DNA of 64,000 nt, taken from the NCBI GenBank assembly GCA_963813335.1, contig CAWEYL010000004.1, forward strand, positions 32,001 to 96,000, given 5' to 3'. Below, piece by piece: positions 1 to 64,000 of the stretch. The notes under the pieces are model-generated. The model did not search any database, was not told the DNA's origin, and saw only the letters and a program-made list of their open reading frames with translations. Source of the DNA: an uncultured Chloroflexia bacterium. Its GTDB lineage: Bacteria; Chloroflexota; Limnocylindria; Limnocylindrales; CSP1-4. Position 1 is the first letter of the stretch, and each line of letters begins with the position of its first letter. Position numbers and translations under genes: made by a program.

Positions 1-33
1 GACGATCTGAACGAGCCGTCCGGCGCGGGACAG

Positions 34-70
34 CACGAGCGCCCCGGCCGGCCCGGACGGGGCGCTCGTG
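34..70 (-). terminator. GC-rich hairpin downstream of USP gene
   Basis: Inverted repeat CACGAGCGCCCCG...CGGGGCGCTCGTG just past the USP stop. Confidence 0.5.
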
Positions 71-88
71 GATGCCGCGACCGCCTCC

Positions 89-490
89 TCAGCGGGCGAC
101 GATCACCGTCGTCGGGCTATGCGTCGCGACGTGTTCAGAGGTGCTGCCCTGCAGGGCGCGCGACAGCGCGCCGAGGCCACGGGAGCCGATGACCACGGTA
201 TCGAAGCCGCCTTCGGCGGCGATGTGCTCGATGGTGATCGCCGGGTCGCCGGAGGGCGCCATCATCTCGGCTTCGATGCCCTTGTCGCGCAACATCTGCT
301 GGGCTTCCTTGAGCTCCTTGAGATGGACCGGGCGATCGTCCCACGGGTCGATGGGCGAACGGCCGGGATGGACCGGCGTCACGCTCACGACGGCGACGGA
401 TGCGCCGAACTTCCGGGCCAGCTCGACGGCCATGTCGAGGGCGCGCTTGGCGGGCTCGCCGCCGTCGTACGCCACGAGGATCTTCTTCAT
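89..490 (-). CDS. universal stress protein
   Basis: MKKILVAYDG...VIGSRGLGALSRALQGSTSEHV, typical Usp motifs; start moved to ATG at 490. Confidence 0.93.
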   Translation of the reverse strand: MKKILVAYDGGEPAKRALDMAVELARKFGASVAVVSVTPVHPGRSPIDPWDDRPVHLKELKEAQQMLRDKGIEAEMMAPSGDPAITIEHIAAEGGFDTVVIGSRGLGALSRALQGSTSEHVATHSPTTVIVAR

Positions 491-596
491 CGAGGGCCTC
501 CTGATCGGCATCCCGACCGGCGCCTGGCCAGTCGTCTGGACATCAGCGTGCGCCAGCTGTGGGCCGCTGACGACGGCCACACCTCCCGTTCGCGGC

Positions 597-610
597 GGGT
601 CCGATGGCCC
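597..610. promoter_or_regulatory. DosR/DevR-like box
   Basis: GGGTC-CGAT-GGCCC fits GGGNC-N4-GNCCC upstream of USP. Confidence 0.55.
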
Positions 611-626
611 CCTGCGGGCGGACCGT

Positions 627-1337
627 TCAGCGGGGCCCGTAGGGCAGGTTCGCCACGTCGCCGTTGATGGGCTCGCGCCGGCTGTCGTCGAGCGACCAGC
701 CGACCGTCATGTCGACGCCGACGATGCCCGGCACCAGGCCGATGCAGCGCTCGATCATCTGGGTCGTGGAGCGACGCTCGACCGACCCGCCGACGGACGC
801 CACGCCGTCCTCCACCTCGACCGTGAACAGGGCGGGATCCAGCCACAGGACGCGGAGCAGGACGTCCTCGCGGATGGTCCGGGCCAGCTCCTCGTCGGAC
901 CGGATGAAGGCGCGGACCAGGTCGGCGCGGCTCACGATGCCCACCAGCCGGCCGTCCTCGACGACGGGCAGGCGGTTGATCCGGCGTGCCGTCATGACCG
1001 CGGCCGCCTCGGGGATGGAGCGGTCCGGTCCGATGGTGATGGCCGGCGCCGTCATCGCCTCGCCCGCGGTCGTGGCCGCCACCTTGGCGATCTGGGCCCG
1101 TGACTCCTTCGACTCCCCGCGCACCCGGGCCAGGGAGCGGTGGCGGATCGCGTCGGCGCCGCCTTCCTTCATGAGGAGGTCGGCCTCGGACACGACGCCG
1201 AGTACGGCGCCTTCGGGGTCGACGACGGGCACGCCGCTGATCCGATGGTCGACCAGCGACTGGGCGACGTCCTTGAGCGACGTCCGCGGCGTCACCGTCA
1301 CCACCGTTCGGATCATGACATCTCGGATGGTCAGCAT
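627..1337 (-). CDS. CBS-pair plus C-terminal BON domain protein
   Basis: ISGVPVVD, RINRLPVVEDGRLVGIVSRADL; BON-like tail VEVEDGVASVGGSV. Confidence 0.88.
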   Translation of the reverse strand: MLTIRDVMIRTVVTVTPRTSLKDVAQSLVDHRISGVPVVDPEGAVLGVVSEADLLMKEGGADAIRHRSLARVRGESKESRAQIAKVAATTAGEAMTAPAITIGPDRSIPEAAAVMTARRINRLPVVEDGRLVGIVSRADLVRAFIRSDEELARTIREDVLLRVLWLDPALFTVEVEDGVASVGGSVERRSTTQMIERCIGLVPGIVGVDMTVGWSLDDSRREPINGDVANLPYGPR

Positions 1338-1390
1338 CGGGATCACCTGCCTTCGGTTCACAGACTGCCCGCCGGCGCAGCGCGCTGACA

Positions 1391-1404
1391 GGTCCGAACG
1401 TCAC
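1391..1404. promoter_or_regulatory. DosR/DevR-like box
   Basis: GGTCC-GAAC-GTCAC upstream of CBS-BON gene. Confidence 0.45.
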
Positions 1405-1439
1405 GTCCTCGCGGGCCATGCGGGATGCGTGACAGGACC

Positions 1440-2456
1440 CTAGCGAGCGGTGACGGTCGGCCAGGACCGGATCGTCTGCAGGTAGTTCGCGCGCTCGAAC
1501 GCGTCGGGGTCCGCGACCGTGGCCTGGCTCGCGCTGCCGCGCAGCTGGGCCACCGACTCGTACTCGCGGTCGGTCATCCAGGCTTGCAGCTGGTCGGTGA
1601 CCGCGGCGATGTGCTCGGGTCCGTGGCGGAGCAGGGCCGAGGTCATCATCACGACGTCCGCGCCCACCATCAGCGCCTTGACGACGTCCGTCCCCGACCC
1701 GGCACCCGAGGACGCGGCCAGCGAGACGCCGTTCCCGAGCTGCGGGCGCAGGATGGCGATCCAGCGCATCGGCAGGCGCATCTCCCAGCGATGGCTGAGC
1801 TCGAGGCGCGGCACGACGACGAGCGCCTCGAGGTCGAGGTCCGGCTGGTAGAAGCGGTTGAACAGCACGAGGCCGTCGGCGCCCGCCGCGATCGCCGCAG
1901 CGGCGAAATGCGCGAAGGCCGAGTAGTAGGGACTCAGCTTGACCGCGAGCGGGATGGTGACGGCGTCACGCACGTCCGCGATCAGGCCGAGGTCGATCGC
2001 CTCCATCTCGGCGGCGGTCCGGCGGGGGTCCGCGGCAAGGTGGTAGAGGTTGAGCTCGAGGGCGTCCGCGCCGGCCGCCTCGATCCGCTGCGCCTGGCGC
2101 ACCCAGCCGCCGCCGGTGCTGGCATTCAGGCTCGCGATGACCGGCACGCCCACGACGGCCTTGACCTGCTCGAGCGACGCCAGGTAGCGGTCGGCCGCGC
2201 CCACGAACCGGTCGATGGCCGGGAAGTAGTCGAGAGCCTCCGCGACATGCTCCGCCCCCTGCTCGAGGGAGCGGTCGAGCTCGAGCTCCTCGGCCAGGAT
2301 CTCCTCCTCGAAGAGCGACGGGAGGACGATCGCGCCGACGCCGGCCCGATCGAGCCGGGCCGCCGTCGCCGGATCGCCGTTGTGCGGCGCGGCCGAGGCG
2401 ACGAGCGGCGAGCGGAGCTTCAGCCCGAGATAGGACGTGCCCAGGTCGACGGTCAT
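1440..2456 (-). CDS. dihydroorotate dehydrogenase-like flavoprotein
   Basis: MTVDLGTSYLGLKLRSPLVASA, VKLSPYY, LVLFNRFYQPD; start overlaps PFOR stop (ATGA). Confidence 0.9.
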   Translation of the reverse strand: MTVDLGTSYLGLKLRSPLVASAAPHNGDPATAARLDRAGVGAIVLPSLFEEEILAEELELDRSLEQGAEHVAEALDYFPAIDRFVGAADRYLASLEQVKAVVGVPVIASLNASTGGGWVRQAQRIEAAGADALELNLYHLAADPRRTAAEMEAIDLGLIADVRDAVTIPLAVKLSPYYSAFAHFAAAAIAAGADGLVLFNRFYQPDLDLEALVVVPRLELSHRWEMRLPMRWIAILRPQLGNGVSLAASSGAGSGTDVVKALMVGADVVMMTSALLRHGPEHIAAVTDQLQAWMTDREYESVAQLRGSASQATVADPDAFERANYLQTIRSWPTVTAR

Positions 2457-5400
2457 GCCCCATCTCCTTCGTCGTGCGGGCGCTCGAGATGCGGGACCGT
2501 CCGCTCGATGCCGGCCAGCCCCTGGTAGTAGTGCCAGCGCTCGTCGGCGTCCTTCTGCGCGAGGGTCGCGAGCTCGGCGGCGCGCTCCGGATGCGTCCGG
2601 CCGAGGATGGCGAACCGGGTCTCGCCCGCCGCGAACTCCGCGATCGGGATCGATGGCGGTCCCGAATCGAGCTTGAACGGCTTGCCGCCCTCGATCTCCG
2701 ACGGGTGGAACCGGTACAGCGGCCAATAGCCGCTCCGGACCGCGTCCTTCTGGTGGCTCATCGACTTGGCCATGTCGATCCCGTGGGCGATGCAGGTGCT
2801 GTAGGCGATCACGAGCGATGGCCCCGGCCAGGCCTCGGCCTCGAGGAGGGCGTTCGTCGTCTGGGCGTCGCTGGCGCCCATCGAGACCTGCGCGACGTAG
2901 ACATCGCCATAGGACCGCGCGATGGCGCCGAGGTCCTTCTTGGCGGTCCGCTTGCCGGCGGCGGCGAACTTGGCGACAGCGCCGCGCGGGGTCGACTTGG
3001 ACGACTGCCCGCCGGTGTTCGAGTACACCTCCGTATCGAGGACCAGGATGTTCACGTTGCGACCGGACGACAGCACCTGGTCGAGGCCGCCGAACCCGAT
3101 GTCGTAGGCCCACCCGTCGCCGCCGATGATCCAGACCCCGCGGCGCACGAGGGCGCCGGCGATCGCGAGGAGCTGCCGGGCGTCGGACGCGTCGGGTCCG
3201 TCGATGGCGGCGAGCGCCGTGCGGAGGCGCTCGACCCGCTCGCGCTGGAGCGCGATCCCGGGCTCGTCGTCCTGATCGGCAGCGAGGATGCCCGCGACCA
3301 GGTCGGCATCGAGGCGCGGCGCGAGCCGCTCGAGGAGTCGGCCTGCCTGGTCGCCCTGCGCGTCGAGGGCCAGGCGCATGCCCAGCCCGAACTCGGCGTT
3401 GTCCTCGAAGAGTGAGTTGGCCCACGCCGGGCCCCGACCGGCCGCGTCGACCGTCCACGGGGTCGTGGGCAGGTTCGCGCCATAGATGGACGAGCAGCCC
3501 GTCGCGTTGGCGACGATCATGCGGTCGCCGAAGAGCTGGGTCACGAGGCGGATGTACGGCGTCTCGCCGCAGCCGCCGCACGCCCCCGAGAACTCGAACA
3601 GCGGCTCGAGGAGCTGCGACCCCTTGACGGTGTCGTGCGGGAGCACGCTCCGATCGAGCCGCGGGATGGTCCGGAAGAAGTCCCAGCGCTCGCGCTCGAC
3701 GTCGCGATGCTCGGCGACCGGGGCCATGTCGATCGCCTTGTGGCTGATGTCGGTCTTGCTCTTGGCCGGGCAGACGTCCACGCAGACGCCGCAGCCGGTG
3801 CAGTCATCGGGTGCGACCTGGATGGTCAGCCGGTGGTCGACCAGCTCGCGCGAGCGGAACTCCTTGTGGAGGAAGCCCGCCGGAGCGCCCTCGAGCGACG
3901 CCGTCGGGAAGACCTTCATCCGGATCGAGGCGTGCGGGCAGACCATCGCGCACTTGCCGCAGTCGATGCAGATGGCCGGATCCCAGACCGGGATGGTCTG
4001 GGCGATGGCCCGCTTCTCGTACGCCGCGGTCCCGGTCGGGAACGTGCCGTCGACCGGGAGCGCGCTCACCGGCAGCCGGTCGCCATCGCCGGCCAGCAGG
4101 CGCGCCGTGAACCTGGTCACGAACTCCGGCACGGTGGCCGCGGGAGCGACCGCCGGCAGCGCGGACCCGACCGGCCCGGGCGCGACGTGGGCGAGGCGCT
4201 CGATGGCCGCGTCGATCGCGGCGAAGTTGCGCGCGACGATGGCCTCGCCGCGCTTGGCATACGTCTTCTTGACGAACGCCTTGATCCCGGCGATCGCCTC
4301 GGCCGGCGGGAGGATGCCCGCCAGGTGGAAGAAGCAGGGCTGCATCACGGTGTTGATGCGGCTGCCCATGCCGACCTCCGCCGCGACGGCGAGTGCGTCG
4401 ATGACCCACAGGTCGATCGACTTGTCGACGATCTGCTGCTGGACGCCGACGGGCAGGTGCGCCCAGACCTCGGCGGGTCCGTACGGCGCGTTGAGCAGGA
4501 ATGTGGCGCCCGCCTTGGCATGCTCGAGCATCGGGACCCGGCCGAGCAGGCCGAACTGGTGGCAGGCCACGAAGTCGGCCTCGTCCACGAGGTACGTGGA
4601 GCGGATGGGCTCCGGGCCGAAGCGCAGGTGCGACACGGTGATCGACCCGGACTTCTTGGAGTCGTAGACGAAGTACCCCTGGGCGTACCGGTCCGTGCTC
4701 TCACCGATGATCTTGACCGACGCCTTGTTGGCGCCGACCGTGCCGTCCGATCCGAGCCCGAAGAAGAGGGCCTGGACCTCGCCCGCCGGGCGGGCCGCCC
4801 GGAAGACCGGGTCGATCGGCAGGCTCAGGTGGGTGACGTCGTCCTCGATGCCGAGCGTGAAGTGGCGGAGTGGCCGGGCCGTGGCGAGGGCGTCGAAGAC
4901 CGGCTTGAGCATGGCCGGCGTGAGCTCCTTGGACGACAGGCCGTAGCGCCCGCCGATGACCCGCGGGACGGTCGCGAAGGGCGGCTCGTCGCGGTCCATG
5001 GCCTCGGCCAGGGCGGCGACCACGTCGAGGTAGAGGGGCTCGCCGATGGCACCCGGCTCCTTCGTGCGGTCGAGGACCGCGATGGCGCCGACGGTCGGCG
5101 GCAGGGCCCCCAGCAGCTGGGCCGCCGGGAACGGCTGGAAGAGGCGGACCCGGATCATGCCGACCCGCTCGCCGGTGGCGACGAGCGCGTCGACAGTCTC
5201 CTCCAGGGCTCCGGCTGCGGAGCCCATCACGACGATCACCCGGTCCGCGTCGGGTGCGCCGTGGTAGTCGACCAGGCCGTATTGACGCCCCGTCCTCGCC
5301 GCCAGCTCCTCGAAGACGTCCTCGACGATCCCGGGCACGGCGAGATGGAACGGGTTCGACGCCTCGCGGGCCTGGAAGAACACGTCGGGGTTCTGCGCCG

Positions 5401-6052
5401 TGCCGCGCAGGACGGGGGCGTCCGGCGTCAGGCCGCGCCCGCGGAACGCGAGGACGTCGTCCTCGCGGACGAGCGCCCGGATGTCGTCGTGGTCGAGGAC
5501 GCTGATCCGATCGATCTCGTGCGACGTGCGGAAGCCGTCGAAGAAGTGCAGGAAGGGCACCCGCGCGCGCAGCGTGGCCGCATGGGCCACCAGGGCGAAG
5601 TCATGGGCCTCCTGGACGGACCCCGCCGCGAGCATCGCCCACCCGGTCGAGCGGGCATGCATCACGTCGCTGTGGTCGCCGAAGATCGAGAGTGCATGGG
5701 TCGCGATCGTCCGGGCCGCCACGTGCATGACCGCTGGCGTCAGCTCGCCGGCGATCTTGAACATGTTCGGGATCATCAGGAGGAGCCCCTGGGACGCCGT
5801 GAACGTCGTCGCCAGGGCGCCGGCCTGCAGCGCGCCGTGCAGCGCGCCGGCGGCACCCGCCTCCGACTGCATCTCGACGACCTCGGGCACCTTGCCCCAC
5901 AGGTTCGGGCGCCCGGCGGCCGACCAGTCGTCGCAGTGCTCGGCCATCTGGCTCGCCGGGGTGATCGGGTAGATGGCGATCACCTCGCTCAGGGCGTAGG
6001 CGATGCGAGCAGCCGCCTCATTGCCGTCCAGGCATTCGTCGCGCGGGTCCAA
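2453..6052 (-). CDS. nifJ: pyruvate:ferredoxin (flavodoxin) oxidoreductase
   Basis: YPITP, EMQSEAGA, two CxxCxxCxxxCP ferredoxin motifs, GGDGWAYDIG TPP motif; TTG start with AAGGAG RBS. Confidence 0.97.
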   Translation of the reverse strand: MDPRDECLDGNEAAARIAYALSEVIAIYPITPASQMAEHCDDWSAAGRPNLWGKVPEVVEMQSEAGAAGALHGALQAGALATTFTASQGLLLMIPNMFKIAGELTPAVMHVAARTIATHALSIFGDHSDVMHARSTGWAMLAAGSVQEAHDFALVAHAATLRARVPFLHFFDGFRTSHEIDRISVLDHDDIRALVREDDVLAFRGRGLTPDAPVLRGTAQNPDVFFQAREASNPFHLAVPGIVEDVFEELAARTGRQYGLVDYHGAPDADRVIVVMGSAAGALEETVDALVATGERVGMIRVRLFQPFPAAQLLGALPPTVGAIAVLDRTKEPGAIGEPLYLDVVAALAEAMDRDEPPFATVPRVIGGRYGLSSKELTPAMLKPVFDALATARPLRHFTLGIEDDVTHLSLPIDPVFRAARPAGEVQALFFGLGSDGTVGANKASVKIIGESTDRYAQGYFVYDSKKSGSITVSHLRFGPEPIRSTYLVDEADFVACHQFGLLGRVPMLEHAKAGATFLLNAPYGPAEVWAHLPVGVQQQIVDKSIDLWVIDALAVAAEVGMGSRINTVMQPCFFHLAGILPPAEAIAGIKAFVKKTYAKRGEAIVARNFAAIDAAIERLAHVAPGPVGSALPAVAPAATVPEFVTRFTARLLAGDGDRLPVSALPVDGTFPTGTAAYEKRAIAQTIPVWDPAICIDCGKCAMVCPHASIRMKVFPTASLEGAPAGFLHKEFRSRELVDHRLTIQVAPDDCTGCGVCVDVCPAKSKTDISHKAIDMAPVAEHRDVERERWDFFRTIPRLDRSVLPHDTVKGSQLLEPLFEFSGACGGCGETPYIRLVTQLFGDRMIVANATGCSSIYGANLPTTPWTVDAAGRGPAWANSLFEDNAEFGLGMRLALDAQGDQAGRLLERLAPRLDADLVAGILAADQDDEPGIALQRERVERLRTALAAIDGPDASDARQLLAIAGALVRRGVWIIGGDGWAYDIGFGGLDQVLSSGRNVNILVLDTEVYSNTGGQSSKSTPRGAVAKFAAAGKRTAKKDLGAIARSYGDVYVAQVSMGASDAQTTNALLEAEAWPGPSLVIAYSTCIAHGIDMAKSMSHQKDAVRSGYWPLYRFHPSEIEGGKPFKLDSGPPSIPIAEFAAGETRFAILGRTHPERAAELATLAQKDADERWHYYQGLAGIERTVPHLERPHDEGDGA

Positions 6053-6122
6053 CGGGCAGCTCCTTGGGGATACGGACGGAAGGATCGGCTTCCATCCTCC
6101 CGTCGCCCATGGCCGGTCGCTA

Positions 6123-6211
6123 GGGCCTTTCGGACGCGTCTGGAGGGCCTTCCGGCACTCGGCACGGCGTCGCCTCGACGCTTCCATGTGGGGGGACGGG
6201 ATCGAGGTCCC
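6123..6211. promoter_or_regulatory. cluster of DosR/DevR-like boxes in nifJ/flavodoxin divergent promoter
   Basis: GGGCCTTTCGGACG (6123), GGGCCTTCCGGCAC (6145), GGGATCGAGGTCCC (6198). Confidence 0.55.
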
Positions 6212-6235
6212 ATGTCCGGATCGAGGAGACATGCC

Positions 6236-6745
6236 ATGCGCGCCATCGTGGTCTACGAGTCGCACTGGGGGAACACGGCCGCCGTCGCCAGGGCGATCGC
6301 GGACGGCATCGGGCCGGAGGCCAGGGCGCTGACGACCGACGAGGCCACCGCCGACGCGGTCGCCGGCGTCGACCTGATCGTCGCCGGGGGGCCCGTGATG
6401 GCCTTCCGACTGCCGACCGAGAAGATGCTCGAGGGACTGGCGACCAGGCCCGCGAATGGACCGGCGCCCGACCTCACCCATCCGTCGATGCGGGCATGGC
6501 TGAGCGGCCTGTCCGTCGGGCACGGGCGCGGCGTCGCGTTCGAGACCGGGGTCCGCTGGTCGCCGGGCAGTGCGACCGGGGCCATCGAGGCGGAGCTCCG
6601 CCGAGCCGGCTACACCCCGATCACCCGCAGCCGACGCTTCGTCGTGACCGGCACCACCGGACCGCTCAAGACCGGCGAGATCGAGCGCGCCCAGGCATGG
6701 GGCGAGGAGCTGGCGGCGGCCATGGGGGCGGCGCTGGTCGCCTGA
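6236..6745 (+). CDS. flavodoxin-like protein
   Basis: MRAIVVYESHWGNTAAVARAIA FMN-binding loop; GAGGAG RBS. Confidence 0.88.
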   Translation: MRAIVVYESHWGNTAAVARAIADGIGPEARALTTDEATADAVAGVDLIVAGGPVMAFRLPTEKMLEGLATRPANGPAPDLTHPSMRAWLSGLSVGHGRGVAFETGVRWSPGSATGAIEAELRRAGYTPITRSRRFVVTGTTGPLKTGEIERAQAWGEELAAAMGAALVA

Positions 6746-7867
6746 TCAGCGCCCGCCGGCCAGCGCCTTCTGGACGGCCCGCGCGACCACGACATCCTCC
6801 CGGGCGCGGATCCGCAGCACCGCGGCCGACCCGGACGCGAGGACCGCGTCCTCGGTCGAGCCGTCGTCGCTGAGCGGGGCCGACCCGACGAGCCCCAGCC
6901 CGGCCAGCCGTTCGCAGACCCGTGCCCGGATCAGGGGCGCGCGCTCGCCGATGCCGCCGGTGAAGACGATCCCGTCGACGTGCGGCAGGCTGGTCGCGGC
7001 CGCGGCGATCCCCGCGGCCGCCCGGCGCACGAACACGTCGATGGCCAGGCGCGCGCGCTCGTCGCCGGCGGTGCTCCGCTCGATCAGCTGGGCCATGTCC
7101 GCCGTGCCGCCGAGGCCCAGCAGCCCGGACCGGTGGTCGAGGTCGTCCTCGATGGCCGCGGCGGATCGACCGTCGCGGATCAGCCGGAAGATGATCCCGG
7201 GATCGATCGACCCGGCGCGCGTCCCCATCATCAGGCCTTCGAGTGGCGTCATCCCCATCGAGGTATCGACGGAGCGGCCGCCGTCGACCGCGGTCACCGA
7301 GCAGCCCCCGCCCAGGTGGGCGACGAGGAGTCGCAGGCCCGTGCCCGGCCGGCCGAGAAGCTCCGCCGCCCGCTGGACCGACCACTCGACCGACAGCCCG
7401 TGGAACCCGTAGCGCCGCACGCCCGCCGCCACCCAGTCGTCGGGCACCGGATAGCGCGCGGCCGCCTCGGGGAGCGTCGCGTGGAACGCGGTGTCGAACG
7501 CCGCCACGTGGACGGCGCCGGGCAGGACCGCGCGCGCCGCGCGGATGGTCTCGGCCGCGATGGGGTTGTGCAGCGGAGCGAGGTCGCCGAGCGCCGCGAT
7601 GGCGCGGACCACGTCGTCGTCCACGACCACCGGGGCGACGAACCGCTCCCCGCCGTGGACGACCCGATAGCCGACGCCGTCGATGGTGTCGAGGGGCGTC
7701 CCGGCCCGCGCGATCCCCGCGGCGACGTCGGAGACCACGGCATGCCGGGCGGCCGGATCGGGATCCGTCCAGGACGTGGTCGAGTCGGACCGGGGGGCGG
7801 TGCCCGGCAGGTCCAGCACCGTCGCCTTGAGGTTCGCCGACCCGGGGTTGAGGATGAGGACGCGCAC
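6746..7867 (-). CDS. ackA: acetate/propionate kinase
   Basis: ILNPGSANLK, GYRVVHGG, APLHNP, RRYGFHGLS, TSMGMTPLEG, FTGGIGE. Confidence 0.93.
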   Translation of the reverse strand: MRVLILNPGSANLKATVLDLPGTAPRSDSTTSWTDPDPAARHAVVSDVAAGIARAGTPLDTIDGVGYRVVHGGERFVAPVVVDDDVVRAIAALGDLAPLHNPIAAETIRAARAVLPGAVHVAAFDTAFHATLPEAAARYPVPDDWVAAGVRRYGFHGLSVEWSVQRAAELLGRPGTGLRLLVAHLGGGCSVTAVDGGRSVDTSMGMTPLEGLMMGTRAGSIDPGIIFRLIRDGRSAAAIEDDLDHRSGLLGLGGTADMAQLIERSTAGDERARLAIDVFVRRAAAGIAAAATSLPHVDGIVFTGGIGERAPLIRARVCERLAGLGLVGSAPLSDDGSTEDAVLASGSAAVLRIRAREDVVVARAVQKALAGGR

Positions 7868-7875
7868 GGGCCGGG

Positions 7876-10278
7876 TCAGCCCGCGCCCGGCCAGGTCCAG
7901 TCGCGGATCTCCGGCGGGTCCTCGCCATGCTCGCGGGTGTAGGCGCGGGCGCGGAGCCGCTCGTCGGCGAGGTGCTGGCGAAGGGAGGCCGAGTGGGCCC
8001 CGAGGCCGGGCACCCGGTCGATGACGTCCATGGCGAGGTGGAAGCGGTCCAGGTCGTTGCGCATGACCATGTCGAACGGGGTGGTCACGGTCCCCTCCTC
8101 CTTGTAGCCGCGGACGTGGAGGTTGGCGTGGTTGGTCCGCCGGTAGGCCAGCCGATGGATCAGCCATGGGTAGCCGTGGTAGGCGAAGATGACCGGCCGA
8201 TCCGTCGTGAACAGGGCGTCGAACTGCGCGCTCGTCAGCCCGTGCGGGTGCTCCGTCTCGTCGACGAGGCGCATCAGGTCCACGACGTTGACGACCCGGA
8301 CGCGCAATGACGGTAGGTGCTGCCGCAGGATGGCGACCGCCGCGAGCGTCTCGAGGGTCGGGATGTCGCCGGCGCAGGCCATCACGACGTCGGGCTCGCC
8401 GGCGTCGTTGCTGGCCCAGTCCCAGATGCCGATGCCGCGGGTGCAGTGCAGGACCGCGTCATCCATGGACAGGTAGGTCAGGGCGGGCTGCTTGCCGGCG
8501 ACGATCACGTTGACGTAGTTCCGGCTGCGCAGGCAGTGGTCCGCCACCGAGAGCAGGCAGTTCGTGTCCGGCGGCAGGTACACCCGGATCACCTCGGCCC
8601 GCTTGTTGACGACGTGGTCGATGAACCCGGGGTCCTGGTGGGAGAAGCCGTTGTGGTCCTGCCGCCAGACGTGGCTGGTCAACAGGTAGTTGAGCGACGC
8701 GATCGGGCGGCGCCAGCCGATCTCCCGGGTCATCTTCAGCCACTTGGCGTGCTGGTTGAACATCGAGTCGATGACGTGGATGAACGCCTCGTAGCAGTCG
8801 AACAGGCCGTGCCGGCCGGTCAGCAGGTATCCCTCGAGCCAGCCCTGGCAGAGGTGCTCGGAGAGCACCTCCATGACCCGTCCACCGGGCGCGAGGTGCT
8901 CGTCGGTGGGTCGTGTCTCGGCCATCCAGACGCGGTCGGTCACCTCGAAGACGGCATCCAGCCGGTTCGAGGCCGTCTCGTCCGGCCCGAAGAGCCGGAA
9001 GGTGTGCGGGTTGTCCCGGATCACGTCCCGCAGCCATGTCCCGAGGACGCGGGTGGCCTCGCTGGTGGCGGTCGCCGGCGACGGCACCGCGACGCCGTAG
9101 TCGCGGAAGTCCGGCAGGGCCAGGTCGCGCAGGAGTACCCCGCCGTTGGCGTGCGGGTTCGCGCTCATCCGGGCCTCGCCGCGCGGCGCGAGCTCGAGGA
9201 TGGATGCGATCGGCCGGCCGTCGTCGTCGAAGAGCTCCTCAGGCCGGTACGAGCGCATCCACGCGTCGAGCTGGGCCAGGTGCGCCGGGTTGCCGCGCAC
9301 GTCCGACAGCGGGACCTGATGGGCCCGCCAGGTGCCTTCCATGGGCTTGCCGTCGACGATCTTCGGGCCTGTCCAGCCCTTGGGGGTCCGCATGACGATC
9401 ATCGGCCACGGCGGGCGGATCGCGGCCCCGGCCCGGGCGGCGGCCCGGATCCCGTCGACCTCATCGAGCGCGCGATCCATGGCCGCAGCCATCTGGGCAT
9501 GGACGGCCATCGGCTCGTCGCCTTCCACCAGGATGGGCTCGTACCCGTAGCCTCGGAACAGCTGGCGCAGGCGGTCGTCGCCGATGCGGTCGAGGATCGT
9601 CGGGTTGGCGATCTTGTAGCCGTTCAGGGCGAGGATCGGGATCACGGCGCCGTCGACGGTCGGGTCGAGGAAGGTGTTCGAATGCCAGCTCGCCGCCAGC
9701 GGGCCGGTCTCGGCCTCCCCGTCGCCGACGACGCAGAAGACCACGAGGTCCGGGTTGTCGAACGCCGCACCGAAGGCGTGCACGAGGGCATAGCCGAGCT
9801 CCCCGCCCTCGTGGATGGACCCGGGCGTCTCGGGCGTGACGTGACTGCCGATCCCGCCGGGGAACGAGAACTGGCGGAAGAGCCGCTGCATGCCCGCCTC
9901 GTCACGGGTCAGCGCGGCGTCCAGCTCGCCCGAGGTCCCTTCGAGATAGGCGTTGGCGACCGCGGCCGGCCCGCCGTGCCCGGGCCCGACGACCCAGATG
10001 GCATCCAGGCCGCGCTCCGTGATCACGCGGTCGGCGTGGGCGTAGACGAGGTTCAGGCCGGGGGTCGTCCCCCAGTGGCCGAGGAGCCGCGGCTTGACGT
10101 GCTCGGGTCGGAGCGGCTCGCGCAGGAGCGCGTTGTCGAGGAGGTAGATCTGCCCGACCGAGAGGTAGTTCGCCGCCCGCCAGTAGGCATCGATCCGTGC
10201 GAGCTCGGCCGGGCTCGGCGTCGTGGTCGCGGCGGGATCGCCTGCGGTCCGCGCCCGATCGGTCGTCGGGTCTGCCAT
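7876..10278 (-). CDS. xfp: xylulose-5-P/fructose-6-P phosphoketolase
   Basis: [46 protein letters not shown]. Confidence 0.97.
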
Positions 10279-10357
10279 CGGTCGCGCCCTCCGCCTGCTG
10301 CATCCGGGTCCGCTGTCGGGTCCGGCCCTCGGTCAAGACTAGCCGGACGGCGAGGGG

Positions 10358-10807
10358 TCAGGCGGGGACGACGATCACCTCGCACGGCGCGCGCCGCGCC
10401 ACCTCGGAGGAGACGCTCCCGAGCAGCAGCCGACGGAGGTCCGTCCGGCGGCGCGAGCCGAGCACGATGACGTCGGCGCTCTCGGACGCCGACGCCTCGA
10501 GGATGGATTCGGCCGGGTCGCCCTCCCAGATCAGGTAGGTCGCCGCGACGCCGGAAGCACGGGCCCGGCCGACGATGTCGCGGACCCCGACCTCGAGACG
10601 GTCTCGCTCCTGGTCGACGCGACGCGACCGGCCGCCCGGCAGGTGCAGGTTCGACTGCTCGACGACGCTGAAGACCAGCAGCTCGGCGCGCTCGGTCGCT
10701 GCCATGCGGATGGCCTCGTCGATGGCGCCCTTCGAGGCGCTTGACAGATCGATCGCCAGCAGGACGCGTCGGCCAGGTTCGCTCGGGAGCGGTTCCATGC
10801 CGGGCAT
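10358..10807 (-). CDS. universal stress protein
   Basis: VLLAIDLS...ADVIVLGSR...LLLGSVSSEVARRAPCEV. Confidence 0.9.
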   Translation of the reverse strand: MPGMEPLPSEPGRRVLLAIDLSSASKGAIDEAIRMAATERAELLVFSVVEQSNLHLPGGRSRRVDQERDRLEVGVRDIVGRARASGVAATYLIWEGDPAESILEASASESADVIVLGSRRRTDLRRLLLGSVSSEVARRAPCEVIVVPA

Positions 10808-10834
10808 GGTGCGGCCGGCCGGCTGTCAGGCCAT

Positions 10835-10870
10835 GGTCCATTCGGGCCGAGTTCGCGGGCCGAGTGGCCC
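10835..10870. promoter_or_regulatory. tandem DosR/DevR-like boxes
   Basis: GGTCCATTCGGGCC (10835) and GGGCCGAGTGGCCC (10857), 22 bp apart, between usp and sensor kinase. Confidence 0.55.
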
Positions 10871-10904
10871 CAGCTTGGTCACAGCCACCTGCTACGCTCG
10901 GCGA

Positions 10905-12080
10905 GTGACGCCGACCGACCAGTCACCGCCGGACCTCGAGGTCTTCAGTGCCATCGATACCGCGACCCGGGCGATCGCCGGGCTGGGCTCGGTCGACGAG
11001 GTCCTGCAGGTGATCGTCGACCAGGTGCGTCCGCTCGTCGGGGCGCGCTACGCGGCGCTGGGCATCGTCGACGACCACGGCGTCATCGAGCGGTTCATCA
11101 CCTCGGGCATGAGCGCCGCCACGCGGGCGTCGATCGGTCCCCTGCCCCGCGGCCACGGCTTCCTCGGGCTGATCATCCGCGAGAACCGCTCGTTCCGGAT
11201 TTCCGACATCGCCGTGGATCCGCGGCGGCACGGCTTCCCGCTGCACCACCCGCCGATGCACAGCTTCCTCGGCGTGCCGGTCAGCGTGAAAGGCCGGTCG
11301 GTCGGCAACCTGTACTTGACCGACAAGGCGGGCGCGACCGAGTTCTCGGCAGACGACCAGGAGCTCGTGGAGACGTTCGCGCGCCATGCGGCGATCGCCA
11401 TCGAGAACGCCCGACTGCACGAGCAGGTCCGTCGGCTGGCCATCGTCGACGAGCGCGAGCGGATCAGCAACGACCTCCACGACGGGATCATCCAGAGCCT
11501 CTACGGCGTCGGCCTGTCGCTCGAGGACGTGCCGGACATGCTCGAGGACGACCCGGACGAGGTGGTCCGCCGGGTGGAGCGGGCGATCGACAACATCCAC
11601 TTCGCGATCCGCGACATCCGAAACTTCATCTTCGGCCTGCGTCCGGAGCTCCTCAGCGGCACGACCCTGATGGTCGGCATCGCCGCGATCCTCGAGGAGT
11701 TCCGCCACAACTCGATCATCGACGTCGAGCTGCGCGCCGGCGAGGGCGACCGCGAGCCGTCGCCGGACGACACCGCCCACCTGCTCGGCATCGTCAACGA
11801 GGCGCTCAGCAACATCGCCCGCCATTCCGGCGCGTCGCGGGCGCTCGTCGACGTCGAGATCGAGAAGGACGGTCGCGTCCGCATCGCGGTGACCGATAAT
11901 GGCCATGGCTTCGACGCGTCGTCGGCGGTGAGCCTGGGCCACCAGGGTCTCGCCAACATGCGCTCGCGGGCCGCCGGGATCGGCGCCACGATCACGTTCG
12001 AGAGCGGTCGGAACGGCACGACCGTGCAGATCACCCTGCCGGGGCCGGACTCGGCCGACGCTGGAGCTGCCAAGGCATGA
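10905..12080 (+). CDS. GAF-domain sensor histidine kinase (DevS/DosS-like, HisKA_3)
   Basis: GAF with GFPLHHPPMHSFLGVP; ERERISNDLHD H-box; EALSNIARHS, DNGHG; leaderless TACGCT-6nt-GTG. Confidence 0.92.
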   Translation: MTPTDQSPPDLEVFSAIDTATRAIAGLGSVDEVLQVIVDQVRPLVGARYAALGIVDDHGVIERFITSGMSAATRASIGPLPRGHGFLGLIIRENRSFRISDIAVDPRRHGFPLHHPPMHSFLGVPVSVKGRSVGNLYLTDKAGATEFSADDQELVETFARHAAIAIENARLHEQVRRLAIVDERERISNDLHDGIIQSLYGVGLSLEDVPDMLEDDPDEVVRRVERAIDNIHFAIRDIRNFIFGLRPELLSGTTLMVGIAAILEEFRHNSIIDVELRAGEGDREPSPDDTAHLLGIVNEALSNIARHSGASRALVDVEIEKDGRVRIAVTDNGHGFDASSAVSLGHQGLANMRSRAAGIGATITFESGRNGTTVQITLPGPDSADAGAAKA

Positions 12081-12754
12081 CTGAGACATCGACCAGCCCC
12101 GGGCGACCGCTGACCATCCTGGTGGTCGACGACCACGAGGTCGTCCGCCAGGGTCTCTCGGCGATGCTCGACCGCCGACCAGGGTTCCAGGTGGTCGCGG
12201 AGGCCGGCACCGTCGCCGAGGCGATCGAGGCCGCCAAGCGCTTCCAGCCCGACGTGGTCGTGATGGATGTCCGGCTGCCGGACGGCTCCGGCGTGGAGGC
12301 CTGCCGGGAGATCCGCGCCGAGCTGCCGGACACCCGGGTCGTGATGCTGACGAGCTACCCGGACGAGGAGGCCGTCATCGCCGCGATCATCGCCGGGGCC
12401 AGCGGCTACCTGCTCAAGCAGGTCCGGGCCCGCGACCTCGTCGCGGCCCTCGAGGCCGTCGGTCGGGGCGAATCCCTGCTCGACCCGGCGGTGACCGGCA
12501 AGGTCCTCGAGCGGATGCGCCGGATCGCCTCCTCCGACCAGCCCGACGAGCTCGCCGCCCTGACCCAGCAGGAGCGCAAGATCCTGGCGCTCGTCGCCGA
12601 GGGCAAGACCAACAAGGAGATCGCGGCCGACGTCTTCCTGTCCGACAAGACGGTCAAGAACTACGTGAGCTCGATCCTCGCCAAGCTCAACCTCGAGCGG
12701 CGGGCGCAGGCGGCGGCATACGTCGCCAAGCTCAAGACGCACGGCAGCGACTGA
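12077..12754 (+). CDS. NarL/LuxR response regulator (DevR/DosR-like)
   Basis: VVDDHEVVRQG, DVRLPDGSG, LSDKTVKNYVSSILAKL, closely DevR-like; overlaps kinase stop. Confidence 0.93.
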   Translation: MTETSTSPGRPLTILVVDDHEVVRQGLSAMLDRRPGFQVVAEAGTVAEAIEAAKRFQPDVVVMDVRLPDGSGVEACREIRAELPDTRVVMLTSYPDEEAVIAAIIAGASGYLLKQVRARDLVAALEAVGRGESLLDPAVTGKVLERMRRIASSDQPDELAALTQQERKILALVAEGKTNKEIAADVFLSDKTVKNYVSSILAKLNLERRAQAAAYVAKLKTHGSD

Positions 12755-12795
12755 GTCCGGCCCGTCGATCCGGCCGGCCCAGTGCGCTCAGGGTG

Positions 12796-12823
12796 GTGAG
12801 GGGCGCCGGGGGGCGCCCCTCAC
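12796..12823. terminator. bidirectional hairpin
   Basis: GTGAGGGGCGCC-GGGG-GGCGCCCCTCAC between convergent genes. Confidence 0.6.
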
Positions 12824-12828
12824 GAGGG

Positions 12829-13767
12829 TCACGAGGCGAGCGGTGCCGCCGTCGGCGTGACGACGTGCGTCGTCGAGACCGGTCGGTCGCCACGCAGCAC
12901 CCGCCATGCGAGGAGCAGGACGGCTCCGAACCCGAACAGCGAGGCGATGGCCCCGACGAACGGGATGATCGTCATGACCTCGAGCAGCAGGATGCCGATG
13001 ACCGCGGCGAGGTACGGGCGGTCGCGCTCGACCGTCGGGCTCGTCCGACGCAGGACCCACTCGCCGATCGCGATGCCGGCCACGAGGTAGCCGGCGAAGG
13101 CCGCCAGCGGCCAGAGGCCGAAGAGCAGGCCGAAGGCGAGGGGCATGCCGATGATGGTGATGCTCAGTAGCACGGCCAGCAGGATCGGGGCGACGACCCC
13201 GACGATGCCCACCCCGAGGGTGAGGAACGGCTCCTGGGCCATCAGGCGCTCCGCGGAGCGGACCTGGCGCGACGCCAGGCCGGCCATCAGCAGCCCGGCC
13301 GCGATCCCCGCGACCGAGAGGCCGAGGAAGAACAGGAAGGCCATCGGGGCGAGGATGTACCAGATGCCCGCGAGGTCCTTCGCAAGGTCGCGCACGCTGC
13401 CGCCCACGACCACCGACGCGTCGCTCGTCACCGTCGAATTGACGGTCACGACGTCGCCCGCGACGCGGGTCCCGCCACTCAGCTCGACCGGGCTGCGGAC
13501 GGCGAAGATCGTCTGCACGGTCGCGCCCGTGAGGTGGGCCGCGCCATCGATGACGACGACGGTGTCGACGTCGCCGGCGACCGTCGCCACGCCCCCGGTC
13601 ACGAACAGGAGGTCGGCCTGGTCCCCGGCCGGGATGGTCGCGTCACCCTGGGTCGACACGACGATCCGACCGGTGTGCGTCGTCGACGGGTCGGCGGCGA
13701 GCGCGACGGGGACCGCGATCAGGAAGGCACCGAGCACCAGCCCGAGCAGGATCGACAGCCGTCTCAT
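12829..13767 (-). CDS. signal peptide + beta-helix-like repeat + multi-TM membrane protein
   Basis: Signal peptide (VALA-A), V/G-rich short repeats, about five TM helices at the C-terminus. Confidence 0.75.
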   Translation of the reverse strand: MRRLSILLGLVLGAFLIAVPVALAADPSTTHTGRIVVSTQGDATIPAGDQADLLFVTGGVATVAGDVDTVVVIDGAAHLTGATVQTIFAVRSPVELSGGTRVAGDVVTVNSTVTSDASVVVGGSVRDLAKDLAGIWYILAPMAFLFFLGLSVAGIAAGLLMAGLASRQVRSAERLMAQEPFLTLGVGIVGVVAPILLAVLLSITIIGMPLAFGLLFGLWPLAAFAGYLVAGIAIGEWVLRRTSPTVERDRPYLAAVIGILLLEVMTIIPFVGAIASLFGFGAVLLLAWRVLRGDRPVSTTHVVTPTAAPLAS

Positions 13768-13889
13768 GATGGTTCCTCCACGGGCATCTCGGGTGCGTGC
13801 ATGGCCACGGACCGAGCGATCAGCGAGGTCACGACCACGACGATGATGGTGGCCACGACGGATAGGGCGATCGGGACGACGAGGCGCAT
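13764..13889 (-). CDS. small single-TM protein (41 aa), not in ORF track
   Basis: MRLVVPIALSVVATIIVVVTSLIARSVAMHAPEMPVEEPS; GGAGGG RBS; TGA overlaps next ATG. Confidence 0.6.
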   Translation of the reverse strand: MRLVVPIALSVVATIIVVVVTSLIARSVAMHAPEMPVEEPS

Positions 13890-13963
13890 GGCGGACCCTC
13901 CATAGGCGACACCGGATCAGACGATGTCATGGTCACGGTCCTCCGTCGGGCGCGAGGATCCCA

Positions 13964-14000
13964 GCGCCGTTCGTCGCGAACGCCGGAGTCCGTTCGGCCC
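13964..14000. promoter_or_regulatory. tandem DosR/DevR-like boxes
   Basis: GCGCCGTTCGTCGC (13964) and AGTCCGTTCGGCCC (13987). Confidence 0.45.
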
Positions 14001-14021
14001 GAAGCGCGCGCGTGGCGCGGG

Positions 14022-15293
14022 TCAGATCAGGTGGTACCGCCGGGCGGCGGCAACGAGCTCGTCGCGAAGGTCGGGATGGGCGATCGCGATGAGGGCGATG
14101 GCCCGCTCGCGCAGGCTCTTGCCGAAGAGCTCCGCGACGCCCCACTCGGTGACGATCGTCCTGACATGGGCGCGTGTCGTCACGACCCCGGCGCCCTCCT
14201 TGAGCGTGGTGGCGATCCGCGAGACGGTGCCGCCGGCGGCGGTCGAGGGAAGCGCGATGATGGCCCGGCCCTCCGGCGCGAGGGCCGCGCCGCGGATGAA
14301 GTCCATCTGCCCGCCGACGCCTGAATACAGGTGGTGCCCGATCGAATCGGCCACGACCTGGCCGGTCAGGTCCACCTCGATCGCCGAGTTGATCGCCACC
14401 ATCCGCCGGAAGGAGCGGATGACGTGCGTGTCGTTCGTGAAGTCGACCGAGCGCATCTCGACCATCGGGTTGTCGTCCACGAAGTCGTACAGCCGCCGCG
14501 AGCCCATCATGAACGCGGTCACGATCTTGCCGCGGTTGCGATCCTTGCGGGCCCCGGTGACCACCCCGGCCTCGACCAGGTCGACGACCGCGTCGGTGAA
14601 CATCTCGGTGTGGATCCCGAGGTCGCGCTTGCCGTGCAGCGCCATCGCCGTCGCGGCCGGGATCGCGCCGATCCCGAGTTGCAGCGTCGCGCCATCGGGG
14701 ACCAGTTCGGCGACATGCTCGCCGATCAGGCGCTCCACCTCCCCGATCGTGCCCGTGCCGTGCTCGTAGGGCGGCTGGTCGACCTCCACGGCGAGGTCGA
14801 TGTCGCTCACGTGGACGAAGCTCTCGCCCAGGGTCCGCGGCATCGAGCGGTTGAACTGCACGATGACCGTCGTCGCAGCGCGGATCGCGGCGTGCATCGC
14901 CTCCACACTGGTGCCCAGCGAGCAGAAGCCATGGGCGTCGGGTGGGGTGGCGTTGACGAGGACGACGTCAAGGGGGATCGAGCCCGAATCGAACAGGTGC
15001 GGCACGTCGGACAGGAAGACCGGCACGTAGTCCGCCCGCCCCTCGTTCACGGCCGCACGGGCGTTCGGCCCGATGAACAGCGCGCGGTGGCGGAAATGGC
15101 CGGCCATCTCGGGCGCGAGATGCGGCCCGGGGCCTTCGACATGGAGGTGGACCATCCCGACGTCGTGCAGCTCGGGTGCACGCGCCACGAGGGCGTCGAG
15201 CAGCACGGACGGGGTCGCCGCCGCGCAATGCACGTAGACCTGGTCGCCGGAACGGACCGAGGCGACCGCCTCCGCCGCCGATACGATGCGCAT
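14022..15293 (-). CDS. acetyl-CoA hydrolase/transferase (4-hydroxybutyrate CoA-transferase-like)
   Basis: LQLGIGAIP, IHTEMFTD, SGVGGQMDFIRGA, IAIAHPD. Confidence 0.93.
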   Translation of the reverse strand: MRIVSAAEAVASVRSGDQVYVHCAAATPSVLLDALVARAPELHDVGMVHLHVEGPGPHLAPEMAGHFRHRALFIGPNARAAVNEGRADYVPVFLSDVPHLFDSGSIPLDVVLVNATPPDAHGFCSLGTSVEAMHAAIRAATTVIVQFNRSMPRTLGESFVHVSDIDLAVEVDQPPYEHGTGTIGEVERLIGEHVAELVPDGATLQLGIGAIPAATAMALHGKRDLGIHTEMFTDAVVDLVEAGVVTGARKDRNRGKIVTAFMMGSRRLYDFVDDNPMVEMRSVDFTNDTHVIRSFRRMVAINSAIEVDLTGQVVADSIGHHLYSGVGGQMDFIRGAALAPEGRAIIALPSTAAGGTVSRIATTLKEGAGVVTTRAHVRTIVTEWGVAELFGKSLRERAIALIAIAHPDLRDELVAAARRYHLI

Positions 15294-15302
15294 CCGGGAA
15301 GC

Positions 15303-16257
15303 CTACGCGGGCGTGACCGCCTCCATCGGCTCGTTGGACATGCGCTCACCTCCCGGGAATGTCGGGGTCGGTCGGACGATCAGCACGGACATCGGCGCGT
15401 GGTGCAGCACGGTCCGGGCCGTGCTGCCGAGCAGCAGGCGCCGGAGCAGGCCGTGGCCGCGCGTCCCGACCACGATGAGGTCGGCGGCCCACGATTTCGG
15501 CCTCGGCGATGATCTCGACCGCGGCCGGGCCTTCGCGGACCACCGACCGAGCCTCCATCCCCTCGGCCCGCAGGCGGCGGACCGCCTCGGCGGCGACGGC
15601 CTGGCCGTGCGCGCCGGCCTCGCCCACGACCGACGTATAGACGTCGCTCGCCATCATGCCTTCGCCCGGCGACATCCCGAGCCACCACGCCGCGGGGACG
15701 TCGGTCACGCTCAGGACCCGCGCTCCGGCGGCATCGAAGAGACCCGAGGCGGCGACGAAGGACGCCCCGAGAGCGGCGTCGGGCGAGCCGTCGGTGGCGA
15801 TGAGGACGCGCCATGCCGTCGGCCGGCGGGCGACGAGGACCGGGCAGTGCGCGTGGTCCACGACCTCGGCCGAGACGGACCCGAGGAAGACCCGCTCGAA
15901 GGTCCCGTGCCCGCGGGCGCCCACGATGACCAGCTCGGAAGCGACGCGCTCGGCCTCCTCGACGATCACCGAGGCCGCGCGGCCGTCGAGCACGCGCCCG
16001 ACGACGCCCAGGCCCGGCCGTCGCATCCGCTCGACGGCGGCGTCGACCAGCTGCCGGTACTCGTCGAGCAGGCGCTCGCGGACGTTCGGATCCTGCGTGT
16101 AGACGCCCGCTGCGAACGGGCCGCCGAACACCTCGACGTCGGTCGGGACGACACTGATGATCTCGAGGCGGGAATCGGGCGGCCACGTCAGGCTGGCCGC
16201 GGTCTCGAGCGCCACCGCGGATTCGTGGGAGCCATCGATCGCGAGCAGGGCCTTCAT
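15303..16257 (-). pseudogene. tandem-domain universal stress protein with a 1-nt frameshift
   Basis: Two Usp domains; removing one base of TTT at 15495-15497 restores [36 protein letters not shown] to TAG at 15303. Confidence 0.8.
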
Positions 16258-16308
16258 GGTCGGGCCTCCTTCTGCGTCGATGCTGGGCCGCTGCCGAGGG
16301 ATCCGCAC

Positions 16309-16345
16309 GTGCCAGCGGACCCGATCCGTCGGTGACCGACGGCCC
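16309..16345. promoter_or_regulatory. tandem DosR/DevR-like boxes
   Basis: GTGCCAGCGGACCC (16309) and GTGACCGACGGCCC (16332). Confidence 0.5.
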
Positions 16346-16372
16346 GTCCGGGCGCGCGATCGGCGGTCCCGG

Positions 16373-17059
16373 TCAGGCCTGGGCGCTGAGGGCCAGCAGC
16401 CGCGCCCCGGCAGCCCAGTCATCGGGCGCGTCGACGCGGAGCCGGCCCGCCTCGTGGCGGATCAGCCGTCCGAGCTCGGTGTCGGTGCTCGACGCGCGGC
16501 CCGCCCGACGGCGGTGCTCCGCGTCGCGGATGAACGCGGCGTAGCGGGTGGTCGGGGTCGCGTCGGCGACGGCCGCCTCGAACCCGGGCCGGTAGTCGAC
16601 GGCGACCATCAGCCGCCCGAAGAACGCGCCGACCAGGTCGGCGCCGGCATCCCAGCCCTGCGAATGGCCGCCGCGCCGCAGCAGCGGCGCCGGTGAGGTG
16701 AAGGCCACGACGATGGCATCGTCCACCATGGCGGCGTCGAGCCGCCCGCCGAAGGTCAGGTACTCGTTGGTGACCCGGAGCCGGTCGACCAGCCGGATCA
16801 TCCCCCAGGAGAACTCCTCGGAGAGGGGCATCGACGTCGCCCGCGACAGTTCGCGCCGCTCGCCGCGGCCGTCGCGCGACACCCAGTACTCGATGCTCTC
16901 GGGGTCGTAGTGCCGGAGCGTCGGCGCCGCGCGCAACGCCACCAGCAGGTATGCCGGCCCGGGCCGGTCCGGGAGGTCCGGGTTCGCGAGGAACCCCCAT
17001 TCGGCGATCCGCGTCGCCGGATCCAGGGGATCGCGGGTGATCGTGCCGTCGGACTGCAT
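16373..17059 (-). CDS. hypothetical protein
   Basis: Host-like codon usage, globular sequence (WGFLANPDLP, LRHYDPE, RRGGHSQGWD), GAGGCGG RBS. Confidence 0.7.
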   Translation of the reverse strand: MQSDGTITRDPLDPATRIAEWGFLANPDLPDRPGPAYLLVALRAAPTLRHYDPESIEYWVSRDGRGERRELSRATSMPLSEEFSWGMIRLVDRLRVTNEYLTFGGRLDAAMVDDAIVVAFTSPAPLLRRGGHSQGWDAGADLVGAFFGRLMVAVDYRPGFEAAVADATPTTRYAAFIRDAEHRRRAGRASSTDTELGRLIRHEAGRLRVDAPDDWAAGARLLALSAQA

Positions 17060-17108
17060 CTGGTGGCCGCCTCTCTCGCCCATGCCGGGGTCGTCGGTCC
17101 GTTCCGCC

Positions 17109-17561
17109 TCAGTCCGGTCCGAGGAGCGGCAGCAGGAACTGCTCCTCGCGCTCGAGGTGGGCGCGCAGCAGCGCCTCGATCGCGAACAGGTCGCAGCGGG
17201 TATCGGCGGTGGCATCGCGCTCGGGACCGTGCGTCAGGCGGATGCGGTCGGACGCCAGGGCCTCGGCCCGGTGCGCGATCTGGCGGTGGTCGAACCGGAC
17301 GAGCCGGGCCAGCCACGGCGTGTGGGCGCGGTGGTCGACCTGCGGCAGGAGCCAGGTCTCCTCCCAGAGCATGTGGGGCTTCAGGACGTGCTCGATCCAG
17401 TGGCTGATCTCCAGGACCCGGCTCGACATCCGGTCGGCGGGCAGGGAGGCCAGCTCGCAGGCGGTCGTATGGATGTGCTCGATCCCGGCGGCGAGGTCGT
17501 GGTGCTCATGCTGGACGAAGGAGCGCATGACCTCCTCACCGGTCGTGCTCGTGCGCGTCAT
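17109..17561 (-). CDS. hemerythrin/HHE domain protein
   Basis: HEH...HMLWEE...DHRQI...HLEREE motif set; AGGAGG RBS. Confidence 0.82.
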   Translation of the reverse strand: MTRTSTTGEEVMRSFVQHEHHDLAAGIEHIHTTACELASLPADRMSSRVLEISHWIEHVLKPHMLWEETWLLPQVDHRAHTPWLARLVRFDHRQIAHRAEALASDRIRLTHGPERDATADTRCDLFAIEALLRAHLEREEQFLLPLLGPD

Positions 17562-17623
17562 GTCTCCGACCTCCTGCGAGTGGTGTCGCCCGTACCGTCG
17601 ACCCGAGTGGGCGGCCCGCGCCA

Positions 17624-17709
17624 GTGCCGCCCGGCACGTCCTCCGAGGTCTTGCCGGCCCCTCCTCCAATACGGGCCGGGCGGCGTGGCTGGATCGTGAC
17701 TTCCGGCCC
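17624..17709. promoter_or_regulatory. DosR/DevR-like boxes in hemerythrin / sulfur-operon divergent promoter
   Basis: GTGCCGCCCGGCAC (17624), GGTCTTGCCGGCCC (17647), GTGACTTCCGGCCC (17696). Confidence 0.5.
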
Positions 17710-17759
17710 GGGTCCGTGGCCGCCGGCGCGTCCAGGATCAGGTCAAGGAGGTCGATGAC

Positions 17760-17999
17760 ATGCAGTCCGACCGCGCCGGCACGGCGCGACGGCCACGGAA
17801 CGAACGGGTGCTCGCGGTGGAGGCCGGCCAGGTCATCTGCCCACGCCAAGGCTTCGTCGATATCGAGACGTGCTGGCGCTGCCCGTCCTACAAGGGCCTG
17901 AGCACGGAACAGTTCGAAGGCGTGGTCTGCGCGACGATCTCCGGCCTCCGACTTGACGACTTCCCCCTGCTAGGTGACGAGCCATGGACGAACCGCTGA
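17760..17999 (+). CDS. small four-Cys protein
   Basis: C-x10-CxxC-x15-C; AGGAGG 8 nt upstream; overlaps next gene. Confidence 0.65.
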   Translation: MQSDRAGTARRPRNERVLAVEAGQVICPRQGFVDIETCWRCPSYKGLSTEQFEGVVCATISGLRLDDFPLLGDEPWTNR

Positions 18000-18397
18000 A
18001 CCTGGTCCTCTTCTCGGGGACCGACGACAAGCTGCAGGCCGCGGCCGTCCTGACGGCCGGTGCCGCGGCGCTCGGCAAGCCCGTCAACATCTTCCTGCAG
18101 TACTGGGCGCTCGACGCCTTCCGGGCCGACCGGATCGCCCGCGACCACGGCCTGGCCCCCGAGGCGGGCGACGCGGGTCGCGCCGCCGTCGACGCCCTGG
18201 CGCGGGCGGGGCAGGCGCCGTGGGCGGACACGCTGCGCCAGGCCAAGGAACTCGGCGAAGTCGACATCCAGGCCTGCTCGCTGTCCATGGACCTGCTGAC
18301 CCTCCGACAGGCCGACCTCGACCCGCTCGTCGACGGGGTGGAGGGCGTGACGTCCTTCTACCTCAACGCCGGCGACGGCCAGGTCGTCTTCATCTGA
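17984..18397 (+). CDS. DsrE/DsrF-like peroxiredoxin-family sulfur carrier
   Basis: LVLFSGTDDKL...IFLQYWAL...IQACSLSMDL. Confidence 0.85.
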   Translation: MDEPLNLVLFSGTDDKLQAAAVLTAGAAALGKPVNIFLQYWALDAFRADRIARDHGLAPEAGDAGRAAVDALARAGQAPWADTLRQAKELGEVDIQACSLSMDLLTLRQADLDPLVDGVEGVTSFYLNAGDGQVVFI

Positions 18398-18422
18398 TCG
18401 CGCCCGAACGAAGGAGCCGGAC

Positions 18423-18659
18423 ATGCCAGTCATCGAGATCAGCCAGACCATCGACGCTCGGGGCCTGTCGTGCCCGCTGCCGATCGTACGGACCGCCCAG
18501 GCCATGAAGGCGCTGGCTTCCGGAACGACCGTGGAGCTGCTCGCGACCGACCACGGGTCGATCAAGGACGTCGCCGCCTGGTGCCAGGCGACCGGCAACG
18601 CCCTCCTCGAACAGACATCGGATGGAGCGGTCTACCGCTTCGTCATCCGCAGGAAGTGA
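18423..18659 (+). CDS. tusA: TusA-family sulfurtransferase
   Basis: IDARGLSCPLP...LATDHGSIKDVAAWC. Confidence 0.92.
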   Translation: MPVIEISQTIDARGLSCPLPIVRTAQAMKALASGTTVELLATDHGSIKDVAAWCQATGNALLEQTSDGAVYRFVIRRK

Positions 18660-18666
18660 GGATCCC

Positions 18667-19260
18667 ATGACCACCGAGACCCCGACCCGCCTCGACCCGC
18701 TCGCCGACGCGATCGCGGCCGTCGAGGGCGTGGCGGAACTCGAGGACCTGCCCCTCCCGGCCATGGACGCCGAGGGCGAGGTCAGGCCCCGCGAGGTGCT
18801 CATCATCGACTACAGCGGCGACCTCGAGAAGGTCTGGGCCACCATGATCCTCGCCTCGACCAGCGCCGCCATGGGGGTCAAGACCCGCGTCTTCGTGACC
18901 TTCTGGGGCCTGCAGGTCTTCGTCAAGGATTCGAAGCGCATCACCGGCGAGAACTGGATGCAGCGGATGCTGTCCGCGATGCAGCGCCCCGGTATCAGCC
19001 ACCGCAAGCTCTCGAAGATGAACTTCTTCGGCATGGGCCCGTGGATGATGGGCCGCCTGGCCCGCCAGTACGGCGTCGCCAGCCCGAAGGAGCTCCTCGA
19101 GGCCGCCCAGGAGCTGGGCGTCGAGTTCATCCCGTGCCAGATGACCATGGACATGTTCGGGCTGAAGCCCGAGGACATGATCGACGGCATGGGCGAGCCG
19201 GTCGGGGCGGCAACGGTCATCGGCATGATGACCGGCGACTCCGTCCCCCTGTTCATCTAG
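18667..19260 (+). CDS. DsrE/DsrF/DrsH-like family protein (YrkE-like)
   Basis: FVTFWGL, KLSKMNFFGMG, IPCQMTMDMFG. Confidence 0.9.
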   Translation: MTTETPTRLDPLADAIAAVEGVAELEDLPLPAMDAEGEVRPREVLIIDYSGDLEKVWATMILASTSAAMGVKTRVFVTFWGLQVFVKDSKRITGENWMQRMLSAMQRPGISHRKLSKMNFFGMGPWMMGRLARQYGVASPKELLEAAQELGVEFIPCQMTMDMFGLKPEDMIDGMGEPVGAATVIGMMTGDSVPLFI

Positions 19261-19274
19261 GAAGCGTGACCGCC

Positions 19275-19520
19275 ATGACCGAGACCGCCGTCACCATCAC
19301 CCGCACCATCGACGCTCGCGGCAGCTTCTGCCCCGGGCCGTTGATGGAGCTCATCCGGGCCATCCGCGAGGGAGCCGTCGGCGACGTCATCGCCGTCTAC
19401 TCCTCCGACCAGGGCTCGAAGACCGACATCCCCAAGTGGATCGAGAAGGCCGGGCACCGCCTGGTCGCGCTGGAGGCCCGCCAGGGCTACGACGAGATCG
19501 TCGTCGAGAAGCTGCGGTAG
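19275..19520 (+). CDS. tusA: TusA-family sulfurtransferase
   Basis: IDARGSFCPGPLMEL...SSDQGSKTDIPKW. Confidence 0.9.
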   Translation: MTETAVTITRTIDARGSFCPGPLMELIRAIREGAVGDVIAVYSSDQGSKTDIPKWIEKAGHRLVALEARQGYDEIVVEKLR

Positions 19521-19528
19521 GGCCCGAG

Positions 19529-20686
19529 ATGCAGCGGATCCTCATCCTCGGTGGCGGCGTCGGGGGGACGCTCACCGCGAACCTGCTGGTGAAGAAGCTT
19601 CGGGCGCGGATCGACAGCGGCGCCGTCGACGTCATGGTGGTCGATTCGACCGGCGAGCACGTCTACCAGCCCGGGTTCATGTACATCGCCATGGGCGGCG
19701 AGCGGGCCGCGAACCTGCATCGGCCGGAGCGCTCGCTGCTCGACAAGCGGGTGTCGCTCGTCGTCGGCGAGGTCGCCGCGATCGATGAGGCCCGCCGCGT
19801 CGTCACCCTGAAGGACGGGCTGCCGCTCGGCTACGACCAGCTGGTGCTGGCGACCGGCTCGCGCATCGTGCCCGAGGCGATCGAGCACTTCGACGAGGAA
19901 GCCCACCACTTCTACACGGCCGAGGCGGCCGCGGAGCTGCGCGCGGCGCTCGACGAGTTCGACGGGGGCCGCATCGTCATCGGCATCGCCGGGATGCCCT
20001 ACAAGTGCCCGCCGGCGCCCCTCGAGGTCGCGTTCCTGATCGAGGCCGAGCTGCGCGAGCGGGGGATCCGCAAGCGCTCCACGATCGACTTCTGCTCGCC
20101 GATCGGGCGGGCGTTCACCATCGAGAGCGTCTCCGAGATGGCCACGCCGATCCTGGCCGAGAAGGGCATCGAGCTGCACACGTTCTTCAATGTCGAGTCG
20201 ATCGACCCCGAGCGCAAGGTGGTCGAGAGCCTCGAGGGCGAGGAGCTGCCGTACGACCTGCTCATCCTCGTCCCGCCGCACAAGGGCCAGCAGTTCCTCA
20301 TGGACTCCGGGCTGGCGCCCGCCCCCGGAGGCTGGCTGCCGACGGACCGCGCCACGCTCCAGGTGGGCGGGCGGCCCGACGTGTACGCCCTCGGCGACGC
20401 GACGGACCTGCCGCTGTCCAAGGCCGGCTCCACGGCCCACTTCGAGGCCCCCGTCGTGACCGAGCGGATCGTGGCGGCGATCGAGGGGCGCGCCGTGGAC
20501 CACGCCCGCGGCGACTACATGGGCAAGGTCATGTGCTTCTTCGAGATCGGCGACGGGAAGGGCACCCTCCTCCAGTTCGACTACGACCATCCGCCCCGCC
20601 CGCCCAAGCCGAATCGGCTGTGGCACCTCGGCAAGATCGTCTTCAACAAGACCTACTGGCACACCGTGCCGAAGGGCCGGGTCTAG
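19529..20686 (+). CDS. sulfide:quinone oxidoreductase-like FAD-dependent oxidoreductase
   Basis: ILGGGVGG FAD motif, HVYQPG, PYKCPPAPLE, GDAT, KVMCFFE (two catalytic-type Cys). Confidence 0.87.
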   Translation: MQRILILGGGVGGTLTANLLVKKLRARIDSGAVDVMVVDSTGEHVYQPGFMYIAMGGERAANLHRPERSLLDKRVSLVVGEVAAIDEARRVVTLKDGLPLGYDQLVLATGSRIVPEAIEHFDEEAHHFYTAEAAAELRAALDEFDGGRIVIGIAGMPYKCPPAPLEVAFLIEAELRERGIRKRSTIDFCSPIGRAFTIESVSEMATPILAEKGIELHTFFNVESIDPERKVVESLEGEELPYDLLILVPPHKGQQFLMDSGLAPAPGGWLPTDRATLQVGGRPDVYALGDATDLPLSKAGSTAHFEAPVVTERIVAAIEGRAVDHARGDYMGKVMCFFEIGDGKGTLLQFDYDHPPRPPKPNRLWHLGKIVFNKTYWHTVPKGRV

Positions 20687-20912
20687 CCCCGGCGCCGCCG
20701 TCGCGCAGGCCGCGCTGATGGCGGCCGTCCCATTCCGGGGGCCTGCCGCTACCGGCTAGCGGTCTGTCCCGGTCCGCGCGCGACCGCGCGGATGTGTCCC
20801 CCATCGCGGTGGGGATTCACCGTATGCTCCTCCCTCGGCGCTCCGCCTCCCGCGGCGCGCCCCGGCGCCCCGAGCGGGCCGGACCGCGAGACAGCTTCCG
20901 GGGAGCAACCAG

Positions 20913-22463
20913 ATGCCGACCTCCGACGCACGGGTGACGCGGGCGACCGCGGGCTTCGATCCGCTTCCTTCACGAGCCAGGTCGGCGGGATCGCGCATCG
21001 CCGTCGCGGCCGCGGCCCCGCCCGACACCGAGGCTCTCGGGATCCCGGTCGCGTCGAGCGGCGAGGTGCCGTCGATCATCGGCGTCGACCGCGAGCGGCT
21101 GCTCGAGAGCGGCTTCAGCGGGGCCCTCGGCCAGACGCTCGCCCTGCCCCACGCCGAGCGGCCCGTCGTGGTCGCGGTCGGGGTCGGCGAACCGGGGACC
21201 CTCGACGGCGCCGGCCTGCGCGACGCGGCCGCCGCGTTCGCCCGGGCCGCCGCCCGGGACGGCGTCCTCGCCACGACCCTCGCCGAGGTCGCCGAGGTCG
21301 GGCCGGAGGAGGCCGGTCAGGCCGTCGTCGAAGGCGTCCTCATGGCCCGCTATCGCTACCGCGCGTTCGCGGACCGGCCCGGGGAGGCGCCGCTGACCGG
21401 GCTGACCCTGGTGGCCGGCGCGAAGCGGGGGGCCATCAGCGCCGGTGCCGAGCGCGGACGGGTGCTGGCCGAAGCCGTCCAGGTGGCCCGCGACCTGGCG
21501 AACACCCCGGCCACGCACCTGACCGCGACCCGCATGGCCGAGGTCGCGATGGTCCTCGGCGCGGAGACCGGCCTGACGGTGGAGGTGTTCGACAACGCCG
21601 CCCTCACGGCGCTCGGCTGCGGTGGGCTCCTCGGCGTGAACCAGGGCAGCGACGAGCCCGCCCGCATGGTCAAGCTGACCTACACGCCGCGGAAGCGCGA
21701 CGGCTCGCCGGCCAGGCCGAAGGGCCACCTCGCGCTCGTCGGCAAGGGGATCATGTACGACGCGGGCGGCATCAGCCTCAAGCCGTCGGACGCGATGCAC
21801 TTCGCGATGAAGCAGGACATGTCGGGTGCGGCTGCCGTCCTCGGCTCGATGATCACGCTCGCGCCGCTGGGCTGCAGGACGGCCGTCACCGGCTACCTGA
21901 TGTGCACGGACAACATGCCGTCGGGCAAGGCGATGCGCCTCGGCGACGTGCTCACCATCCGCGGCGGCAAGACGGTCGAGGTGTTCAACACGGATGCGGA
22001 GGGGCGCCTGGTCATGGCCGATGCCCTCGTCCTCGCGACCGAGCTCGATCCACGGCCCGACGCGGTCGTCACGATCGCCACCCTGACCGGCGCCGCCCTG
22101 CGGACCTTCGGGACCGCGCTCGCGGCCACGCTGGGCAATGACCCGGCACTCGTCGAGCAGCTCAAGGCAGCCGGGACCCGGACGGACGAGAACGTGTGGG
22201 AACTTCCGCTCGTGAAGCGCTATCGGCGCAAGCTCGATTCGGCGATCGCCGACATCAAGAACCTCGGCGGCGAGAACGCGGGCACCATCACCGCGGGTCT
22301 GTTCCTCGAGGAGTTCACCGGCGACATCCCGTTCGGCCACCTCGACATCTGCGGCCCGATGATGACCGACACCGACGACAGCTGGCGTTCGGTCGGGGCG
22401 ACGGCCTTCGGGACGCGCCTCCTCAGCGACCTCGCGATGCACTTCCAGCCGCCCCGCGGCTGA
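20913..22463 (+). CDS. pepA: leucyl aminopeptidase (M17)
   Basis: VGKGIMYDAGGISLK, MKQDMSG, NTDAEGRL, IATLTGA. Confidence 0.92.
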   Translation: MPTSDARVTRATAGFDPLPSRARSAGSRIAVAAAAPPDTEALGIPVASSGEVPSIIGVDRERLLESGFSGALGQTLALPHAERPVVVAVGVGEPGTLDGAGLRDAAAAFARAAARDGVLATTLAEVAEVGPEEAGQAVVEGVLMARYRYRAFADRPGEAPLTGLTLVAGAKRGAISAGAERGRVLAEAVQVARDLANTPATHLTATRMAEVAMVLGAETGLTVEVFDNAALTALGCGGLLGVNQGSDEPARMVKLTYTPRKRDGSPARPKGHLALVGKGIMYDAGGISLKPSDAMHFAMKQDMSGAAAVLGSMITLAPLGCRTAVTGYLMCTDNMPSGKAMRLGDVLTIRGGKTVEVFNTDAEGRLVMADALVLATELDPRPDAVVTIATLTGAALRTFGTALAATLGNDPALVEQLKAAGTRTDENVWELPLVKRYRRKLDSAIADIKNLGGENAGTITAGLFLEEFTGDIPFGHLDICGPMMTDTDDSWRSVGATAFGTRLLSDLAMHFQPPRG

Positions 22464-22499
22464 CGGCCCGACACCCGTAGCCCCGAGGGAGCCCGACCC

Positions 22500-24149
22500 A
22501 TGAGCGACGCCACCGACGCGACCGCCCCGCAGCACACGTTCCTCGGCCGGATGCTCGACACGATCGAGCGCGTCGGGAACAAGGTGCCCCACCCCGCGAT
22601 CATCTTCATCATCCTGATCGCCGGTGTGATCGTGCTCTCCCAGCTCCTGTTCTGGGCGGGCGTCAGCGTGACCTACGACGTCGTCGAGCCGCCGCCCGTC
22701 ACGGGCGAGGTGGGCTACCCGCCCGGCAGCGCGGTCGAGGTCCCGCAGATCCCGGTGCCCGACCACTCCGGCACCGACGAGATGCACGTCGCGACCGAGA
22801 CGACCGCGGTCAAGGGCCTGCTCACCGCCGACGGCATCCGCTTCATGATCACCTCGCCGGTCGCCAACTTCAACAACTTCGGCGTGGTCGGGATCATCCT
22901 CGTTGCGATGCTCGGCGTGGGCCTCGCCGAGGAGGCCGGGCTGATCGGCGCCATCATCCGGCTGCTGGTCCGCTCGTCCCCGCGCGGCCTCATCACGTTC
23001 ATCATCGTGCTCATCGGGATCCTCTCGAGCGTCGCCACGGACGCCGGCTACCTCGTGCTGATCCCGCTCGCCGCAGCCGCCTTCCACAGCATGGGCCGCC
23101 ACCCGCTGGCCGGCCTGGCCGCCGGGTTCGCGGGGGTCGGCGCCGCCTTCGGGGTCAACCTGCTGATCGCCCCGATCGACGGGATCATGACCGAGGTCGC
23201 CAACGAATCGATCGCCCTCGTGGACCCGTCGCGCACGATCGACGTCACCGCGAACTACTTCTTCGCCGTGGTGTCGACGTTCTTCCTCGCGATCCTCATC
23301 ACGATCATGACCGAGAAGGTCATCGAGCCACGCCTAGGCAAGTACTCGGGCGACGCCGTCGCCGAGCCCACGGACAAGGTCTCCGACGAGGAGCGTCGCG
23401 GCCTCAAGTACGCGCTCTACGGGTTCCTCGGCGCCCTGGCGGTGATCCTGCTCATCACCCTGCCGCCCGGCGCGCCGCTGCGCAACGAGACGACGGGCGA
23501 GATCTTCGGGGATTCGCCGTTCATGTCCGGCATCCTCGTGATCATCAGCATCTTCTTCGGGGTCGCCGGCTACGCCTACGGCAAGGGCGCCGGCACGGTC
23601 AAGAACAGCGTCGATGCCATCAACGGCGTGGTGAAGACCTACTCCGGCCTGGCCGGCCTGATCTTCCTGCTGCTGATCATCGCCCAGTTCATCGCCTTCT
23701 TCAATTACACGAACATCGCCACCGTCCTGGCGGTCAACCTGGCCGACTGGCTCGAGGCGGCCGGGCTCGGACCGGTCCCGCTGATCATCGGCTTCGTGCT
23801 TGTGACGGCCCTCCTGGACATCATCATCCCGGGGGTCATCCCGAAGTGGGCGATCTTCGCGCCCATCTTCATCCCGCTGTTCCTGCGCCTCGATATCGCG
23901 CCGCAGCTCGTGCTGGCCGCCTATCGCGTCGGCGATTCGCCGTTCAACGTCGTCACCCCGCTGATGGCCTACTTCGCGGTCATCGTCGTGTTCGCCCAGC
24001 GATACGACAAGAACGCCGGCGTGGGCACGATCGTGTCGCTGATGATCCCGTACACCTTCGTGATCCTCTTCGCCTGGACCGTGTTCCTCGTCGTCTGGTT
24101 CCTGATCGGGATCCCGCTCGGACCGGGAGCGCCCGTGCACCTGACGTGA
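22500..24149 (+). CDS. AbgT family transporter
   Basis: IERVGNKVPHP, GRHPLAG, AYRVGDSPFN, GVGTIVSLMIPY. Confidence 0.92.
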   Translation: MSDATDATAPQHTFLGRMLDTIERVGNKVPHPAIIFIILIAGVIVLSQLLFWAGVSVTYDVVEPPPVTGEVGYPPGSAVEVPQIPVPDHSGTDEMHVATETTAVKGLLTADGIRFMITSPVANFNNFGVVGIILVAMLGVGLAEEAGLIGAIIRLLVRSSPRGLITFIIVLIGILSSVATDAGYLVLIPLAAAAFHSMGRHPLAGLAAGFAGVGAAFGVNLLIAPIDGIMTEVANESIALVDPSRTIDVTANYFFAVVSTFFLAILITIMTEKVIEPRLGKYSGDAVAEPTDKVSDEERRGLKYALYGFLGALAVILLITLPPGAPLRNETTGEIFGDSPFMSGILVIISIFFGVAGYAYGKGAGTVKNSVDAINGVVKTYSGLAGLIFLLLIIAQFIAFFNYTNIATVLAVNLADWLEAAGLGPVPLIIGFVLVTALLDIIIPGVIPKWAIFAPIFIPLFLRLDIAPQLVLAAYRVGDSPFNVVTPLMAYFAVIVVFAQRYDKNAGVGTIVSLMIPYTFVILFAWTVFLVVWFLIGIPLGPGAPVHLT

Positions 24150-24186
24150 CCCGGCTCGTCAGCGCCGGGCCACCGCGGGGTGGCGC

Positions 24187-25752
24187 GTGAGCGACGTCGC
24201 GATCACGTTCGCGATCCTGCTCGCGGTCGTCCTCGCCTTCGTCTCGAACCGGTTCCCGGTCGGCATCGTCGCCATCGGTGCCGCACTCGCGCTCTACTTC
24301 ACGGGCGTGCTCGACCTGACCCAGGCGCTGGCAGGGTTCGGCGACCAGGCCGTGATCTTCATCGCGGCCCTCTTCGTGGTCAGCGAGGGCCTCGACGCCA
24401 GCGGCGTCACGACGTGGGCCGGCCAGGAGTTGATCGCGCGGGTCGGCGACAGCCGGACGCGGCTCATCGTGCTGATGATGCTGCTGGTCGCTGGGCTGAC
24501 CGCGCTGATCAGCGTCAACGGCGCGGTCGCGGCGTTGCTCCCGGTGATCGTCGTCATCGGCGTCCGCCTGGGGCGGTCGCCGTCGCAGCTCCTGATGCCG
24601 CTGGTCTTCGGCGCCCACGCCGGATCGATGCTGGCCCTGACCGGGACACCCGTGAACGTGATCATCAACGAGGCGGCCGCGACCTACGGCGGACGGCCGT
24701 TCGGCTTCTTCGAGTTCGCGCTGGTCGGCGTCCCGCTCGTCGTCGGCACCATCCTGATCGTCCTGTTCTTCGGCGAGCGGCTCCTGCCGTCGCGCAAGCC
24801 GCGCGGGTTGCCGACCGACTTCAGCGAGCACGCCCGGACCCTCGTCGACCAGTACCGCCTCGACGACGATGCCCTCGGGCTGATCAGCCGGACCTCGGGC
24901 GTCGCCGAGGTGGTCATCCCGCCGCGCTCCGAGTTCGTGGGCGACACGGTGTTCCCGGGGATGGTCACCGATAGCGGCGACCTCATCATCACGGCGATCC
25001 AGCGCAAGGGCGAGGACCGCGGCCCCGGCGAGACGGTCCTCGCCGTCGGCGACGTGCTCCTGCTGCGCGGCCCGTGGGCCGCCCTCGACGAGAACCTCGC
25101 CGACGCGAACCTCCTCGTCGTCGACGCCCCCGAGCAGATCCGCCGCCAGACGATCCCGCTCGGCCTCGGCGCGAAGGAGGCCATCGTCGTGCTGGGCGCG
25201 ATGGTCGTGATGCTCGTGACCGGGGTCGTGCCCTCGGTCGTCGCCGGCCTGCTGGCGGCCGGGGCGATGGTGCTGCTGCGCGTGGTGACGGTGGACGGCG
25301 CCTACCGGGCCATCAACTGGACGACCGTCGTGCTGGTCGCCGGGATGATCCCGCTCTCGACGGCGATGACCCAGACGGGCGCCGCGAACCAGGTGGCCGA
25401 CGCGCTCGTCGGCGTCGTCCGGAACGCCGGGCCGTATGCCCTGCTGGCCGGGCTGTTCGCCATCACCGCGGTCTTCGGCCAGCTCATCAGCAACATGGCC
25501 ACGGCCCTCATCGTGATCCCCATCGCCGTCGCCGCGGCAGTGGAGCTCGGCGTGTCGCCGCAGCCGGTGCTGATGTCCGTGACGGTCGCCGCGGCCGCTT
25601 CGTACCTGACGCCGGTCGCTACCCCGGTGAACATGATGGTGATGGGCCCCGGCGGCTACCGCTTCGGCGACTACTGGAAGCTGGGGCTCCCGCTGCTGGC
25701 CCTGTCGTTCGTCGTGTCGGTCTTCGTGGTGCCGTTCTTCTGGCCGTTCTAG
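24187..25752 (+). CDS. SLC13 family permease with TrkA-C domain
   Basis: LTGTPVN, QLISNMAT, TPVATPVNMMVMGPGGYRFGDYWKLGLP. Confidence 0.9.
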   Translation: MSDVAITFAILLAVVLAFVSNRFPVGIVAIGAALALYFTGVLDLTQALAGFGDQAVIFIAALFVVSEGLDASGVTTWAGQELIARVGDSRTRLIVLMMLLVAGLTALISVNGAVAALLPVIVVIGVRLGRSPSQLLMPLVFGAHAGSMLALTGTPVNVIINEAAATYGGRPFGFFEFALVGVPLVVGTILIVLFFGERLLPSRKPRGLPTDFSEHARTLVDQYRLDDDALGLISRTSGVAEVVIPPRSEFVGDTVFPGMVTDSGDLIITAIQRKGEDRGPGETVLAVGDVLLLRGPWAALDENLADANLLVVDAPEQIRRQTIPLGLGAKEAIVVLGAMVVMLVTGVVPSVVAGLLAAGAMVLLRVVTVDGAYRAINWTTVVLVAGMIPLSTAMTQTGAANQVADALVGVVRNAGPYALLAGLFAITAVFGQLISNMATALIVIPIAVAAAVELGVSPQPVLMSVTVAAAASYLTPVATPVNMMVMGPGGYRFGDYWKLGLPLLALSFVVSVFVVPFFWPF

Positions 25753-25780
25753 TCGGTCGGGACGCCCGACCGACGTCGGT

Positions 25781-27043
25781 TCACGGGGCGATCCCGGGGT
25801 CGTAGATCTCGGCCTCGGCGACGGCCGCTCCGGTGGCGGCGCTGCCGCCGATCACGAGCACCGTGCCGTCCGACAGCAAGGTCGCCGTGTGGTTCGTTCG
25901 GGCGTGACTCATGTCCGCCGTCGGCACCCAGGTCCCGCTGCCGGGGTCGTAGCGCTCCGCGGAGGCGAGCGGGTCGTCGCCGTACCCACCCGCGACGAGC
26001 ACGGTCCCGTCCGTCAACAGGGTCGCCGTGTACGCGAATCGAGCGTGGGCCATGTTCCCGGTCGTCATCCACGAGCCGAGTCCAGGGTCGAACAGCTCCG
26101 CTGAGCCCAGTCGACCGGGACGCGTCACCAGCACCGAGCCGTCGTCCAGCAGCGTGGCGGTATGTCCGGCCCGGCCTTCGTGCAGCGCTCCGGTGGTCGT
26201 CCACGACTTGCGGTCTGGGTCGTACAGCTCCGCCGAGGCGAGCGCCGTGTTCGCCGGCGAGACCTCCTGCGTGTCGGTCCCCACGCCGCCGACGACGAGG
26301 ACAGTGCCGTCGGGAAGGAGCGTGGCGGTGTGACCCGCGCGGGCGTCAGTCATGTCGCCCACGGCCGTCCACGTCCGGCCCGCCGGGTCGTACACCTCCG
26401 CGCTTGCCAGAGGGCTTCCGTTCCCACCGTTATGGCTGGCCCCGCCCGTAACGAGGACGGTGCCGTCAGGGAGGAGCGTGGCCGTGTGGCCGGCGCGGGC
26501 GTGGGCCATGTCGCCGACCGCCGCCCACGATCCGCGCGCCGGGTCATAGACCTCGGCGGACGCCGTGGGCGTCGTCTCATCCTTCGTCGAGAACCCACCT
26601 GCGACGAGCACGGTGCGATCGGGCAGGAGCGTCGCGGTGTGTCCGTAGCGGGCCTCGGCGAGCGGCGCCGTGATGACCCACGGACCGCTCGGGTCTGCCA
26701 TCTCGGTCTCGGCGGAGACCTCGCCGGCCGCCGCCCCGCCGATCAGGAAGACGAGCCCGAAGTGCGGCAGCAGCGTGGCCGTGTGCATGCTCCGGGGCCT
26801 CACCATCTTCCCGCCGTCGCGCCACGTGGCGATGGTGCCCACGCCAGGACGGGACGGTTCGGCGGTCGGTCCCTCGGAGTCCATCGCCGTCTCGAGCGTC
26901 GGGATGGCGGTCGCTGACGGCGTGGGCGATGCTGGCGGCGCTGATGTCGTCGAGACACGGGTCGGCTGAGGAGCCGATGCACAGGCGGCGATGAGAAGGG
27001 CAGCCAGCGCGATGGCGCCGGTCCGTGAGTGCGAGGAGCGCAT
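25781..27043 (-). CDS. Kelch-repeat lipoprotein
   Basis: IAAC lipobox, Pro/Ser/Thr linker, about six R-x2-HTATLLxDGxVLVxGG...AExYDP repeats. Confidence 0.9.
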   Translation of the reverse strand: MRSSHSRTGAIALAALLIAACASAPQPTRVSTTSAPPASPTPSATAIPTLETAMDSEGPTAEPSRPGVGTIATWRDGGKMVRPRSMHTATLLPHFGLVFLIGGAAAGEVSAETEMADPSGPWVITAPLAEARYGHTATLLPDRTVLVAGGFSTKDETTPTASAEVYDPARGSWAAVGDMAHARAGHTATLLPDGTVLVTGGASHNGGNGSPLASAEVYDPAGRTWTAVGDMTDARAGHTATLLPDGTVLVVGGVGTDTQEVSPANTALASAELYDPDRKSWTTTGALHEGRAGHTATLLDDGSVLVTRPGRLGSAELFDPGLGSWMTTGNMAHARFAYTATLLTDGTVLVAGGYGDDPLASAERYDPGSGTWVPTADMSHARTNHTATLLSDGTVLVIGGSAATGAAVAEAEIYDPGIAP

Positions 27044-27100
27044 CCGATGTCCTCCGGGCGGGATCCGACCGTGGGACGCCCGAGCGCTCGATCTGCTACG

Positions 27101-29779
27101 TCACGGCCCCGGACGGACCGTCATGACCCCCACCATCCCGGCCTCGGCATGGCCGGGTTCCATGCACCGGTACGTGTAGCGGCCCGGCGCCGGGGCGATG
27201 AACGTGATCGTCTGCGTCTCGCCCGGCCGGGCGACCGCGCCCACGTTGGCCAGCCCGTCGACCATCCAGTCGTGGAAGACCTGCCCGTCGTTGGTGAAGG
27301 TCACGACCACGAGGCCGCCGCTGGTGACGTCGATGGGTGGGCCGGAGAACGCGGTGTCCACCGCAGTCACCGAGACCTGCTGCGCGCCCGCCTGCAGCCA
27401 TCGCTGGACGGCGATCCCGCCCACGGCGATGCCGATGGCGACCAGCGCGATCGCGACCAGGAACGCCGATTCGCGCAGGCGGTCCAGGGGACCGGGACGC
27501 AGCGCCGCCGTCACGTGCGGCCCGGGCCGCAGGTCGAGCCGGCGCAGCCGCAAAGAGTTCGCGACGACGCTCACCGAGGACATCGCCATCGCCGCCGCCG
27601 CGATCGCCGGGTTGAGCAGGATCCCGAAGGCCGGGTACAGCACCCCCATCGCGACCGGGATCAGGACGATGTTGTAGCCGAACGCCCAGGCCAGGTTCTG
27701 GCGGATCACCGCGGTCGTCCGTCGGGACAGCGCCAGCGCCGACCCGACGAGCCGCGGGTCGCCGCCGACGAGCGTGAGGTCGGCGGCCTCGATGGCGATG
27801 TCAGTGCCCGACCCGATCGCGATGCCGACATCCGCCTTGGCCAGCGCCGGCGCGTCGTTGATGCCATCGCCGACCATCGCCACGACCCGCCCGCCCGCCT
27901 GCACCTCGGCGACGATGGCCGCCTTGTCGGCGGGGAGCATCCCGCCCCTGACCCGCTCGGGGGCGATCCCGACCGCCGCCCCGACGAGCGCCGCGGACGC
28001 CGGTGTGTCGCCGGTCACGAGCCACACCTCGACCCCGGCCGCGCGCAGGTCGGCGACGGCCGCCGCGGCGCTCGGCCGGATGGGGTCGGCGATCAGGAAT
28101 GTCGCCGCCGCCCGCCCGTCGATGGCGACATGCACCGGCGTCTCGCCGGACAGGCCGTGGCCGGCGGCGTCGACCGCGACGCCGCGTTCCTCGAGCAGCC
28201 GCGGACTGCCGACCAGCACGGCGTGCCCGTCGACCACGGCGCCCACCCCGCGGCCCGCGAACGACTCGAACCCCTCGATCGGCTGGAACCCGAGCTCGGT
28301 GAGGTTCGCCCGGACCACGATCGCGGCGCCCAGCGGGTGCTCGCTCCCGCGCTCCGCCGACGCAGCCAGGTCGACGACCCGGTCCTCCTGGAAGCCGGGC
28401 TCGACGACGATGCGCTCGACGGTCGGACGGCCGCGGGTCAGCGTCCCGGTCTTGTCGAAGATGACCGCATCGACCTTGCCCGCGCGCTCCAGCGCGGCCG
28501 CGCTGCGGATCAGGATCCCGGTCTCGGCCGCGCGGCCCGTGCCGACCATGACGGCCGTCGGCGTGGCGAGGCCCATCGCGCACGGGCAGGCGATGACGAC
28601 GACCGCGATGAACGTGGTCAGCGCGAACGTGATCTGCGGCTCGGGCCCGGCCAGCGACCAGACGACGAACGTCAGCGCGGCGGTGACCAGTACGACCGGG
28701 ACGAAGACGGCGCTGATGCGGTCGGCCATGCGCTGGATCGGCGCCTTCGAGCCCTGGGCGCGCTGGACGAGCTCGACGATCGAGGCGAGCACGGTGTCCC
28801 GCCCGATCCGCGTCGTCCGCACCACGAGGGTCCCGGAGACGGCCATCGTGGCGCCGATCACCTCGTCGCCCGGGCCGACGTCGACGGGCAGCGGTTCGCC
28901 GGTCAGCATCGACCCGTCGACCGAGGCGCGGCCGTCGACGACGATCCCGTCGACCGGCACCTTCTCGCCGGGCCGGATGCGGATCAGGTCCCCGACGAGG
29001 ATCGCGTCGAGCGGGACGTCCGCCTCGCGCCCGTCCTCGATGCGGCGCGCCGTCATCGGCTGCAGGCCGACCAGGCGGCGGATCGCGCCGCGCGTCTGGT
29101 CCTTGGCGCGCGACTCCAGCCAGCGCCCCAGCAGGACGAGCCCGATGATGATCGTGGAGCTGTCGAAGTAGGTCTCGGGGTGCAGGCCGGCCTCGTGGAT
29201 GACCGACGGGAAGAGCGTCACGAAGACGCTGTAGGCCCACGCCGCGCTGGTCCCGACCGCGACCAGCGTGTCCATGTTCGTGGTGCCGTGCCGGGCCGCC
29301 CGCAGCGCGGCCACATAGAAGCGGCGCCCGGCCCAGACCTGGATGACCGTGGCCGGGATCAGTGCGAGCCGGTTGATGGTCGTCATCTCGACGACGGTCT
29401 GCGGCCAGAACATCACGACCATCAGGACCAGCGCGACCGCGATCGAGGCGATGGCCTGGACCAGCAGGGTCCGGCGCTCGCGCGCCCGGAGGAGGTCCTC
29501 CGGGTCGGCCGCCAGGGGGGATGCCGCGGCGGTCTCGGGCCGGACGTCGTAGCCCGCTGCGGCGATCGCCGCCACGACCTCGGCCCGCCCGGCCACGCCC
29601 GGGTCGACCGTGACGGTCGCCCGCTCGGTGGCGAGGTTGACGTTGGCCTCCACGACGCCGTCGGTCTTGTCGAGGAACCGCTCGATGCGGTTGACGCAGG
29701 AGGCGCAGGTCATGCCCGCGATCGGGAGGACGATCTCGATCGGGCGGACCGGCGGGGTGGACGGCTCGGCGGCGTTCAT
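27101..29779 (-). CDS. copA: Cu(I)-translocating P1B-1 ATPase with C-terminal cupredoxin fusion
   Basis: GMTCASC, TGE, CPC, DKTGT, HP, GDGIND, YN and MxxSS; extra TM followed by H...[11 protein letters not shown] type-1 Cu motif. Confidence 0.93.
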
Positions 29780-29803
29780 ACTCCCGCTGAGTATATCAGC
29801 CGC

Positions 29804-29822
29804 GATACCCCCTGGTAGTATC
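29804..29822. promoter_or_regulatory. CsoR-like operator
   Basis: GATACCCCCTGGTAGTATC (ATAC-C/G tract-GTAT) beside minus-strand -10 TATACT (29790-29795) upstream of copA. Confidence 0.65.
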
Positions 29823-29824
29823 GA

Positions 29825-30826
29825 TCACGGGGTCGCGACGGCGCGCTCCTGGGTGGACGGCACGTAGTCGACCTGGAGCTCCACGGGAGAGCCGAACGCC
29901 GCGGCCAATGACGTGGCCAGCGGTGCCGCGGGCGCGGGCGCATCCGGTCCCGTGAGCGCGATCGTGACCGCGTCGCCCTCGATCGACCACGAGGTCACGG
30001 TCAGGTTCCTGGTCCCGATCCAGTCGCGGACGATCGGGGCCCCCGTCGTGCTCCGGAGCGTGGCCTGGACGTTCTCGATGCCGCGCCAGGCGAGCGGCAC
30101 CGAGATGGCGAGCAGGAGCAGGATCGCCCCGACGATCCCGTTGCGGACCCGATGGCGCTCCCGGATCATCGCCCGCGACGGCGCGGCACCGAAGAGCACG
30201 AAGACGATGCAGGCGACCACCACGATGCCGGCGAAATTCGTCAGGAAGAGCAGGAGGGCGCCGCCGGCATCCTCGATCCGGCCGAGCTCCAGGCAGATCC
30301 CGACGGTCGCGAGCGGCGGGACGAGCGAGACCGCGATGGCGACGCCGGGCAGGGCGTCGGCGCCGGTCCCGCGGACGGCGACATAGGCGCCCGCCGCCCC
30401 GGCCGCGAGGGCCACCCCAAGATCGAGCAGCCCCGGGGCGGTTCGCGCCTCGAGCGACGGGTTCAGGCTGAGCGGGTCGGGCAGCAGCCAGGAGATCGCG
30501 TATCCGATGCCGATGACCAGCAGCGCGCTCAGCACGACCTGCATCCCGTCGATCCACTGCCAGCGGCTGCGGGCGGTGACCAGCGCTCCGGCGAAGGCCA
30601 TGATCGCCCCGCCGAGCGGGGCCACGATCATCGCCCCGATGATCGCCGCGACGGAGTCCTCGAGCAGCCCGAACGTCGCGATCAGCCCCGCCAGCGCGAG
30701 CATGACCGCGTAGGTGGTGACCGAGTCGCGGAAGGCCGCGCCCTCCGGGAACATCCCGTCGAGCATGGCCGGGCCGGTCAGCGGACCGGCCGCGGGCGCG
30801 GCCGTGCGAGGGACGTCCGTGGTCAT
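29825..30826 (-). CDS. DUF389 domain membrane protein
   Basis: IIGAMIVAPL, ALPGVAIAVSLVPPLATVG, LLFLTN. Confidence 0.9.
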   Translation of the reverse strand: MTTDVPRTAAPAAGPLTGPAMLDGMFPEGAAFRDSVTTYAVMLALAGLIATFGLLEDSVAAIIGAMIVAPLGGAIMAFAGALVTARSRWQWIDGMQVVLSALLVIGIGYAISWLLPDPLSLNPSLEARTAPGLLDLGVALAAGAAGAYVAVRGTGADALPGVAIAVSLVPPLATVGICLELGRIEDAGGALLLFLTNFAGIVVVACIVFVLFGAAPSRAMIRERHRVRNGIVGAILLLLAISVPLAWRGIENVQATLRSTTGAPIVRDWIGTRNLTVTSWSIEGDAVTIALTGPDAPAPAAPLATSLAAAFGSPVELQVDYVPSTQERAVATP

Positions 30827-30856
30827 CGGCGCATCGGGTCGATCAGGCGGCCGCGA

Positions 30857-31573
30857 CTACATCCTGGCGAGGATCTCGGTCTTCTTCGCCTCGTACTCCT
30901 CGGCCGTGATGGCGCCGCGGTCCCGGAGGTCGGCCAGGCTGCTCAGCGCGGCCGCCGCGTCGGGGGCGGGCGATGCCGCGACGGGCGGAGCAGCCGGGGA
31001 CGCGCCCGCCGTCGCCGACGCGGCGGCGGGCGCCGCGGGCGTCCCAGCGGCCGCGGCGGCCGGGGCCGGAGCCGTGCTGCCCGACATCTTGCGGGCCATG
31101 ATCGCGTTCCTGAAGCCGTCGGTCTTCGTGATCGTCATGAACCGGTCCGCGCCCGACTGGCCGGACTGGCTCAGGATCACGAGGTCGCCATACCCGAGCG
31201 ACCTGCCGAGGACGCCGACCTTCGACTGCACGTCGGTGATCGACGAGATCAACGAGGCCGACGACCGGTGCTTGAGGAGGCCCTCCTCGCGGATCACGCG
31301 CAGGTTCGTCACCGCGAACTCGGCGGTCCGCCAGGCCACGATGTTGTAGATGATCCCGACGACACCGCCGATGAGCAGCGCCCACGCGACGAGGTCCATC
31401 AGGCCCCCGATGGACCCCCAGAACCCGTCGCCGGACGGCGAGAGCCAGCGGATCACGGCGAAGCCGAGCAACAGCAGGACGGCGACGCCGGATGCGCGGA
31501 TGGGGGCCATCCAGTGCTTCTCCGACTGGAATTCGATCGCTTCGTTGGCGATGAGATTGTCGGCGATGGCCAT
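30857..31573 (-). CDS. bacterial PH domain + SHOCT membrane protein
   Basis: Two TMs, FAVTNLRVI...LGRSLGYGDL, LADLRDRGAITAEEYEAKKTEIL. Confidence 0.88.
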   Translation of the reverse strand: MAIADNLIANEAIEFQSEKHWMAPIRASGVAVLLLLGFAVIRWLSPSGDGFWGSIGGLMDLVAWALLIGGVVGIIYNIVAWRTAEFAVTNLRVIREEGLLKHRSSASLISSITDVQSKVGVLGRSLGYGDLVILSQSGQSGADRFMTITKTDGFRNAIMARKMSGSTAPAPAAAAAGTPAAPAAASATAGASPAAPPVAASPAPDAAAALSSLADLRDRGAITAEEYEAKKTEILARM

Positions 31574-31683
31574 GGGATCCTCACGGTGACGGTCGGGCTG
31601 GAGCCGGACGGAGCCGGACCGGGGGAATCGTAGTCCACCGGCGCCGCCTCGAAGCGCCGGATCCGCGACCCGATCGGGCCCGC

Positions 31684-32766
31684 CTAGCCCTGGACCGTGA
31701 CCTCGACGCGGTGCGGCGCAGGATTGGCGTACCCGCCCACGCTCCACGTCGGCGCGTCGGTCGCACCGACCACATCGATCGCGCGGCAGGCGAGCGCGAC
31801 CTCGCCCGGGCCGGCAGGCCGCCACTCGAACGACCACGACCGCCACGCCCACGGCCCGAGGGCGGGCGGATCGAGCGTCGCGGGTGCCCAGGTCGCGCCC
31901 CCATCGATGGACACCTCGACCCGTTCGACCGGCGCCCTGCCCGACCACGCCCGACCGGTCAGCAGGACCGGGCCGGGCGGCACGATCCGGCGCCGGGTGA
32001 AGAAGTCGGGGATGCCCGGCGGGACCATCAGCGCCCGGGGCGCGATCCGCGTCAGCGGCGACCCGGGCTCGTCGGGATCCTGGCGCAGGCGATACGACTG
32101 GCGGTTCTGATAGCCCGTGAACGGGCCGCGGACGACCTCGATGGTCGAGAGCCACTTGACGCTCGCCATCCCGTACCAGCCGGGCACGACCAGGCGGACC
32201 GGCGCGCCGTGCTGCGGCGGCAGCGGGGAGCCGTTCATCTCGTCGACCAGCAGGACCTCGGCGCGACGGGCCTCGTCGAGCGGCAGTGCCCTGGCGTAGG
32301 CCTGCTCCGACCCGCCCTCCATCCCGCGGTCCAGCCCCGTGAACACCACCTCGTCGGCGCCGGGGTCCAGGCCCGCCTCCGCGAGCAGCGGCCAGAGCGC
32401 GGTGCCGCCCCACTCGGCAGTGCCCACCGCCTCCTGCAGCCACGGCTGACTGAGCGGCCGCGGCTCCATCAGGGCGCGCCCGTTGCCGGCGCACTCGAGC
32501 GTCACGGCGAGGCGTTCCCGCGGCCTGGACCGCAGGTCCGCGAGCGTCAGGCGCAGGCGACGCCCGACGCGGCCACCGATCTCGAGCACCCATGCGTCGG
32601 GGTCCACGGCGGGCACGTCGTAGTGGATCAGCAGGTAGTGGAGGCCCGGCGGCGTGATCGGGTAGCGCAACGCCTCGAGCGGCAGGCCGTGGTTGCGCGT
32701 CGCGAGCTGCAGCTCCTCGGGCGTCAGCCGCCCGGGCTCGCCGAACGTCGGTCCCGTGCCAGTCAC
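31684..32766 (-). CDS. sulfite oxidase-family molybdopterin oxidoreductase
   Basis: TLECAGNGR, HGAPVRLVVPGWYGMASVKWL, dimerisation domain; no Tat signal seen. Confidence 0.9.
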   Translation of the reverse strand: MTGTGPTFGEPGRLTPEELQLATRNHGLPLEALRYPITPPGLHYLLIHYDVPAVDPDAWVLEIGGRVGRRLRLTLADLRSRPRERLAVTLECAGNGRALMEPRPLSQPWLQEAVGTAEWGGTALWPLLAEAGLDPGADEVVFTGLDRGMEGGSEQAYARALPLDEARRAEVLLVDEMNGSPLPPQHGAPVRLVVPGWYGMASVKWLSTIEVVRGPFTGYQNRQSYRLRQDPDEPGSPLTRIAPRALMVPPGIPDFFTRRRIVPPGPVLLTGRAWSGRAPVERVEVSIDGGATWAPATLDPPALGPWAWRSWSFEWRPAGPGEVALACRAIDVVGATDAPTWSVGGYANPAPHRVEVTVQG

Positions 32767-32933
32767 TCGACGCTCCCGATCATGGCGCTCCTCATCCGGG
32801 CCGCTGGACGGCGACCCCCAGTGTGCCGCGTCCAGCGGAACGCCGACAAGGCCGGCGACACCCATGGGTCCCGACGGTTCCCGTGGAATACTGGCGCCGT
32901 GCCTGACCGAACGTCGCCAGCGACCGCGGCCTG

Positions 32934-33827
32934 ATGCCCCACGGGGTCCGCTCGGCGGCGAGCGTCCGGCGGGGGCGTCTCGTCGTCGTCTTCGTCATCA
33001 CCGCCGCGGTCTTCGTGCTCGAGCTGATCGGCGGGTTCGTCGCGAACAGCCTCGCCCTGCTGGCCGACGCCGGGCATATGGCGACCGACCTCGGCGGGAT
33101 CGGCCTGGCCCTCGTCGCGATCTGGTTCGCCGGGCGCCCCGCCACCCGGGACCGCACGTTCGGCTACCTGCGGCTGGAGATCCTCGCCGCGGTCGTCAAC
33201 GCGGTCGTCCTCTTCGGGATCGCGGCGTTCGTCCTGTACGAGGCGTGGCGGCGCCTCGCCGAACCGCCCTCGATCCAGTCCGGGCTCATGCTCGCGATCG
33301 CGTTGGTCGGCCTGGCCGCGAACGCGATCTCGCTCGCCCTTCTCCACGACGCGCAGCGCGAGAGCCTGACCATGCGCGGCGCCTACCTGGAGGTGATGGG
33401 CGACCTCGCGGGATCGGTCGCCGTCATCGTCGCGGCGGTCGTCATCGCGACGACCGGCTGGACGCCGGCCGACGCCATCGCCTCGGCGCTCATCGGCGTG
33501 CTCATCATCCCGCGCACGTGGCGCCTCCTGCGCGAGGCCGTCGACGTGCTCCTCGAGGCGACGCCGAAGGGCGTCGACATGGCCGAGGTCCGGGCGCACA
33601 TCCTCGATGCCGACGGCGTGGCCGATGTCCACGACCTCCACGCCTGGACGATCACCTCGGGGATGGACGTCCTCTCCGCCCATGTCGTCCTCGCCGAGGG
33701 CGCGGACCCGCCGGCGGTGCTCGACGAGCTGTGCCGCTGCCTCTCGGGCGACTTCGACATCGAGCACTCGACCTTCCAGCTGGAGACCGCCGACCGGCGC
33801 CGGCTCGAGGAGGCGCATCACGCCTGA
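32934..33827 (+). CDS. cation diffusion facilitator (CzcD/ZitB-like)
   Basis: SLALLADAGHMATD, TFGYLRLEILAA, VHDLHAW, HSTFQLE. Confidence 0.93.
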   Translation: MPHGVRSAASVRRGRLVVVFVITAAVFVLELIGGFVANSLALLADAGHMATDLGGIGLALVAIWFAGRPATRDRTFGYLRLEILAAVVNAVVLFGIAAFVLYEAWRRLAEPPSIQSGLMLAIALVGLAANAISLALLHDAQRESLTMRGAYLEVMGDLAGSVAVIVAAVVIATTGWTPADAIASALIGVLIIPRTWRLLREAVDVLLEATPKGVDMAEVRAHILDADGVADVHDLHAWTITSGMDVLSAHVVLAEGADPPAVLDELCRCLSGDFDIEHSTFQLETADRRRLEEAHHA

Positions 33828-33833
33828 AGTGCG

Positions 33834-35147
33834 CTAGTCGTCGGTCGCCGGCGTCGTCGCTCCCGTGTCGACGACGGGCTCGGGGTTCACGCCGGCCCAG
33901 GCGATCACGCGAGCCGCGGTCGTGCCCTGCACGAGCAGCGTGAACAGCACGATGCCGAAGACCGTCCCCGTGATGACGCCGCGCTGCGGGACATCGAGCG
34001 GGAGCGACAGGACGAGCGCGAAGGCGACCGCCCCGCGCAGCCCGGACCAGAACAGGACGTGGAACCAACCGGTCGGCATGGCGGCGATCTGGCCCCACTC
34101 GGGCCAGCCCGTCCGCCGGGCAGGTTCGGGCGCCGGCCCCGACGGCTGGCCGCCGGTCGTCCGGGCCGCGAGCCAGCGCAGGCCGCCCAGGATCCCGTAG
34201 ACCACGATCGCCCGCCCGATGACGATCGCGATGATCCCCCACACGATCGAATTGGCCGCCGCGACGAGGTCAGAGACCACGATCGACAGGCCGATCAGCA
34301 GGAACGCGAACGCGGTCAGGACGAAGGCGACGTATTCCCACACCGTGTCGATCGCCTGCCGCGTGCGCTCGCTGACGCCGGCCTGGGCGACGTCGCTGCC
34401 CAGAACGATCCCGGCGACCACCGTCGCGATCACCCCGGACTGACCGAGCCCGTTCGCGATCAGATACGTGCCATAGGCGACGACGAACGTCAACGTGAGC
34501 TCGACCAGGTGATCGTCGACGATCGAGGCCAGGCGGACGGCGACCAACCCACACAGCGCCCCGATCACGACGCTCGAGTAGATCGCGACCACGAAGGTCG
34601 CGACGCCGTTCACGGGGTCATAGCTCGCCCCGACCGCGGCCAGGGCGATGGCGAAGAGGACGATCCCGGTGCCGTCGTTGAAGAGGCTCTCGGCTTCGAC
34701 GAGGGCGGCGAGGCGCCGAGGCGCCCGCACGTCGCGCATCGTCGCGACGACCGCGACCGGGTCCGTCGCGGAGACGATGGCTCCGACGACGAATGCGATC
34801 GTGAGCGGCAGGCCGGTCGCCAGGTTCAGGACGATCGCGACCGTGATCGAGATCACGAGCACGCCCGGCACGGCGAGGAGTGTGATCCGGGCAACGACGT
34901 CGCGCAGGTCCGATATGTGGAGCCGGAACGCCGCCTCGAAGACGAGGCCGGGCAGCAGGGCGACGAGTACCAGGTCCGGCGTGACAGTGATCCGACCGGG
35001 CGCAAACGCCGCCACGATCAGGCCGAAGATCACCAGCGCCACGCTCAGCGGCAGTCGCACGCGGCGGACGACGAGCGCGACGAGCGTCAGCGCGCCGAGC
35101 AGCGCGACGAACAGCTCGATCGCGCCGAGGACCGGGTCGTCTTGCAT
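33834..35147 (-). CDS. CPA1 Na+/H+ antiporter (NhaP-like)
   Basis: SATDPVAV, AESLFNDG, WSGLRGAV, LVQGTT; leaderless TAGCAT-6nt-ATG. Confidence 0.92.
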   Translation of the reverse strand: MQDDPVLGAIELFVALLGALTLVALVVRRVRLPLSVALVIFGLIVAAFAPGRITVTPDLVLVALLPGLVFEAAFRLHISDLRDVVARITLLAVPGVLVISITVAIVLNLATGLPLTIAFVVGAIVSATDPVAVVATMRDVRAPRRLAALVEAESLFNDGTGIVLFAIALAAVGASYDPVNGVATFVVAIYSSVVIGALCGLVAVRLASIVDDHLVELTLTFVVAYGTYLIANGLGQSGVIATVVAGIVLGSDVAQAGVSERTRQAIDTVWEYVAFVLTAFAFLLIGLSIVVSDLVAAANSIVWGIIAIVIGRAIVVYGILGGLRWLAARTTGGQPSGPAPEPARRTGWPEWGQIAAMPTGWFHVLFWSGLRGAVAFALVLSLPLDVPQRGVITGTVFGIVLFTLLVQGTTAARVIAWAGVNPEPVVDTGATTPATDD

Positions 35148-35244
35148 CGGGCCATGCTAGCGGGCCGCCGGTCGGCTCCGGACGCCGTCGTGCGGCTGCC
35201 GAGTCCGTCTCGACCGGGCCGGGCGACCGTCGTACGCTGTGCCC

Positions 35245-35712
35245 ATGCCGAGCCCGTACGCCGCCGACATCGACAACGAGCGCACGCACTGGTACGAGAT
35301 CGCCGCGCTCGTGCGCCGGCTCGAGCCGGACGAGTGCCTCGCCCCCGGCTACTACACGGATCCGGCGTGGACCGTCCGCGACGTGGTCGCCCATCTCGGG
35401 ACATGGCTGGCCGAGGCGCAGGCCCAGTTCGAGCGGATGGCGGCCGGAACGTACGAGGGCCACGACGTCGACATCGACGCCATGAATGCCGCCTTCCTTG
35501 CCGCGATGCAGGGTCAGCCCTGGGATGTCGCCTGGCTCCAGGCCAACGCCGCGCGGACCCGGATGGTCCAGACCTGGGAGGAGCTAGCCGAGCCTGACGA
35601 CGAGGCCGCCTGGTGGATCCGCAAGTCCGCGGTCGACCACTACCACGAACACCTCGACCGACTCCGCGAGTGGGTCGCCGAGCTGGAGGCGCGGCGGGCT
35701 GGCCCCGCCTGA
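35245..35712 (+). CDS. DinB/MDMPI N-terminal-like protein
   Basis: WTVRDVVAHL...HYHEH metal triad; leaderless TACGCT-6nt-ATG. Confidence 0.8.
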   Translation: MPSPYAADIDNERTHWYEIAALVRRLEPDECLAPGYYTDPAWTVRDVVAHLGTWLAEAQAQFERMAAGTYEGHDVDIDAMNAAFLAAMQGQPWDVAWLQANAARTRMVQTWEELAEPDDEAAWWIRKSAVDHYHEHLDRLREWVAELEARRAGPA

Positions 35713-35722
35713 ACCGCGGGCG

Positions 35723-36277
35723 CTACGGCCGGTCAGCGTCGGCTTCCGGCTGGTCCGCGATCCGGACGATGCCCGCGAGCAATGAGCCGATGACCAGGCC
35801 GATGGCCAGGCCCAGCAGGTTCTCGACGACATCCCACGCCTGACAGGAGCGGGCAAGGCCGGGCAGCAGCGCCTGGATCCCCTCGATCGCGAACGGCAGG
35901 GCCGCGGCGCCCAGCCCGGCCCCGATCAGCACGCTCCGGCGCGGGATGAGGCCGATGAACAGGCCCAGGGGCACGAACAGCAGCACGTTCTGGCCGTTGT
36001 CGCTGGTCAGCGACCACAGTTCGGACAGGCTGGGGGCCGGGACGAGACCCTGGCAGGTGATGGGTGCCGAGGAGTCGCCGCCGATCCCTGGGGTCAGCGT
36101 GATCGCGAGCACCGCTCCGAGGCTGAACAGCAGGAGCCCGGCCGGCAGGCGCGAGAGCCCGGTCCGGCGTGCCGACCAGGGTGCCGCGAGGGCGGCCGCG
36201 ATCCCCGCGACCAGCAGCGCGGGGTAGACGAGCGGCATGGTCGCGAGGGTCCGCGCGAACGAGCGGAGGACGTTCAT
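35723..36277 (-). CDS. VanZ family membrane protein
   Basis: NVLLFVPLG, IEGIQ, RSCQAWDVVENLLG. Confidence 0.85.
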   Translation of the reverse strand: MNVLRSFARTLATMPLVYPALLVAGIAAALAAPWSARRTGLSRLPAGLLLFSLGAVLAITLTPGIGGDSSAPITCQGLVPAPSLSELWSLTSDNGQNVLLFVPLGLFIGLIPRRSVLIGAGLGAAALPFAIEGIQALLPGLARSCQAWDVVENLLGLAIGLVIGSLLAGIVRIADQPEADADRP

Positions 36278-37137
36278 CGGGCCGCCGCTGTCGTCGCTGC
36301 CGCCGAGACGACCGCCGCCGAGAAGGGCGGCCACGCCTCGAGCGCCCATGGACCGAAGTCGCGGTCGGTCAGCGCGATGAGGGCGAGATCGGCCAGCGGG
36401 TCGACCCACAGGAACCCGCCGGACCCGCCGAAATGACCGAAGGTGGCCGGGCTGTTGGCCTCCGCCATCCAGTGCGGCCGCTTGTCGCCGTGGATCTCGA
36501 CCCCCAGGCCCCAGTCGCAGTGCTCGTAGTTGCCGACCCCCGGGACGACGCCCGGGAGTCCGGGGAACGCCACGCTCCGCATCGCGGCCGCCGCCGCCGG
36601 GTCGAGCAGGGTCGGGCGCAGAAGCTCCTGGGCGATGCACGCGAGATCGGCGAGCGGCCCGTGCAGCCCCTGCGACGGTCGCTCGAGCAGACGCGTGCCC
36701 GTGGCACCGAGCGGCCCGAGGACCCAGGCCCCGAGGGCCGCCTCGAACGAGGTCCCGGCTCGCTCCGCGACCAGCCGGCCGAGCTCATCGAAGCCGGGGT
36801 TCGAGTAGATCCGCCGCGATCCGGGGGCGGCCAGGACCGCCGTCCCCTCGAACGGCAGCCCGGACGTGTGCGCGAGGAGGTGCCGGACCGTGGAGCGGGG
36901 TGGCCCTGCCGGCTCGTCGAGGCTGAGCAGTCCTCGTTCCGCCCCGACCAGGACGGCCAGTGCGGTCACGGGCTTCGTCACGGACGCCCAGCGGGACGTC
37001 CGCGCGAGGTCGCCGCGGCTCGCGACGATCCCGTCCGGACCGATGACCGCGGCCGCGGCGGTACTGGCGCCCCAGCCGTCGATCGCGGCCAGCGCGCCGG
37101 CGAACCTCGGGTCGTCGGCGTCGGATGCAGGTCCCAT
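36274..37137 (-). CDS. serine hydrolase (beta-lactamase family)
   Basis: ASVTK (SxxK), LLAHTSG, YSN, FGHFGGSG. Confidence 0.9.
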   Translation of the reverse strand: MGPASDADDPRFAGALAAIDGWGASTAAAAVIGPDGIVASRGDLARTSRWASVTKPVTALAVLVGAERGLLSLDEPAGPPRSTVRHLLAHTSGLPFEGTAVLAAPGSRRIYSNPGFDELGRLVAERAGTSFEAALGAWVLGPLGATGTRLLERPSQGLHGPLADLACIAQELLRPTLLDPAAAAAMRSVAFPGLPGVVPGVGNYEHCDWGLGVEIHGDKRPHWMAEANSPATFGHFGGSGGFLWVDPLADLALIALTDRDFGPWALEAWPPFSAAVVSAAATTAAAR

Positions 37138-37262
37138 GGCGCCGAACGCTAGCACCGGCCGGGTCTGTGGTCCCACGCCGGGCGGCCCGGACGTCTGGGT
37201 CGGCGGCCGCTGGCCCGTCCGTCGGGGTGGCGGGACTTGCGTCGAGCCGTCACCATGGGCTC

Positions 37263-38870
37263 GTGCCAGTCCGCCGCCGGTCGTCGCTCGGGGCGCCGAT
37301 CGCCCTCGTCGCGCTGCTCCTCGCCTCGGTCGCGGCTCCCGCGAGCGCGTCGGCGAGCGAGTTCCCGGCCGGCTATACCGGGTACCACAGCTACACCGAG
37401 GTCGCCGCCGACGTCGCGGCCACCGCCGCCGCCCACCCGGACATCGTCCAGCGGTTCTCGATCGGCAAGAGCTACCAGGGCCGCGAGATGTGGGCCGTCA
37501 AGGTCTCGGACAACGTCACGGTCGACGAACCCGAGCCCGAAGTCCTCTTCGACGGCGGCACCCACTCCGACGAGCACATGGGCGTCGAGATGACGCTCAG
37601 CATCTTCCACTGGCTCGTCAACGGGTACGGCACGGACCAGCGCATCACCGACATCGTGAACTCGCGCGAGATCTGGATCGTCTTCATCGTCAACCCCGAT
37701 GGTGTCGAGCACGACATCTCGGGCGGCAGGTTCCACCTCTGGCGCAAGAACCGCCAGCCGACGCCGGGCACCACGTCGATCGGGACGGACCTCAACCGGA
37801 ACTACGGCTACAAGTGGGGCGGCGGCGGCCGGACCAGCACGAACCCGCAGGCGATCACCTATCGCGGGCCGAGCGCCTTCTCGGCGCCCGAGACGCGGAA
37901 CATGCGCGACTTCCTGGCCAGCCGGGTCGTCAACGGTCGCCAGCAGATCCGCACCGCCATCACCTTCCACGAGGATGGCCGGCTGGTGATGTGGCCGTAC
38001 GGCTACACCTACGCGAACATCCCGGCCGACATGACCGCCCAGGACCACAACGCGCTCGTCTCGATCGGCAAGCACATGGCGAGCACGAACGGGTACAAGC
38101 CCGAGCAGGCCAGCGACCTGTACATCACCTCCGGCACGACCCGTGACTACGAGTACGGGATGTACCGGATCTTCTCGTACACGTTCGAGATGTCGATCGG
38201 CGCCTACATGGACGATTCGAAGATCGCGTCCGAGACCGGTCGCAACAAGGCCGCCGTCCTGTACCTGATGGAGCGGGCGTGGTGCCCGCTCTCGGTGCTG
38301 GGCACGGCCGTCCGCCAGGCACGGTGCGGCGCCTTCGACGAGGACTTCGAGGTCTCCCGCGGCTGGACGATCAACCCCGACGGCACCGATTCCGCACCCG
38401 CGTCGGGCCGGTTCGCCCGCGGCACGCCGGCGGCCACCACCTACAACGGCCCCAAGCAACTCCACAACGTCCCTTCCGGCGCACGGGCGCTGGTGACCGG
38501 GCTGGCGGCGGGCACCGGCCCGAGCGCGGGCGACCTCGACGGGCGGACGACCGCCCGCTCGCAGCCGATCGCGCTGCCGGCCGCCACGGGCCAGCGTCTG
38601 ACGTTCCGGTATGTGTTCGCCCACGACGCGCGCTCGTCCGCGGCCGACTCGCTCCAGGCGATCGTCGAGAAGGGCGACGGCTCGCAGGTCGTCGTCTTCA
38701 CGACGTCCGGCACGGCCGCCGATGTCGACGGCGCGTGGCATAGCGCCTCGATCCCGCTGGACGCGTTCGCCGGCCAGACCATCCGGCTCCGCTTCACAGC
38801 GGTCGACGGCGGCCCGTCGAACGTCCTCGAGGTCGAGCTCGACGATGTCCGGGTGACCCGCCCGGGCTGA
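37263..38870 (+). CDS. secreted M14 zinc carboxypeptidase (carboxypeptidase T-like) with C-terminal beta domain
   Basis: Signal peptide, HSDE, WRKNR, DLNRN, YRGPSAFSAPE, FH, TFE. Confidence 0.9.
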   Translation: MPVRRRSSLGAPIALVALLLASVAAPASASASEFPAGYTGYHSYTEVAADVAATAAAHPDIVQRFSIGKSYQGREMWAVKVSDNVTVDEPEPEVLFDGGTHSDEHMGVEMTLSIFHWLVNGYGTDQRITDIVNSREIWIVFIVNPDGVEHDISGGRFHLWRKNRQPTPGTTSIGTDLNRNYGYKWGGGGRTSTNPQAITYRGPSAFSAPETRNMRDFLASRVVNGRQQIRTAITFHEDGRLVMWPYGYTYANIPADMTAQDHNALVSIGKHMASTNGYKPEQASDLYITSGTTRDYEYGMYRIFSYTFEMSIGAYMDDSKIASETGRNKAAVLYLMERAWCPLSVLGTAVRQARCGAFDEDFEVSRGWTINPDGTDSAPASGRFARGTPAATTYNGPKQLHNVPSGARALVTGLAAGTGPSAGDLDGRTTARSQPIALPAATGQRLTFRYVFAHDARSSAADSLQAIVEKGDGSQVVVFTTSGTAADVDGAWHSASIPLDAFAGQTIRLRFTAVDGGPSNVLEVELDDVRVTRPG

Positions 38871-38916
38871 CCTCGTCCGTCACCGCCCTGTCACGCTCCG
38901 TGAATAGACTGCGGCC

Positions 38917-39600
38917 ATGAGGTTCTTCAGTACCAAGCCCGCGTCCATCCCCTCCCCCGCCGAGTCCCTCCCCGGGCGGTCGTCCCCGATCATGACCCCG
39001 GGCATCCACCGGGTCCTCGGCACGCCGCTCGCCGGCCCGTGGCCCGCCGGCACGAAGACCGCGGTCTTCGGCCTCGGCTGCTTCTGGGGCGACGAGAAGG
39101 ACTTCTGGCAGGTCCCCGGCGTGGTGACGACGGCCGTCGGGTATGCCGGCGGCCATACCCCCAATCCCACCTACGAGGAGGTGTGCTCGAGCCGCACGGG
39201 GCACGCCGAAGTGGTGCTCGTCGCGTACGACCCCGCGAAGGTGACGTACGAGCGGCTGCTCAAGACGTTCTGGGAGAGCCACGACCCCACCCAGGGCATG
39301 CGCCAGGGCAACGACATGGGCACCAGCTACCGCTCGATCATCCTCGTCGCCGACGAGGAGCAGCGGGCTGCCGCCGAGGCCTCGAAGGCCATGTTCCAGG
39401 AGCGCCTGTCGGCCAAGGGCTACGGCGCCATCACGACCGAGATCGCGGATCGGGCCGACTTCCCGTTCTACTACGCCGAGGACTACCACCAGCAGTACCT
39501 CGACAAGAAGGGAAATGAGAACGGGTATTGCCCGGACCACCGCACCGGGGTCAAGCTGCCGGACGACTTCGTGGTGACGCCGCTGCAGTACGTGGACTGA
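38917..39600 (+). CDS. msrA: peptide-methionine (S)-S-oxide reductase
   Basis: [18 protein letters not shown]...[23 protein letters not shown]; leaderless TAGACT-6nt-ATG. Confidence 0.97.
39526..39600 (+). repeat. msrA 3'-tail repeat, copy 1 (in gene)
   Basis: TATTGCCCG...CAGTACGTGGACTGA = [24 protein letters not shown]. Confidence 0.92.
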
Positions 39601-39637
39601 GCCCGAAGCCAAGGCAGTGCCGCGGTAGGATGCAGGC

Positions 39638-40075
39638 GTGCGTGTCGTGGTTGCGGGTGCTCATGAGAAACGCCTCCGCGTACGCCCCGCAGCCGCTGTC
39701 CTGCTCCTCGCGGCTGGACTTGGTCTGGCCGGATGCTCGCCTTCCCAGTCCGACCTAATCATCTACAACCGGACGACCGTCCCAATCGCGGTCGTGACGT
39801 ACGACGACACGAACTACGTGGACGCATGTGCCTCTGCGCGATTCAGATGGACGCCTCGACTGACTCCGGTAAGCCCGGAGACCGTCCCATCGCCTCCACC
39901 TTCCGACTCGGTGCAGATTCTGCTCCCGGCGGACTACTTCCCGCCGCCGGATGGGCAGGGCTCCGCCGTCCGGTCGCTGGTCGTCACGAGTAGCGACGTC
40001 ATCACAGACTCGCCTCCGTTCGTGGAGCATCCTGACCCATCATTGCCACCATGCGAGGGTGTCCCCCCGGCATAG
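39638..40075 (+). CDS. hypothetical lipoprotein (cargo 1)
   Basis: LAGC lipobox, IIYNRTTVPI; own -10 TAGGAT 6 nt before GTG; more AT-rich codons than host. Confidence 0.75.
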   Translation: MRVVVAGAHEKRLRVRPAAAVLLLAAGLGLAGCSPSQSDLIIYNRTTVPIAVVTYDDTNYVDACASARFRWTPRLTPVSPETVPSPPPSDSVQILLPADYFPPPDGQGSAVRSLVVTSSDVITDSPPFVEHPDPSLPPCEGVPPA

Positions 40076-40102
40076 CGCCGGGCCAGCGGCAGTAGTCCCG
40101 CT

Positions 40103-40192
40103 GAGAATCCCCGGGGCTATTGCCCGAACCACTCGACCGGCGTGAAGCTGCCGGACGGCTTCGCGGTCACGCCGCTGCAGTACGTCGACTAG
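40103..40192 (+). repeat. msrA 3'-tail repeat, copy 2 (orphan)
   Basis: Encodes [29 protein letters not shown]; 63/75 nt identical to copy 1 over 40118-40192. Confidence 0.92.
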
Positions 40193-40302
40193 GCAGCTCA
40201 GGCCGCGGCATATCTAGGATCTCGTAACACGGTCGCAATGGCGGCGTCCTGGTTGGCAGGATGCGACGCAGAGTTCGCGAACAGGCGGTAGGAGGTCGAC
40301 CG

Positions 40303-40797
40303 ATGAGTGACCCGAGTGTCTATCGGGCCGACGGCGGCGCCGAAGAAACACCGCCTGTCGACGCTCGGGTACGATCGGGAACCAGCCGATCCATCACTCG
40401 TGGCTTCGCTTGTGGGCTGATCGGCGGGATCGCGATCGTCATGGCGATCGCCTGGGTGTCGAGCCTTCGCTTGAGCCTGAGCGTCGAGCAGGGCTTCATC
40501 GGGGCATGCATCTTGGCCACATGCGTCGGGCTGCTCACGGCTTGGGTTTCGCGCGGGTTCAGGGGCCTGGCGGGGCTCCTCATCGGAGGATACGTCGGAG
40601 GGCTCGTCGGAATCTGGATCACGAACTCCGCAAACGATGGCATTGGCACCGGAGACGTTGGTTTCTATGACTTCGCCGGGGCCATGGTAAGAGCAGCGAT
40701 CTGGTTCACTTGGCCTGTATTGACAACCGTCGGTTACGGCGTCGGCCGAGGTCTCTTCGACTCTCGGAAGACACCCGGCGGGGCTGCCGCGCCATGA
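40303..40797 (+). CDS. hypothetical ~4-TM membrane protein (cargo 2)
   Basis: AGGAGG RBS, four Gly-rich hydrophobic segments, atypical codon usage. Confidence 0.72.
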   Translation: MSDPSVYRADGGAEETPPVDARVRSGTSRSITRGFACGLIGGIAIVMAIAWVSSLRLSLSVEQGFIGACILATCVGLLTAWVSRGFRGLAGLLIGGYVGGLVGIWITNSANDGIGTGDVGFYDFAGAMVRAAIWFTWPVLTTVGYGVGRGLFDSRKTPGGAAAP

Positions 40798-40904
40798 TCC
40801 GGCGACGTACTGTCCCGGGAACCTTCGATCGGAAACCCTAGGCGGCCGCCGAACCCCCCCACGCAGGACCGGTGTCTCATGGCGCGCCTCCGGCATTACG
40901 CTGA

Positions 40905-41004
40905 CCTGTCTCAGAACCCCCCGAGCCTATTGCCCGAACCACACTCGACCGGCGTGAAGCTGCCGGATGACTTCGTGGTCACGCCCTTCCAGTACGTAGA
41001 CTGA
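40905..41004 (+). repeat. msrA 3'-tail repeat, copy 3 (orphan, frameshifted)
   Basis: LSQNP/RAYCPNH(+AC)[19 protein letters not shown]; core 40928-41004. Confidence 0.9.
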
Positions 41005-41080
41005 CGCCAAGACCGCTCGGTCGTGAGCCGGTCGGCCCGTTGACCGACCGGCTCCACGACGGTCGGCAGGAGGACGCGAG

Positions 41081-41669
41081 ATGATCGACCCGATCGCGGA
41101 CATCATCGGCGACTACCGGGCTTTCGCCGCGCAGCAGCGCGACCGCCTGCTCGCCCGGGGCATCGATATCCGTCCGTACCTGCTCAGCCACCTCGCCGTC
41201 CGCGTGCCGGAGTGGGACCAGTACGTCCACCTGCGGACCCTGCTCGAACGCCACGCGACCGCGAACGCCGAGAACGTCTGGAACGGCCGGCCGATCTCGA
41301 AGATCCTCCTCGCCACGCCGCTCGAGGTCCTCGACGGGATGTCCGTCCCGCTCATCGAGCTTATCCCGCCCGTTCACCAGCGCGTCTACAAGATGGGCCT
41401 CGAGCATCTCGGGGTCGTCGTCGGTGAGGAGGTCGACGCCTTCTCCCGCGAGCATCGCGCGGCCCTGACCGGACAGCAGTTCCAGAGCGCCGGCTTCGAG
41501 CCGTACTACGTCCTCTTCGAGGACTTCACCCACGTGAAGTTCTACCGGATGCTCGCTCCATGATGGCTGCGTCCTCCAGGGGGCCACGTTCGACGGCTTC
41601 GTACACGTCGACGACTGGGTCCCGCAGCGCCTCGTGACGGCGACCGGCCCCAACCCGCTGCCCCGGTGA
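41081..41669 (+). pseudogene. VOC/YecM-like protein with a 1-nt frameshift (cargo 3)
   Basis: SHLAVRV, ENVWNGRPI, LIELIPP, GLEHLGVVV, VKFY; skipping C41552 continues SLHDGCVLQGATFDGFVH to TGA 41669. Confidence 0.75.
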
Positions 41670-41745
41670 ACGAGCCTCCCGCCGTCGTACGCGGACTGAC
41701 CGAACAGCCCGCCGTCCCGAAGATGGCGGGCGTTCCCCGGAATCG

Positions 41746-41776
41746 AACGGCCCCGGATCGTCGATCCGGGGCCGTT
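41746..41776. terminator. bidirectional terminator hairpin
   Basis: AACGGCCCCGGATC-GTC-GATCCGGGGCCGTT between convergent genes. Confidence 0.7.
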
Positions 41777-41798
41777 TCCGTTCGGGGAGGTTCGAGCC

Positions 41799-42311
41799 TC
41801 AGTACCCGTACCTGCCGCCCGAGCTCGGAGCTGGCGCCGGGGCAGAGGCGTCGGGCACGAGACCGGACCCACTGACCGTCGCGATCGAGAAGCCCTCGAC
41901 ACCGTTGCCGGTCGCGTCGCCGGCCTTCGTGTCGCCCTGCCAGTAGTAGAGCGGCAGGCCGCCGTACGTGACCTGGGTCGCACCATCCGGGCGGGTCAGG
42001 GTACCGAGCTGACCGGTGACTCCGGCCCGTGCCGTCGGCTGGCCCGTGGTTTCAAGGGGTGGCCAGGCGGTGGCGCAGCTGCCGGTGCAGCTCGACGAGG
42101 TCGCCGTATCCCCCGCGTGGGTGTACAGCGTCATCCCGCTCGGGCCGGTCAGGACCACGCCAAGGCTTGGTGAGCTGGCGGAACCGACGATGACCCCGGC
42201 GTTGCTCAAGGTGCCGCCACCGAGGGCGCTGGGACTGGCGGCATTCGACGTGCACGCGGCGACGGCGATGACGGCCGCGGCGAGAAGGGAAAGAAGGCGA
42301 GTGACAGACAT
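41799..42311 (-). CDS. COG4315/Lipoprotein_15-type secreted lipoprotein
   Basis: VAAC lipobox, GMTLY, CTGSCATAWPP, QVTYGGLPLYYWQGD, GYGY end. Confidence 0.88.
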   Translation of the reverse strand: MSVTRLLSLLAAAVIAVAACTSNAASPSALGGGTLSNAGVIVGSASSPSLGVVLTGPSGMTLYTHAGDTATSSSCTGSCATAWPPLETTGQPTARAGVTGQLGTLTRPDGATQVTYGGLPLYYWQGDTKAGDATGNGVEGFSIATVSGSGLVPDASAPAPAPSSGGRYGY

Positions 42312-42404
42312 TCGCGAAACTCCGAGATAGGCGAGTGAGCCGACCGTGGCTCACATACTCGAAGTACGCGGCATGCCAGGGCAGTGGTTTTGGGCGATCG
42401 CGTG

Positions 42405-42607
42405 GCCGAGTATCTGACCGACGGACTGGCTTGCATCGTCGAGGTGGAGCATCGCGAAGCGAAGGTCGGCGGGAGTGGGGACCTTTGCCGATCGACTTGC
42501 GCGTGACGACCGTCCTTCGACCGGAGGACGGGACCTGGAAGATCGCTCACCGCCACGCCGATCCGATCACGTCGGCTCGTTCGGCGGCTTCGGTCATCGA
42601 GCGATAG
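42405..42607 (+). pseudogene. 3' remnant of an NTF2/SnoaL-like gene
   Basis: EYLTDGLACIVEVEHREAKVGG /frameshift/ DLRVTTVLRPEDGTWKIAHRHADPIT; no start or N-terminus. Confidence 0.65.
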
Positions 42608-42619
42608 CTTCGACGTCAC

Positions 42620-43645
42620 TCACGGCACGAGCACGGCCCGACCGCGCACCGTCCGCGCGTGGAGCCTCTCGTACGCCCTCGGACCGTCTTCGAGGCTGAA
42701 CTGCTCCGTCTCGACGGTGATGGCGCCGGACCGCGCGAGGTCGAGCACCTCGTACAGCTCCGGGCGGGTCCCCCAGACGGGGCGGCGGACGGTGATCCCA
42801 CTTGGAAGCGTGTCGGCGCCGACCGGGATCGCGCCCGGGCCGAGGCCGACCATGGCGATGTCGGACCATCGGCCGACCAGCTTCGCCGCCAGCTCGGCGG
42901 CCTCTTGCAGTCCCACGAAGTTGAAGACCGCTTCAACGCCTCGGCCACCGGTGAGGTCGCGCACGGCCTGGATCGATGAGGTGTCGGCGTAGAACGCGGC
43001 GTGAGCGCCGACCTCGCGAGCGAAGGCGAGCTTGTCCTCGCTGATGTCGAGCGCGACGATCTGCGCTGGCGAGAGTGCCCTGAGGATCTGGATCGCGAGG
43101 TGGCCTAGACCGCCCACGCCGATGACGACCGCCGTCGAGCCCGGGACGAGCTTGGGAAGCGATGGCTTGATCGCGTGGTAGGGCGTGAGCCCGGCGTCAG
43201 TGAGCGGGACGGACCGGACCGGGTCGAGGTTTCCGAGCGGAACGAGATGCCGCGCGCTTGGCACGAGCAGGTAGTCGGCCATGAACCCGGGAGCATCGAT
43301 GCCGGGCCACGGGGAGCCTTCGCCGATGCAGTAGTTTTCGGCGCCTGCGGCGCATGCGCGACAGGAGCCACAGCCCCAGGCGCCATAGATCGCGACTGCG
43401 TCGCCTTCCCTGATGCCGGTGACCGCACTGCCGAGTCGCTCCACGATGCCAGCGCCTTCGTGTCCGAGCGTCAACGGCAACGGGGTCGCGAACTCCTCGG
43501 GCGCGAGGCTCATGAAGTACTCGTCCGAGTGGCAGACGCCCGCCGCAGTCGTCTTGATCAGGACCTCACCGGGTCCCGGCTCCGGGATCGGTACCTCGCG
43601 GATCTCTGGAGGACGTCCGAACGCCGTGTACTGCAGCGCCCGCAT
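42620..43645 (-). CDS. zinc-dependent NAD(P) alcohol dehydrogenase
   Basis: GVCHSD, LGHEGAG, CGSCRAC...NYC, GVGGLG. Confidence 0.93.
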   Translation of the reverse strand: MRALQYTAFGRPPEIREVPIPEPGPGEVLIKTTAAGVCHSDEYFMSLAPEEFATPLPLTLGHEGAGIVERLGSAVTGIREGDAVAIYGAWGCGSCRACAAGAENYCIGEGSPWPGIDAPGFMADYLLVPSARHLVPLGNLDPVRSVPLTDAGLTPYHAIKPSLPKLVPGSTAVVIGVGGLGHLAIQILRALSPAQIVALDISEDKLAFAREVGAHAAFYADTSSIQAVRDLTGGRGVEAVFNFVGLQEAAELAAKLVGRWSDIAMVGLGPGAIPVGADTLPSGITVRRPVWGTRPELYEVLDLARSGAITVETEQFSLEDGPRAYERLHARTVRGRAVLVP

Positions 43646-43801
43646 CTGTCTTCTCCTCTCTCGCGACCGATCCGAGAGTACACGCCTCGATCGGTCAGAT
43701 ACTCGTCACCCGGTCACGTGCGGATCCGGGCGTTGCCACCCGCGACGCCCAGGTGGCATCCTCCCGGATGGGGGAACCGGCTCGACGGCTGAGGGCTGGC
43801 G

Positions 43802-44464
43802 ATGGATCGATCCGATCCGGCATATCGAGGGCAGGCCGACTACAGCCCGCTCTTGCTCAAGCTCTACGATCCGATCGTCATCGGTGTCGTCTCCCGGCTG
43901 GTATGGAGGTTTCCGCCCGATCGGCTGCCGGATGAGTACCAGGCCCGGATCCGGGATCGCCACCTCGACGTCGGTCCCGGCACGGGGTACCTGATCGACC
44001 ACTCGGGGATCCCTGACGGCCGCCACGTCACCATCGTCGACCCGAACCCGAACGTGCTCCGGCACGCGACGAAGCGACTCCGCCGGCTCGACGTCACAGC
44101 CGTCGAGGCGGACGTCCTGAAGCCACTGCCTGTGGACGGCCCCTTCGACTCGGCGGCCCTCTGCCTCGTCATCCACTGCCTGCCCGGTCCCCTGGCCCGG
44201 AAGGCCACTGCGATCGCCAATATCGCGGCGGTCCTCGCGCCGGACGGCGTCCTCTTCGGTGCATCCGTGCTCGGGCGGTCCGGGCGGCACACCTGGCTCG
44301 GTCGCCGGGTCCTCGCCGCGTTCAACCGGCGCGGCGCCTTCGACAACCTCGATGACAGCGCGGAAGGTCTCCGCGAGATCCTCGCAGCCTCCTTCGAGCG
44401 CGTGGAGATGGAGACGTTCAGGTCAGTCGTCGTCTTCGCCGCGTCGAGACCGCGGGCTGGGTAG
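43802..44464 (+). CDS. class I SAM-dependent methyltransferase
   Basis: HLDVGPGTGY, ADVL, IHCLPG, LFGASVLG. Confidence 0.88.
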   Translation: MDRSDPAYRGQADYSPLLLKLYDPIVIGVVSRLVWRFPPDRLPDEYQARIRDRHLDVGPGTGYLIDHSGIPDGRHVTIVDPNPNVLRHATKRLRRLDVTAVEADVLKPLPVDGPFDSAALCLVIHCLPGPLARKATAIANIAAVLAPDGVLFGASVLGRSGRHTWLGRRVLAAFNRRGAFDNLDDSAEGLREILAASFERVEMETFRSVVVFAASRPRAG

Positions 44465-44565
44465 CCTGTGGGTCGTCACGGCGGGCAGGACGTCGACCTC
44501 GGCGAGGCTGACAGGCTCGTGACTTCAGCGACGGGGCCCGCTACGCTTGCCTCGGAGGTGCCACG

Positions 44566-44814
44566 ATGACGGTCCAACGGGCCTTGGAAGAGGCCATGCA
44601 CCATGAGACCTCGGCCGGCGTGATGGACGCGCTCGTCCAACAGGGCGTGTGGATGGCCGACGAGGACACGATGACGGCGGCGATCCACAACGTGTACTGC
44701 GGCATCATGGCCGACCACGAGCACCCGAACGAGAAGGATCGCGATCAGGCCCGACAGTTGATCGCCGCCATCGGGAAGTCGATGGGGACCGGCGCCGGGG
44801 CAGCGAGCGACTGA
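44566..44814 (+). CDS. small hypothetical protein
   Basis: GGAGGTG RBS, TACGCT -10 upstream, HNVYC...DHEH. Confidence 0.65.
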   Translation: MTVQRALEEAMHHETSAGVMDALVQQGVWMADEDTMTAAIHNVYCGIMADHEHPNEKDRDQARQLIAAIGKSMGTGAGAASD

Positions 44815-44848
44815 CGCCGGCGACGGTCCGCCGCTCGTGCCGCCGCGG

Positions 44849-45535
44849 TCATCCGGCGGAGGCGGCGTCCGTCAGGTCCCGATCCTGCATCTCCCACGCG
44901 TGGTCGAGCGCGTGGTACGCCGTGTGGCGAAGCAGGTACGGGATCGTCCAGTTGCCGAGCGGCTTGCCGTCGGCATACCAGGCGCGCATCGCATCGACGT
45001 AGCGGTCGCGGTGATGGGCAAGGCCGCCCGGCGTCCGCAGGTCCTCCAGCTCGGACGGCATCTTCACGCGCGCCGAGAAGTCTCCGCCCTCGACCCCCAG
45101 CACATGCTGGACGATCCGGTCGCGGGAGCGGCCACCGCCGCGGACGCCCAGGCGCAGCTCCGCCGAGACGCGCGCGGCCGTCTCGTCGAACTCGGCCCAC
45201 GCCGCGCGCAGCAGGCGCACCTGGCGGTCGAAGGTCGGCGCATCGAACGGCTCGCGGTCGAGCGGTGATGGCGCGAACGAGATGCCCCAGAAGTCGGTCG
45301 AGCCGACTCCCGGGTAGCGGCCGATGATGTCGGGGGCGGTCTGCGTCGCGAGCTCCGCGCCCAGCCGGGCGCGCTTCGCGACGGGGAGGTAGCGAGGCAC
45401 GTAGCGGACGACCTTCTCGACCGCCTCGTCCTCCGTCTTGCCACCCCGTTCGAGACCCGGCCAGTCCGCAGCGACGGCGACCCAACGCTTCCCTCTCGTG
45501 GGCTGTTCGACGAGGACGCGAAGCTGCGACGTCAC
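44849..45535 (-). CDS. hypothetical protein, HicB-like N-terminus and DinB-like C-terminus
   Basis: DWPGLERGGKTEDEA, STDFWG, GGGRSRDRIVQHV, LLRHTAYHALDHAWEM. Confidence 0.78.
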   Translation of the reverse strand: MTSQLRVLVEQPTRGKRWVAVAADWPGLERGGKTEDEAVEKVVRYVPRYLPVAKRARLGAELATQTAPDIIGRYPGVGSTDFWGISFAPSPLDREPFDAPTFDRQVRLLRAAWAEFDETAARVSAELRLGVRGGGRSRDRIVQHVLGVEGGDFSARVKMPSELEDLRTPGGLAHHRDRYVDAMRAWYADGKPLGNWTIPYLLRHTAYHALDHAWEMQDRDLTDAASAG

Positions 45536-45582
45536 CGGCTCATCGTAGCGATACGTGGACGAGCCTCCACCCTGCACACGAA

Positions 45583-45653
45583 GAGACCCTCCCGACGCCG
45601 GGAGGGTCTCCGTCATGTCTCGAAGGTGCGGCCCCGTCATCGAGACGGGGCCG
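45583..45653 (-). terminator. double hairpin
   Basis: GAGACCCTCCCG-ACGC-CGGGAGGGTCTC and CGGCCCCGTC-ATCGA-GACGGGGCCG. Confidence 0.6.
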
Positions 45654-45663
45654 TCGTCGGACG

Positions 45664-46845
45664 CTACTTGCGGTTGTTGTAGCTCGCGAGGCCGGACCAG
45701 TCTCCGCGCACAGCGTAGGACGCCTGGGTCGGCCAGGAGTCGAGGCTCGACGGTGGCAGGGCCCCGCCCGCCGCGATGATCTTGCGCAGCTCCGATGGGT
45801 CGGTGTGCTCGAGCTGTGCGTACGTGGTGACGCCGCCGACGGACAGGATCGTGGAGATCCGCGGCCCGATCCCGTTGAGCTGCGTCAGGTCGTCGGGCGG
45901 CGCGGCCTTGGCGGGCTTGGCCGCCTTCGACTTCGTCGCGCCGCGCTTGCTCGACGCGGTCGCCTTCTTGTTGTACTTCATCAGGCCTTGCCAGTCGCCG
46001 CTCGCGGCGTAGCTCGCCTGCTGCGGCCACGTCCCGACGTTGGCAGGGGGCGCCATGTCCGCGGCGTGGAGCGCATGCCGGACCTCTGGCTCGTTCGCGT
46101 CGGCCAGCGCGGCGTAGGTGGTGATGCCCGCGGCCGCCAGGGCCGCGCTCGCCTTCGGCCCGATGCCGGCGAGCTGCGTCAGGTCTTCCGGAGCCGCCGC
46201 GACCGGTGCCGGTGCGGGGGCCTCGGCCGGCGCAGCCTCGGCCGGCGCCGGAGCCTCCGCCGGAGCCTCCTCGGGGACCTCGACTTCGTAGTCGGCAACG
46301 ACCTCGTCGCCGCCAAGCGCCTCGACCGCCGGATCGACGAGCGCCTGGAGCGCGACGGCCGTCTTGGCAGGCAGCGTGTTCGAGATCAGGAGGGCCTTTT
46401 CGCCCGCGATGGCCTGTTGGATCATGCCGATCGATGCGGCCCAATTCCCTTCATACAGGATGAAGACGGCGCTCTTTCCCTTGGTGAGCTCCTTGGTGAC
46501 CTGGCGCATGAACTTGTCGTCGATCCCGATGTCGTGCAAGCGGTTGCGAAGGCCATTCAGGACACCGCCAGCCGCGCCGCCGACGACCGCGCCGGCCGGG
46601 CCCAGCAGGATGGCGCCGGCGATGACACCGACGCTGGCACCACGGACGGTGCCCTTCGCGCCGCCGAGGTCCTTGGTCTGATGGACCTTGACCCGGAACC
46701 TGGTCCGGTCGGCGATGGCGGCATCGACGATCTTGACGTTGGGGTCGACGTCATCGATCTCCTGGATCCGCTTCAGGAATTGCCGTGACGCCTTGCCCGA
46801 GTCCATCACGAACGCGGCGAGGGTCTGTCCGTAGTCTTCGCTCAT
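45664..46845 (-). CDS. DUF1269-like protein with two helix-hairpin-helix modules
   Basis: Gly zipper, DIGIDDKFM...GKSAVFIL; two DLTQLxGIGP...GxTTYAxL...WPxQA repeats. Confidence 0.8.
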   Translation of the reverse strand: MSEDYGQTLAAFVMDSGKASRQFLKRIQEIDDVDPNVKIVDAAIADRTRFRVKVHQTKDLGGAKGTVRGASVGVIAGAILLGPAGAVVGGAAGGVLNGLRNRLHDIGIDDKFMRQVTKELTKGKSAVFILYEGNWAASIGMIQQAIAGEKALLISNTLPAKTAVALQALVDPAVEALGGDEVVADYEVEVPEEAPAEAPAPAEAAPAEAPAPAPVAAAPEDLTQLAGIGPKASAALAAAGITTYAALADANEPEVRHALHAADMAPPANVGTWPQQASYAASGDWQGLMKYNKKATASSKRGATKSKAAKPAKAAPPDDLTQLNGIGPRISTILSVGGVTTYAQLEHTDPSELRKIIAAGGALPPSSLDSWPTQASYAVRGDWSGLASYNNRK

Positions 46846-47123
46846 CGATCCAGTCTCCTCTCATCAGGGACGGTGGCTGCCACAGCCGTGGCCATATGAG
46901 CCGTCGGACCTCGTCATCCGGGTCGCGGTCGACGAGGGCGGTGGGGGGTCGGTCACGGCGGGACCATGCCGTCCGCGGTGCGGAGGCGCCCATCGACGAC
47001 CAGTGACCGATCCTTCAGACACCTCCTCCCGGGAGCCTGCCGGATCGGCCCTCTCTGGGGTGTGCGAGGGGCCTCGACCTGTTTCCCGGCAGTCGCCCGA
47101 CGATGCTAGGCCTCGGCGGCCCG

Positions 47124-47320
47124 TCACGCAACTTGGAAAGGGGCTGGACGACGCCGATGCCCGTGTCGGCCGACCCAGGATTCGAGTGCATGCCCGGGTG
47201 GGATCTCGTAGGCGTCTCCCGCCACGATGTCCAGGTCGGTCCCCTCGTCCATCATGACGCGCAGGTGCCCGGTCATGAGGTACCCGACGTGGCGGTTCTG
47301 GCACGATGTCTCGCCGCGGG
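47124..47320 (-). pseudogene. cupin-domain gene remnant
   Basis: SCQNRHVGYLMTGHLRVMMDEGT...GDAYEIPPGH; N-terminus absent and C-terminus decays. Confidence 0.6.
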
Positions 47321-47349
47321 AGCGACCGCGATAGAGCACGGAGGTGGTC

Positions 47350-47739
47350 ATGGGCATCCTGAACGACAACCCGATGTTCCCGATCCTGCTGTCGTTGGAT
47401 CTCGATGCCAGTCGCACCTTCTATCACCACGTCCTGGGACTCGACATCCTCCGCGAGGACGCCGGCGATCGGATCGTCTTCCTCGGCGGCGGCGGGACGC
47501 AGCTTGCGGTGACTGCCAGCACGGTCGGCACCGCAGACACGCAGACCCAGGTGGCCTGGCGCGTCCCGGATATCCACGCTGCGGTCGCTGAGCTCAGGGA
47601 ACGCGGCGTGCGCGTCGAAGCCTACGTCGCACCCGATCCGGTCACGGTGGACGGCGTCGCGGACATGGGCCACTCGTGGGCGGCGTGGTTCATCGATCCC
47701 AGCGGAAACGTCCTCGCGGTCGTCCAGCCGAAGGGTTGA
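47350..47739 (+). CDS. VOC/glyoxalase family protein
   Basis: DLDASRTFYHHVLGL...AWFIDPSGNVL; GGAGG RBS. Confidence 0.9.
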   Translation: MGILNDNPMFPILLSLDLDASRTFYHHVLGLDILREDAGDRIVFLGGGGTQLAVTASTVGTADTQTQVAWRVPDIHAAVAELRERGVRVEAYVAPDPVTVDGVADMGHSWAAWFIDPSGNVLAVVQPKG

Positions 47740-47809
47740 CCCGGCCGGACTCACCGGTGCTTCATCCGGGCGTCACATGCCCCGAAGCTCGGGATGCTAC
47801 GTTGCTGCG

Positions 47810-48487
47810 ATGACAGACATCGAGGACCCGTTTCCGCCGGCGGTGGATGCGCCCGCCGGCGAACGCTACCTCCTGCTCGCCGACATCTCCGGCTATACCG
47901 GCTTCATGACCGGCGTCGAGAACGAGCACGGCGCCGACTTCAGCGCGGGGATCCCCGCAGCGTACGGCATCCTCGCCGGCCTGCTCGATTCGGTCGTCAC
48001 GGGGGTCGCGCCCGACTTCGACCTGGTCAAGCTCGAAGGCGATGCCGTCTTCGCGGTCGCGCCGGCGGCCCGCCTGGACGGCCGCGGAGACCGCGTCCTC
48101 GAGCGCCTCGAGACCACATACCAGGCGTTCGTCGAGAGCCGGACGCGGGCCATCCCCGCGCACGACCACATCTGCGTCGCCTGCCCCGCGGTCGCCGACC
48201 TCGACCTCAAGGTGGTCCTCCATCGCGGCCACACCGTGCGCCAGACGGTCGGGTCCAGCAGCGACCTGCTCGGCCCGGCCGTGACCGTCGCCCACCGCCT
48301 GCTCAAGAACACCGTCCGCGACCGCATCGGGTACCGGCCCTATCTCTTGCTGACGGAGCCTGCGGCCACCGAGCTCGGCCTCCCCGACATCGGCCTGGCC
48401 CACCACGAGGACTACGCCGACGCCGGGCCGATCGACGGCCGGGTGGTGGAGCTCGGCGGACCCTCTGGCGAGCCCGGTCCGCGCTAG
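47810..48487 (+). CDS. DUF2652 domain protein (nucleotide cyclase-like fold)
   Basis: LLADISGYTGF, KLEGDAVF, CVAC, LKVVLHRG, VAHRLLKN. Confidence 0.85.
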   Translation: MTDIEDPFPPAVDAPAGERYLLLADISGYTGFMTGVENEHGADFSAGIPAAYGILAGLLDSVVTGVAPDFDLVKLEGDAVFAVAPAARLDGRGDRVLERLETTYQAFVESRTRAIPAHDHICVACPAVADLDLKVVLHRGHTVRQTVGSSSDLLGPAVTVAHRLLKNTVRDRIGYRPYLLLTEPAATELGLPDIGLAHHEDYADAGPIDGRVVELGGPSGEPGPR

Positions 48488-48915
48488 GCGGACCCGGTCC
48501 GGTCGACCCTGAAGACCGGGTGGTCGTCGGCGGCCGGCCGCCGGTCGAAGTCCCGGCGGAATGGCCCGGGGAGCCTCGCGCGGTAGGCCGCGATCGCGGC
48601 GTCTCGTTCCGGGCCGGCGATCTCGGTCGCGATGAAGGTTCCCGGCCGGCCCTTCCGACGCAGTCCGCAACTCGTCGACGCGCGCAGGTTGCGCACCCAA
48701 TGTGACGTGCCCGCGAACGAGACGACGTACTGCCTCCCCTCGACCTCGACCGGGACCACGGTCACCCGCACCGGCGCGCCGGTCCGCCGGCCGGTGACCT
48801 GGAGCTCCGAGCTGATCCCTACCCGCAGCCACACCGGGTTGGCGACGCGTCGGACGAGGGCGACCGTCCGGGTCGGCGGGAGCGCGACGATGACGGCGGG
48901 TCGGGGCTCGTCCAT
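48484..48915 (-). CDS. deazaflavin(F420)-dependent nitroreductase family (DUF385-like)
   Basis: VTGRRTG, WVRNLRA, HPVFRV. Confidence 0.8.
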   Translation of the reverse strand: MDEPRPAVIVALPPTRTVALVRRVANPVWLRVGISSELQVTGRRTGAPVRVTVVPVEVEGRQYVVSFAGTSHWVRNLRASTSCGLRRKGRPGTFIATEIAGPERDAAIAAYRARLPGPFRRDFDRRPAADDHPVFRVDRTGSA

Positions 48916-49028
48916 GGCCCTGTCTCCGTGTGGCTATGTCGCGCCACGATATATCTGGGTCGATCGCCGGTCAATGGCTCGCGACGCTTGACCTCTGGCC
49001 CGCCCGCGACCCGGCACGATGCTCATCC

Positions 49029-49175
49029 ACAGAACGCTATGGCCGATCCGTGGACGCGGATCGCCCGGGATCCAGGGTCCGCGAGACGTGGCACACGGGA
49101 GTCCACGCACGGATCCGCCGGCATCGGGCAGCAGATCCGGTGGCGACGGTCCGGAGACCGGCCATAACGTTCTGC
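49029..49175 (+). ncRNA. structured RNA candidate (Flavo-1/CyVA-1-like)
   Basis: Closing stem CAGAACGCTATGGCCG / CGGCCATAACGTTCTG; GTC-CGCGA-GAC-GTGGCACAC core; GGTC-CGGA-GACC hairpin; CACGAT -10 at 49015. Confidence 0.6.
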
Positions 49176-49330
49176 CTGTGAGCATCCGGCCAGGTCGAGG
49201 GTTGCCGGCACCGGCGCTCGCCGCAACCCGGCCACGGTGCACCCGAAAACCGACCGACACGATCCCGTCGTACCAGACGTCACGGGGTGATTCCCCCGTC
49301 CCATCCCCCAACGATCCAAGGAGATCACGC

Positions 49331-49579
49331 ATGCCCACGTACATGGACGTCCACGACCTGCCCGGGGTCAAGGCCGACGCCGTCGCCGTCGCCCACGAAG
49401 CCGACCTTCGCGTCCAGGGCGCGTACGGCGTCGACTACAAGCAGTACTGGGTCGACGAGCAGGCCGGCAAGGTGTTCTGCCTCGTCGATGCGCCCGATCG
49501 CGAGACCGCCACGCGGGTACATCGTGAAGCCCACGGCCTCGAGGCCCACACGCTCCACGAGGTGACCCAGGGCGCCTAG
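49331..49579 (+). CDS. DUF4242 (SCO4226-like) protein
   Basis: MPTYMDVH, AHEADL, YWVD...KVFCLVDAP, HREAHG; AAGGAG RBS. Confidence 0.9.
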   Translation: MPTYMDVHDLPGVKADAVAVAHEADLRVQGAYGVDYKQYWVDEQAGKVFCLVDAPDRETATRVHREAHGLEAHTLHEVTQGA

Positions 49580-49731
49580 CCCACGCCCGACCGGATCGGC
49601 GTGCGCCCAGCGCGCGTCGTCCGGTCTCGCATTCCCACCGGACAGGACTTCCGAGGGATACGACGACCCGCTCTCGACGCCGACCATAGCCGTGACCCTC
49701 CCCGCACGTGGGTCCGGATCCGGGTGGGACG

Positions 49732-50547
49732 ATGAAGAAGAGCGACGAGATGTGGGCCTGCACGGCCTGCCGCTCGATCAACGCCAAGCGCTCCGACCGC
49801 TGCTACCGCTGCTTCACCCCGCGCTCCGCCGCCGGTGTCGCGCCGACGGAACTTCCTACCATCGGGCACGCGGCGCCGCCACCGGTCGCCGGCCGCTACA
49901 GGGACTCGCGCATCCGCGCCTTGCTCGTGAGCATGGCCGTCGTGATGGCCGCAGTCAGCACCGGCGCCATCTGGTGGATGCTCCACGAGGCCGGCCAGGC
50001 GCTCTCCGCCGGGGCGGATGACGCGGCCGGCACGATCATGGACCAGAGCGGGGCGATCTTCGCCTGGTGGCTCGTGTCCGTGGGGATCACCCTCGTCGCG
50101 TACGGCGCCTGGATCAGCCGCGTCATCGAGAACCTGCCCGCCCTCGGCCTGGGATATTCGCGGGTCTCGCCGCGGACCGCGTTCTTCGAGCCGTTGATCG
50201 TCGGGTTCAACATGCGCTCGCTGCCAGCCCGGGTCGGCGAGGTCCTCCGCCGGCTCGACCACAGTCGCCGCGGCGAGGGGATCATCGCGGCGGCCTACTT
50301 CGCGTTCATCGCGCCGCTGCTGGTCATGCTCCTCTTCAATCGCGCAGCCTTCTTCTTCACCCCGCGCACGGAGCGCTACGCCGACATGACCACGATCGGC
50401 CTGATCGGGTTCGGCGTCCAGGCGATCGGCTTCGCCCTCGTGATCGTGCTGATCTGGCATGTCGAACGACGCTGCCGCGAGCGGGCGGCGGGCGTGGCCG
50501 GCCGGGCGCCGGCCTCCACCGAGCCCTCGACGGTCACGGCGACCTAG
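49732..50547 (+). CDS. DUF4328-like membrane protein with N-terminal RanBP2-type zinc finger
   Basis: WACTACRSINAKRSDRCYRC, then TMs with WISRVIENLPALG. Confidence 0.75.
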   Translation: MKKSDEMWACTACRSINAKRSDRCYRCFTPRSAAGVAPTELPTIGHAAPPPVAGRYRDSRIRALLVSMAVVMAAVSTGAIWWMLHEAGQALSAGADDAAGTIMDQSGAIFAWWLVSVGITLVAYGAWISRVIENLPALGLGYSRVSPRTAFFEPLIVGFNMRSLPARVGEVLRRLDHSRRGEGIIAAAYFAFIAPLLVMLLFNRAAFFFTPRTERYADMTTIGLIGFGVQAIGFALVIVLIWHVERRCRERAAGVAGRAPASTEPSTVTAT

Positions 50548-50549
50548 GC

Positions 50550-51491
50550 GTGCGCCTCGCGCGGTCCCGCTGGGGCGCGCTCCTGATCGCGACGGTCGCG
50601 CTCACCGCGGCGGCGTGTGTCGGCGACCCGATCGCCTCACCGACGCCGACCTCGACATCGACAGCGGCGGCGCCGTCCCAGGCGGCCGCCCCGACCCAGA
50701 CACCGAAGCCGACCCCCGCACCACTCCCGTCACGCACACCGAGGCCGCCGGCCACGATCCCGCCCGCCGCATCGCCATGGAGCGTGCCGGGCTCCGATCC
50801 GGCGGCGACGGCCGCCGTCCTCGAGGCCGTCCGCCAGCTCGGGACGCTGACGTCGTACCGGTTCGAGTCGTCCGTCACCGGACGCAGCGTCCTCAAGCTC
50901 GACGAGGACCAACTTCTCGACACCGGCGCGAAGGGCTGGCTCACGCACACGCCGAACGTGAATGTCGAGGGGGACTTCGGGACCCGGATGGTCGAAGCCG
51001 CCTTCGACGGCGCCGTCGGCAGCAGCCAGCACCTGGTCCTGCTCGACGGGACGGGCTGGGGCGTTCGCCCGAACCACAGCCCCGAGCCGACCGCGGTCCC
51101 CGCGGAGACGGTCGACTTCCTGGTCGGGATGTTCCTCCCAGAGGGTGTCGCCGAGCGGACGATCCGGCCATTCGCCGAAGGGTTCGAACGCGTCGGCACC
51201 GAACGACATGACGGCGTCGCCACGACGCACTACCGGCTCACGCCGGGGGGCGCGGACGCGTACACCAACGTCACCGGGGTCGTGGGCACGTGGACCGGCG
51301 ACCTCTGGATCGCCGAGGACGGGCACCTCGTCGCCGCGACGCTCGACGGGACGCCGCCACCGCGGCCCACGCCATCGCCCGACCCGTCGGGCCGCGACAC
51401 CCCGACGTGGTCGAAGGACCGCGGCCTGCACGTGATCATCAAGATCACCGACGCGAACGACCCCACCATCGAGGTCAAGCCGCCCGCCTGA
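50550..51491 (+). CDS. lipoprotein (LppX/LprAFG-like fold)
   Basis: AAAC lipobox, Pro/Thr linker, VGTERHDGVATTHY, DLWIAEDG, IEVKPP. Confidence 0.72.
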   Translation: MRLARSRWGALLIATVALTAAACVGDPIASPTPTSTSTAAAPSQAAAPTQTPKPTPAPLPSRTPRPPATIPPAASPWSVPGSDPAATAAVLEAVRQLGTLTSYRFESSVTGRSVLKLDEDQLLDTGAKGWLTHTPNVNVEGDFGTRMVEAAFDGAVGSSQHLVLLDGTGWGVRPNHSPEPTAVPAETVDFLVGMFLPEGVAERTIRPFAEGFERVGTERHDGVATTHYRLTPGGADAYTNVTGVVGTWTGDLWIAEDGHLVAATLDGTPPPRPTPSPDPSGRDTPTWSKDRGLHVIIKITDANDPTIEVKPPA

Positions 51492-51533
51492 CGCGACCGC
51501 TCCACCTTCGCCATCGGACGCTACGCTGTCGAG

Positions 51534-52187
51534 GTGACGACCCAGCCCACCCGACCCGAGATCCCGGCCGGTCTCCTCGCCGGCGGCGTGGTCGCCATCG
51601 CGCGGCGGCTCTCGTCCGAGGCGGCCCCGGTCGTGGCCGACGCCCTCGCCGAGGGCGGCGTCCACGCCTTCGAGATCACCCTCAACGAGCCGAAGGCCGT
51701 CGCGTTCCGCGCCATCGAAACCGTCGCCGCGAGCGGCTCGGACGTCGCGATCGGGGCCGGGACCGTGCTGACCATCGAGGACGCCGGCCTCGCCATCGAT
51801 TCCGGCGCGACCTTCCTGGTGATGCCGACCACCGACCCCGAGCTCGTGCGCTGGGCCGCCGCGCGCGGCATCCCGGCCTTCCCCGGCGCGGCCACCCCGA
51901 CCGAGATCCTGGCCGCGTGGCGCGCCGGCGCGGCCGCGGTGAAGCTCTTCCCGGCGTCCGCCCTCGGCCCGTCGTTCGTCCGTGAGTGCCGCGGGCCGTT
52001 CCCGGACATCCCGCTCGTCCCGACCGGCGGCGTGACCGCCGACACGGCCGGCTCGTTCATCGCCGCCGGGGCGGTGGCGGTCGGCCTCGGCAGCTGGCTC
52101 GTCGGCGACGGCGTCGCCAACGGCGTGACGCGGCGGGCCCGCCAGGTGGTCGACGCCGTCGCGTCCGCCCGCGAGGGACGTCACTGA
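51534..52187 (+). CDS. eda: KDPG/KHG (or KDPGal) aldolase
   Basis: FEITL, IGAGTVL, TPTEI, VKLFPA, PTGGV; leaderless. Confidence 0.92.
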   Translation: MTTQPTRPEIPAGLLAGGVVAIARRLSSEAAPVVADALAEGGVHAFEITLNEPKAVAFRAIETVAASGSDVAIGAGTVLTIEDAGLAIDSGATFLVMPTTDPELVRWAAARGIPAFPGAATPTEILAAWRAGAAAVKLFPASALGPSFVRECRGPFPDIPLVPTGGVTADTAGSFIAAGAVAVGLGSWLVGDGVANGVTRRARQVVDAVASAREGRH

Positions 52188-53164
52188 TGGCCGCCGACGT
52201 CGTCACCCTCGGCGAATGCCTGATCTCGCTGATCCCCACCGCACCCGGGCCACTCGCCGAGGCGACCACGTTCGAGCGCCATGTCGCCGGTGCCGAGGCG
52301 AATGTCGCGGTGGGGCTCGCCCGGCTGGGCCATTCGGTCGCCTACATCGGGCGGGTCGGCGGCGACGGCTTCGGGACCGCCATCGTGCGTCGGCTGCGCG
52401 GCGAGGGCGTTGACGTCGGCCACCTTGTCATCGACGGCGAGGCGACCACCGGCCTGATGCTGCGCGAGCGGCGCGTCCTCGGGGCCGCCCAGGTCGTCTA
52501 CGCGCGGACCGGCTCAGCCGGCTCGCGACTATCGGTGATCGACGTGGACCGGGCCGCCGCCGACGGCATGTTCGCCGGCGCGCGCTGGCTGCACATCACC
52601 GGGATCACGCCGGCCCTGTCGGCCATGGCGCACGAGGCCGTACGCCAGGCGGTGGAGCTGGCGCGGACGTTCGACCTTACGGTCAGCTTCGACGTGAACC
52701 TCCGCCGCCGCCTCTGGACCGAAGCCGACGCCGCGCCGGTCGTGCGCACGTTCGCCGAGCACGCCGACATCGTCCTCGGCAGCCCGGACGAGCTCGCGGT
52801 CGTGACGGGTTCGACGAGCGACGACCCCGAGGACCTCGCCCGCGCGGTGCTCGATCTGGGTCCGTCGATCGCGGTCGTGAAGCTCGGCGCCGATGGGGCG
52901 CTCGGCCTCGAGCGGGGCGCGGCGCCGATCGAGAGCCCGGCGCTCCCGGTCCCGGCCGCCCTGGACCCCGTCGGGGCCGGCGACGGGTTCTGTGCCGGGT
53001 TCATCGCCGCGCGCCTGGACGGGGCGGACCTGGCGACGGCGCTGCGCACCGCGAACGCCTGCGGCGCGGCCGCCGTGGCCGCGGTCGGCGACCTGGCCGG
53101 CCTGCCCGATCCCACCGAGCTCGCACGGCTGCTCGCCGCCGCCGGCCCCGACACCATCCGGTGA
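52187..53164 (+). CDS. kdgK: PfkB sugar kinase (2-keto-3-deoxygluconate kinase-like)
   Basis: AGAEANVAVGLARLG, SFDVNLR, DPVGAGDGF. Confidence 0.85.
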   Translation: MAADVVTLGECLISLIPTAPGPLAEATTFERHVAGAEANVAVGLARLGHSVAYIGRVGGDGFGTAIVRRLRGEGVDVGHLVIDGEATTGLMLRERRVLGAAQVVYARTGSAGSRLSVIDVDRAAADGMFAGARWLHITGITPALSAMAHEAVRQAVELARTFDLTVSFDVNLRRRLWTEADAAPVVRTFAEHADIVLGSPDELAVVTGSTSDDPEDLARAVLDLGPSIAVVKLGADGALGLERGAAPIESPALPVPAALDPVGAGDGFCAGFIAARLDGADLATALRTANACGAAAVAAVGDLAGLPDPTELARLLAAAGPDTIR

Positions 53165-54441
53165 CAGCCGGACCCGGGACGCCCTTCGACGGCGAGGCCG
53201 ACGCCCGAGCCCGGGACGCCGCCGACCCGTTGACCGCGAACCGCGACCGCTTCCTCCTCCCTGACGGGCCGGACGGCCCGGCCGGCCCGCCGGCGGTCTA
53301 CCTCGCCGGCCAGTCGCTCGGCCTCCAGGCCCGGACCGTCCGGCCGCTGGTCGAGGCCGAGCTGGACGCCTGGGCCCACCGCGGCGTCGAGGGCCATTTC
53401 GCGGCGGACCGGCCGTGGTTCACCAGCGACGAGGCGTTCCGCGACCCGATGGCCGGTCTCGTCGGCGCGTCGCGGAGCGAGGTCGCCGTGCTGAACACGC
53501 TGACCGTCAACCTGCACCTCATGCTCGCCTCGTTCTTCCGCCCGGCGGGGCCGCGCCGCCGGATCCTGACCGATGCCCCGATCTTCCCGTCCGACCGGCA
53601 CGCGTTCCGGAGCCACCTCGCCTGGCGCGGCCTGGACCCCGACGCGGACCTGGTCGCCATCGGTCCACGCGCCGGCGAGGACACCGTCCGGATCGAGGAC
53701 CTCGAGGCGGCCATCGCGGAGCACGGCCCCACCCTCGCGCTCGTGGTCCTCGACGGCGTGAACTTCGCGACCGGGCAGGCCCTCCCGGTCGCCCGCCTGA
53801 CCGAGGCCGGCCATCGAGCCGGGGCGGTCGTCGGCTGGGACATGGCACATGCCGCGGGGAACGTCCCGCTGGCGCTCCATGACGACGGCGTCGATTTCGC
53901 CGTCTGGTGCACCTACAAGTACCTGAACGGCGGGCCGGGCTCGGTCGGCGCGATCTTCGTGCACGACCGCCACACGGCCGCCGGCGCGGACGTGCCGCGT
54001 CTCACCGGCTGGTGGGGGGCGACCCCCGAGCACCGCTTCGACCAGGCCGGCCCGATCGTCCCGGACACCGGCGCGGCCGCCTGGAAGATGTCGACCTCGC
54101 CGCTCTTCAACATGCTGGCCCTGGAGGCGTCGCTGGCCATCTTCGACGAGGTCGGCCTGCCGGCCCTGCGCGAGCGCTCGGTCCGGCTCACGGGCTATCT
54201 CGAGGCACTGCTCGACCGCCTCGGCGTCGCGATCCTGACGCCGTCGGACCCGTCAGCACGCGGCGCCCAGCTGTCACTCCGGTTCGGTGACGCGCCAGCC
54301 GTGCTCGAGGCGCTGGCGCAGCGGGGCGTCATCGCCGACTACCGCGAGCCGGACATCATCCGGGTCGCGCCGATCCCGCTCTACAACACGTTCCTCGACC
54401 TCTGGCGGTTCGGCGCGATCCTCCGCGAGATCCTGGCCTAG
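53161..54441 (+). CDS. kynU: kynureninase
   Basis: YLAGQSLG, NTLTVNLH, FPSD, DMAHAAGN, WCTYKYLNGGPG, GWWG, RGAQLS. Confidence 0.93.
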   Translation: MTAGPGTPFDGEADARARDAADPLTANRDRFLLPDGPDGPAGPPAVYLAGQSLGLQARTVRPLVEAELDAWAHRGVEGHFAADRPWFTSDEAFRDPMAGLVGASRSEVAVLNTLTVNLHLMLASFFRPAGPRRRILTDAPIFPSDRHAFRSHLAWRGLDPDADLVAIGPRAGEDTVRIEDLEAAIAEHGPTLALVVLDGVNFATGQALPVARLTEAGHRAGAVVGWDMAHAAGNVPLALHDDGVDFAVWCTYKYLNGGPGSVGAIFVHDRHTAAGADVPRLTGWWGATPEHRFDQAGPIVPDTGAAAWKMSTSPLFNMLALEASLAIFDEVGLPALRERSVRLTGYLEALLDRLGVAILTPSDPSARGAQLSLRFGDAPAVLEALAQRGVIADYREPDIIRVAPIPLYNTFLDLWRFGAILREILA

Positions 54442-55319
54442 GCGGCGAACTCGACCGCCGGGTAGCCGCGGAACCCGGGCCGCACCTTGAACAGGCTGCC
54501 GGCGTGGGGCTCCGAGGCGCGCTGGGCGTCGGACAATTCGGACCAGGCGCACGTGATGTACAGGTCCTCGAGGTCCGGGCCGCCGAACATGACGCTCGTC
54601 ACGTGCGAGGCGGCCACGTCGACGACGACATCGATGCCGCCGCCGGGCGCGAAGCGGACGACCTTCCAGCCGTTCCAGAGCGCCACCCACAGCCCGCCCT
54701 CGGTGTCCATGGTCATGCCGTCGAGGTCGCCCGGCTCGTCGTCGGCCAGGGTCAGGTGCGTCCGCCGGCCCGAGATCGCGCCGGTCGCGAGGTCGTAGTC
54801 GAAGGCGTCGATGCGCCGCGTCGGCGTGTCGATGTAGTACAGCGTCCCGCCGTCGGGGGTCCAGACGAGCCCGTTCGAGATCGTGACCCCGTCGAGGAGC
54901 TGCGTCGTCGTCCCGTCCGGATCCAGCCGGTGGAAGCCACCGGCGCCGGGCCGCTTGTCGTAGGCCATCGAACCGGCGAGGAATCGCCCGACCGGGTCGC
55001 ACTTGCCGTCGTTGAAGCGGCGGTCGGGCAGGTCCGCCTCCACCGCCGCCAGCCGTCGCCACGCGTCCGACCCGGGGTCGGTCACCCAGAAGCCGTCCTG
55101 CAGCGCCGCCACCATCCCGCCGCCCTGGCGGATCGCGACCGAGCCGATGTCGGACGGCGTCGGCACCGAGGTGACGCGCCCGTCGGTCGGGCGGTAGCGG
55201 AGCACCTGGCGCCCCGGGATATCGACGAACGCGAGCTCCCCGGTCCGGGCATCCCAGATCGGCCCCTCGCCCAGCTCCCACCGGCCGTCGGCCACGACCT
55301 CGGCGGTCCACTTCTGCAT
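54438..55319 (-). CDS. SMP-30/gluconolactonase family protein
   Basis: LGEGPIW, RFNDGKCD, ISNGLVW, DGMTMD, FGGPDLEDLYIT. Confidence 0.92.
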   Translation of the reverse strand: MQKWTAEVVADGRWELGEGPIWDARTGELAFVDIPGRQVLRYRPTDGRVTSVPTPSDIGSVAIRQGGGMVAALQDGFWVTDPGSDAWRRLAAVEADLPDRRFNDGKCDPVGRFLAGSMAYDKRPGAGGFHRLDPDGTTTQLLDGVTISNGLVWTPDGGTLYYIDTPTRRIDAFDYDLATGAISGRRTHLTLADDEPGDLDGMTMDTEGGLWVALWNGWKVVRFAPGGGIDVVVDVAASHVTSVMFGGPDLEDLYITCAWSELSDAQRASEPHAGSLFKVRPGFRGYPAVEFAA

Positions 55320-55352
55320 GCCGCCATCGTGCCACGGCGCTACGCTCCGTGG

Positions 55353-56512
55353 ATGCGCATCGCAACGGTCGAGACCCGCATCGTCGGCAACGCCTGGAAG
55401 AACTGGCTGTTCGTCCGGGTCGAGACCGACGATGGCCTGCACGGCTACGGCGAGGGCACCGTCAACGGCTTCGCGGCGACGGTCGCGGCGGCCATCGAGG
55501 AGCTCAGCGACCAGTACCTCGGCGCGGACCCGCACGACGTCGAGGGGCTCCTCCAGCGGATGGTCCGCGACGTCTATTCCGACGGCGGGCAGATCCACAT
55601 GGCCGCCGTGGCCGCGATCGAGATCGCCTGCTGGGACATCGTCGGCAAGGCGGCCGGCCTGCCCGTCCACGCCCTCCTCGGCGGGCGGGTCCGCGAGCGC
55701 GTCCGCGCGTACGCCAATGGCTGGTACCGCACGGAGCGGGAGCCCGCCGCCGTGGCCGCCAAGGCGCGCGAGGTCGTCGCCGCCGGCTACACGGCGATGA
55801 AGTTCGACCCGTTCGGGACCGCCTGGCGCGTCCAGGACCGCCGCGAGGAGGACCTCTCGATCGACATCGTCCGCGCGGTCCGCGACGCCGTCGGCCCCGA
55901 CGTCGACCTGATGATCGAGGCGCACAACCGCTTCACCGGCTCGACCGCGCTGCGCATCGCCGACCGCCTCGCCGAGTTCCGGCCCGCCTGGCTCGAGGAG
56001 CCCGTCCACCACTCGCAGCTGGGCTCGATGGTCGAGGTCGCCCGCCGCTCGCCGGTGCCGATCGCGACCGGCGAGAGCTTCACCTCGCTCGGCCAGTTCG
56101 CCGACCTGCTGTCGCACGACGTCGTCCACATCCTCCAGCCCGAGCCGCTCCACCTCGGCGGCATCTGGCGCACCCGCCAGCTGGCGTCGATGGCCGAGGC
56201 CCACCTCGCGGTCGTCGCGCCGCACAACGCCCAGGGCCCGGTCTGCGGCGCGGTCGCGGTCCAGCTCGGCGCGTGCATCCCCAACTTCTATGTCCAGGAG
56301 ACCTTCGACGAGTTCAACGCCGACTGGACCCAGGAGATCGTGGACCGGCCGATCCGGCCCGTCGACGGCTATGTCGGGATCCCCGACGCACCCGGGCTCG
56401 GCATCGAGCTCGACTGGGACCGCCTCGGCGAGCACCCGTACCGGCGCCAGCACCTCATCCGGCTGTTCAGCCCGGGTTGGGAGCGCCGCGACGACGCGCC
56501 GGGCGAGCCCAC

Positions 56513-56516
<4 letters not shown>
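55353..56516 (+). CDS. mandelate racemase-family sugar-acid dehydratase (galactonate/gluconate dehydratase-like)
   Basis: YANGW, KFDP, EAHNR, WLEEP, ATGE, PHN; leaderless. Confidence 0.88.
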
Positions 56517-57706
<1,190 letters not shown>

Positions 57707-57786
57707 CAGCAGCGCCGAATCGGCCTGAACCAGGGTGGGTACGCCTCCCTCCGGCGTTCCCGCAGGACACGATGTAGGCTCGCGGC

Positions 57787-59565
57787 GTGGCAGCCGATCG
57801 CTTCCAGCGTCACCTCGTCGTCGTCCTGTACGGCCTGGCCCTGATCACGCTGGTCCTGCTCCTGCCTGACTTCGCCCCCAAGAGGTCGCAGTCAGGCACC
57901 CCGGTCGAGGCATACCGCGGCCGGATCGAACAGATCTCGACCCCGTCGACGGACCCCGAGTCGGACCTGCCGCCGGTCCCGATCGCGACCGTGACGATCC
58001 TCGACGGCCCGCGCCAGGGCCAGCGCCTGGACGCGTACCTTTCCGGCCCGAGTGGATCGCAGGACACCTCGACATACAGCGCCGGCCAGGAGGTCGTGGT
58101 GACCATCACCAAGACCGCCGACGGATCGCAGGACTACATCGAGGTGAGCGACCGCTGGCGGCTGCCGGGGCTGGGCATCCTGGCCCTCGTCTGTGCCATC
58201 GCGGTCGTGGTCGTCGGCGGCTGGCAGGGGCTTCGCGCCCTGGTCGCCCTCGGCCTGACCGCCGTCATCATCGTCAAGGTCCTGCTCCCGCTGATGATCG
58301 CCGGTGTCCCGCCGGTCCCCCTCGCCGTCCTGACGGCGAGCGGCGTGACCGTCGTCACGATCCTGATGACGGAGGGCCTGCGGCGCACCAGCCTGGCGGC
58401 CATCCTGGGCACGACCGGCGCCCTCGCGCTGAGTGGCCTGCTGGCCGCGGTCGCGACCGCGCTCCTCGGCTTCACGTACACCGCGGGCTCCGACCTCGCC
58501 TTCCTCGCGACGCCCGATGGCGGAGGGCTGGACCTGCGCGGCGTCCTGCTTGCCGCGATCATCCTCGGCTCGGTCGGCGTCCTTGACGATGTGACCGTCA
58601 CCCAGGCCGTCCTCGTCGACGAACTCGCGGGGAAAGGCCAGCTCCGCGGCGGCGCGCTCCTGCGCAGCGCGATGACCATCGGCCGCTCCCACATCGGGGC
58701 GACCGTGAACACGCTGTTCCTCGCGTACGTGGGGGTAGGCCTGCCGCTGCTCATCGTCCTGCTCGTCAGCGCTCAGCCCAGCGCGGCCGTCTTCAACGAC
58801 GAGTCGATCGCCACCGAGATCGTGCGCACACTGATCGGTAGCGTCGGGATCGTCGCGGCGATCCCGCTCACGACCTTCATCGCCGCCCCGCTCGTCGATC
58901 CCGCGCTCGCCTCGGACGGCAGCCCCGACGCGGGCCGCGCGAGGCGGCGGGTCGCCGGGGTCGTCGCCATCGTGGCCGCACTGCTGGTGGCGACATCGCT
59001 GTCATCGCTGCTGGCGCCGCCGCGAGCCCCGCTGGCGCCAGATCGTCTTGACCCGGGCGCGCTCGGCACCGGGAACGGGGTGGGCGCGTCGAGCGTTCCG
59101 CTCACCGACGTCGGTCGCTCGCCCGGTGCCTCCGCGGACGCCGGTGCCGGGTCGCCGGGGCCCGACGACTCCGCGGCACCCGGTGACGACCTGCAGCTCG
59201 TCGACCCGGGGCAGGCCGTTCCGGTCGACGTCGGGGGCGCGACCGTGGGAACCGTCGCGGTCGCCGAGCCGGACGCCACCGCCGGCCCGACCAGCTCGAC
59301 CCGGACGGTCACGACGACCGTCCACTACGAGGCGACTGCGAGATTCCCGCTTGCCAGCGGCAGCTGGGCGGTCCTGCTTGGCGACGGGACCGAGGTGGCG
59401 CTCACACCGGTGAGTCGCGATGAAGTCCTGCACTCGACCCTGACCGCCGGGCAGCGACTCGATGTCCCGCTGACAGGCGCCATCCCGAGCGACGCGAGCA
59501 GCGCCTTCGTCGTCTACGTCGACAGCGAGACGTCCAACCTCGTCTTCGCGGTCGAGGTCCCCTGA
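57787..59565 (+). CDS. YibE/F family membrane protein with C-terminal extension
   Basis: GVLDDVTVTQ, GRSHIGATVNTLFLAYVG, EIVRTLIGSVG; extra TM, linker and beta domain. Confidence 0.85.
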   Translation: MAADRFQRHLVVVLYGLALITLVLLLPDFAPKRSQSGTPVEAYRGRIEQISTPSTDPESDLPPVPIATVTILDGPRQGQRLDAYLSGPSGSQDTSTYSAGQEVVVTITKTADGSQDYIEVSDRWRLPGLGILALVCAIAVVVVGGWQGLRALVALGLTAVIIVKVLLPLMIAGVPPVPLAVLTASGVTVVTILMTEGLRRTSLAAILGTTGALALSGLLAAVATALLGFTYTAGSDLAFLATPDGGGLDLRGVLLAAIILGSVGVLDDVTVTQAVLVDELAGKGQLRGGALLRSAMTIGRSHIGATVNTLFLAYVGVGLPLLIVLLVSAQPSAAVFNDESIATEIVRTLIGSVGIVAAIPLTTFIAAPLVDPALASDGSPDAGRARRRVAGVVAIVAALLVATSLSSLLAPPRAPLAPDRLDPGALGTGNGVGASSVPLTDVGRSPGASADAGAGSPGPDDSAAPGDDLQLVDPGQAVPVDVGGATVGTVAVAEPDATAGPTSSTRTVTTTVHYEATARFPLASGSWAVLLGDGTEVALTPVSRDEVLHSTLTAGQRLDVPLTGAIPSDASSAFVVYVDSETSNLVFAVEVP

Positions 59566-59578
59566 GCGAAGCTCCGGA

Positions 59579-60427
59579 TCACATCCCGGCCCTGGTGTGC
59601 CGGCCCGCGAGGAGCCCGCTTCGCGGCGAAAGCACCAGCGCGATCGCGAAGGCGATCGTCTCGGCCAGGACGATCGCGGCCCCTGAGGCGACGCTCAGGT
59701 AGAAGCTCGCGTACAGCCCGAGCACGGCTGAGACGACCGCGATCGCGACCGAGACGACGATCAGGCGGTCGAACCGGTCGACGAGGAGCTGGGCGGTGGC
59801 GGCCGGGGTGACCAGCATCGCCACGACGAGGATGATCCCGACCGCCTGGATGCTGACGACGATGGTGACCCCGAGGAGGGCCAGCAACAGGTACTCGAGC
59901 CTCGTCACCGGCAAGCCCGATGCTGCCGCGCCGGCCGGGTCGAAGGTCGCGTACAGGAGCTCCTTGCGCAGCACCAGGACGACCATGAGGACGATCGAGC
60001 CGAGGATCGCGACCTGGGCCAGGTCTGCCGCCGTGATGCTGAGCACGTTGCCCAGCAGGTAGCTGAACAGGTCAGTCACGTAGCCGCGGATGGTGCTGAA
60101 GAGCAGGACGCCCAGCGCGAACATCCCGGCGAACAGCACGCCGACCGCGGTGTCGAAGCGGAGGCTGCCGCGACGTGACACGAACCCGATGGCGAGCGCC
60201 GTGCTGACCGCGGCCACGGCTCCGCCGATGTACAGCGGGATGCCGACGAGGTAGGCGATCACGAGCCCCGGAAAGGCCGCGTGACTGACGGCGTCGCCGA
60301 TGAAGGCCAGGCCCTTCAGGACCACGAACGCGCCCATCACGGCGCAGACGATGCCCACGATGACGGCCGCGACAAGGCCACGCTGCATGAACCCGTAGGC
60401 GAGCGGGTCGAGCAGGAAGCCGGTCAC
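59579..60427 (-). CDS. znuB: Zn/Mn ABC transporter permease
   Basis: FIGDAVSHAAFPG, YLLGNVL, VGIILVVAMLVTPA. Confidence 0.9.
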   Translation of the reverse strand: MTGFLLDPLAYGFMQRGLVAAVIVGIVCAVMGAFVVLKGLAFIGDAVSHAAFPGLVIAYLVGIPLYIGGAVAAVSTALAIGFVSRRGSLRFDTAVGVLFAGMFALGVLLFSTIRGYVTDLFSYLLGNVLSITAADLAQVAILGSIVLMVVLVLRKELLYATFDPAGAAASGLPVTRLEYLLLALLGVTIVVSIQAVGIILVVAMLVTPAATAQLLVDRFDRLIVVSVAIAVVSAVLGLYASFYLSVASGAAIVLAETIAFAIALVLSPRSGLLAGRHTRAGM

Positions 60428-61251
60428 CGAGGATCGTCCTCGTGGTAATGCGGCTCGCGACCGGCGGCCTGGTCGTGGTGGTGGGCATCGTCGAGGACGA
60501 AGGTGCCGCCCGTGAGGTCGGGCAGGACGAGTACGTGGCCGCCATAGGTCTCGGCGAGCAGCCGCTGGTCGAGGACGAGGTCCTTGGCCGGCCCAGCGGC
60601 GACGATGCGCCGATTCACGAGGGCGGCATCCTGGAACCGGTGGGCGGCACCCGCGAGATCGTGCGTGGTGGCGACGACGGTCTTGCCATCTCGCGCCTGG
60701 GCCTCCAGGACGTCCATCAGGTCCTCTTGCGTGGTGGCGTCGACCCCGGTCACGGGCTCGTCGAGAAGGTAGAGGTCCGGCCGTGCGGCAAGGGCCCGAG
60801 CCAGGAAGACGCGCCGGCGCTGGCCACCGGACAGGGCCCCGATCTGGCGTCCCCGATGGTCCGCCATGCCGACCGTCTCGAGCGCCTCGGCGACCGCGGC
60901 CCGGTCCGCCGGCCCCGGACGACGGCCGATGCCGATCGCGGGGTAGCGGCCCATCATCACGACCTCGCCGACCGTCACGGGGAAGGCCCAGTCGACCACC
61001 TCGGCCTGCGGCACGTACGCGACCCGCCGCGCCGCGCTCCCGGGCGGCCCTCCCAGGACGCGCGCCGTCCCGGCGCGGATGGGGAGCAGCCCCGCCAGCA
61101 CCTTCAGGAGTGAGCTCTTGCCTGAGCCGTTCGGCCCGATGATCGCGAGCAGCGACCCGCGCTCGATGGTCAGGTCGACGTCATCGAGCGCGATGTGGTC
61201 GCCATATCCGGCCGTGACGTCATCGAGCTGGACGGCTGGCTCGACGGCTAT
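60424..61251 (-). CDS. znuC: Zn/Mn ABC transporter ATPase (probable ATA start)
   Basis: GPNGSGKS, YVPQ, LSGGQ, LLDEP, TTHDL, His-rich tail; Walker A lies upstream of the first canonical start. Confidence 0.88.
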   Translation of the reverse strand: MAVEPAVQLDDVTAGYGDHIALDDVDLTIERGSLLAIIGPNGSGKSSLLKVLAGLLPIRAGTARVLGGPPGSAARRVAYVPQAEVVDWAFPVTVGEVVMMGRYPAIGIGRRPGPADRAAVAEALETVGMADHRGRQIGALSGGQRRRVFLARALAARPDLYLLDEPVTGVDATTQEDLMDVLEAQARDGKTVVATTHDLAGAAHRFQDAALVNRRIVAAGPAKDLVLDQRLLAETYGGHVLVLPDLTGGTFVLDDAHHHDQAAGREPHYHEDDPR

Positions 61252-62168
61252 CGCAGCGCCTCCGTGATCTTGGCCATGTTCCAGCGCATCAACCCCACAT
61301 ACGTGTCGGCCGGCGCTGGGCCGAGGGCATCGTTATACAGGGTCGTGACGACGTTGGTGATGCCCGCCTCGCTCGCCAGCGTCTGCGCGAGTGCAGGACT
61401 GAACTGCGACTCGCTGAAGACGGCCTTGACGCCCGCCGCCTTGACGGTCTCGACAAGCGCGGCAAGCTCGCCGGCCGACGGCTCCTGGCCCGGGTTCGCG
61501 AGGATGACCCCGACGACCTCGAAACCGAAGTGGCGCGCGAAGTACGGAAAGGCGTCATGGAACGTCACGAGCTCGCGGTTCGCCTCGGGGATCGTGGCGA
61601 CGGCATCGGCCAGCTCCGTGTCGAGGGCGGACAGCGTCGCCGCATACGCGGTGGCGTTGGCCTGGTAGGCCGCCGCGCCGGCCGGGTCGATCTCGCTGAG
61701 CTTCGCCACGATGGCCGGCAGGTAGTGGTCGCGGACCAGGGTGGGATCGAGCCAGAAATGGGGGTTGTCCTCTCCGTCGACCACGATCGTCGGGATGCCC
61801 TGGCCAAGGACGAGCTGCGGCGTCTGGCCACCGCTGCTCGAACCGATGAGCTTGTCGAGGAAGTCGTCCAGCCCCACGCCGTTCGAGACGACCAGGTCGG
61901 CGCCGTCGAGCAGCCTGGCATCGTCGGGCTTGGGCTCATAGTCCTCGGGCCCGACCCCGGGCGGGATGATCGAGGCGACCGATGCGCGACCACCCGTGAC
62001 GTTGGCCACGATGTCCTCGAAGACCGTCGTCGTGGTGACGACCTTGAGCGCCGCCGAGGCGGACGGACTCACGGCACTCGTCGTGCACCCGACGGCCGAC
62101 AGGCCGGTCAGGAGCAGGACCGCGGTCAGTGTGAGACCCAGTCTCATGCGAGGTCGGGCGGATGCCAT
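61248..62168 (-). CDS. znuA: Zn/Mn ABC transporter substrate-binding lipoprotein
   Basis: AVGC lipobox, NPHFWLDP, VTFHDAFPYF, FSE, LYND. Confidence 0.9.
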   Translation of the reverse strand: MASARPRMRLGLTLTAVLLLTGLSAVGCTTSAVSPSASAALKVVTTTTVFEDIVANVTGGRASVASIIPPGVGPEDYEPKPDDARLLDGADLVVSNGVGLDDFLDKLIGSSSGGQTPQLVLGQGIPTIVVDGEDNPHFWLDPTLVRDHYLPAIVAKLSEIDPAGAAAYQANATAYAATLSALDTELADAVATIPEANRELVTFHDAFPYFARHFGFEVVGVILANPGQEPSAGELAALVETVKAAGVKAVFSESQFSPALAQTLASEAGITNVVTTLYNDALGPAPADTYVGLMRWNMAKITEALR

Positions 62169-62194
62169 GATCGTTCCTCCAGGCCGAGGGTGGG

Positions 62195-62647
62195 TCAGGC
62201 GGTCGCGCTCGTCGGACCGGGCTGCGCGGCAAGACATGCCGGGCAGAGGCCGAAGAGCTCGAGGCGGTGGTCGTCGATGCGGTAGCCGGAGCGGCGGGCG
62301 ATGTCCCGGACGACGGACCGCAGCCCGCGGTCGTCGATCTCCGCGGCACGTCCGCACCGAGAGCACACCACGTGATGGTGGTGGGCTGGCCGACAGGCGA
62401 CGAACGCGTGCTCACCCGACAGGAGGTCGAGCCGCTCGATCACGCCCAGCTCGGTGAGCGCGTCGAGGGTTCGAAAGACGGTCGCGCGCCCGACGCGGAG
62501 GCGTCGGCGGCGGCTCTCGGCCAGGAGGTCGTGGGCGGTGAATGATCCCTCGTGCTCGGCGATCAGCTCGGCGAGCGTGCGGCGCGGTGCGGTCAGGCGA
62601 TAGCCCGCGCGGTCGAGAGCGGTGACGATCGGGTCGAGGGTCTCCAT
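62195..62647 (-). CDS. Fur-family regulator (Zur-like)
   Basis: GRATVFRTL, HHHHVVCSRC, FGLCPAC; heads the metal ABC operon. Confidence 0.9.
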   Translation of the reverse strand: METLDPIVTALDRAGYRLTAPRRTLAELIAEHEGSFTAHDLLAESRRRRLRVGRATVFRTLDALTELGVIERLDLLSGEHAFVACRPAHHHHVVCSRCGRAAEIDDRGLRSVVRDIARRSGYRIDDHRLELFGLCPACLAAQPGPTSATA

Positions 62648-62655
62648 GTAGCGAA

Positions 62656-62695
62656 CAATACTCGGTTTCGCCCGACCTGTCGATACTCAGTCTCA
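62656..62695 (-). promoter_or_regulatory. two Fur/Zur-type 7-1-7 boxes over a leaderless promoter
   Basis: TGAGACTGAGTATCG and CGAAACCGAGTATTG overlapping TCGACA-N17-TATTGT, 7 nt before ATG. Confidence 0.55.
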
Positions 62696-62910
62696 GCAAC
62701 GACGCGAGGACGGACCTCGGCGAGGCCCGACCACGGCCAGGCAGGCTCATCCTGGCGACACACGGCCGAAGCTTGACGCGTCACCAGAACGAGCCCGGCG
62801 CGGAGCGCGCCCTCGTCGTCATCCCTCTCCGCTGACGTCGTGAAACGGGCACTTGCGGCATCCTTAGGCCGCCCACCCACCGTCCGAGACCCTTCCGGAG
62901 TCCGCCCGCC

Positions 62911-64000
62911 GTGCAGTCCGCCGCCGACCGCGAGAGCCCGCGCCGCACCAGCCCGTCCACCATGGGCTGGCTGGCGATCATCGTCATGGCGTTCATGGCG
63001 GGCGTCGGCATCATCGGCGCGCTGGCGTCCGTCGGCATCTTCCAGTCGCTGCTCCGCGACCTGAAGGACCCGCACGAGCTCACCTCGTACGTCCTGCCCG
63101 AGGAATCGGTCATCTACGACCGGACCGGCAAGATCGAGCTGGCCCGCTTCGGCGATTCGAAGCGCGATGTGGTCACCTACGACCAGATCCCGCCGGTCCT
63201 GCTCGATGCGACCACCGCGGTCGAGGACAAGACGTTCTGGGAGAACGCCGGCTTCGATCCGGTGGCGATCATCTCCGCCACCCTCGATTCGCTGCGCGGC
63301 AACAGCCGCGGCGCCTCGACCATCACCCAGCAGCTCGTCCGCGCGCGGCTGCTCGACGACAAGCTGGTCCAGGACCCCAGCCGGACCGCCGAGCGCAAGC
63401 TCAAGGAGATCATCCAGTCGATCCGCCTGACCGAGGCGTTCCCCGGGGTGACCGGCAAGCAGCAGATCATCACCGCCTACCTCAACCAGAACTACTACGG
63501 CAACCAGGCCTACGGCGTTGCCGCCGCGGCCCAGGAGTACTTCGGGGTCTCGCTCGACAAGCTGACGCCGGCGCAGGCGGCGATCATCGCCGGACTCCCG
63601 AAGTCGCCGTCGAACTACGACCTCGTGCGCAACGCCATCGAGCAGTGCACGACCGTGGTGGCCGCGGACGAGACGTGCCCCAAGTCGACGCTCGTGGTCC
63701 CCGACGACACGACCATCGTCCAGCGCCGGAACGACATCCTCGACCTGCTCGCCGAGGGCGACCGCACCCCGATGTCGGGCGACGCCTACAGCGCCGCCGA
63801 TTTCGAGGCCGCCAAGCACGACGTCGTCACCCTGGCCAGCCAGGCGACCCCGCGCTGGATCGCCCCGCACTTCGTGTGGGCGGTCCGCGACGAGCTGACC
63901 GCCAAGCTGTGCGGCCCCGACGCGGAGACCTGCCCCGCGCTCGAGCAGGGCGGCCTGCGCGTCACGACGACCCTCGACGTCCCGATGCAGCGGATCGCCG
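62911..64000 (+). CDS. class A penicillin-binding protein (transglycosylase), truncated by window end
   Basis: TM anchor, AVEDKTFW, RGASTITQQL, RKLKE, YLNQNYYG, AGLPKSP. Confidence 0.92.
   Translation, partial: MQSAADRESPRRTSPSTMGWLAIIVMAFMAGVGIIGALASVGIFQSLLRDLKDPHELTSYVLPEESVIYDRTGKIELARFGDSKRDVVTYDQIPPVLLDATTAVEDKTFWENAGFDPVAIISATLDSLRGNSRGASTITQQLVRARLLDDKLVQDPSRTAERKLKEIIQSIRLTEAFPGVTGKQQIITAYLNQNYYGNQAYGVAAAAQEYFGVSLDKLTPAQAAIIAGLPKSPSNYDLVRNAIEQCTTVVAADETCPKSTLVVPDDTTIVQRRNDILDLLAEGDRTPMSGDAYSAADFEAAKHDVVTLASQATPRWIAPHFVWAVRDELTAKLCGPDAETCPALEQGGLRVTTTLDVPMQRIA

Follow-up and report, generated by a model that had tools for sequence, protein, structure and literature searches.

Small co-oriented gene cassettes at the 3′ end of msrA in uncultured Chloroflexota point to a probable accretion platform without a linked recombinase

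How does a bacterial genome come to carry three copies of the 3′ end of one housekeeping gene, each followed by a different gene, with no integrase beside them? The question is raised by the msrA locus of an uncultured Chloroflexia bacterium from soil, which lies in the window (the whole stretch of 64,000 nt that was analysed). The window belongs to contig C4 of a metagenome-assembled genome (MAG), G000, of seven contigs and 2.54 Mb, which is 81% complete. The original prediction had been that units of an msrA tail plus one gene are inserted serially at a conserved point in msrA. The features of the locus, in window coordinates, are as follows.

38917–39600, + strand: msrA, peptide methionine sulfoxide reductase, 227 aa (PF01625, E = 4.9e-59)
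39506–39600, + strand: tail 1, the last 95 nt of msrA, presumably contributed by cassette 1; functional msrA end, by alignment a variant with two extra codons
39506–39509, + strand: putative crossover AGAA, common to both sides of the empty-site joint (..CTCGACA|AGAA..); straddles the Lys codon and the next one, 13–19 nt upstream of the Tyr-Cys codons
39506–40103, + strand: cassette 1, 598 bp, replacement tail 1 plus lipoprotein cargo plus left arm; limits may move by up to +4
39638–40075, + strand: cargo 1, lipoprotein-like ORF of 145 aa, GC3 0.71, with a LAGC lipobox-like motif read by eye
40087–40105, + strand: left arm of cassette 1 (CGGCAGTAG..GCTGAG), which mimics, with divergence, the Gln-Tyr-Leu-Asp-Lys codons of msrA
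40104–40192, + strand: tail 2, orphan msrA end with intact reading frame; functional tail in the empty-site form
40104–40912, + strand: cassette 2, 809 bp, tail 2 plus membrane-protein cargo plus left arm
40261–40797, + strand: cargo 2, ORF of 178 aa with several hydrophobic stretches (by eye), GC3 0.69
40890–40914, + strand: left arm of cassette 2 (CCGGCATTACGCTGACCTGTCTCAG), near the family-wide consensus
40913–41004, + strand: tail 3, the oldest orphan tail, its frame broken by a 2-nt insertion within 40940–40944
41081–41669, + strand: YecM-family gene (PF06185); ORF 41081–41563, the frame continuing to 41669 after a 1-nt shift
41679–41701, + strand: perhaps the final trace of a fourth tail end (..GTCGTACGCGGACTGA); weak (nhmmer E = 8 only)
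42620–48487, no strand assigned: tail-less continuation of the island, from protein matches to tail-flanked cargo elsewhere; ADH (42620–43645), methyltransferase (43802–44464), 82-aa ORF (44566–44814) and DUF2652 gene (47777–48487)

The final ~90 nt of msrA occur three times in the same orientation (39506–39600, 40104–40192 and 40913–41004), and the copies were 86–88% alike. A repeat search recovered them as a direct-repeat family of three copies (39523–39598; 40115–40190, 86% identical to copy 1; and 40927–41002), and a BLASTN-short search of the whole assembly matched tail 1 with tail 2 (86.3% over 73 nt, E = 4e-12), tail 2 with tail 3 (88.2% over 76 nt, E = 1.8e-14), and tail 1 with tail 3 (86.0% over 57 nt, E = 2.6e-7). 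Because nothing else in the 2.54-Mb genome scored better than E = 0.06, the likeness of the tails is far beyond chance. In the alignment, it begins at approximately GAGAA, 13–19 nt ahead of the TAT-TGC (Tyr-Cys) codons, and continues as far as the stop codon; both the weaker likeness described upstream (seen for ~20 nt further) and the 2-nt insertion that shifts the register of the third copy were confirmed. The predicted layout and co-orientation also stood: msrA, the lipoprotein-like ORF, tail 2, the membrane ORF, tail 3, and a last gene, all on the + strand. The last gene, however, had been called a VOC gene and belongs by Pfam to the YecM family. No Pfam family was found for either cargo 1 or cargo 2. 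A homologue of cargo 1 is present in array unit 1 of a genome from another genus (G304), and the tail 1 variant with two extra codons serves as the functional tail in G065. The GC content of cassette 1 is 0.65, versus 0.72 for the genome. The promoter and terminator scan of 38700–42000 returned 0 and 0 sites, and Rfam gave only three matches on 38500–42500, all under gathering scores.

Comparable arrays were found in many relatives, all of them MAGs that are 55–95% complete. In a genus-wide search, 116 of the 131 genomes had tail matches and 67 had at least two, up to six. Multi-tail genomes also occur in the genera g23, g9, g11, g7, g15, g3, and g4, in a tally across genera that takes in two genomes with one tail match each (G325 and G309), on which no individual finding depends. 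A variable number of units had been expected, and the 53 loci examined (52 other assemblies) carried 1 to 7 tails each, with arrays confirmed in 40. At least two tails were present in 8 of the 20 loci of the unselected first set, and arrays of two to seven tails were confirmed in 13 of 13 loci from other genera, which were chosen for multiple matches. Several array-bearing assemblies consist of just 1–10 contigs. All 144 tails in the 53 loci lie on the msrA strand, and 91 of them are orphans. The single crossover point foreseen in msrA was recovered as well, as all of the orphan tails share a left boundary (..AG|AA..) right after the Leu-Asp-Lys codons: none of the 76 orphans that extend to the tail end reached model positions 1–3, versus 52 of the 53 functional copies.

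Individual units recur between genomes and between positions. Cassette 2 matches unit 1 of G139 from end to end, at 87% identity. The YecM-family gene is a tail-flanked cassette in five genomes (G017, G139, G120, G169, and G296), standing at position 1, 2, or 3 in the first three, and a quinone-oxidoreductase unit is found at position 2 or 3 in four genomes. The candidate fourth tail of the window corresponds in position to the tail after yecM in G017, and the downstream flank of tail 3 matches the msrA–yecM junction of G011, in which msrA is directly followed by yecM, that is, in the empty-site arrangement. In the three pairs formed by G086, G097, and G100, the 150 nt to the left of tail 2 are 97–99% identical, tail 2 only 85–87%, and the sequence after tail 2 is unrelated; this comparison indicates that a tail moves together with the cargo that follows it. 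In G100 compared with G086, the upstream flank is 76% identical and the msrA body 76–96% per 50-nt window, and from the boundary to the cassette end the identity is 88–100% (mostly 94–100%; 97% for the cassette overall). This step in identity, essentially one transfer event, is evidence of a probable horizontal transfer between species. Outside the genome set, a loose arm/tail DNA pattern retrieved 28 metagenome contigs, 25 with tails and 19 with two or more; the remaining three (L109, L119, and L122), without a tail match, are probably chance pattern matches. A strict version of the pattern hit seven genome contigs, all MAG contigs of “uncultured Chloroflexia bacterium,” and the arm/tail pattern had no match in viral contigs.

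To judge from these sequences, a unit is composed of a replacement tail, 0.15–3.3 kb of cargo, and a conserved left arm of ~25 nt. The left arm, roughly CGGCAATACGCTGACCTGTCTGAG, is a mimic of the Gln-Tyr-Leu-Asp-Lys codons of msrA, in most cases with 6 additional nucleotides, and its consensus is kept across seven genera; a few orphans, such as tail 2 of G012, have an msrA-type left arm instead of the cassette type. The 86 units have a median length of 864.5 nt, and 56 of them hold a single ORF. The 127 cargo ORFs fall into about 92 sequence families. Pfam matches were obtained for 22 of 30 cargo representatives, covering VOC/glyoxalase, ABM, SnoaL, Zn-dehydrogenases, alpha/beta-hydrolases, GNAT, methyltransferases, MarR, cyclase domains, and adenosine deaminase, and Pfam found no recombinase among the 30. 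According to a crude GC3 gene caller, 75 of the cargo ORFs are co-oriented with msrA and 52 are opposite (13 and 9, respectively, among the 22 Pfam-supported genes). When the 62 nt about the arm/tail junction were folded as DNA and scored against 60 shuffles each, the mean z was −0.54 in orphans (n = 54) and −1.07 in functional sites (n = 52), with no common hairpin. A comparison of the spacings of left and right arms, modeled on the att sites of large serine recombinases, was inconsistent between cassettes, with only short and long arm types, and was dropped.

The locus was also found without its first cassette. In one contig each of the metagenome runs X1 and X2, position 39505 is joined to 40104, skipping 598 nt, and four letters (AGAA) fit both sides; these are two short contigs from one study, maybe of the window's own sample, and one side is below 30 nt (X1, depth 3.46 and a side of 33 nt; X2, depth 8.74 and a side of 26 nt). 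Along 313 nt of tail 2 and cargo 2, the X1 joint contig shows one mismatch and one gap, and the joined form, as read from the sequence, leaves msrA in frame. The occupied form is present in the same runs, an X1 contig spanning 39497–40124 unbroken across tail 1, cargo 1, and the start of tail 2. Since the joint precedes an insert that is unique to tail 1, and the partners have only AGAA in common there, homologous crossover inside the tails is excluded for the X1/X2 event. The newest unit had been placed next to msrA and the most decayed tail farthest from it, and both placements proved right: G139 has the order msrA, membrane cassette, yecM; the window genome has the identical order plus the lipoprotein cassette on the msrA side, exactly the one that the empty form lacks; and tail 3 carries the frameshift. 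A second joint, 39542 to 41917 in run X5, has a side of 21 nt and was too weak to use, and loose ends at 39507 and 39509 belonged to msrA genes of other organisms. One contig of run X3 differs by 1 nt at 41551, in the YecM-family gene, and the runs examined gave zero cover over 40880–40993.

The searches turned up no recombinase gene inside or next to any array, as had been observed for the window. The profile PF00589 had three matches in the window genome, none of them on contig C4, and none of its matches in G142, G139, G141, G097, and G116 is near the array. G141 has two full-length Xer-like genes ~45 kb apart, and G142 has the same once four split matches are merged; beyond the Xer-like pair, G097 and G139 have one partial match each, and G116 has one full-length and one partial match. 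The Xer-like pair is the sole tyrosine-recombinase set common to the array-bearing genomes searched; in the array-free family f2, it is present in five of five genomes, one of which has four further matches. An HMM made from 10 Xer-like proteins only had no match among the six-frame ORFs of the 53 loci (759 kb) and the 28 metagenome contigs, and with this profile and one DNA pattern no cognate integrase-bearing element was found at msrA in either set. Matches to PF00239 were absent from G000, G142, G141, G132, and G296, with only weak partial ones in G139, far from its array, and PF01797 (Y1 HUH transposase) had no match in the window genome at its 81% completeness. The suggestion that an orphan recombinase might be encoded elsewhere in the genome led to no general candidate: the third integrase of G000 (C6:27615–28592) was dropped as a universal trans-acting enzyme because it or its relatives (32–95% identity) occur in only 38 of the 131 genus genomes and, used as a query, it had no match in G142, G141, G097, G100, and G132.

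We consider it likely that the msrA 3′ end is a site-specific, integron-like accretion platform for small cassettes that lack a recombinase and are served in trans. The gene end would be the attachment site for a family of such mobile cassettes, and the ~90-nt tail of each would restore the MsrA C-terminus with its Gly-Tyr-Cys motif and supply the stop codon. Breakage and joining would take place at ..AG|AA.., where the Lys codon gives way to the next one; msrA would retain a working end, and the previous tail, with all behind it, would be displaced downstream. Repeated insertion would produce co-oriented arrays of up to seven tails, in which the old tails would decay until the cargo genes alone remain. 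This scheme supposes a circular or otherwise free cassette intermediate, of which no circular form was seen, and a sequence-specific recombinase in trans. A helper element that the bins lack might encode this enzyme; alternatively, it might be the host Xer pair or a member of an unrecognised family.

Could the same arrangement have arisen without a dedicated enzyme? Homologous recombination, unequal crossing-over, and gene conversion between tails might have multiplied and rearranged one old partial duplication of the msrA end, and cassettes might have spread between species by ordinary recombination with msrA and the tails as flanking homology. The tails, 77–95% alike over ~90 nt, could support RecA exchange, no recombinase emerged from the searches, the common left arm could mean descent and not function, some orphans bear the msrA-type arm, and tails that flank the same type of cassette are sometimes not each other's closest match (for example, unit 2 of G141 versus unit 3 of G142). 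We nevertheless regard this account as unlikely. The joint between empty and occupied forms lies to the left of the tail homology; the left arm is kept in sequence, and mostly in its +6-nt length, in seven genera despite diverged msrA DNA; and the identity steps fall at the arm/tail boundary and not at random places. Moreover, each of ~92 unrelated cargo families is enclosed by a tail and a left arm, an arrangement that tail–tail recombination cannot create.

It is less probable still that the units are decayed remnants of larger elements (ICE, prophage, or tycheposon-like) that inserted at msrA with their own integrase and were then mostly deleted. Integration at a 3′ end with a replacement tail and tandem accretion of degenerate remnants are typical of such elements, tycheposons among them (bioRxiv 10.1101/2020.12.28.424599), and the window genome does hold a 5.5-kb island flanked by a tRNA-Pro 3′ repeat without a PF00589 match. 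Against this stand the lack of any tyrosine-recombinase-like ORF in the loci and metagenome contigs screened with the Xer-only HMM, the small, mostly one-ORF units with no recombinase among the cargo representatives, and the recurrence of the same small units, with both ends intact, across genomes and positions; the unit that is polymorphic in the population is the 598-bp cassette itself. As for a chimera of co-occurring strains with different genes after msrA, joined by the assembler at the conserved tail, the window does come from a MAG and both forms occur in the same runs, but arrays recur in other assemblies, genus genomes, and metagenome contigs, the separately assembled X1 contig crosses from tail 1 into tail 2 unbroken, and the orphan tails differ from one another and bear left arms absent from msrA; we find such an artefact barely credible.

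Site-specific accretion at msrA being the preferred reading, the locus can be set beside known systems. Integrons comprise the integrase IntI, the site attI, and cassettes whose attC sites are imperfect inverted repeats that fold as single strands. The msrA system is like them in its fixed chromosomal platform, serial platform-proximal insertion, arrays of small, mostly one-gene units with a recombination site that travels with the cassette, diverse cargo of mostly small enzymes or unknown proteins, and interspecies exchange. It differs in that no intI adjoins the platform (in C4 of the window genome, in the five relatives searched with PF00589, or in the 53 loci), the platform is part of a housekeeping gene, at its coding 3′ end, and each cassette has to rebuild that gene, the cassette site is a coding mimic of ~115 nt without a palindrome or fold signal, and the cargo lies in both orientations, integron cassettes being co-oriented and read from the platform promoter. 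Of the integron-like platform originally proposed, serial insertion at a conserved point was supported, but IntI, a folded attC-like site, and uniform cargo orientation were not found, and the resemblance is functional only.

Units without a recombinase are also known as CIMEs beside ICEs in streptococci and as ccr-less pseudo-SCC elements at the 3′ end of rlmH in staphylococci. These, too, are att-bounded, stand in tandem at a conserved protein-coding 3′ end, and are thought to be moved in trans; however, their cognate recombinase is carried by an ICE or SCC element at the same site, of which none was found at msrA in the 53 loci, and the msrA units are much smaller and span a whole Chloroflexota family. 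Xer-dependent modules, namely IMEX elements and the pdif modules of Acinetobacter plasmids, have 28-bp dif-like sites at their borders. They likewise are small and carry no recombinase gene; the housekeeping XerC/XerD pair moves them, and a Xer-like pair is present in the array-bearing genomes searched. The msrA att region, in contrast, as read from the junction sequences, has no ATAA-N6-TTAT core; the single 28-mer with this core in the window genome (C1:786986) is only a candidate dif; GC skew was uninformative on a fragmented assembly. The absence of PF01797 from the 81%-complete window genome and of a hairpin signal at the msrA junction sets the system apart from IS200/IS605 elements or PATEs, which move single strands by peel-and-paste with a Y1 HUH transposase and subterminal hairpins, and the absence of PF00239 from the five genomes named above sets it apart from the SCC and phage-like elements of large serine recombinases.

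The msrA arrays are best read as a variant of known gene-3′-end accretion islands. Copies of gene 3′ ends mark successive insertions in additive flexible genomic islands at tRNA genes, newcomers pushing older ones inward, and units as small as 330 bp occur behind tRNA-Lys in Methylopumilus (PMC10872708; bioRxiv 10.1101/2020.12.28.424599). Tycheposons have their own tyrosine or large serine recombinase and leave degenerate remnants that persist (bioRxiv 10.1101/2020.12.28.424599). As far as these texts describe them, such islands share with msrA the repeated gene 3′ ends, the displacement of older units, and the degenerate remnants; they differ in having tRNA targets and repeats of ~20 nt, versus a protein-coding target, a repeat of 90–115 nt, and no integrase element found at msrA. 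Among integrative-element hallmarks, the locus has direct repeats of the target 3′ end with an intact target and an empty site, and no integrase of its own was found. Titles and opening lines of abstracts among the literature matches listed contain no report of msrA as an attachment site; the supplementary tables of both sources could hold small recombinase-less units.

Gene-capture platforms without a linked recombinase are rare and poorly understood. Here the docking point can be set to 4 nt, with a conserved portable site and some 90 cargo families in 53 loci, and there is evidence for interspecies transfer and for presence and absence within one population. The system makes it directly testable which enzyme reads a mimic of coding sequence and cleaves at a single codon boundary, and by what route accessory genes are exchanged among uncultured soil Chloroflexota, in whose bins classical mobile elements are scarce. 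More tentatively, and with some doubt on our part, it might represent a class of gene capture best described as an integron on a housekeeping gene, with the coding 3′ end of msrA as the dock, the ~115-nt mimic as the portable site, and a recombinase encoded elsewhere, perhaps the Xer pair on a non-dif site or a member of an unrecognised family, moving single-gene cassettes into the dock, out of it, and between species. If so, a whole family of soil Chloroflexota would draw on a shared pool of small detoxification and redox genes. We know of no integron described in the phylum.

A search for the pattern behind other conserved genes had also been suggested: self-comparison of the window genome gave one further gene-tail duplication (C1:739949/740302), and msrA is the only platform seen, because this duplication is absent from the other genomes among the 131 of the genus. 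At msrA itself, orphan tails offer a simple annotation marker for flexible islands in these genomes. In the tail-less continuation downstream of the window's array, the proteins of the four genes listed within 42620–48487 are 76–93% identical to tail-flanked cargo in other genomes.

The msrA array is a real feature of the source genome (7 contigs, 2.54 Mb, 72% G+C, 81% complete; the window is C4:32001–96000) and not an artefact. Two further copies of the msrA end stretch lie downstream of the gene and in its orientation, and a repeat search recovered a single three-copy family at 39523–39598, 40115–40190 (86%) and 40927–41002, the register of the third copy being shifted by a 2-nt insertion. 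In a blastn-short comparison with the whole assembly, the pairs of tails (a tail being the last ~90 nt of msrA) gave E values of 4e-12, 1.8e-14 and 2.6e-7, and no other hit was better than E 0.06. Together with the ORFs found between the copies, these searches bore out the original observation of msrA-tail repeats separated by cargo. The features are the following.

38917–39600, forward strand: msrA (PF01625, E 4.9e-59), ending in the functional tail 1 (39506–39600)
Between tails 1 and 2: 145-aa ORF with a LAGC lipobox-like motif noted by eye, without Pfam family
40104–40192, forward strand: orphan tail 2
Between tails 2 and 3: 178-aa ORF with several hydrophobic stretches, without Pfam family
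40913–41004, forward strand: orphan tail 3
Behind tail 3: YecM-family gene (PF06185)
42620–48487: four cargo-like genes, namely an alcohol dehydrogenase (ADH) gene, a methyltransferase gene, an 82-aa ORF and a DUF2652 gene

The GC3 of the 145-aa and 178-aa ORFs is ~0.70, against 0.92–0.95 for msrA and the YecM gene. The four genes downstream of the array are 76–93% identical in protein sequence to tail-flanked cargo of other genomes, and a 23-nt trace of a possible tail end lies behind yecM (E = 8); the accretion island probably extends ~7 kb further as cassettes with decayed tails. The YecM gene itself ends at 41563 (160 aa) in the window, compared with 198–205 aa in relatives. A 1-nt shift extends its frame as far as 41669, and at 41551 a single base is missing from one X3 contig (X3 being a metagenome run). 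The truncation (41540–41669) is probably an assembly indel and not a true frameshift.

As had been anticipated, the number of tail-cargo units varies among relatives. Of the 131 genomes of the genus, 116 gave a match to a tail query of 111 nt, and by our own count from the match table 67 have at least two matches, up to six. Fifty-three loci (759 kb in total), comprising the source genome, 19 unselected relatives and 33 picked for several matches, were then scanned using a tail-derived profile. All 144 matches (53 functional ends and 91 orphans) lie on the msrA strand, with one tail in 13 loci, two in 15, three in 13, four in 4, five in 4, six in 2 and seven in 2. Among the 20 unselected loci, 8 hold at least two. 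In G011, yecM directly follows msrA, and the flank of tail 3 of the window aligns to that junction. Since tail number thus differs from one relative to the next, the arrangement is variable and not fixed.

Arrays were also present in all 13 loci fetched from other genera of the family, which had been chosen for multiple matches, with up to seven tails in genomes G296 and G280. An order-wide protein search (251 genomes) gave multiple matches in the same-family genera g23, g9, g11, g7, g15, g3 and g4, and one match in nearly all genomes of the small-genome sister family f2, of which, among the genomes listed, two have two. No arrays were found in the f2 genomes searched. Of the metagenome contigs found by the arm/tail pattern, 25 of 28 carry tails and 19 of 28 at least two. 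One metagenome contig (L120, 11859 nt) has six matches at 2074–9323, spaced 0.7–2.4 kb apart and confined to the left two-thirds of the profile; it resembles an array from a lineage with a different msrA end, as in G018.

The shared left boundary that had been predicted for the orphan tails was found: every one is truncated at the left, and none of the 76 orphans that extend to the stop codon reaches profile positions 1–3, the starting point of 52 of 53 functional copies. An empty msrA end reads ..GACAAGAAT.. around the proposed crossover. To the left of orphan tails stands not the msrA sequence CAGCAGTACCTCGACAAG but a related, distinct arm that approximates CGGCAATACGCTGACCTGTCTGAG, is usually longer than the msrA version by 6 nt and is followed by AAYCC..GGCTAYTGCCC; the same left arm occurs in genera g23, g7, g9, g11, g15 and g4. 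The extent of a unit is apparent from G086, G097 and G100, which have unit 1 in common and different sequence behind it. All three pairs share 97–99% identity over the 150 nt preceding tail 2 and 85–87% within tail 2, beyond which there is no identity. A unit therefore consists of tail, cargo and left arm, and a tail belongs with the cargo behind it. The G086–G097 comparison also hints at changes at internal tails, such as recombination between cassettes would produce. In the G132 locus (L051, region coordinates 3513–3735), two tails nearly abut: directly after the tail 2 stop codon come a left-arm-like stretch and a degenerate tail 3. This may represent an "empty" unit or the outcome of a deletion between sites; two partial tails are likewise fused in G017.

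Units are 153–3349 nt long (median 864.5, n = 86), with a G+C content of 0.62–0.71, lower than the genome's 0.72. One ORF was called in 56 of them, at least two in 29 and none in 1. The 127 called ORFs form ~92 sequence families, 19 common to at least two units and 73 singletons, and by our crude GC3-based caller 75 are co-oriented and 52 opposite. Pfam matches at E ≤ 0.001 were obtained for 22 of 30 cargo representatives, the other 8 having none. They include YecM, glyoxalase/VOC, ABM monooxygenase, SnoaL-like, Zn-dependent dehydrogenase, esterase, alpha/beta-hydrolase, GNAT, methyltransferase, MarR, adenylate-cyclase, adenosine deaminase, META, RibD_C, DUF2652, DUF4259 and glycogen-debranching-like hydrolase types; no recombinase or transposase was matched among the 30.

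The same units recur at different positions, numbered outward from msrA. Unit 2 of the source genome is unit 1 of G139 (87% over the full length); the order in G139 is msrA, membrane unit, tail and yecM, and the source genome has the identical order plus the lipoprotein unit on the msrA side. The yecM unit is the first in G017, the second in G139 and the third in G120. A quinone-oxidoreductase unit comes second in G100, G120 and G141 and third in G142, and unit 4 of G142 is contained within unit 3 of G116. G100 and G086 share 76% identity in the upstream neighbour of msrA and 76–96% per 50-nt window inside msrA. From the ..AAG|AA.. boundary onward they are 88–100% (mostly 94–100%) identical across tail 1, unit 1 and its left arm, falling to 88–90% in tail 2. 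The cassette common to G100 and G097 is further out, older and 90% identical. These comparisons fit a recent proximal insertion.

An empty site was seen when contigs of four metagenome runs, which cannot reveal rare forms, were placed on 38600–42000. A joint from 39505 to 40104, skipping 598 nt and with AGAA fitting both sides, is present in one X1 contig (depth 3.46, with a 33-nt side) and in one X2 contig (depth 8.74, side 26 nt, thus below 30 nt), both runs being from one study that may be the window's source. Over 313 nt, the X1 joint contig shows a single mismatch and a single gap relative to the window, and the occupied form is also in X1, as a contig unbroken over 39497–40124. Read by eye, the joined form (..GAC AAG AAT CCC CGG GGC TAT TGC..) is an intact msrA ending in tail 2. 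The joint lies left of an 18-nt stretch unique to tail 1, outside the tail homology, and its partners have only AGAA in common; homologous crossover within the tails is therefore excluded for this event.

Variable arrays, a shared boundary, recurring units and the empty-site joint support the interpretation first proposed, an integron-like accretion at the msrA 3′ end, and in its behaviour the array is integron-like. Three of the features that define integrons were tested, however, and the msrA array had none of them: an intI beside the platform, an attC that folds, and co-oriented cassettes. The closest described systems are additive islands in which repeated copies of tRNA 3′ ends mark the insertions and units can be as small as 330 bp (PMC10872708), and tycheposons (bioRxiv 10.1101/2020.12.28.424599). 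CIME and pseudo-SCC units, which occupy the 3′ end of a protein-coding gene, are comparable as well. The msrA target differs from that of tRNA islands and tycheposons in being a protein-coding gene. From all of these systems, CIME and pseudo-SCC included, it differs in its repeat, a 90–115-nt coding mimic plus a conserved, non-exchanged arm, in its single-gene units spread across a whole family, and in that no integrase-bearing partner element was found at msrA. No description of msrA as such an attachment site was found in the literature searched. The interest of the array lies chiefly in the missing recombinase and in a site defined to 4 nt.

No recombinase was found in cis: the source genome has three PF00589 matches, none of them on contig C4, which holds the array. 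The arm/tail pattern was absent from viral contigs, and no PF00589 match lies near the array in G141, G142, G097, G139 or G116. G141 has just two full-length Xer-like genes, ~45 kb apart, as does G142 once split matches are merged; beyond this pair, G097 and G139 have one partial PF00589 match each and G116 one full-length and one partial. The pair is also present in five of five f2 genomes, one of which has four further matches. The third integrase type of the source genome was rejected as a universal candidate, being patchy (38 of 131 genus genomes). Serine recombinases (PF00239) were absent from the source genome, G142, G141, G132 and G296, Y1 transposases from the source genome (81% complete), and no common single-strand fold was seen at the arm/tail junction. 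From these results we infer a trans-acting enzyme. In our rough split, a helper element missing from the bins is the likeliest single source, though at less than even odds; the host Xer pair acting on a non-dif site is less likely, an unrecognised enzyme is improbable, and the remainder falls to the arrays having no dedicated enzyme behind them.

Other duplicated gene ends were noted in the source genome, outside the window. At C1:739949–740030 and C1:740302–740383 (locus L125), the final 57 nt of a gene for 329 aa, together with the 25 nt that follow, are repeated at a distance of 353 nt (94% identical), and the filler separating the copies is lower in GC; this second gene-tail duplication has its second copy in the source genome only, of 131 genus genomes, and the CGCTGAC left of copy 2, as in the msrA cassette arms, may be chance. 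At C1:900676–906314, a 53-nt copy (96%) of the tRNA-Pro(ggg) 3′ half, 5.5 kb from the tRNA gene, bounds a recombinase-less tRNA-site island of low-GC3 ORFs with no internal PF00589 match. The 141-nt repeats (94% and 80%) at C2:34587–35429 belong to three small genes in tandem that encode a Flp-pilin-like hydrophobic segment; these are ordinary paralogues and not tail cassettes.
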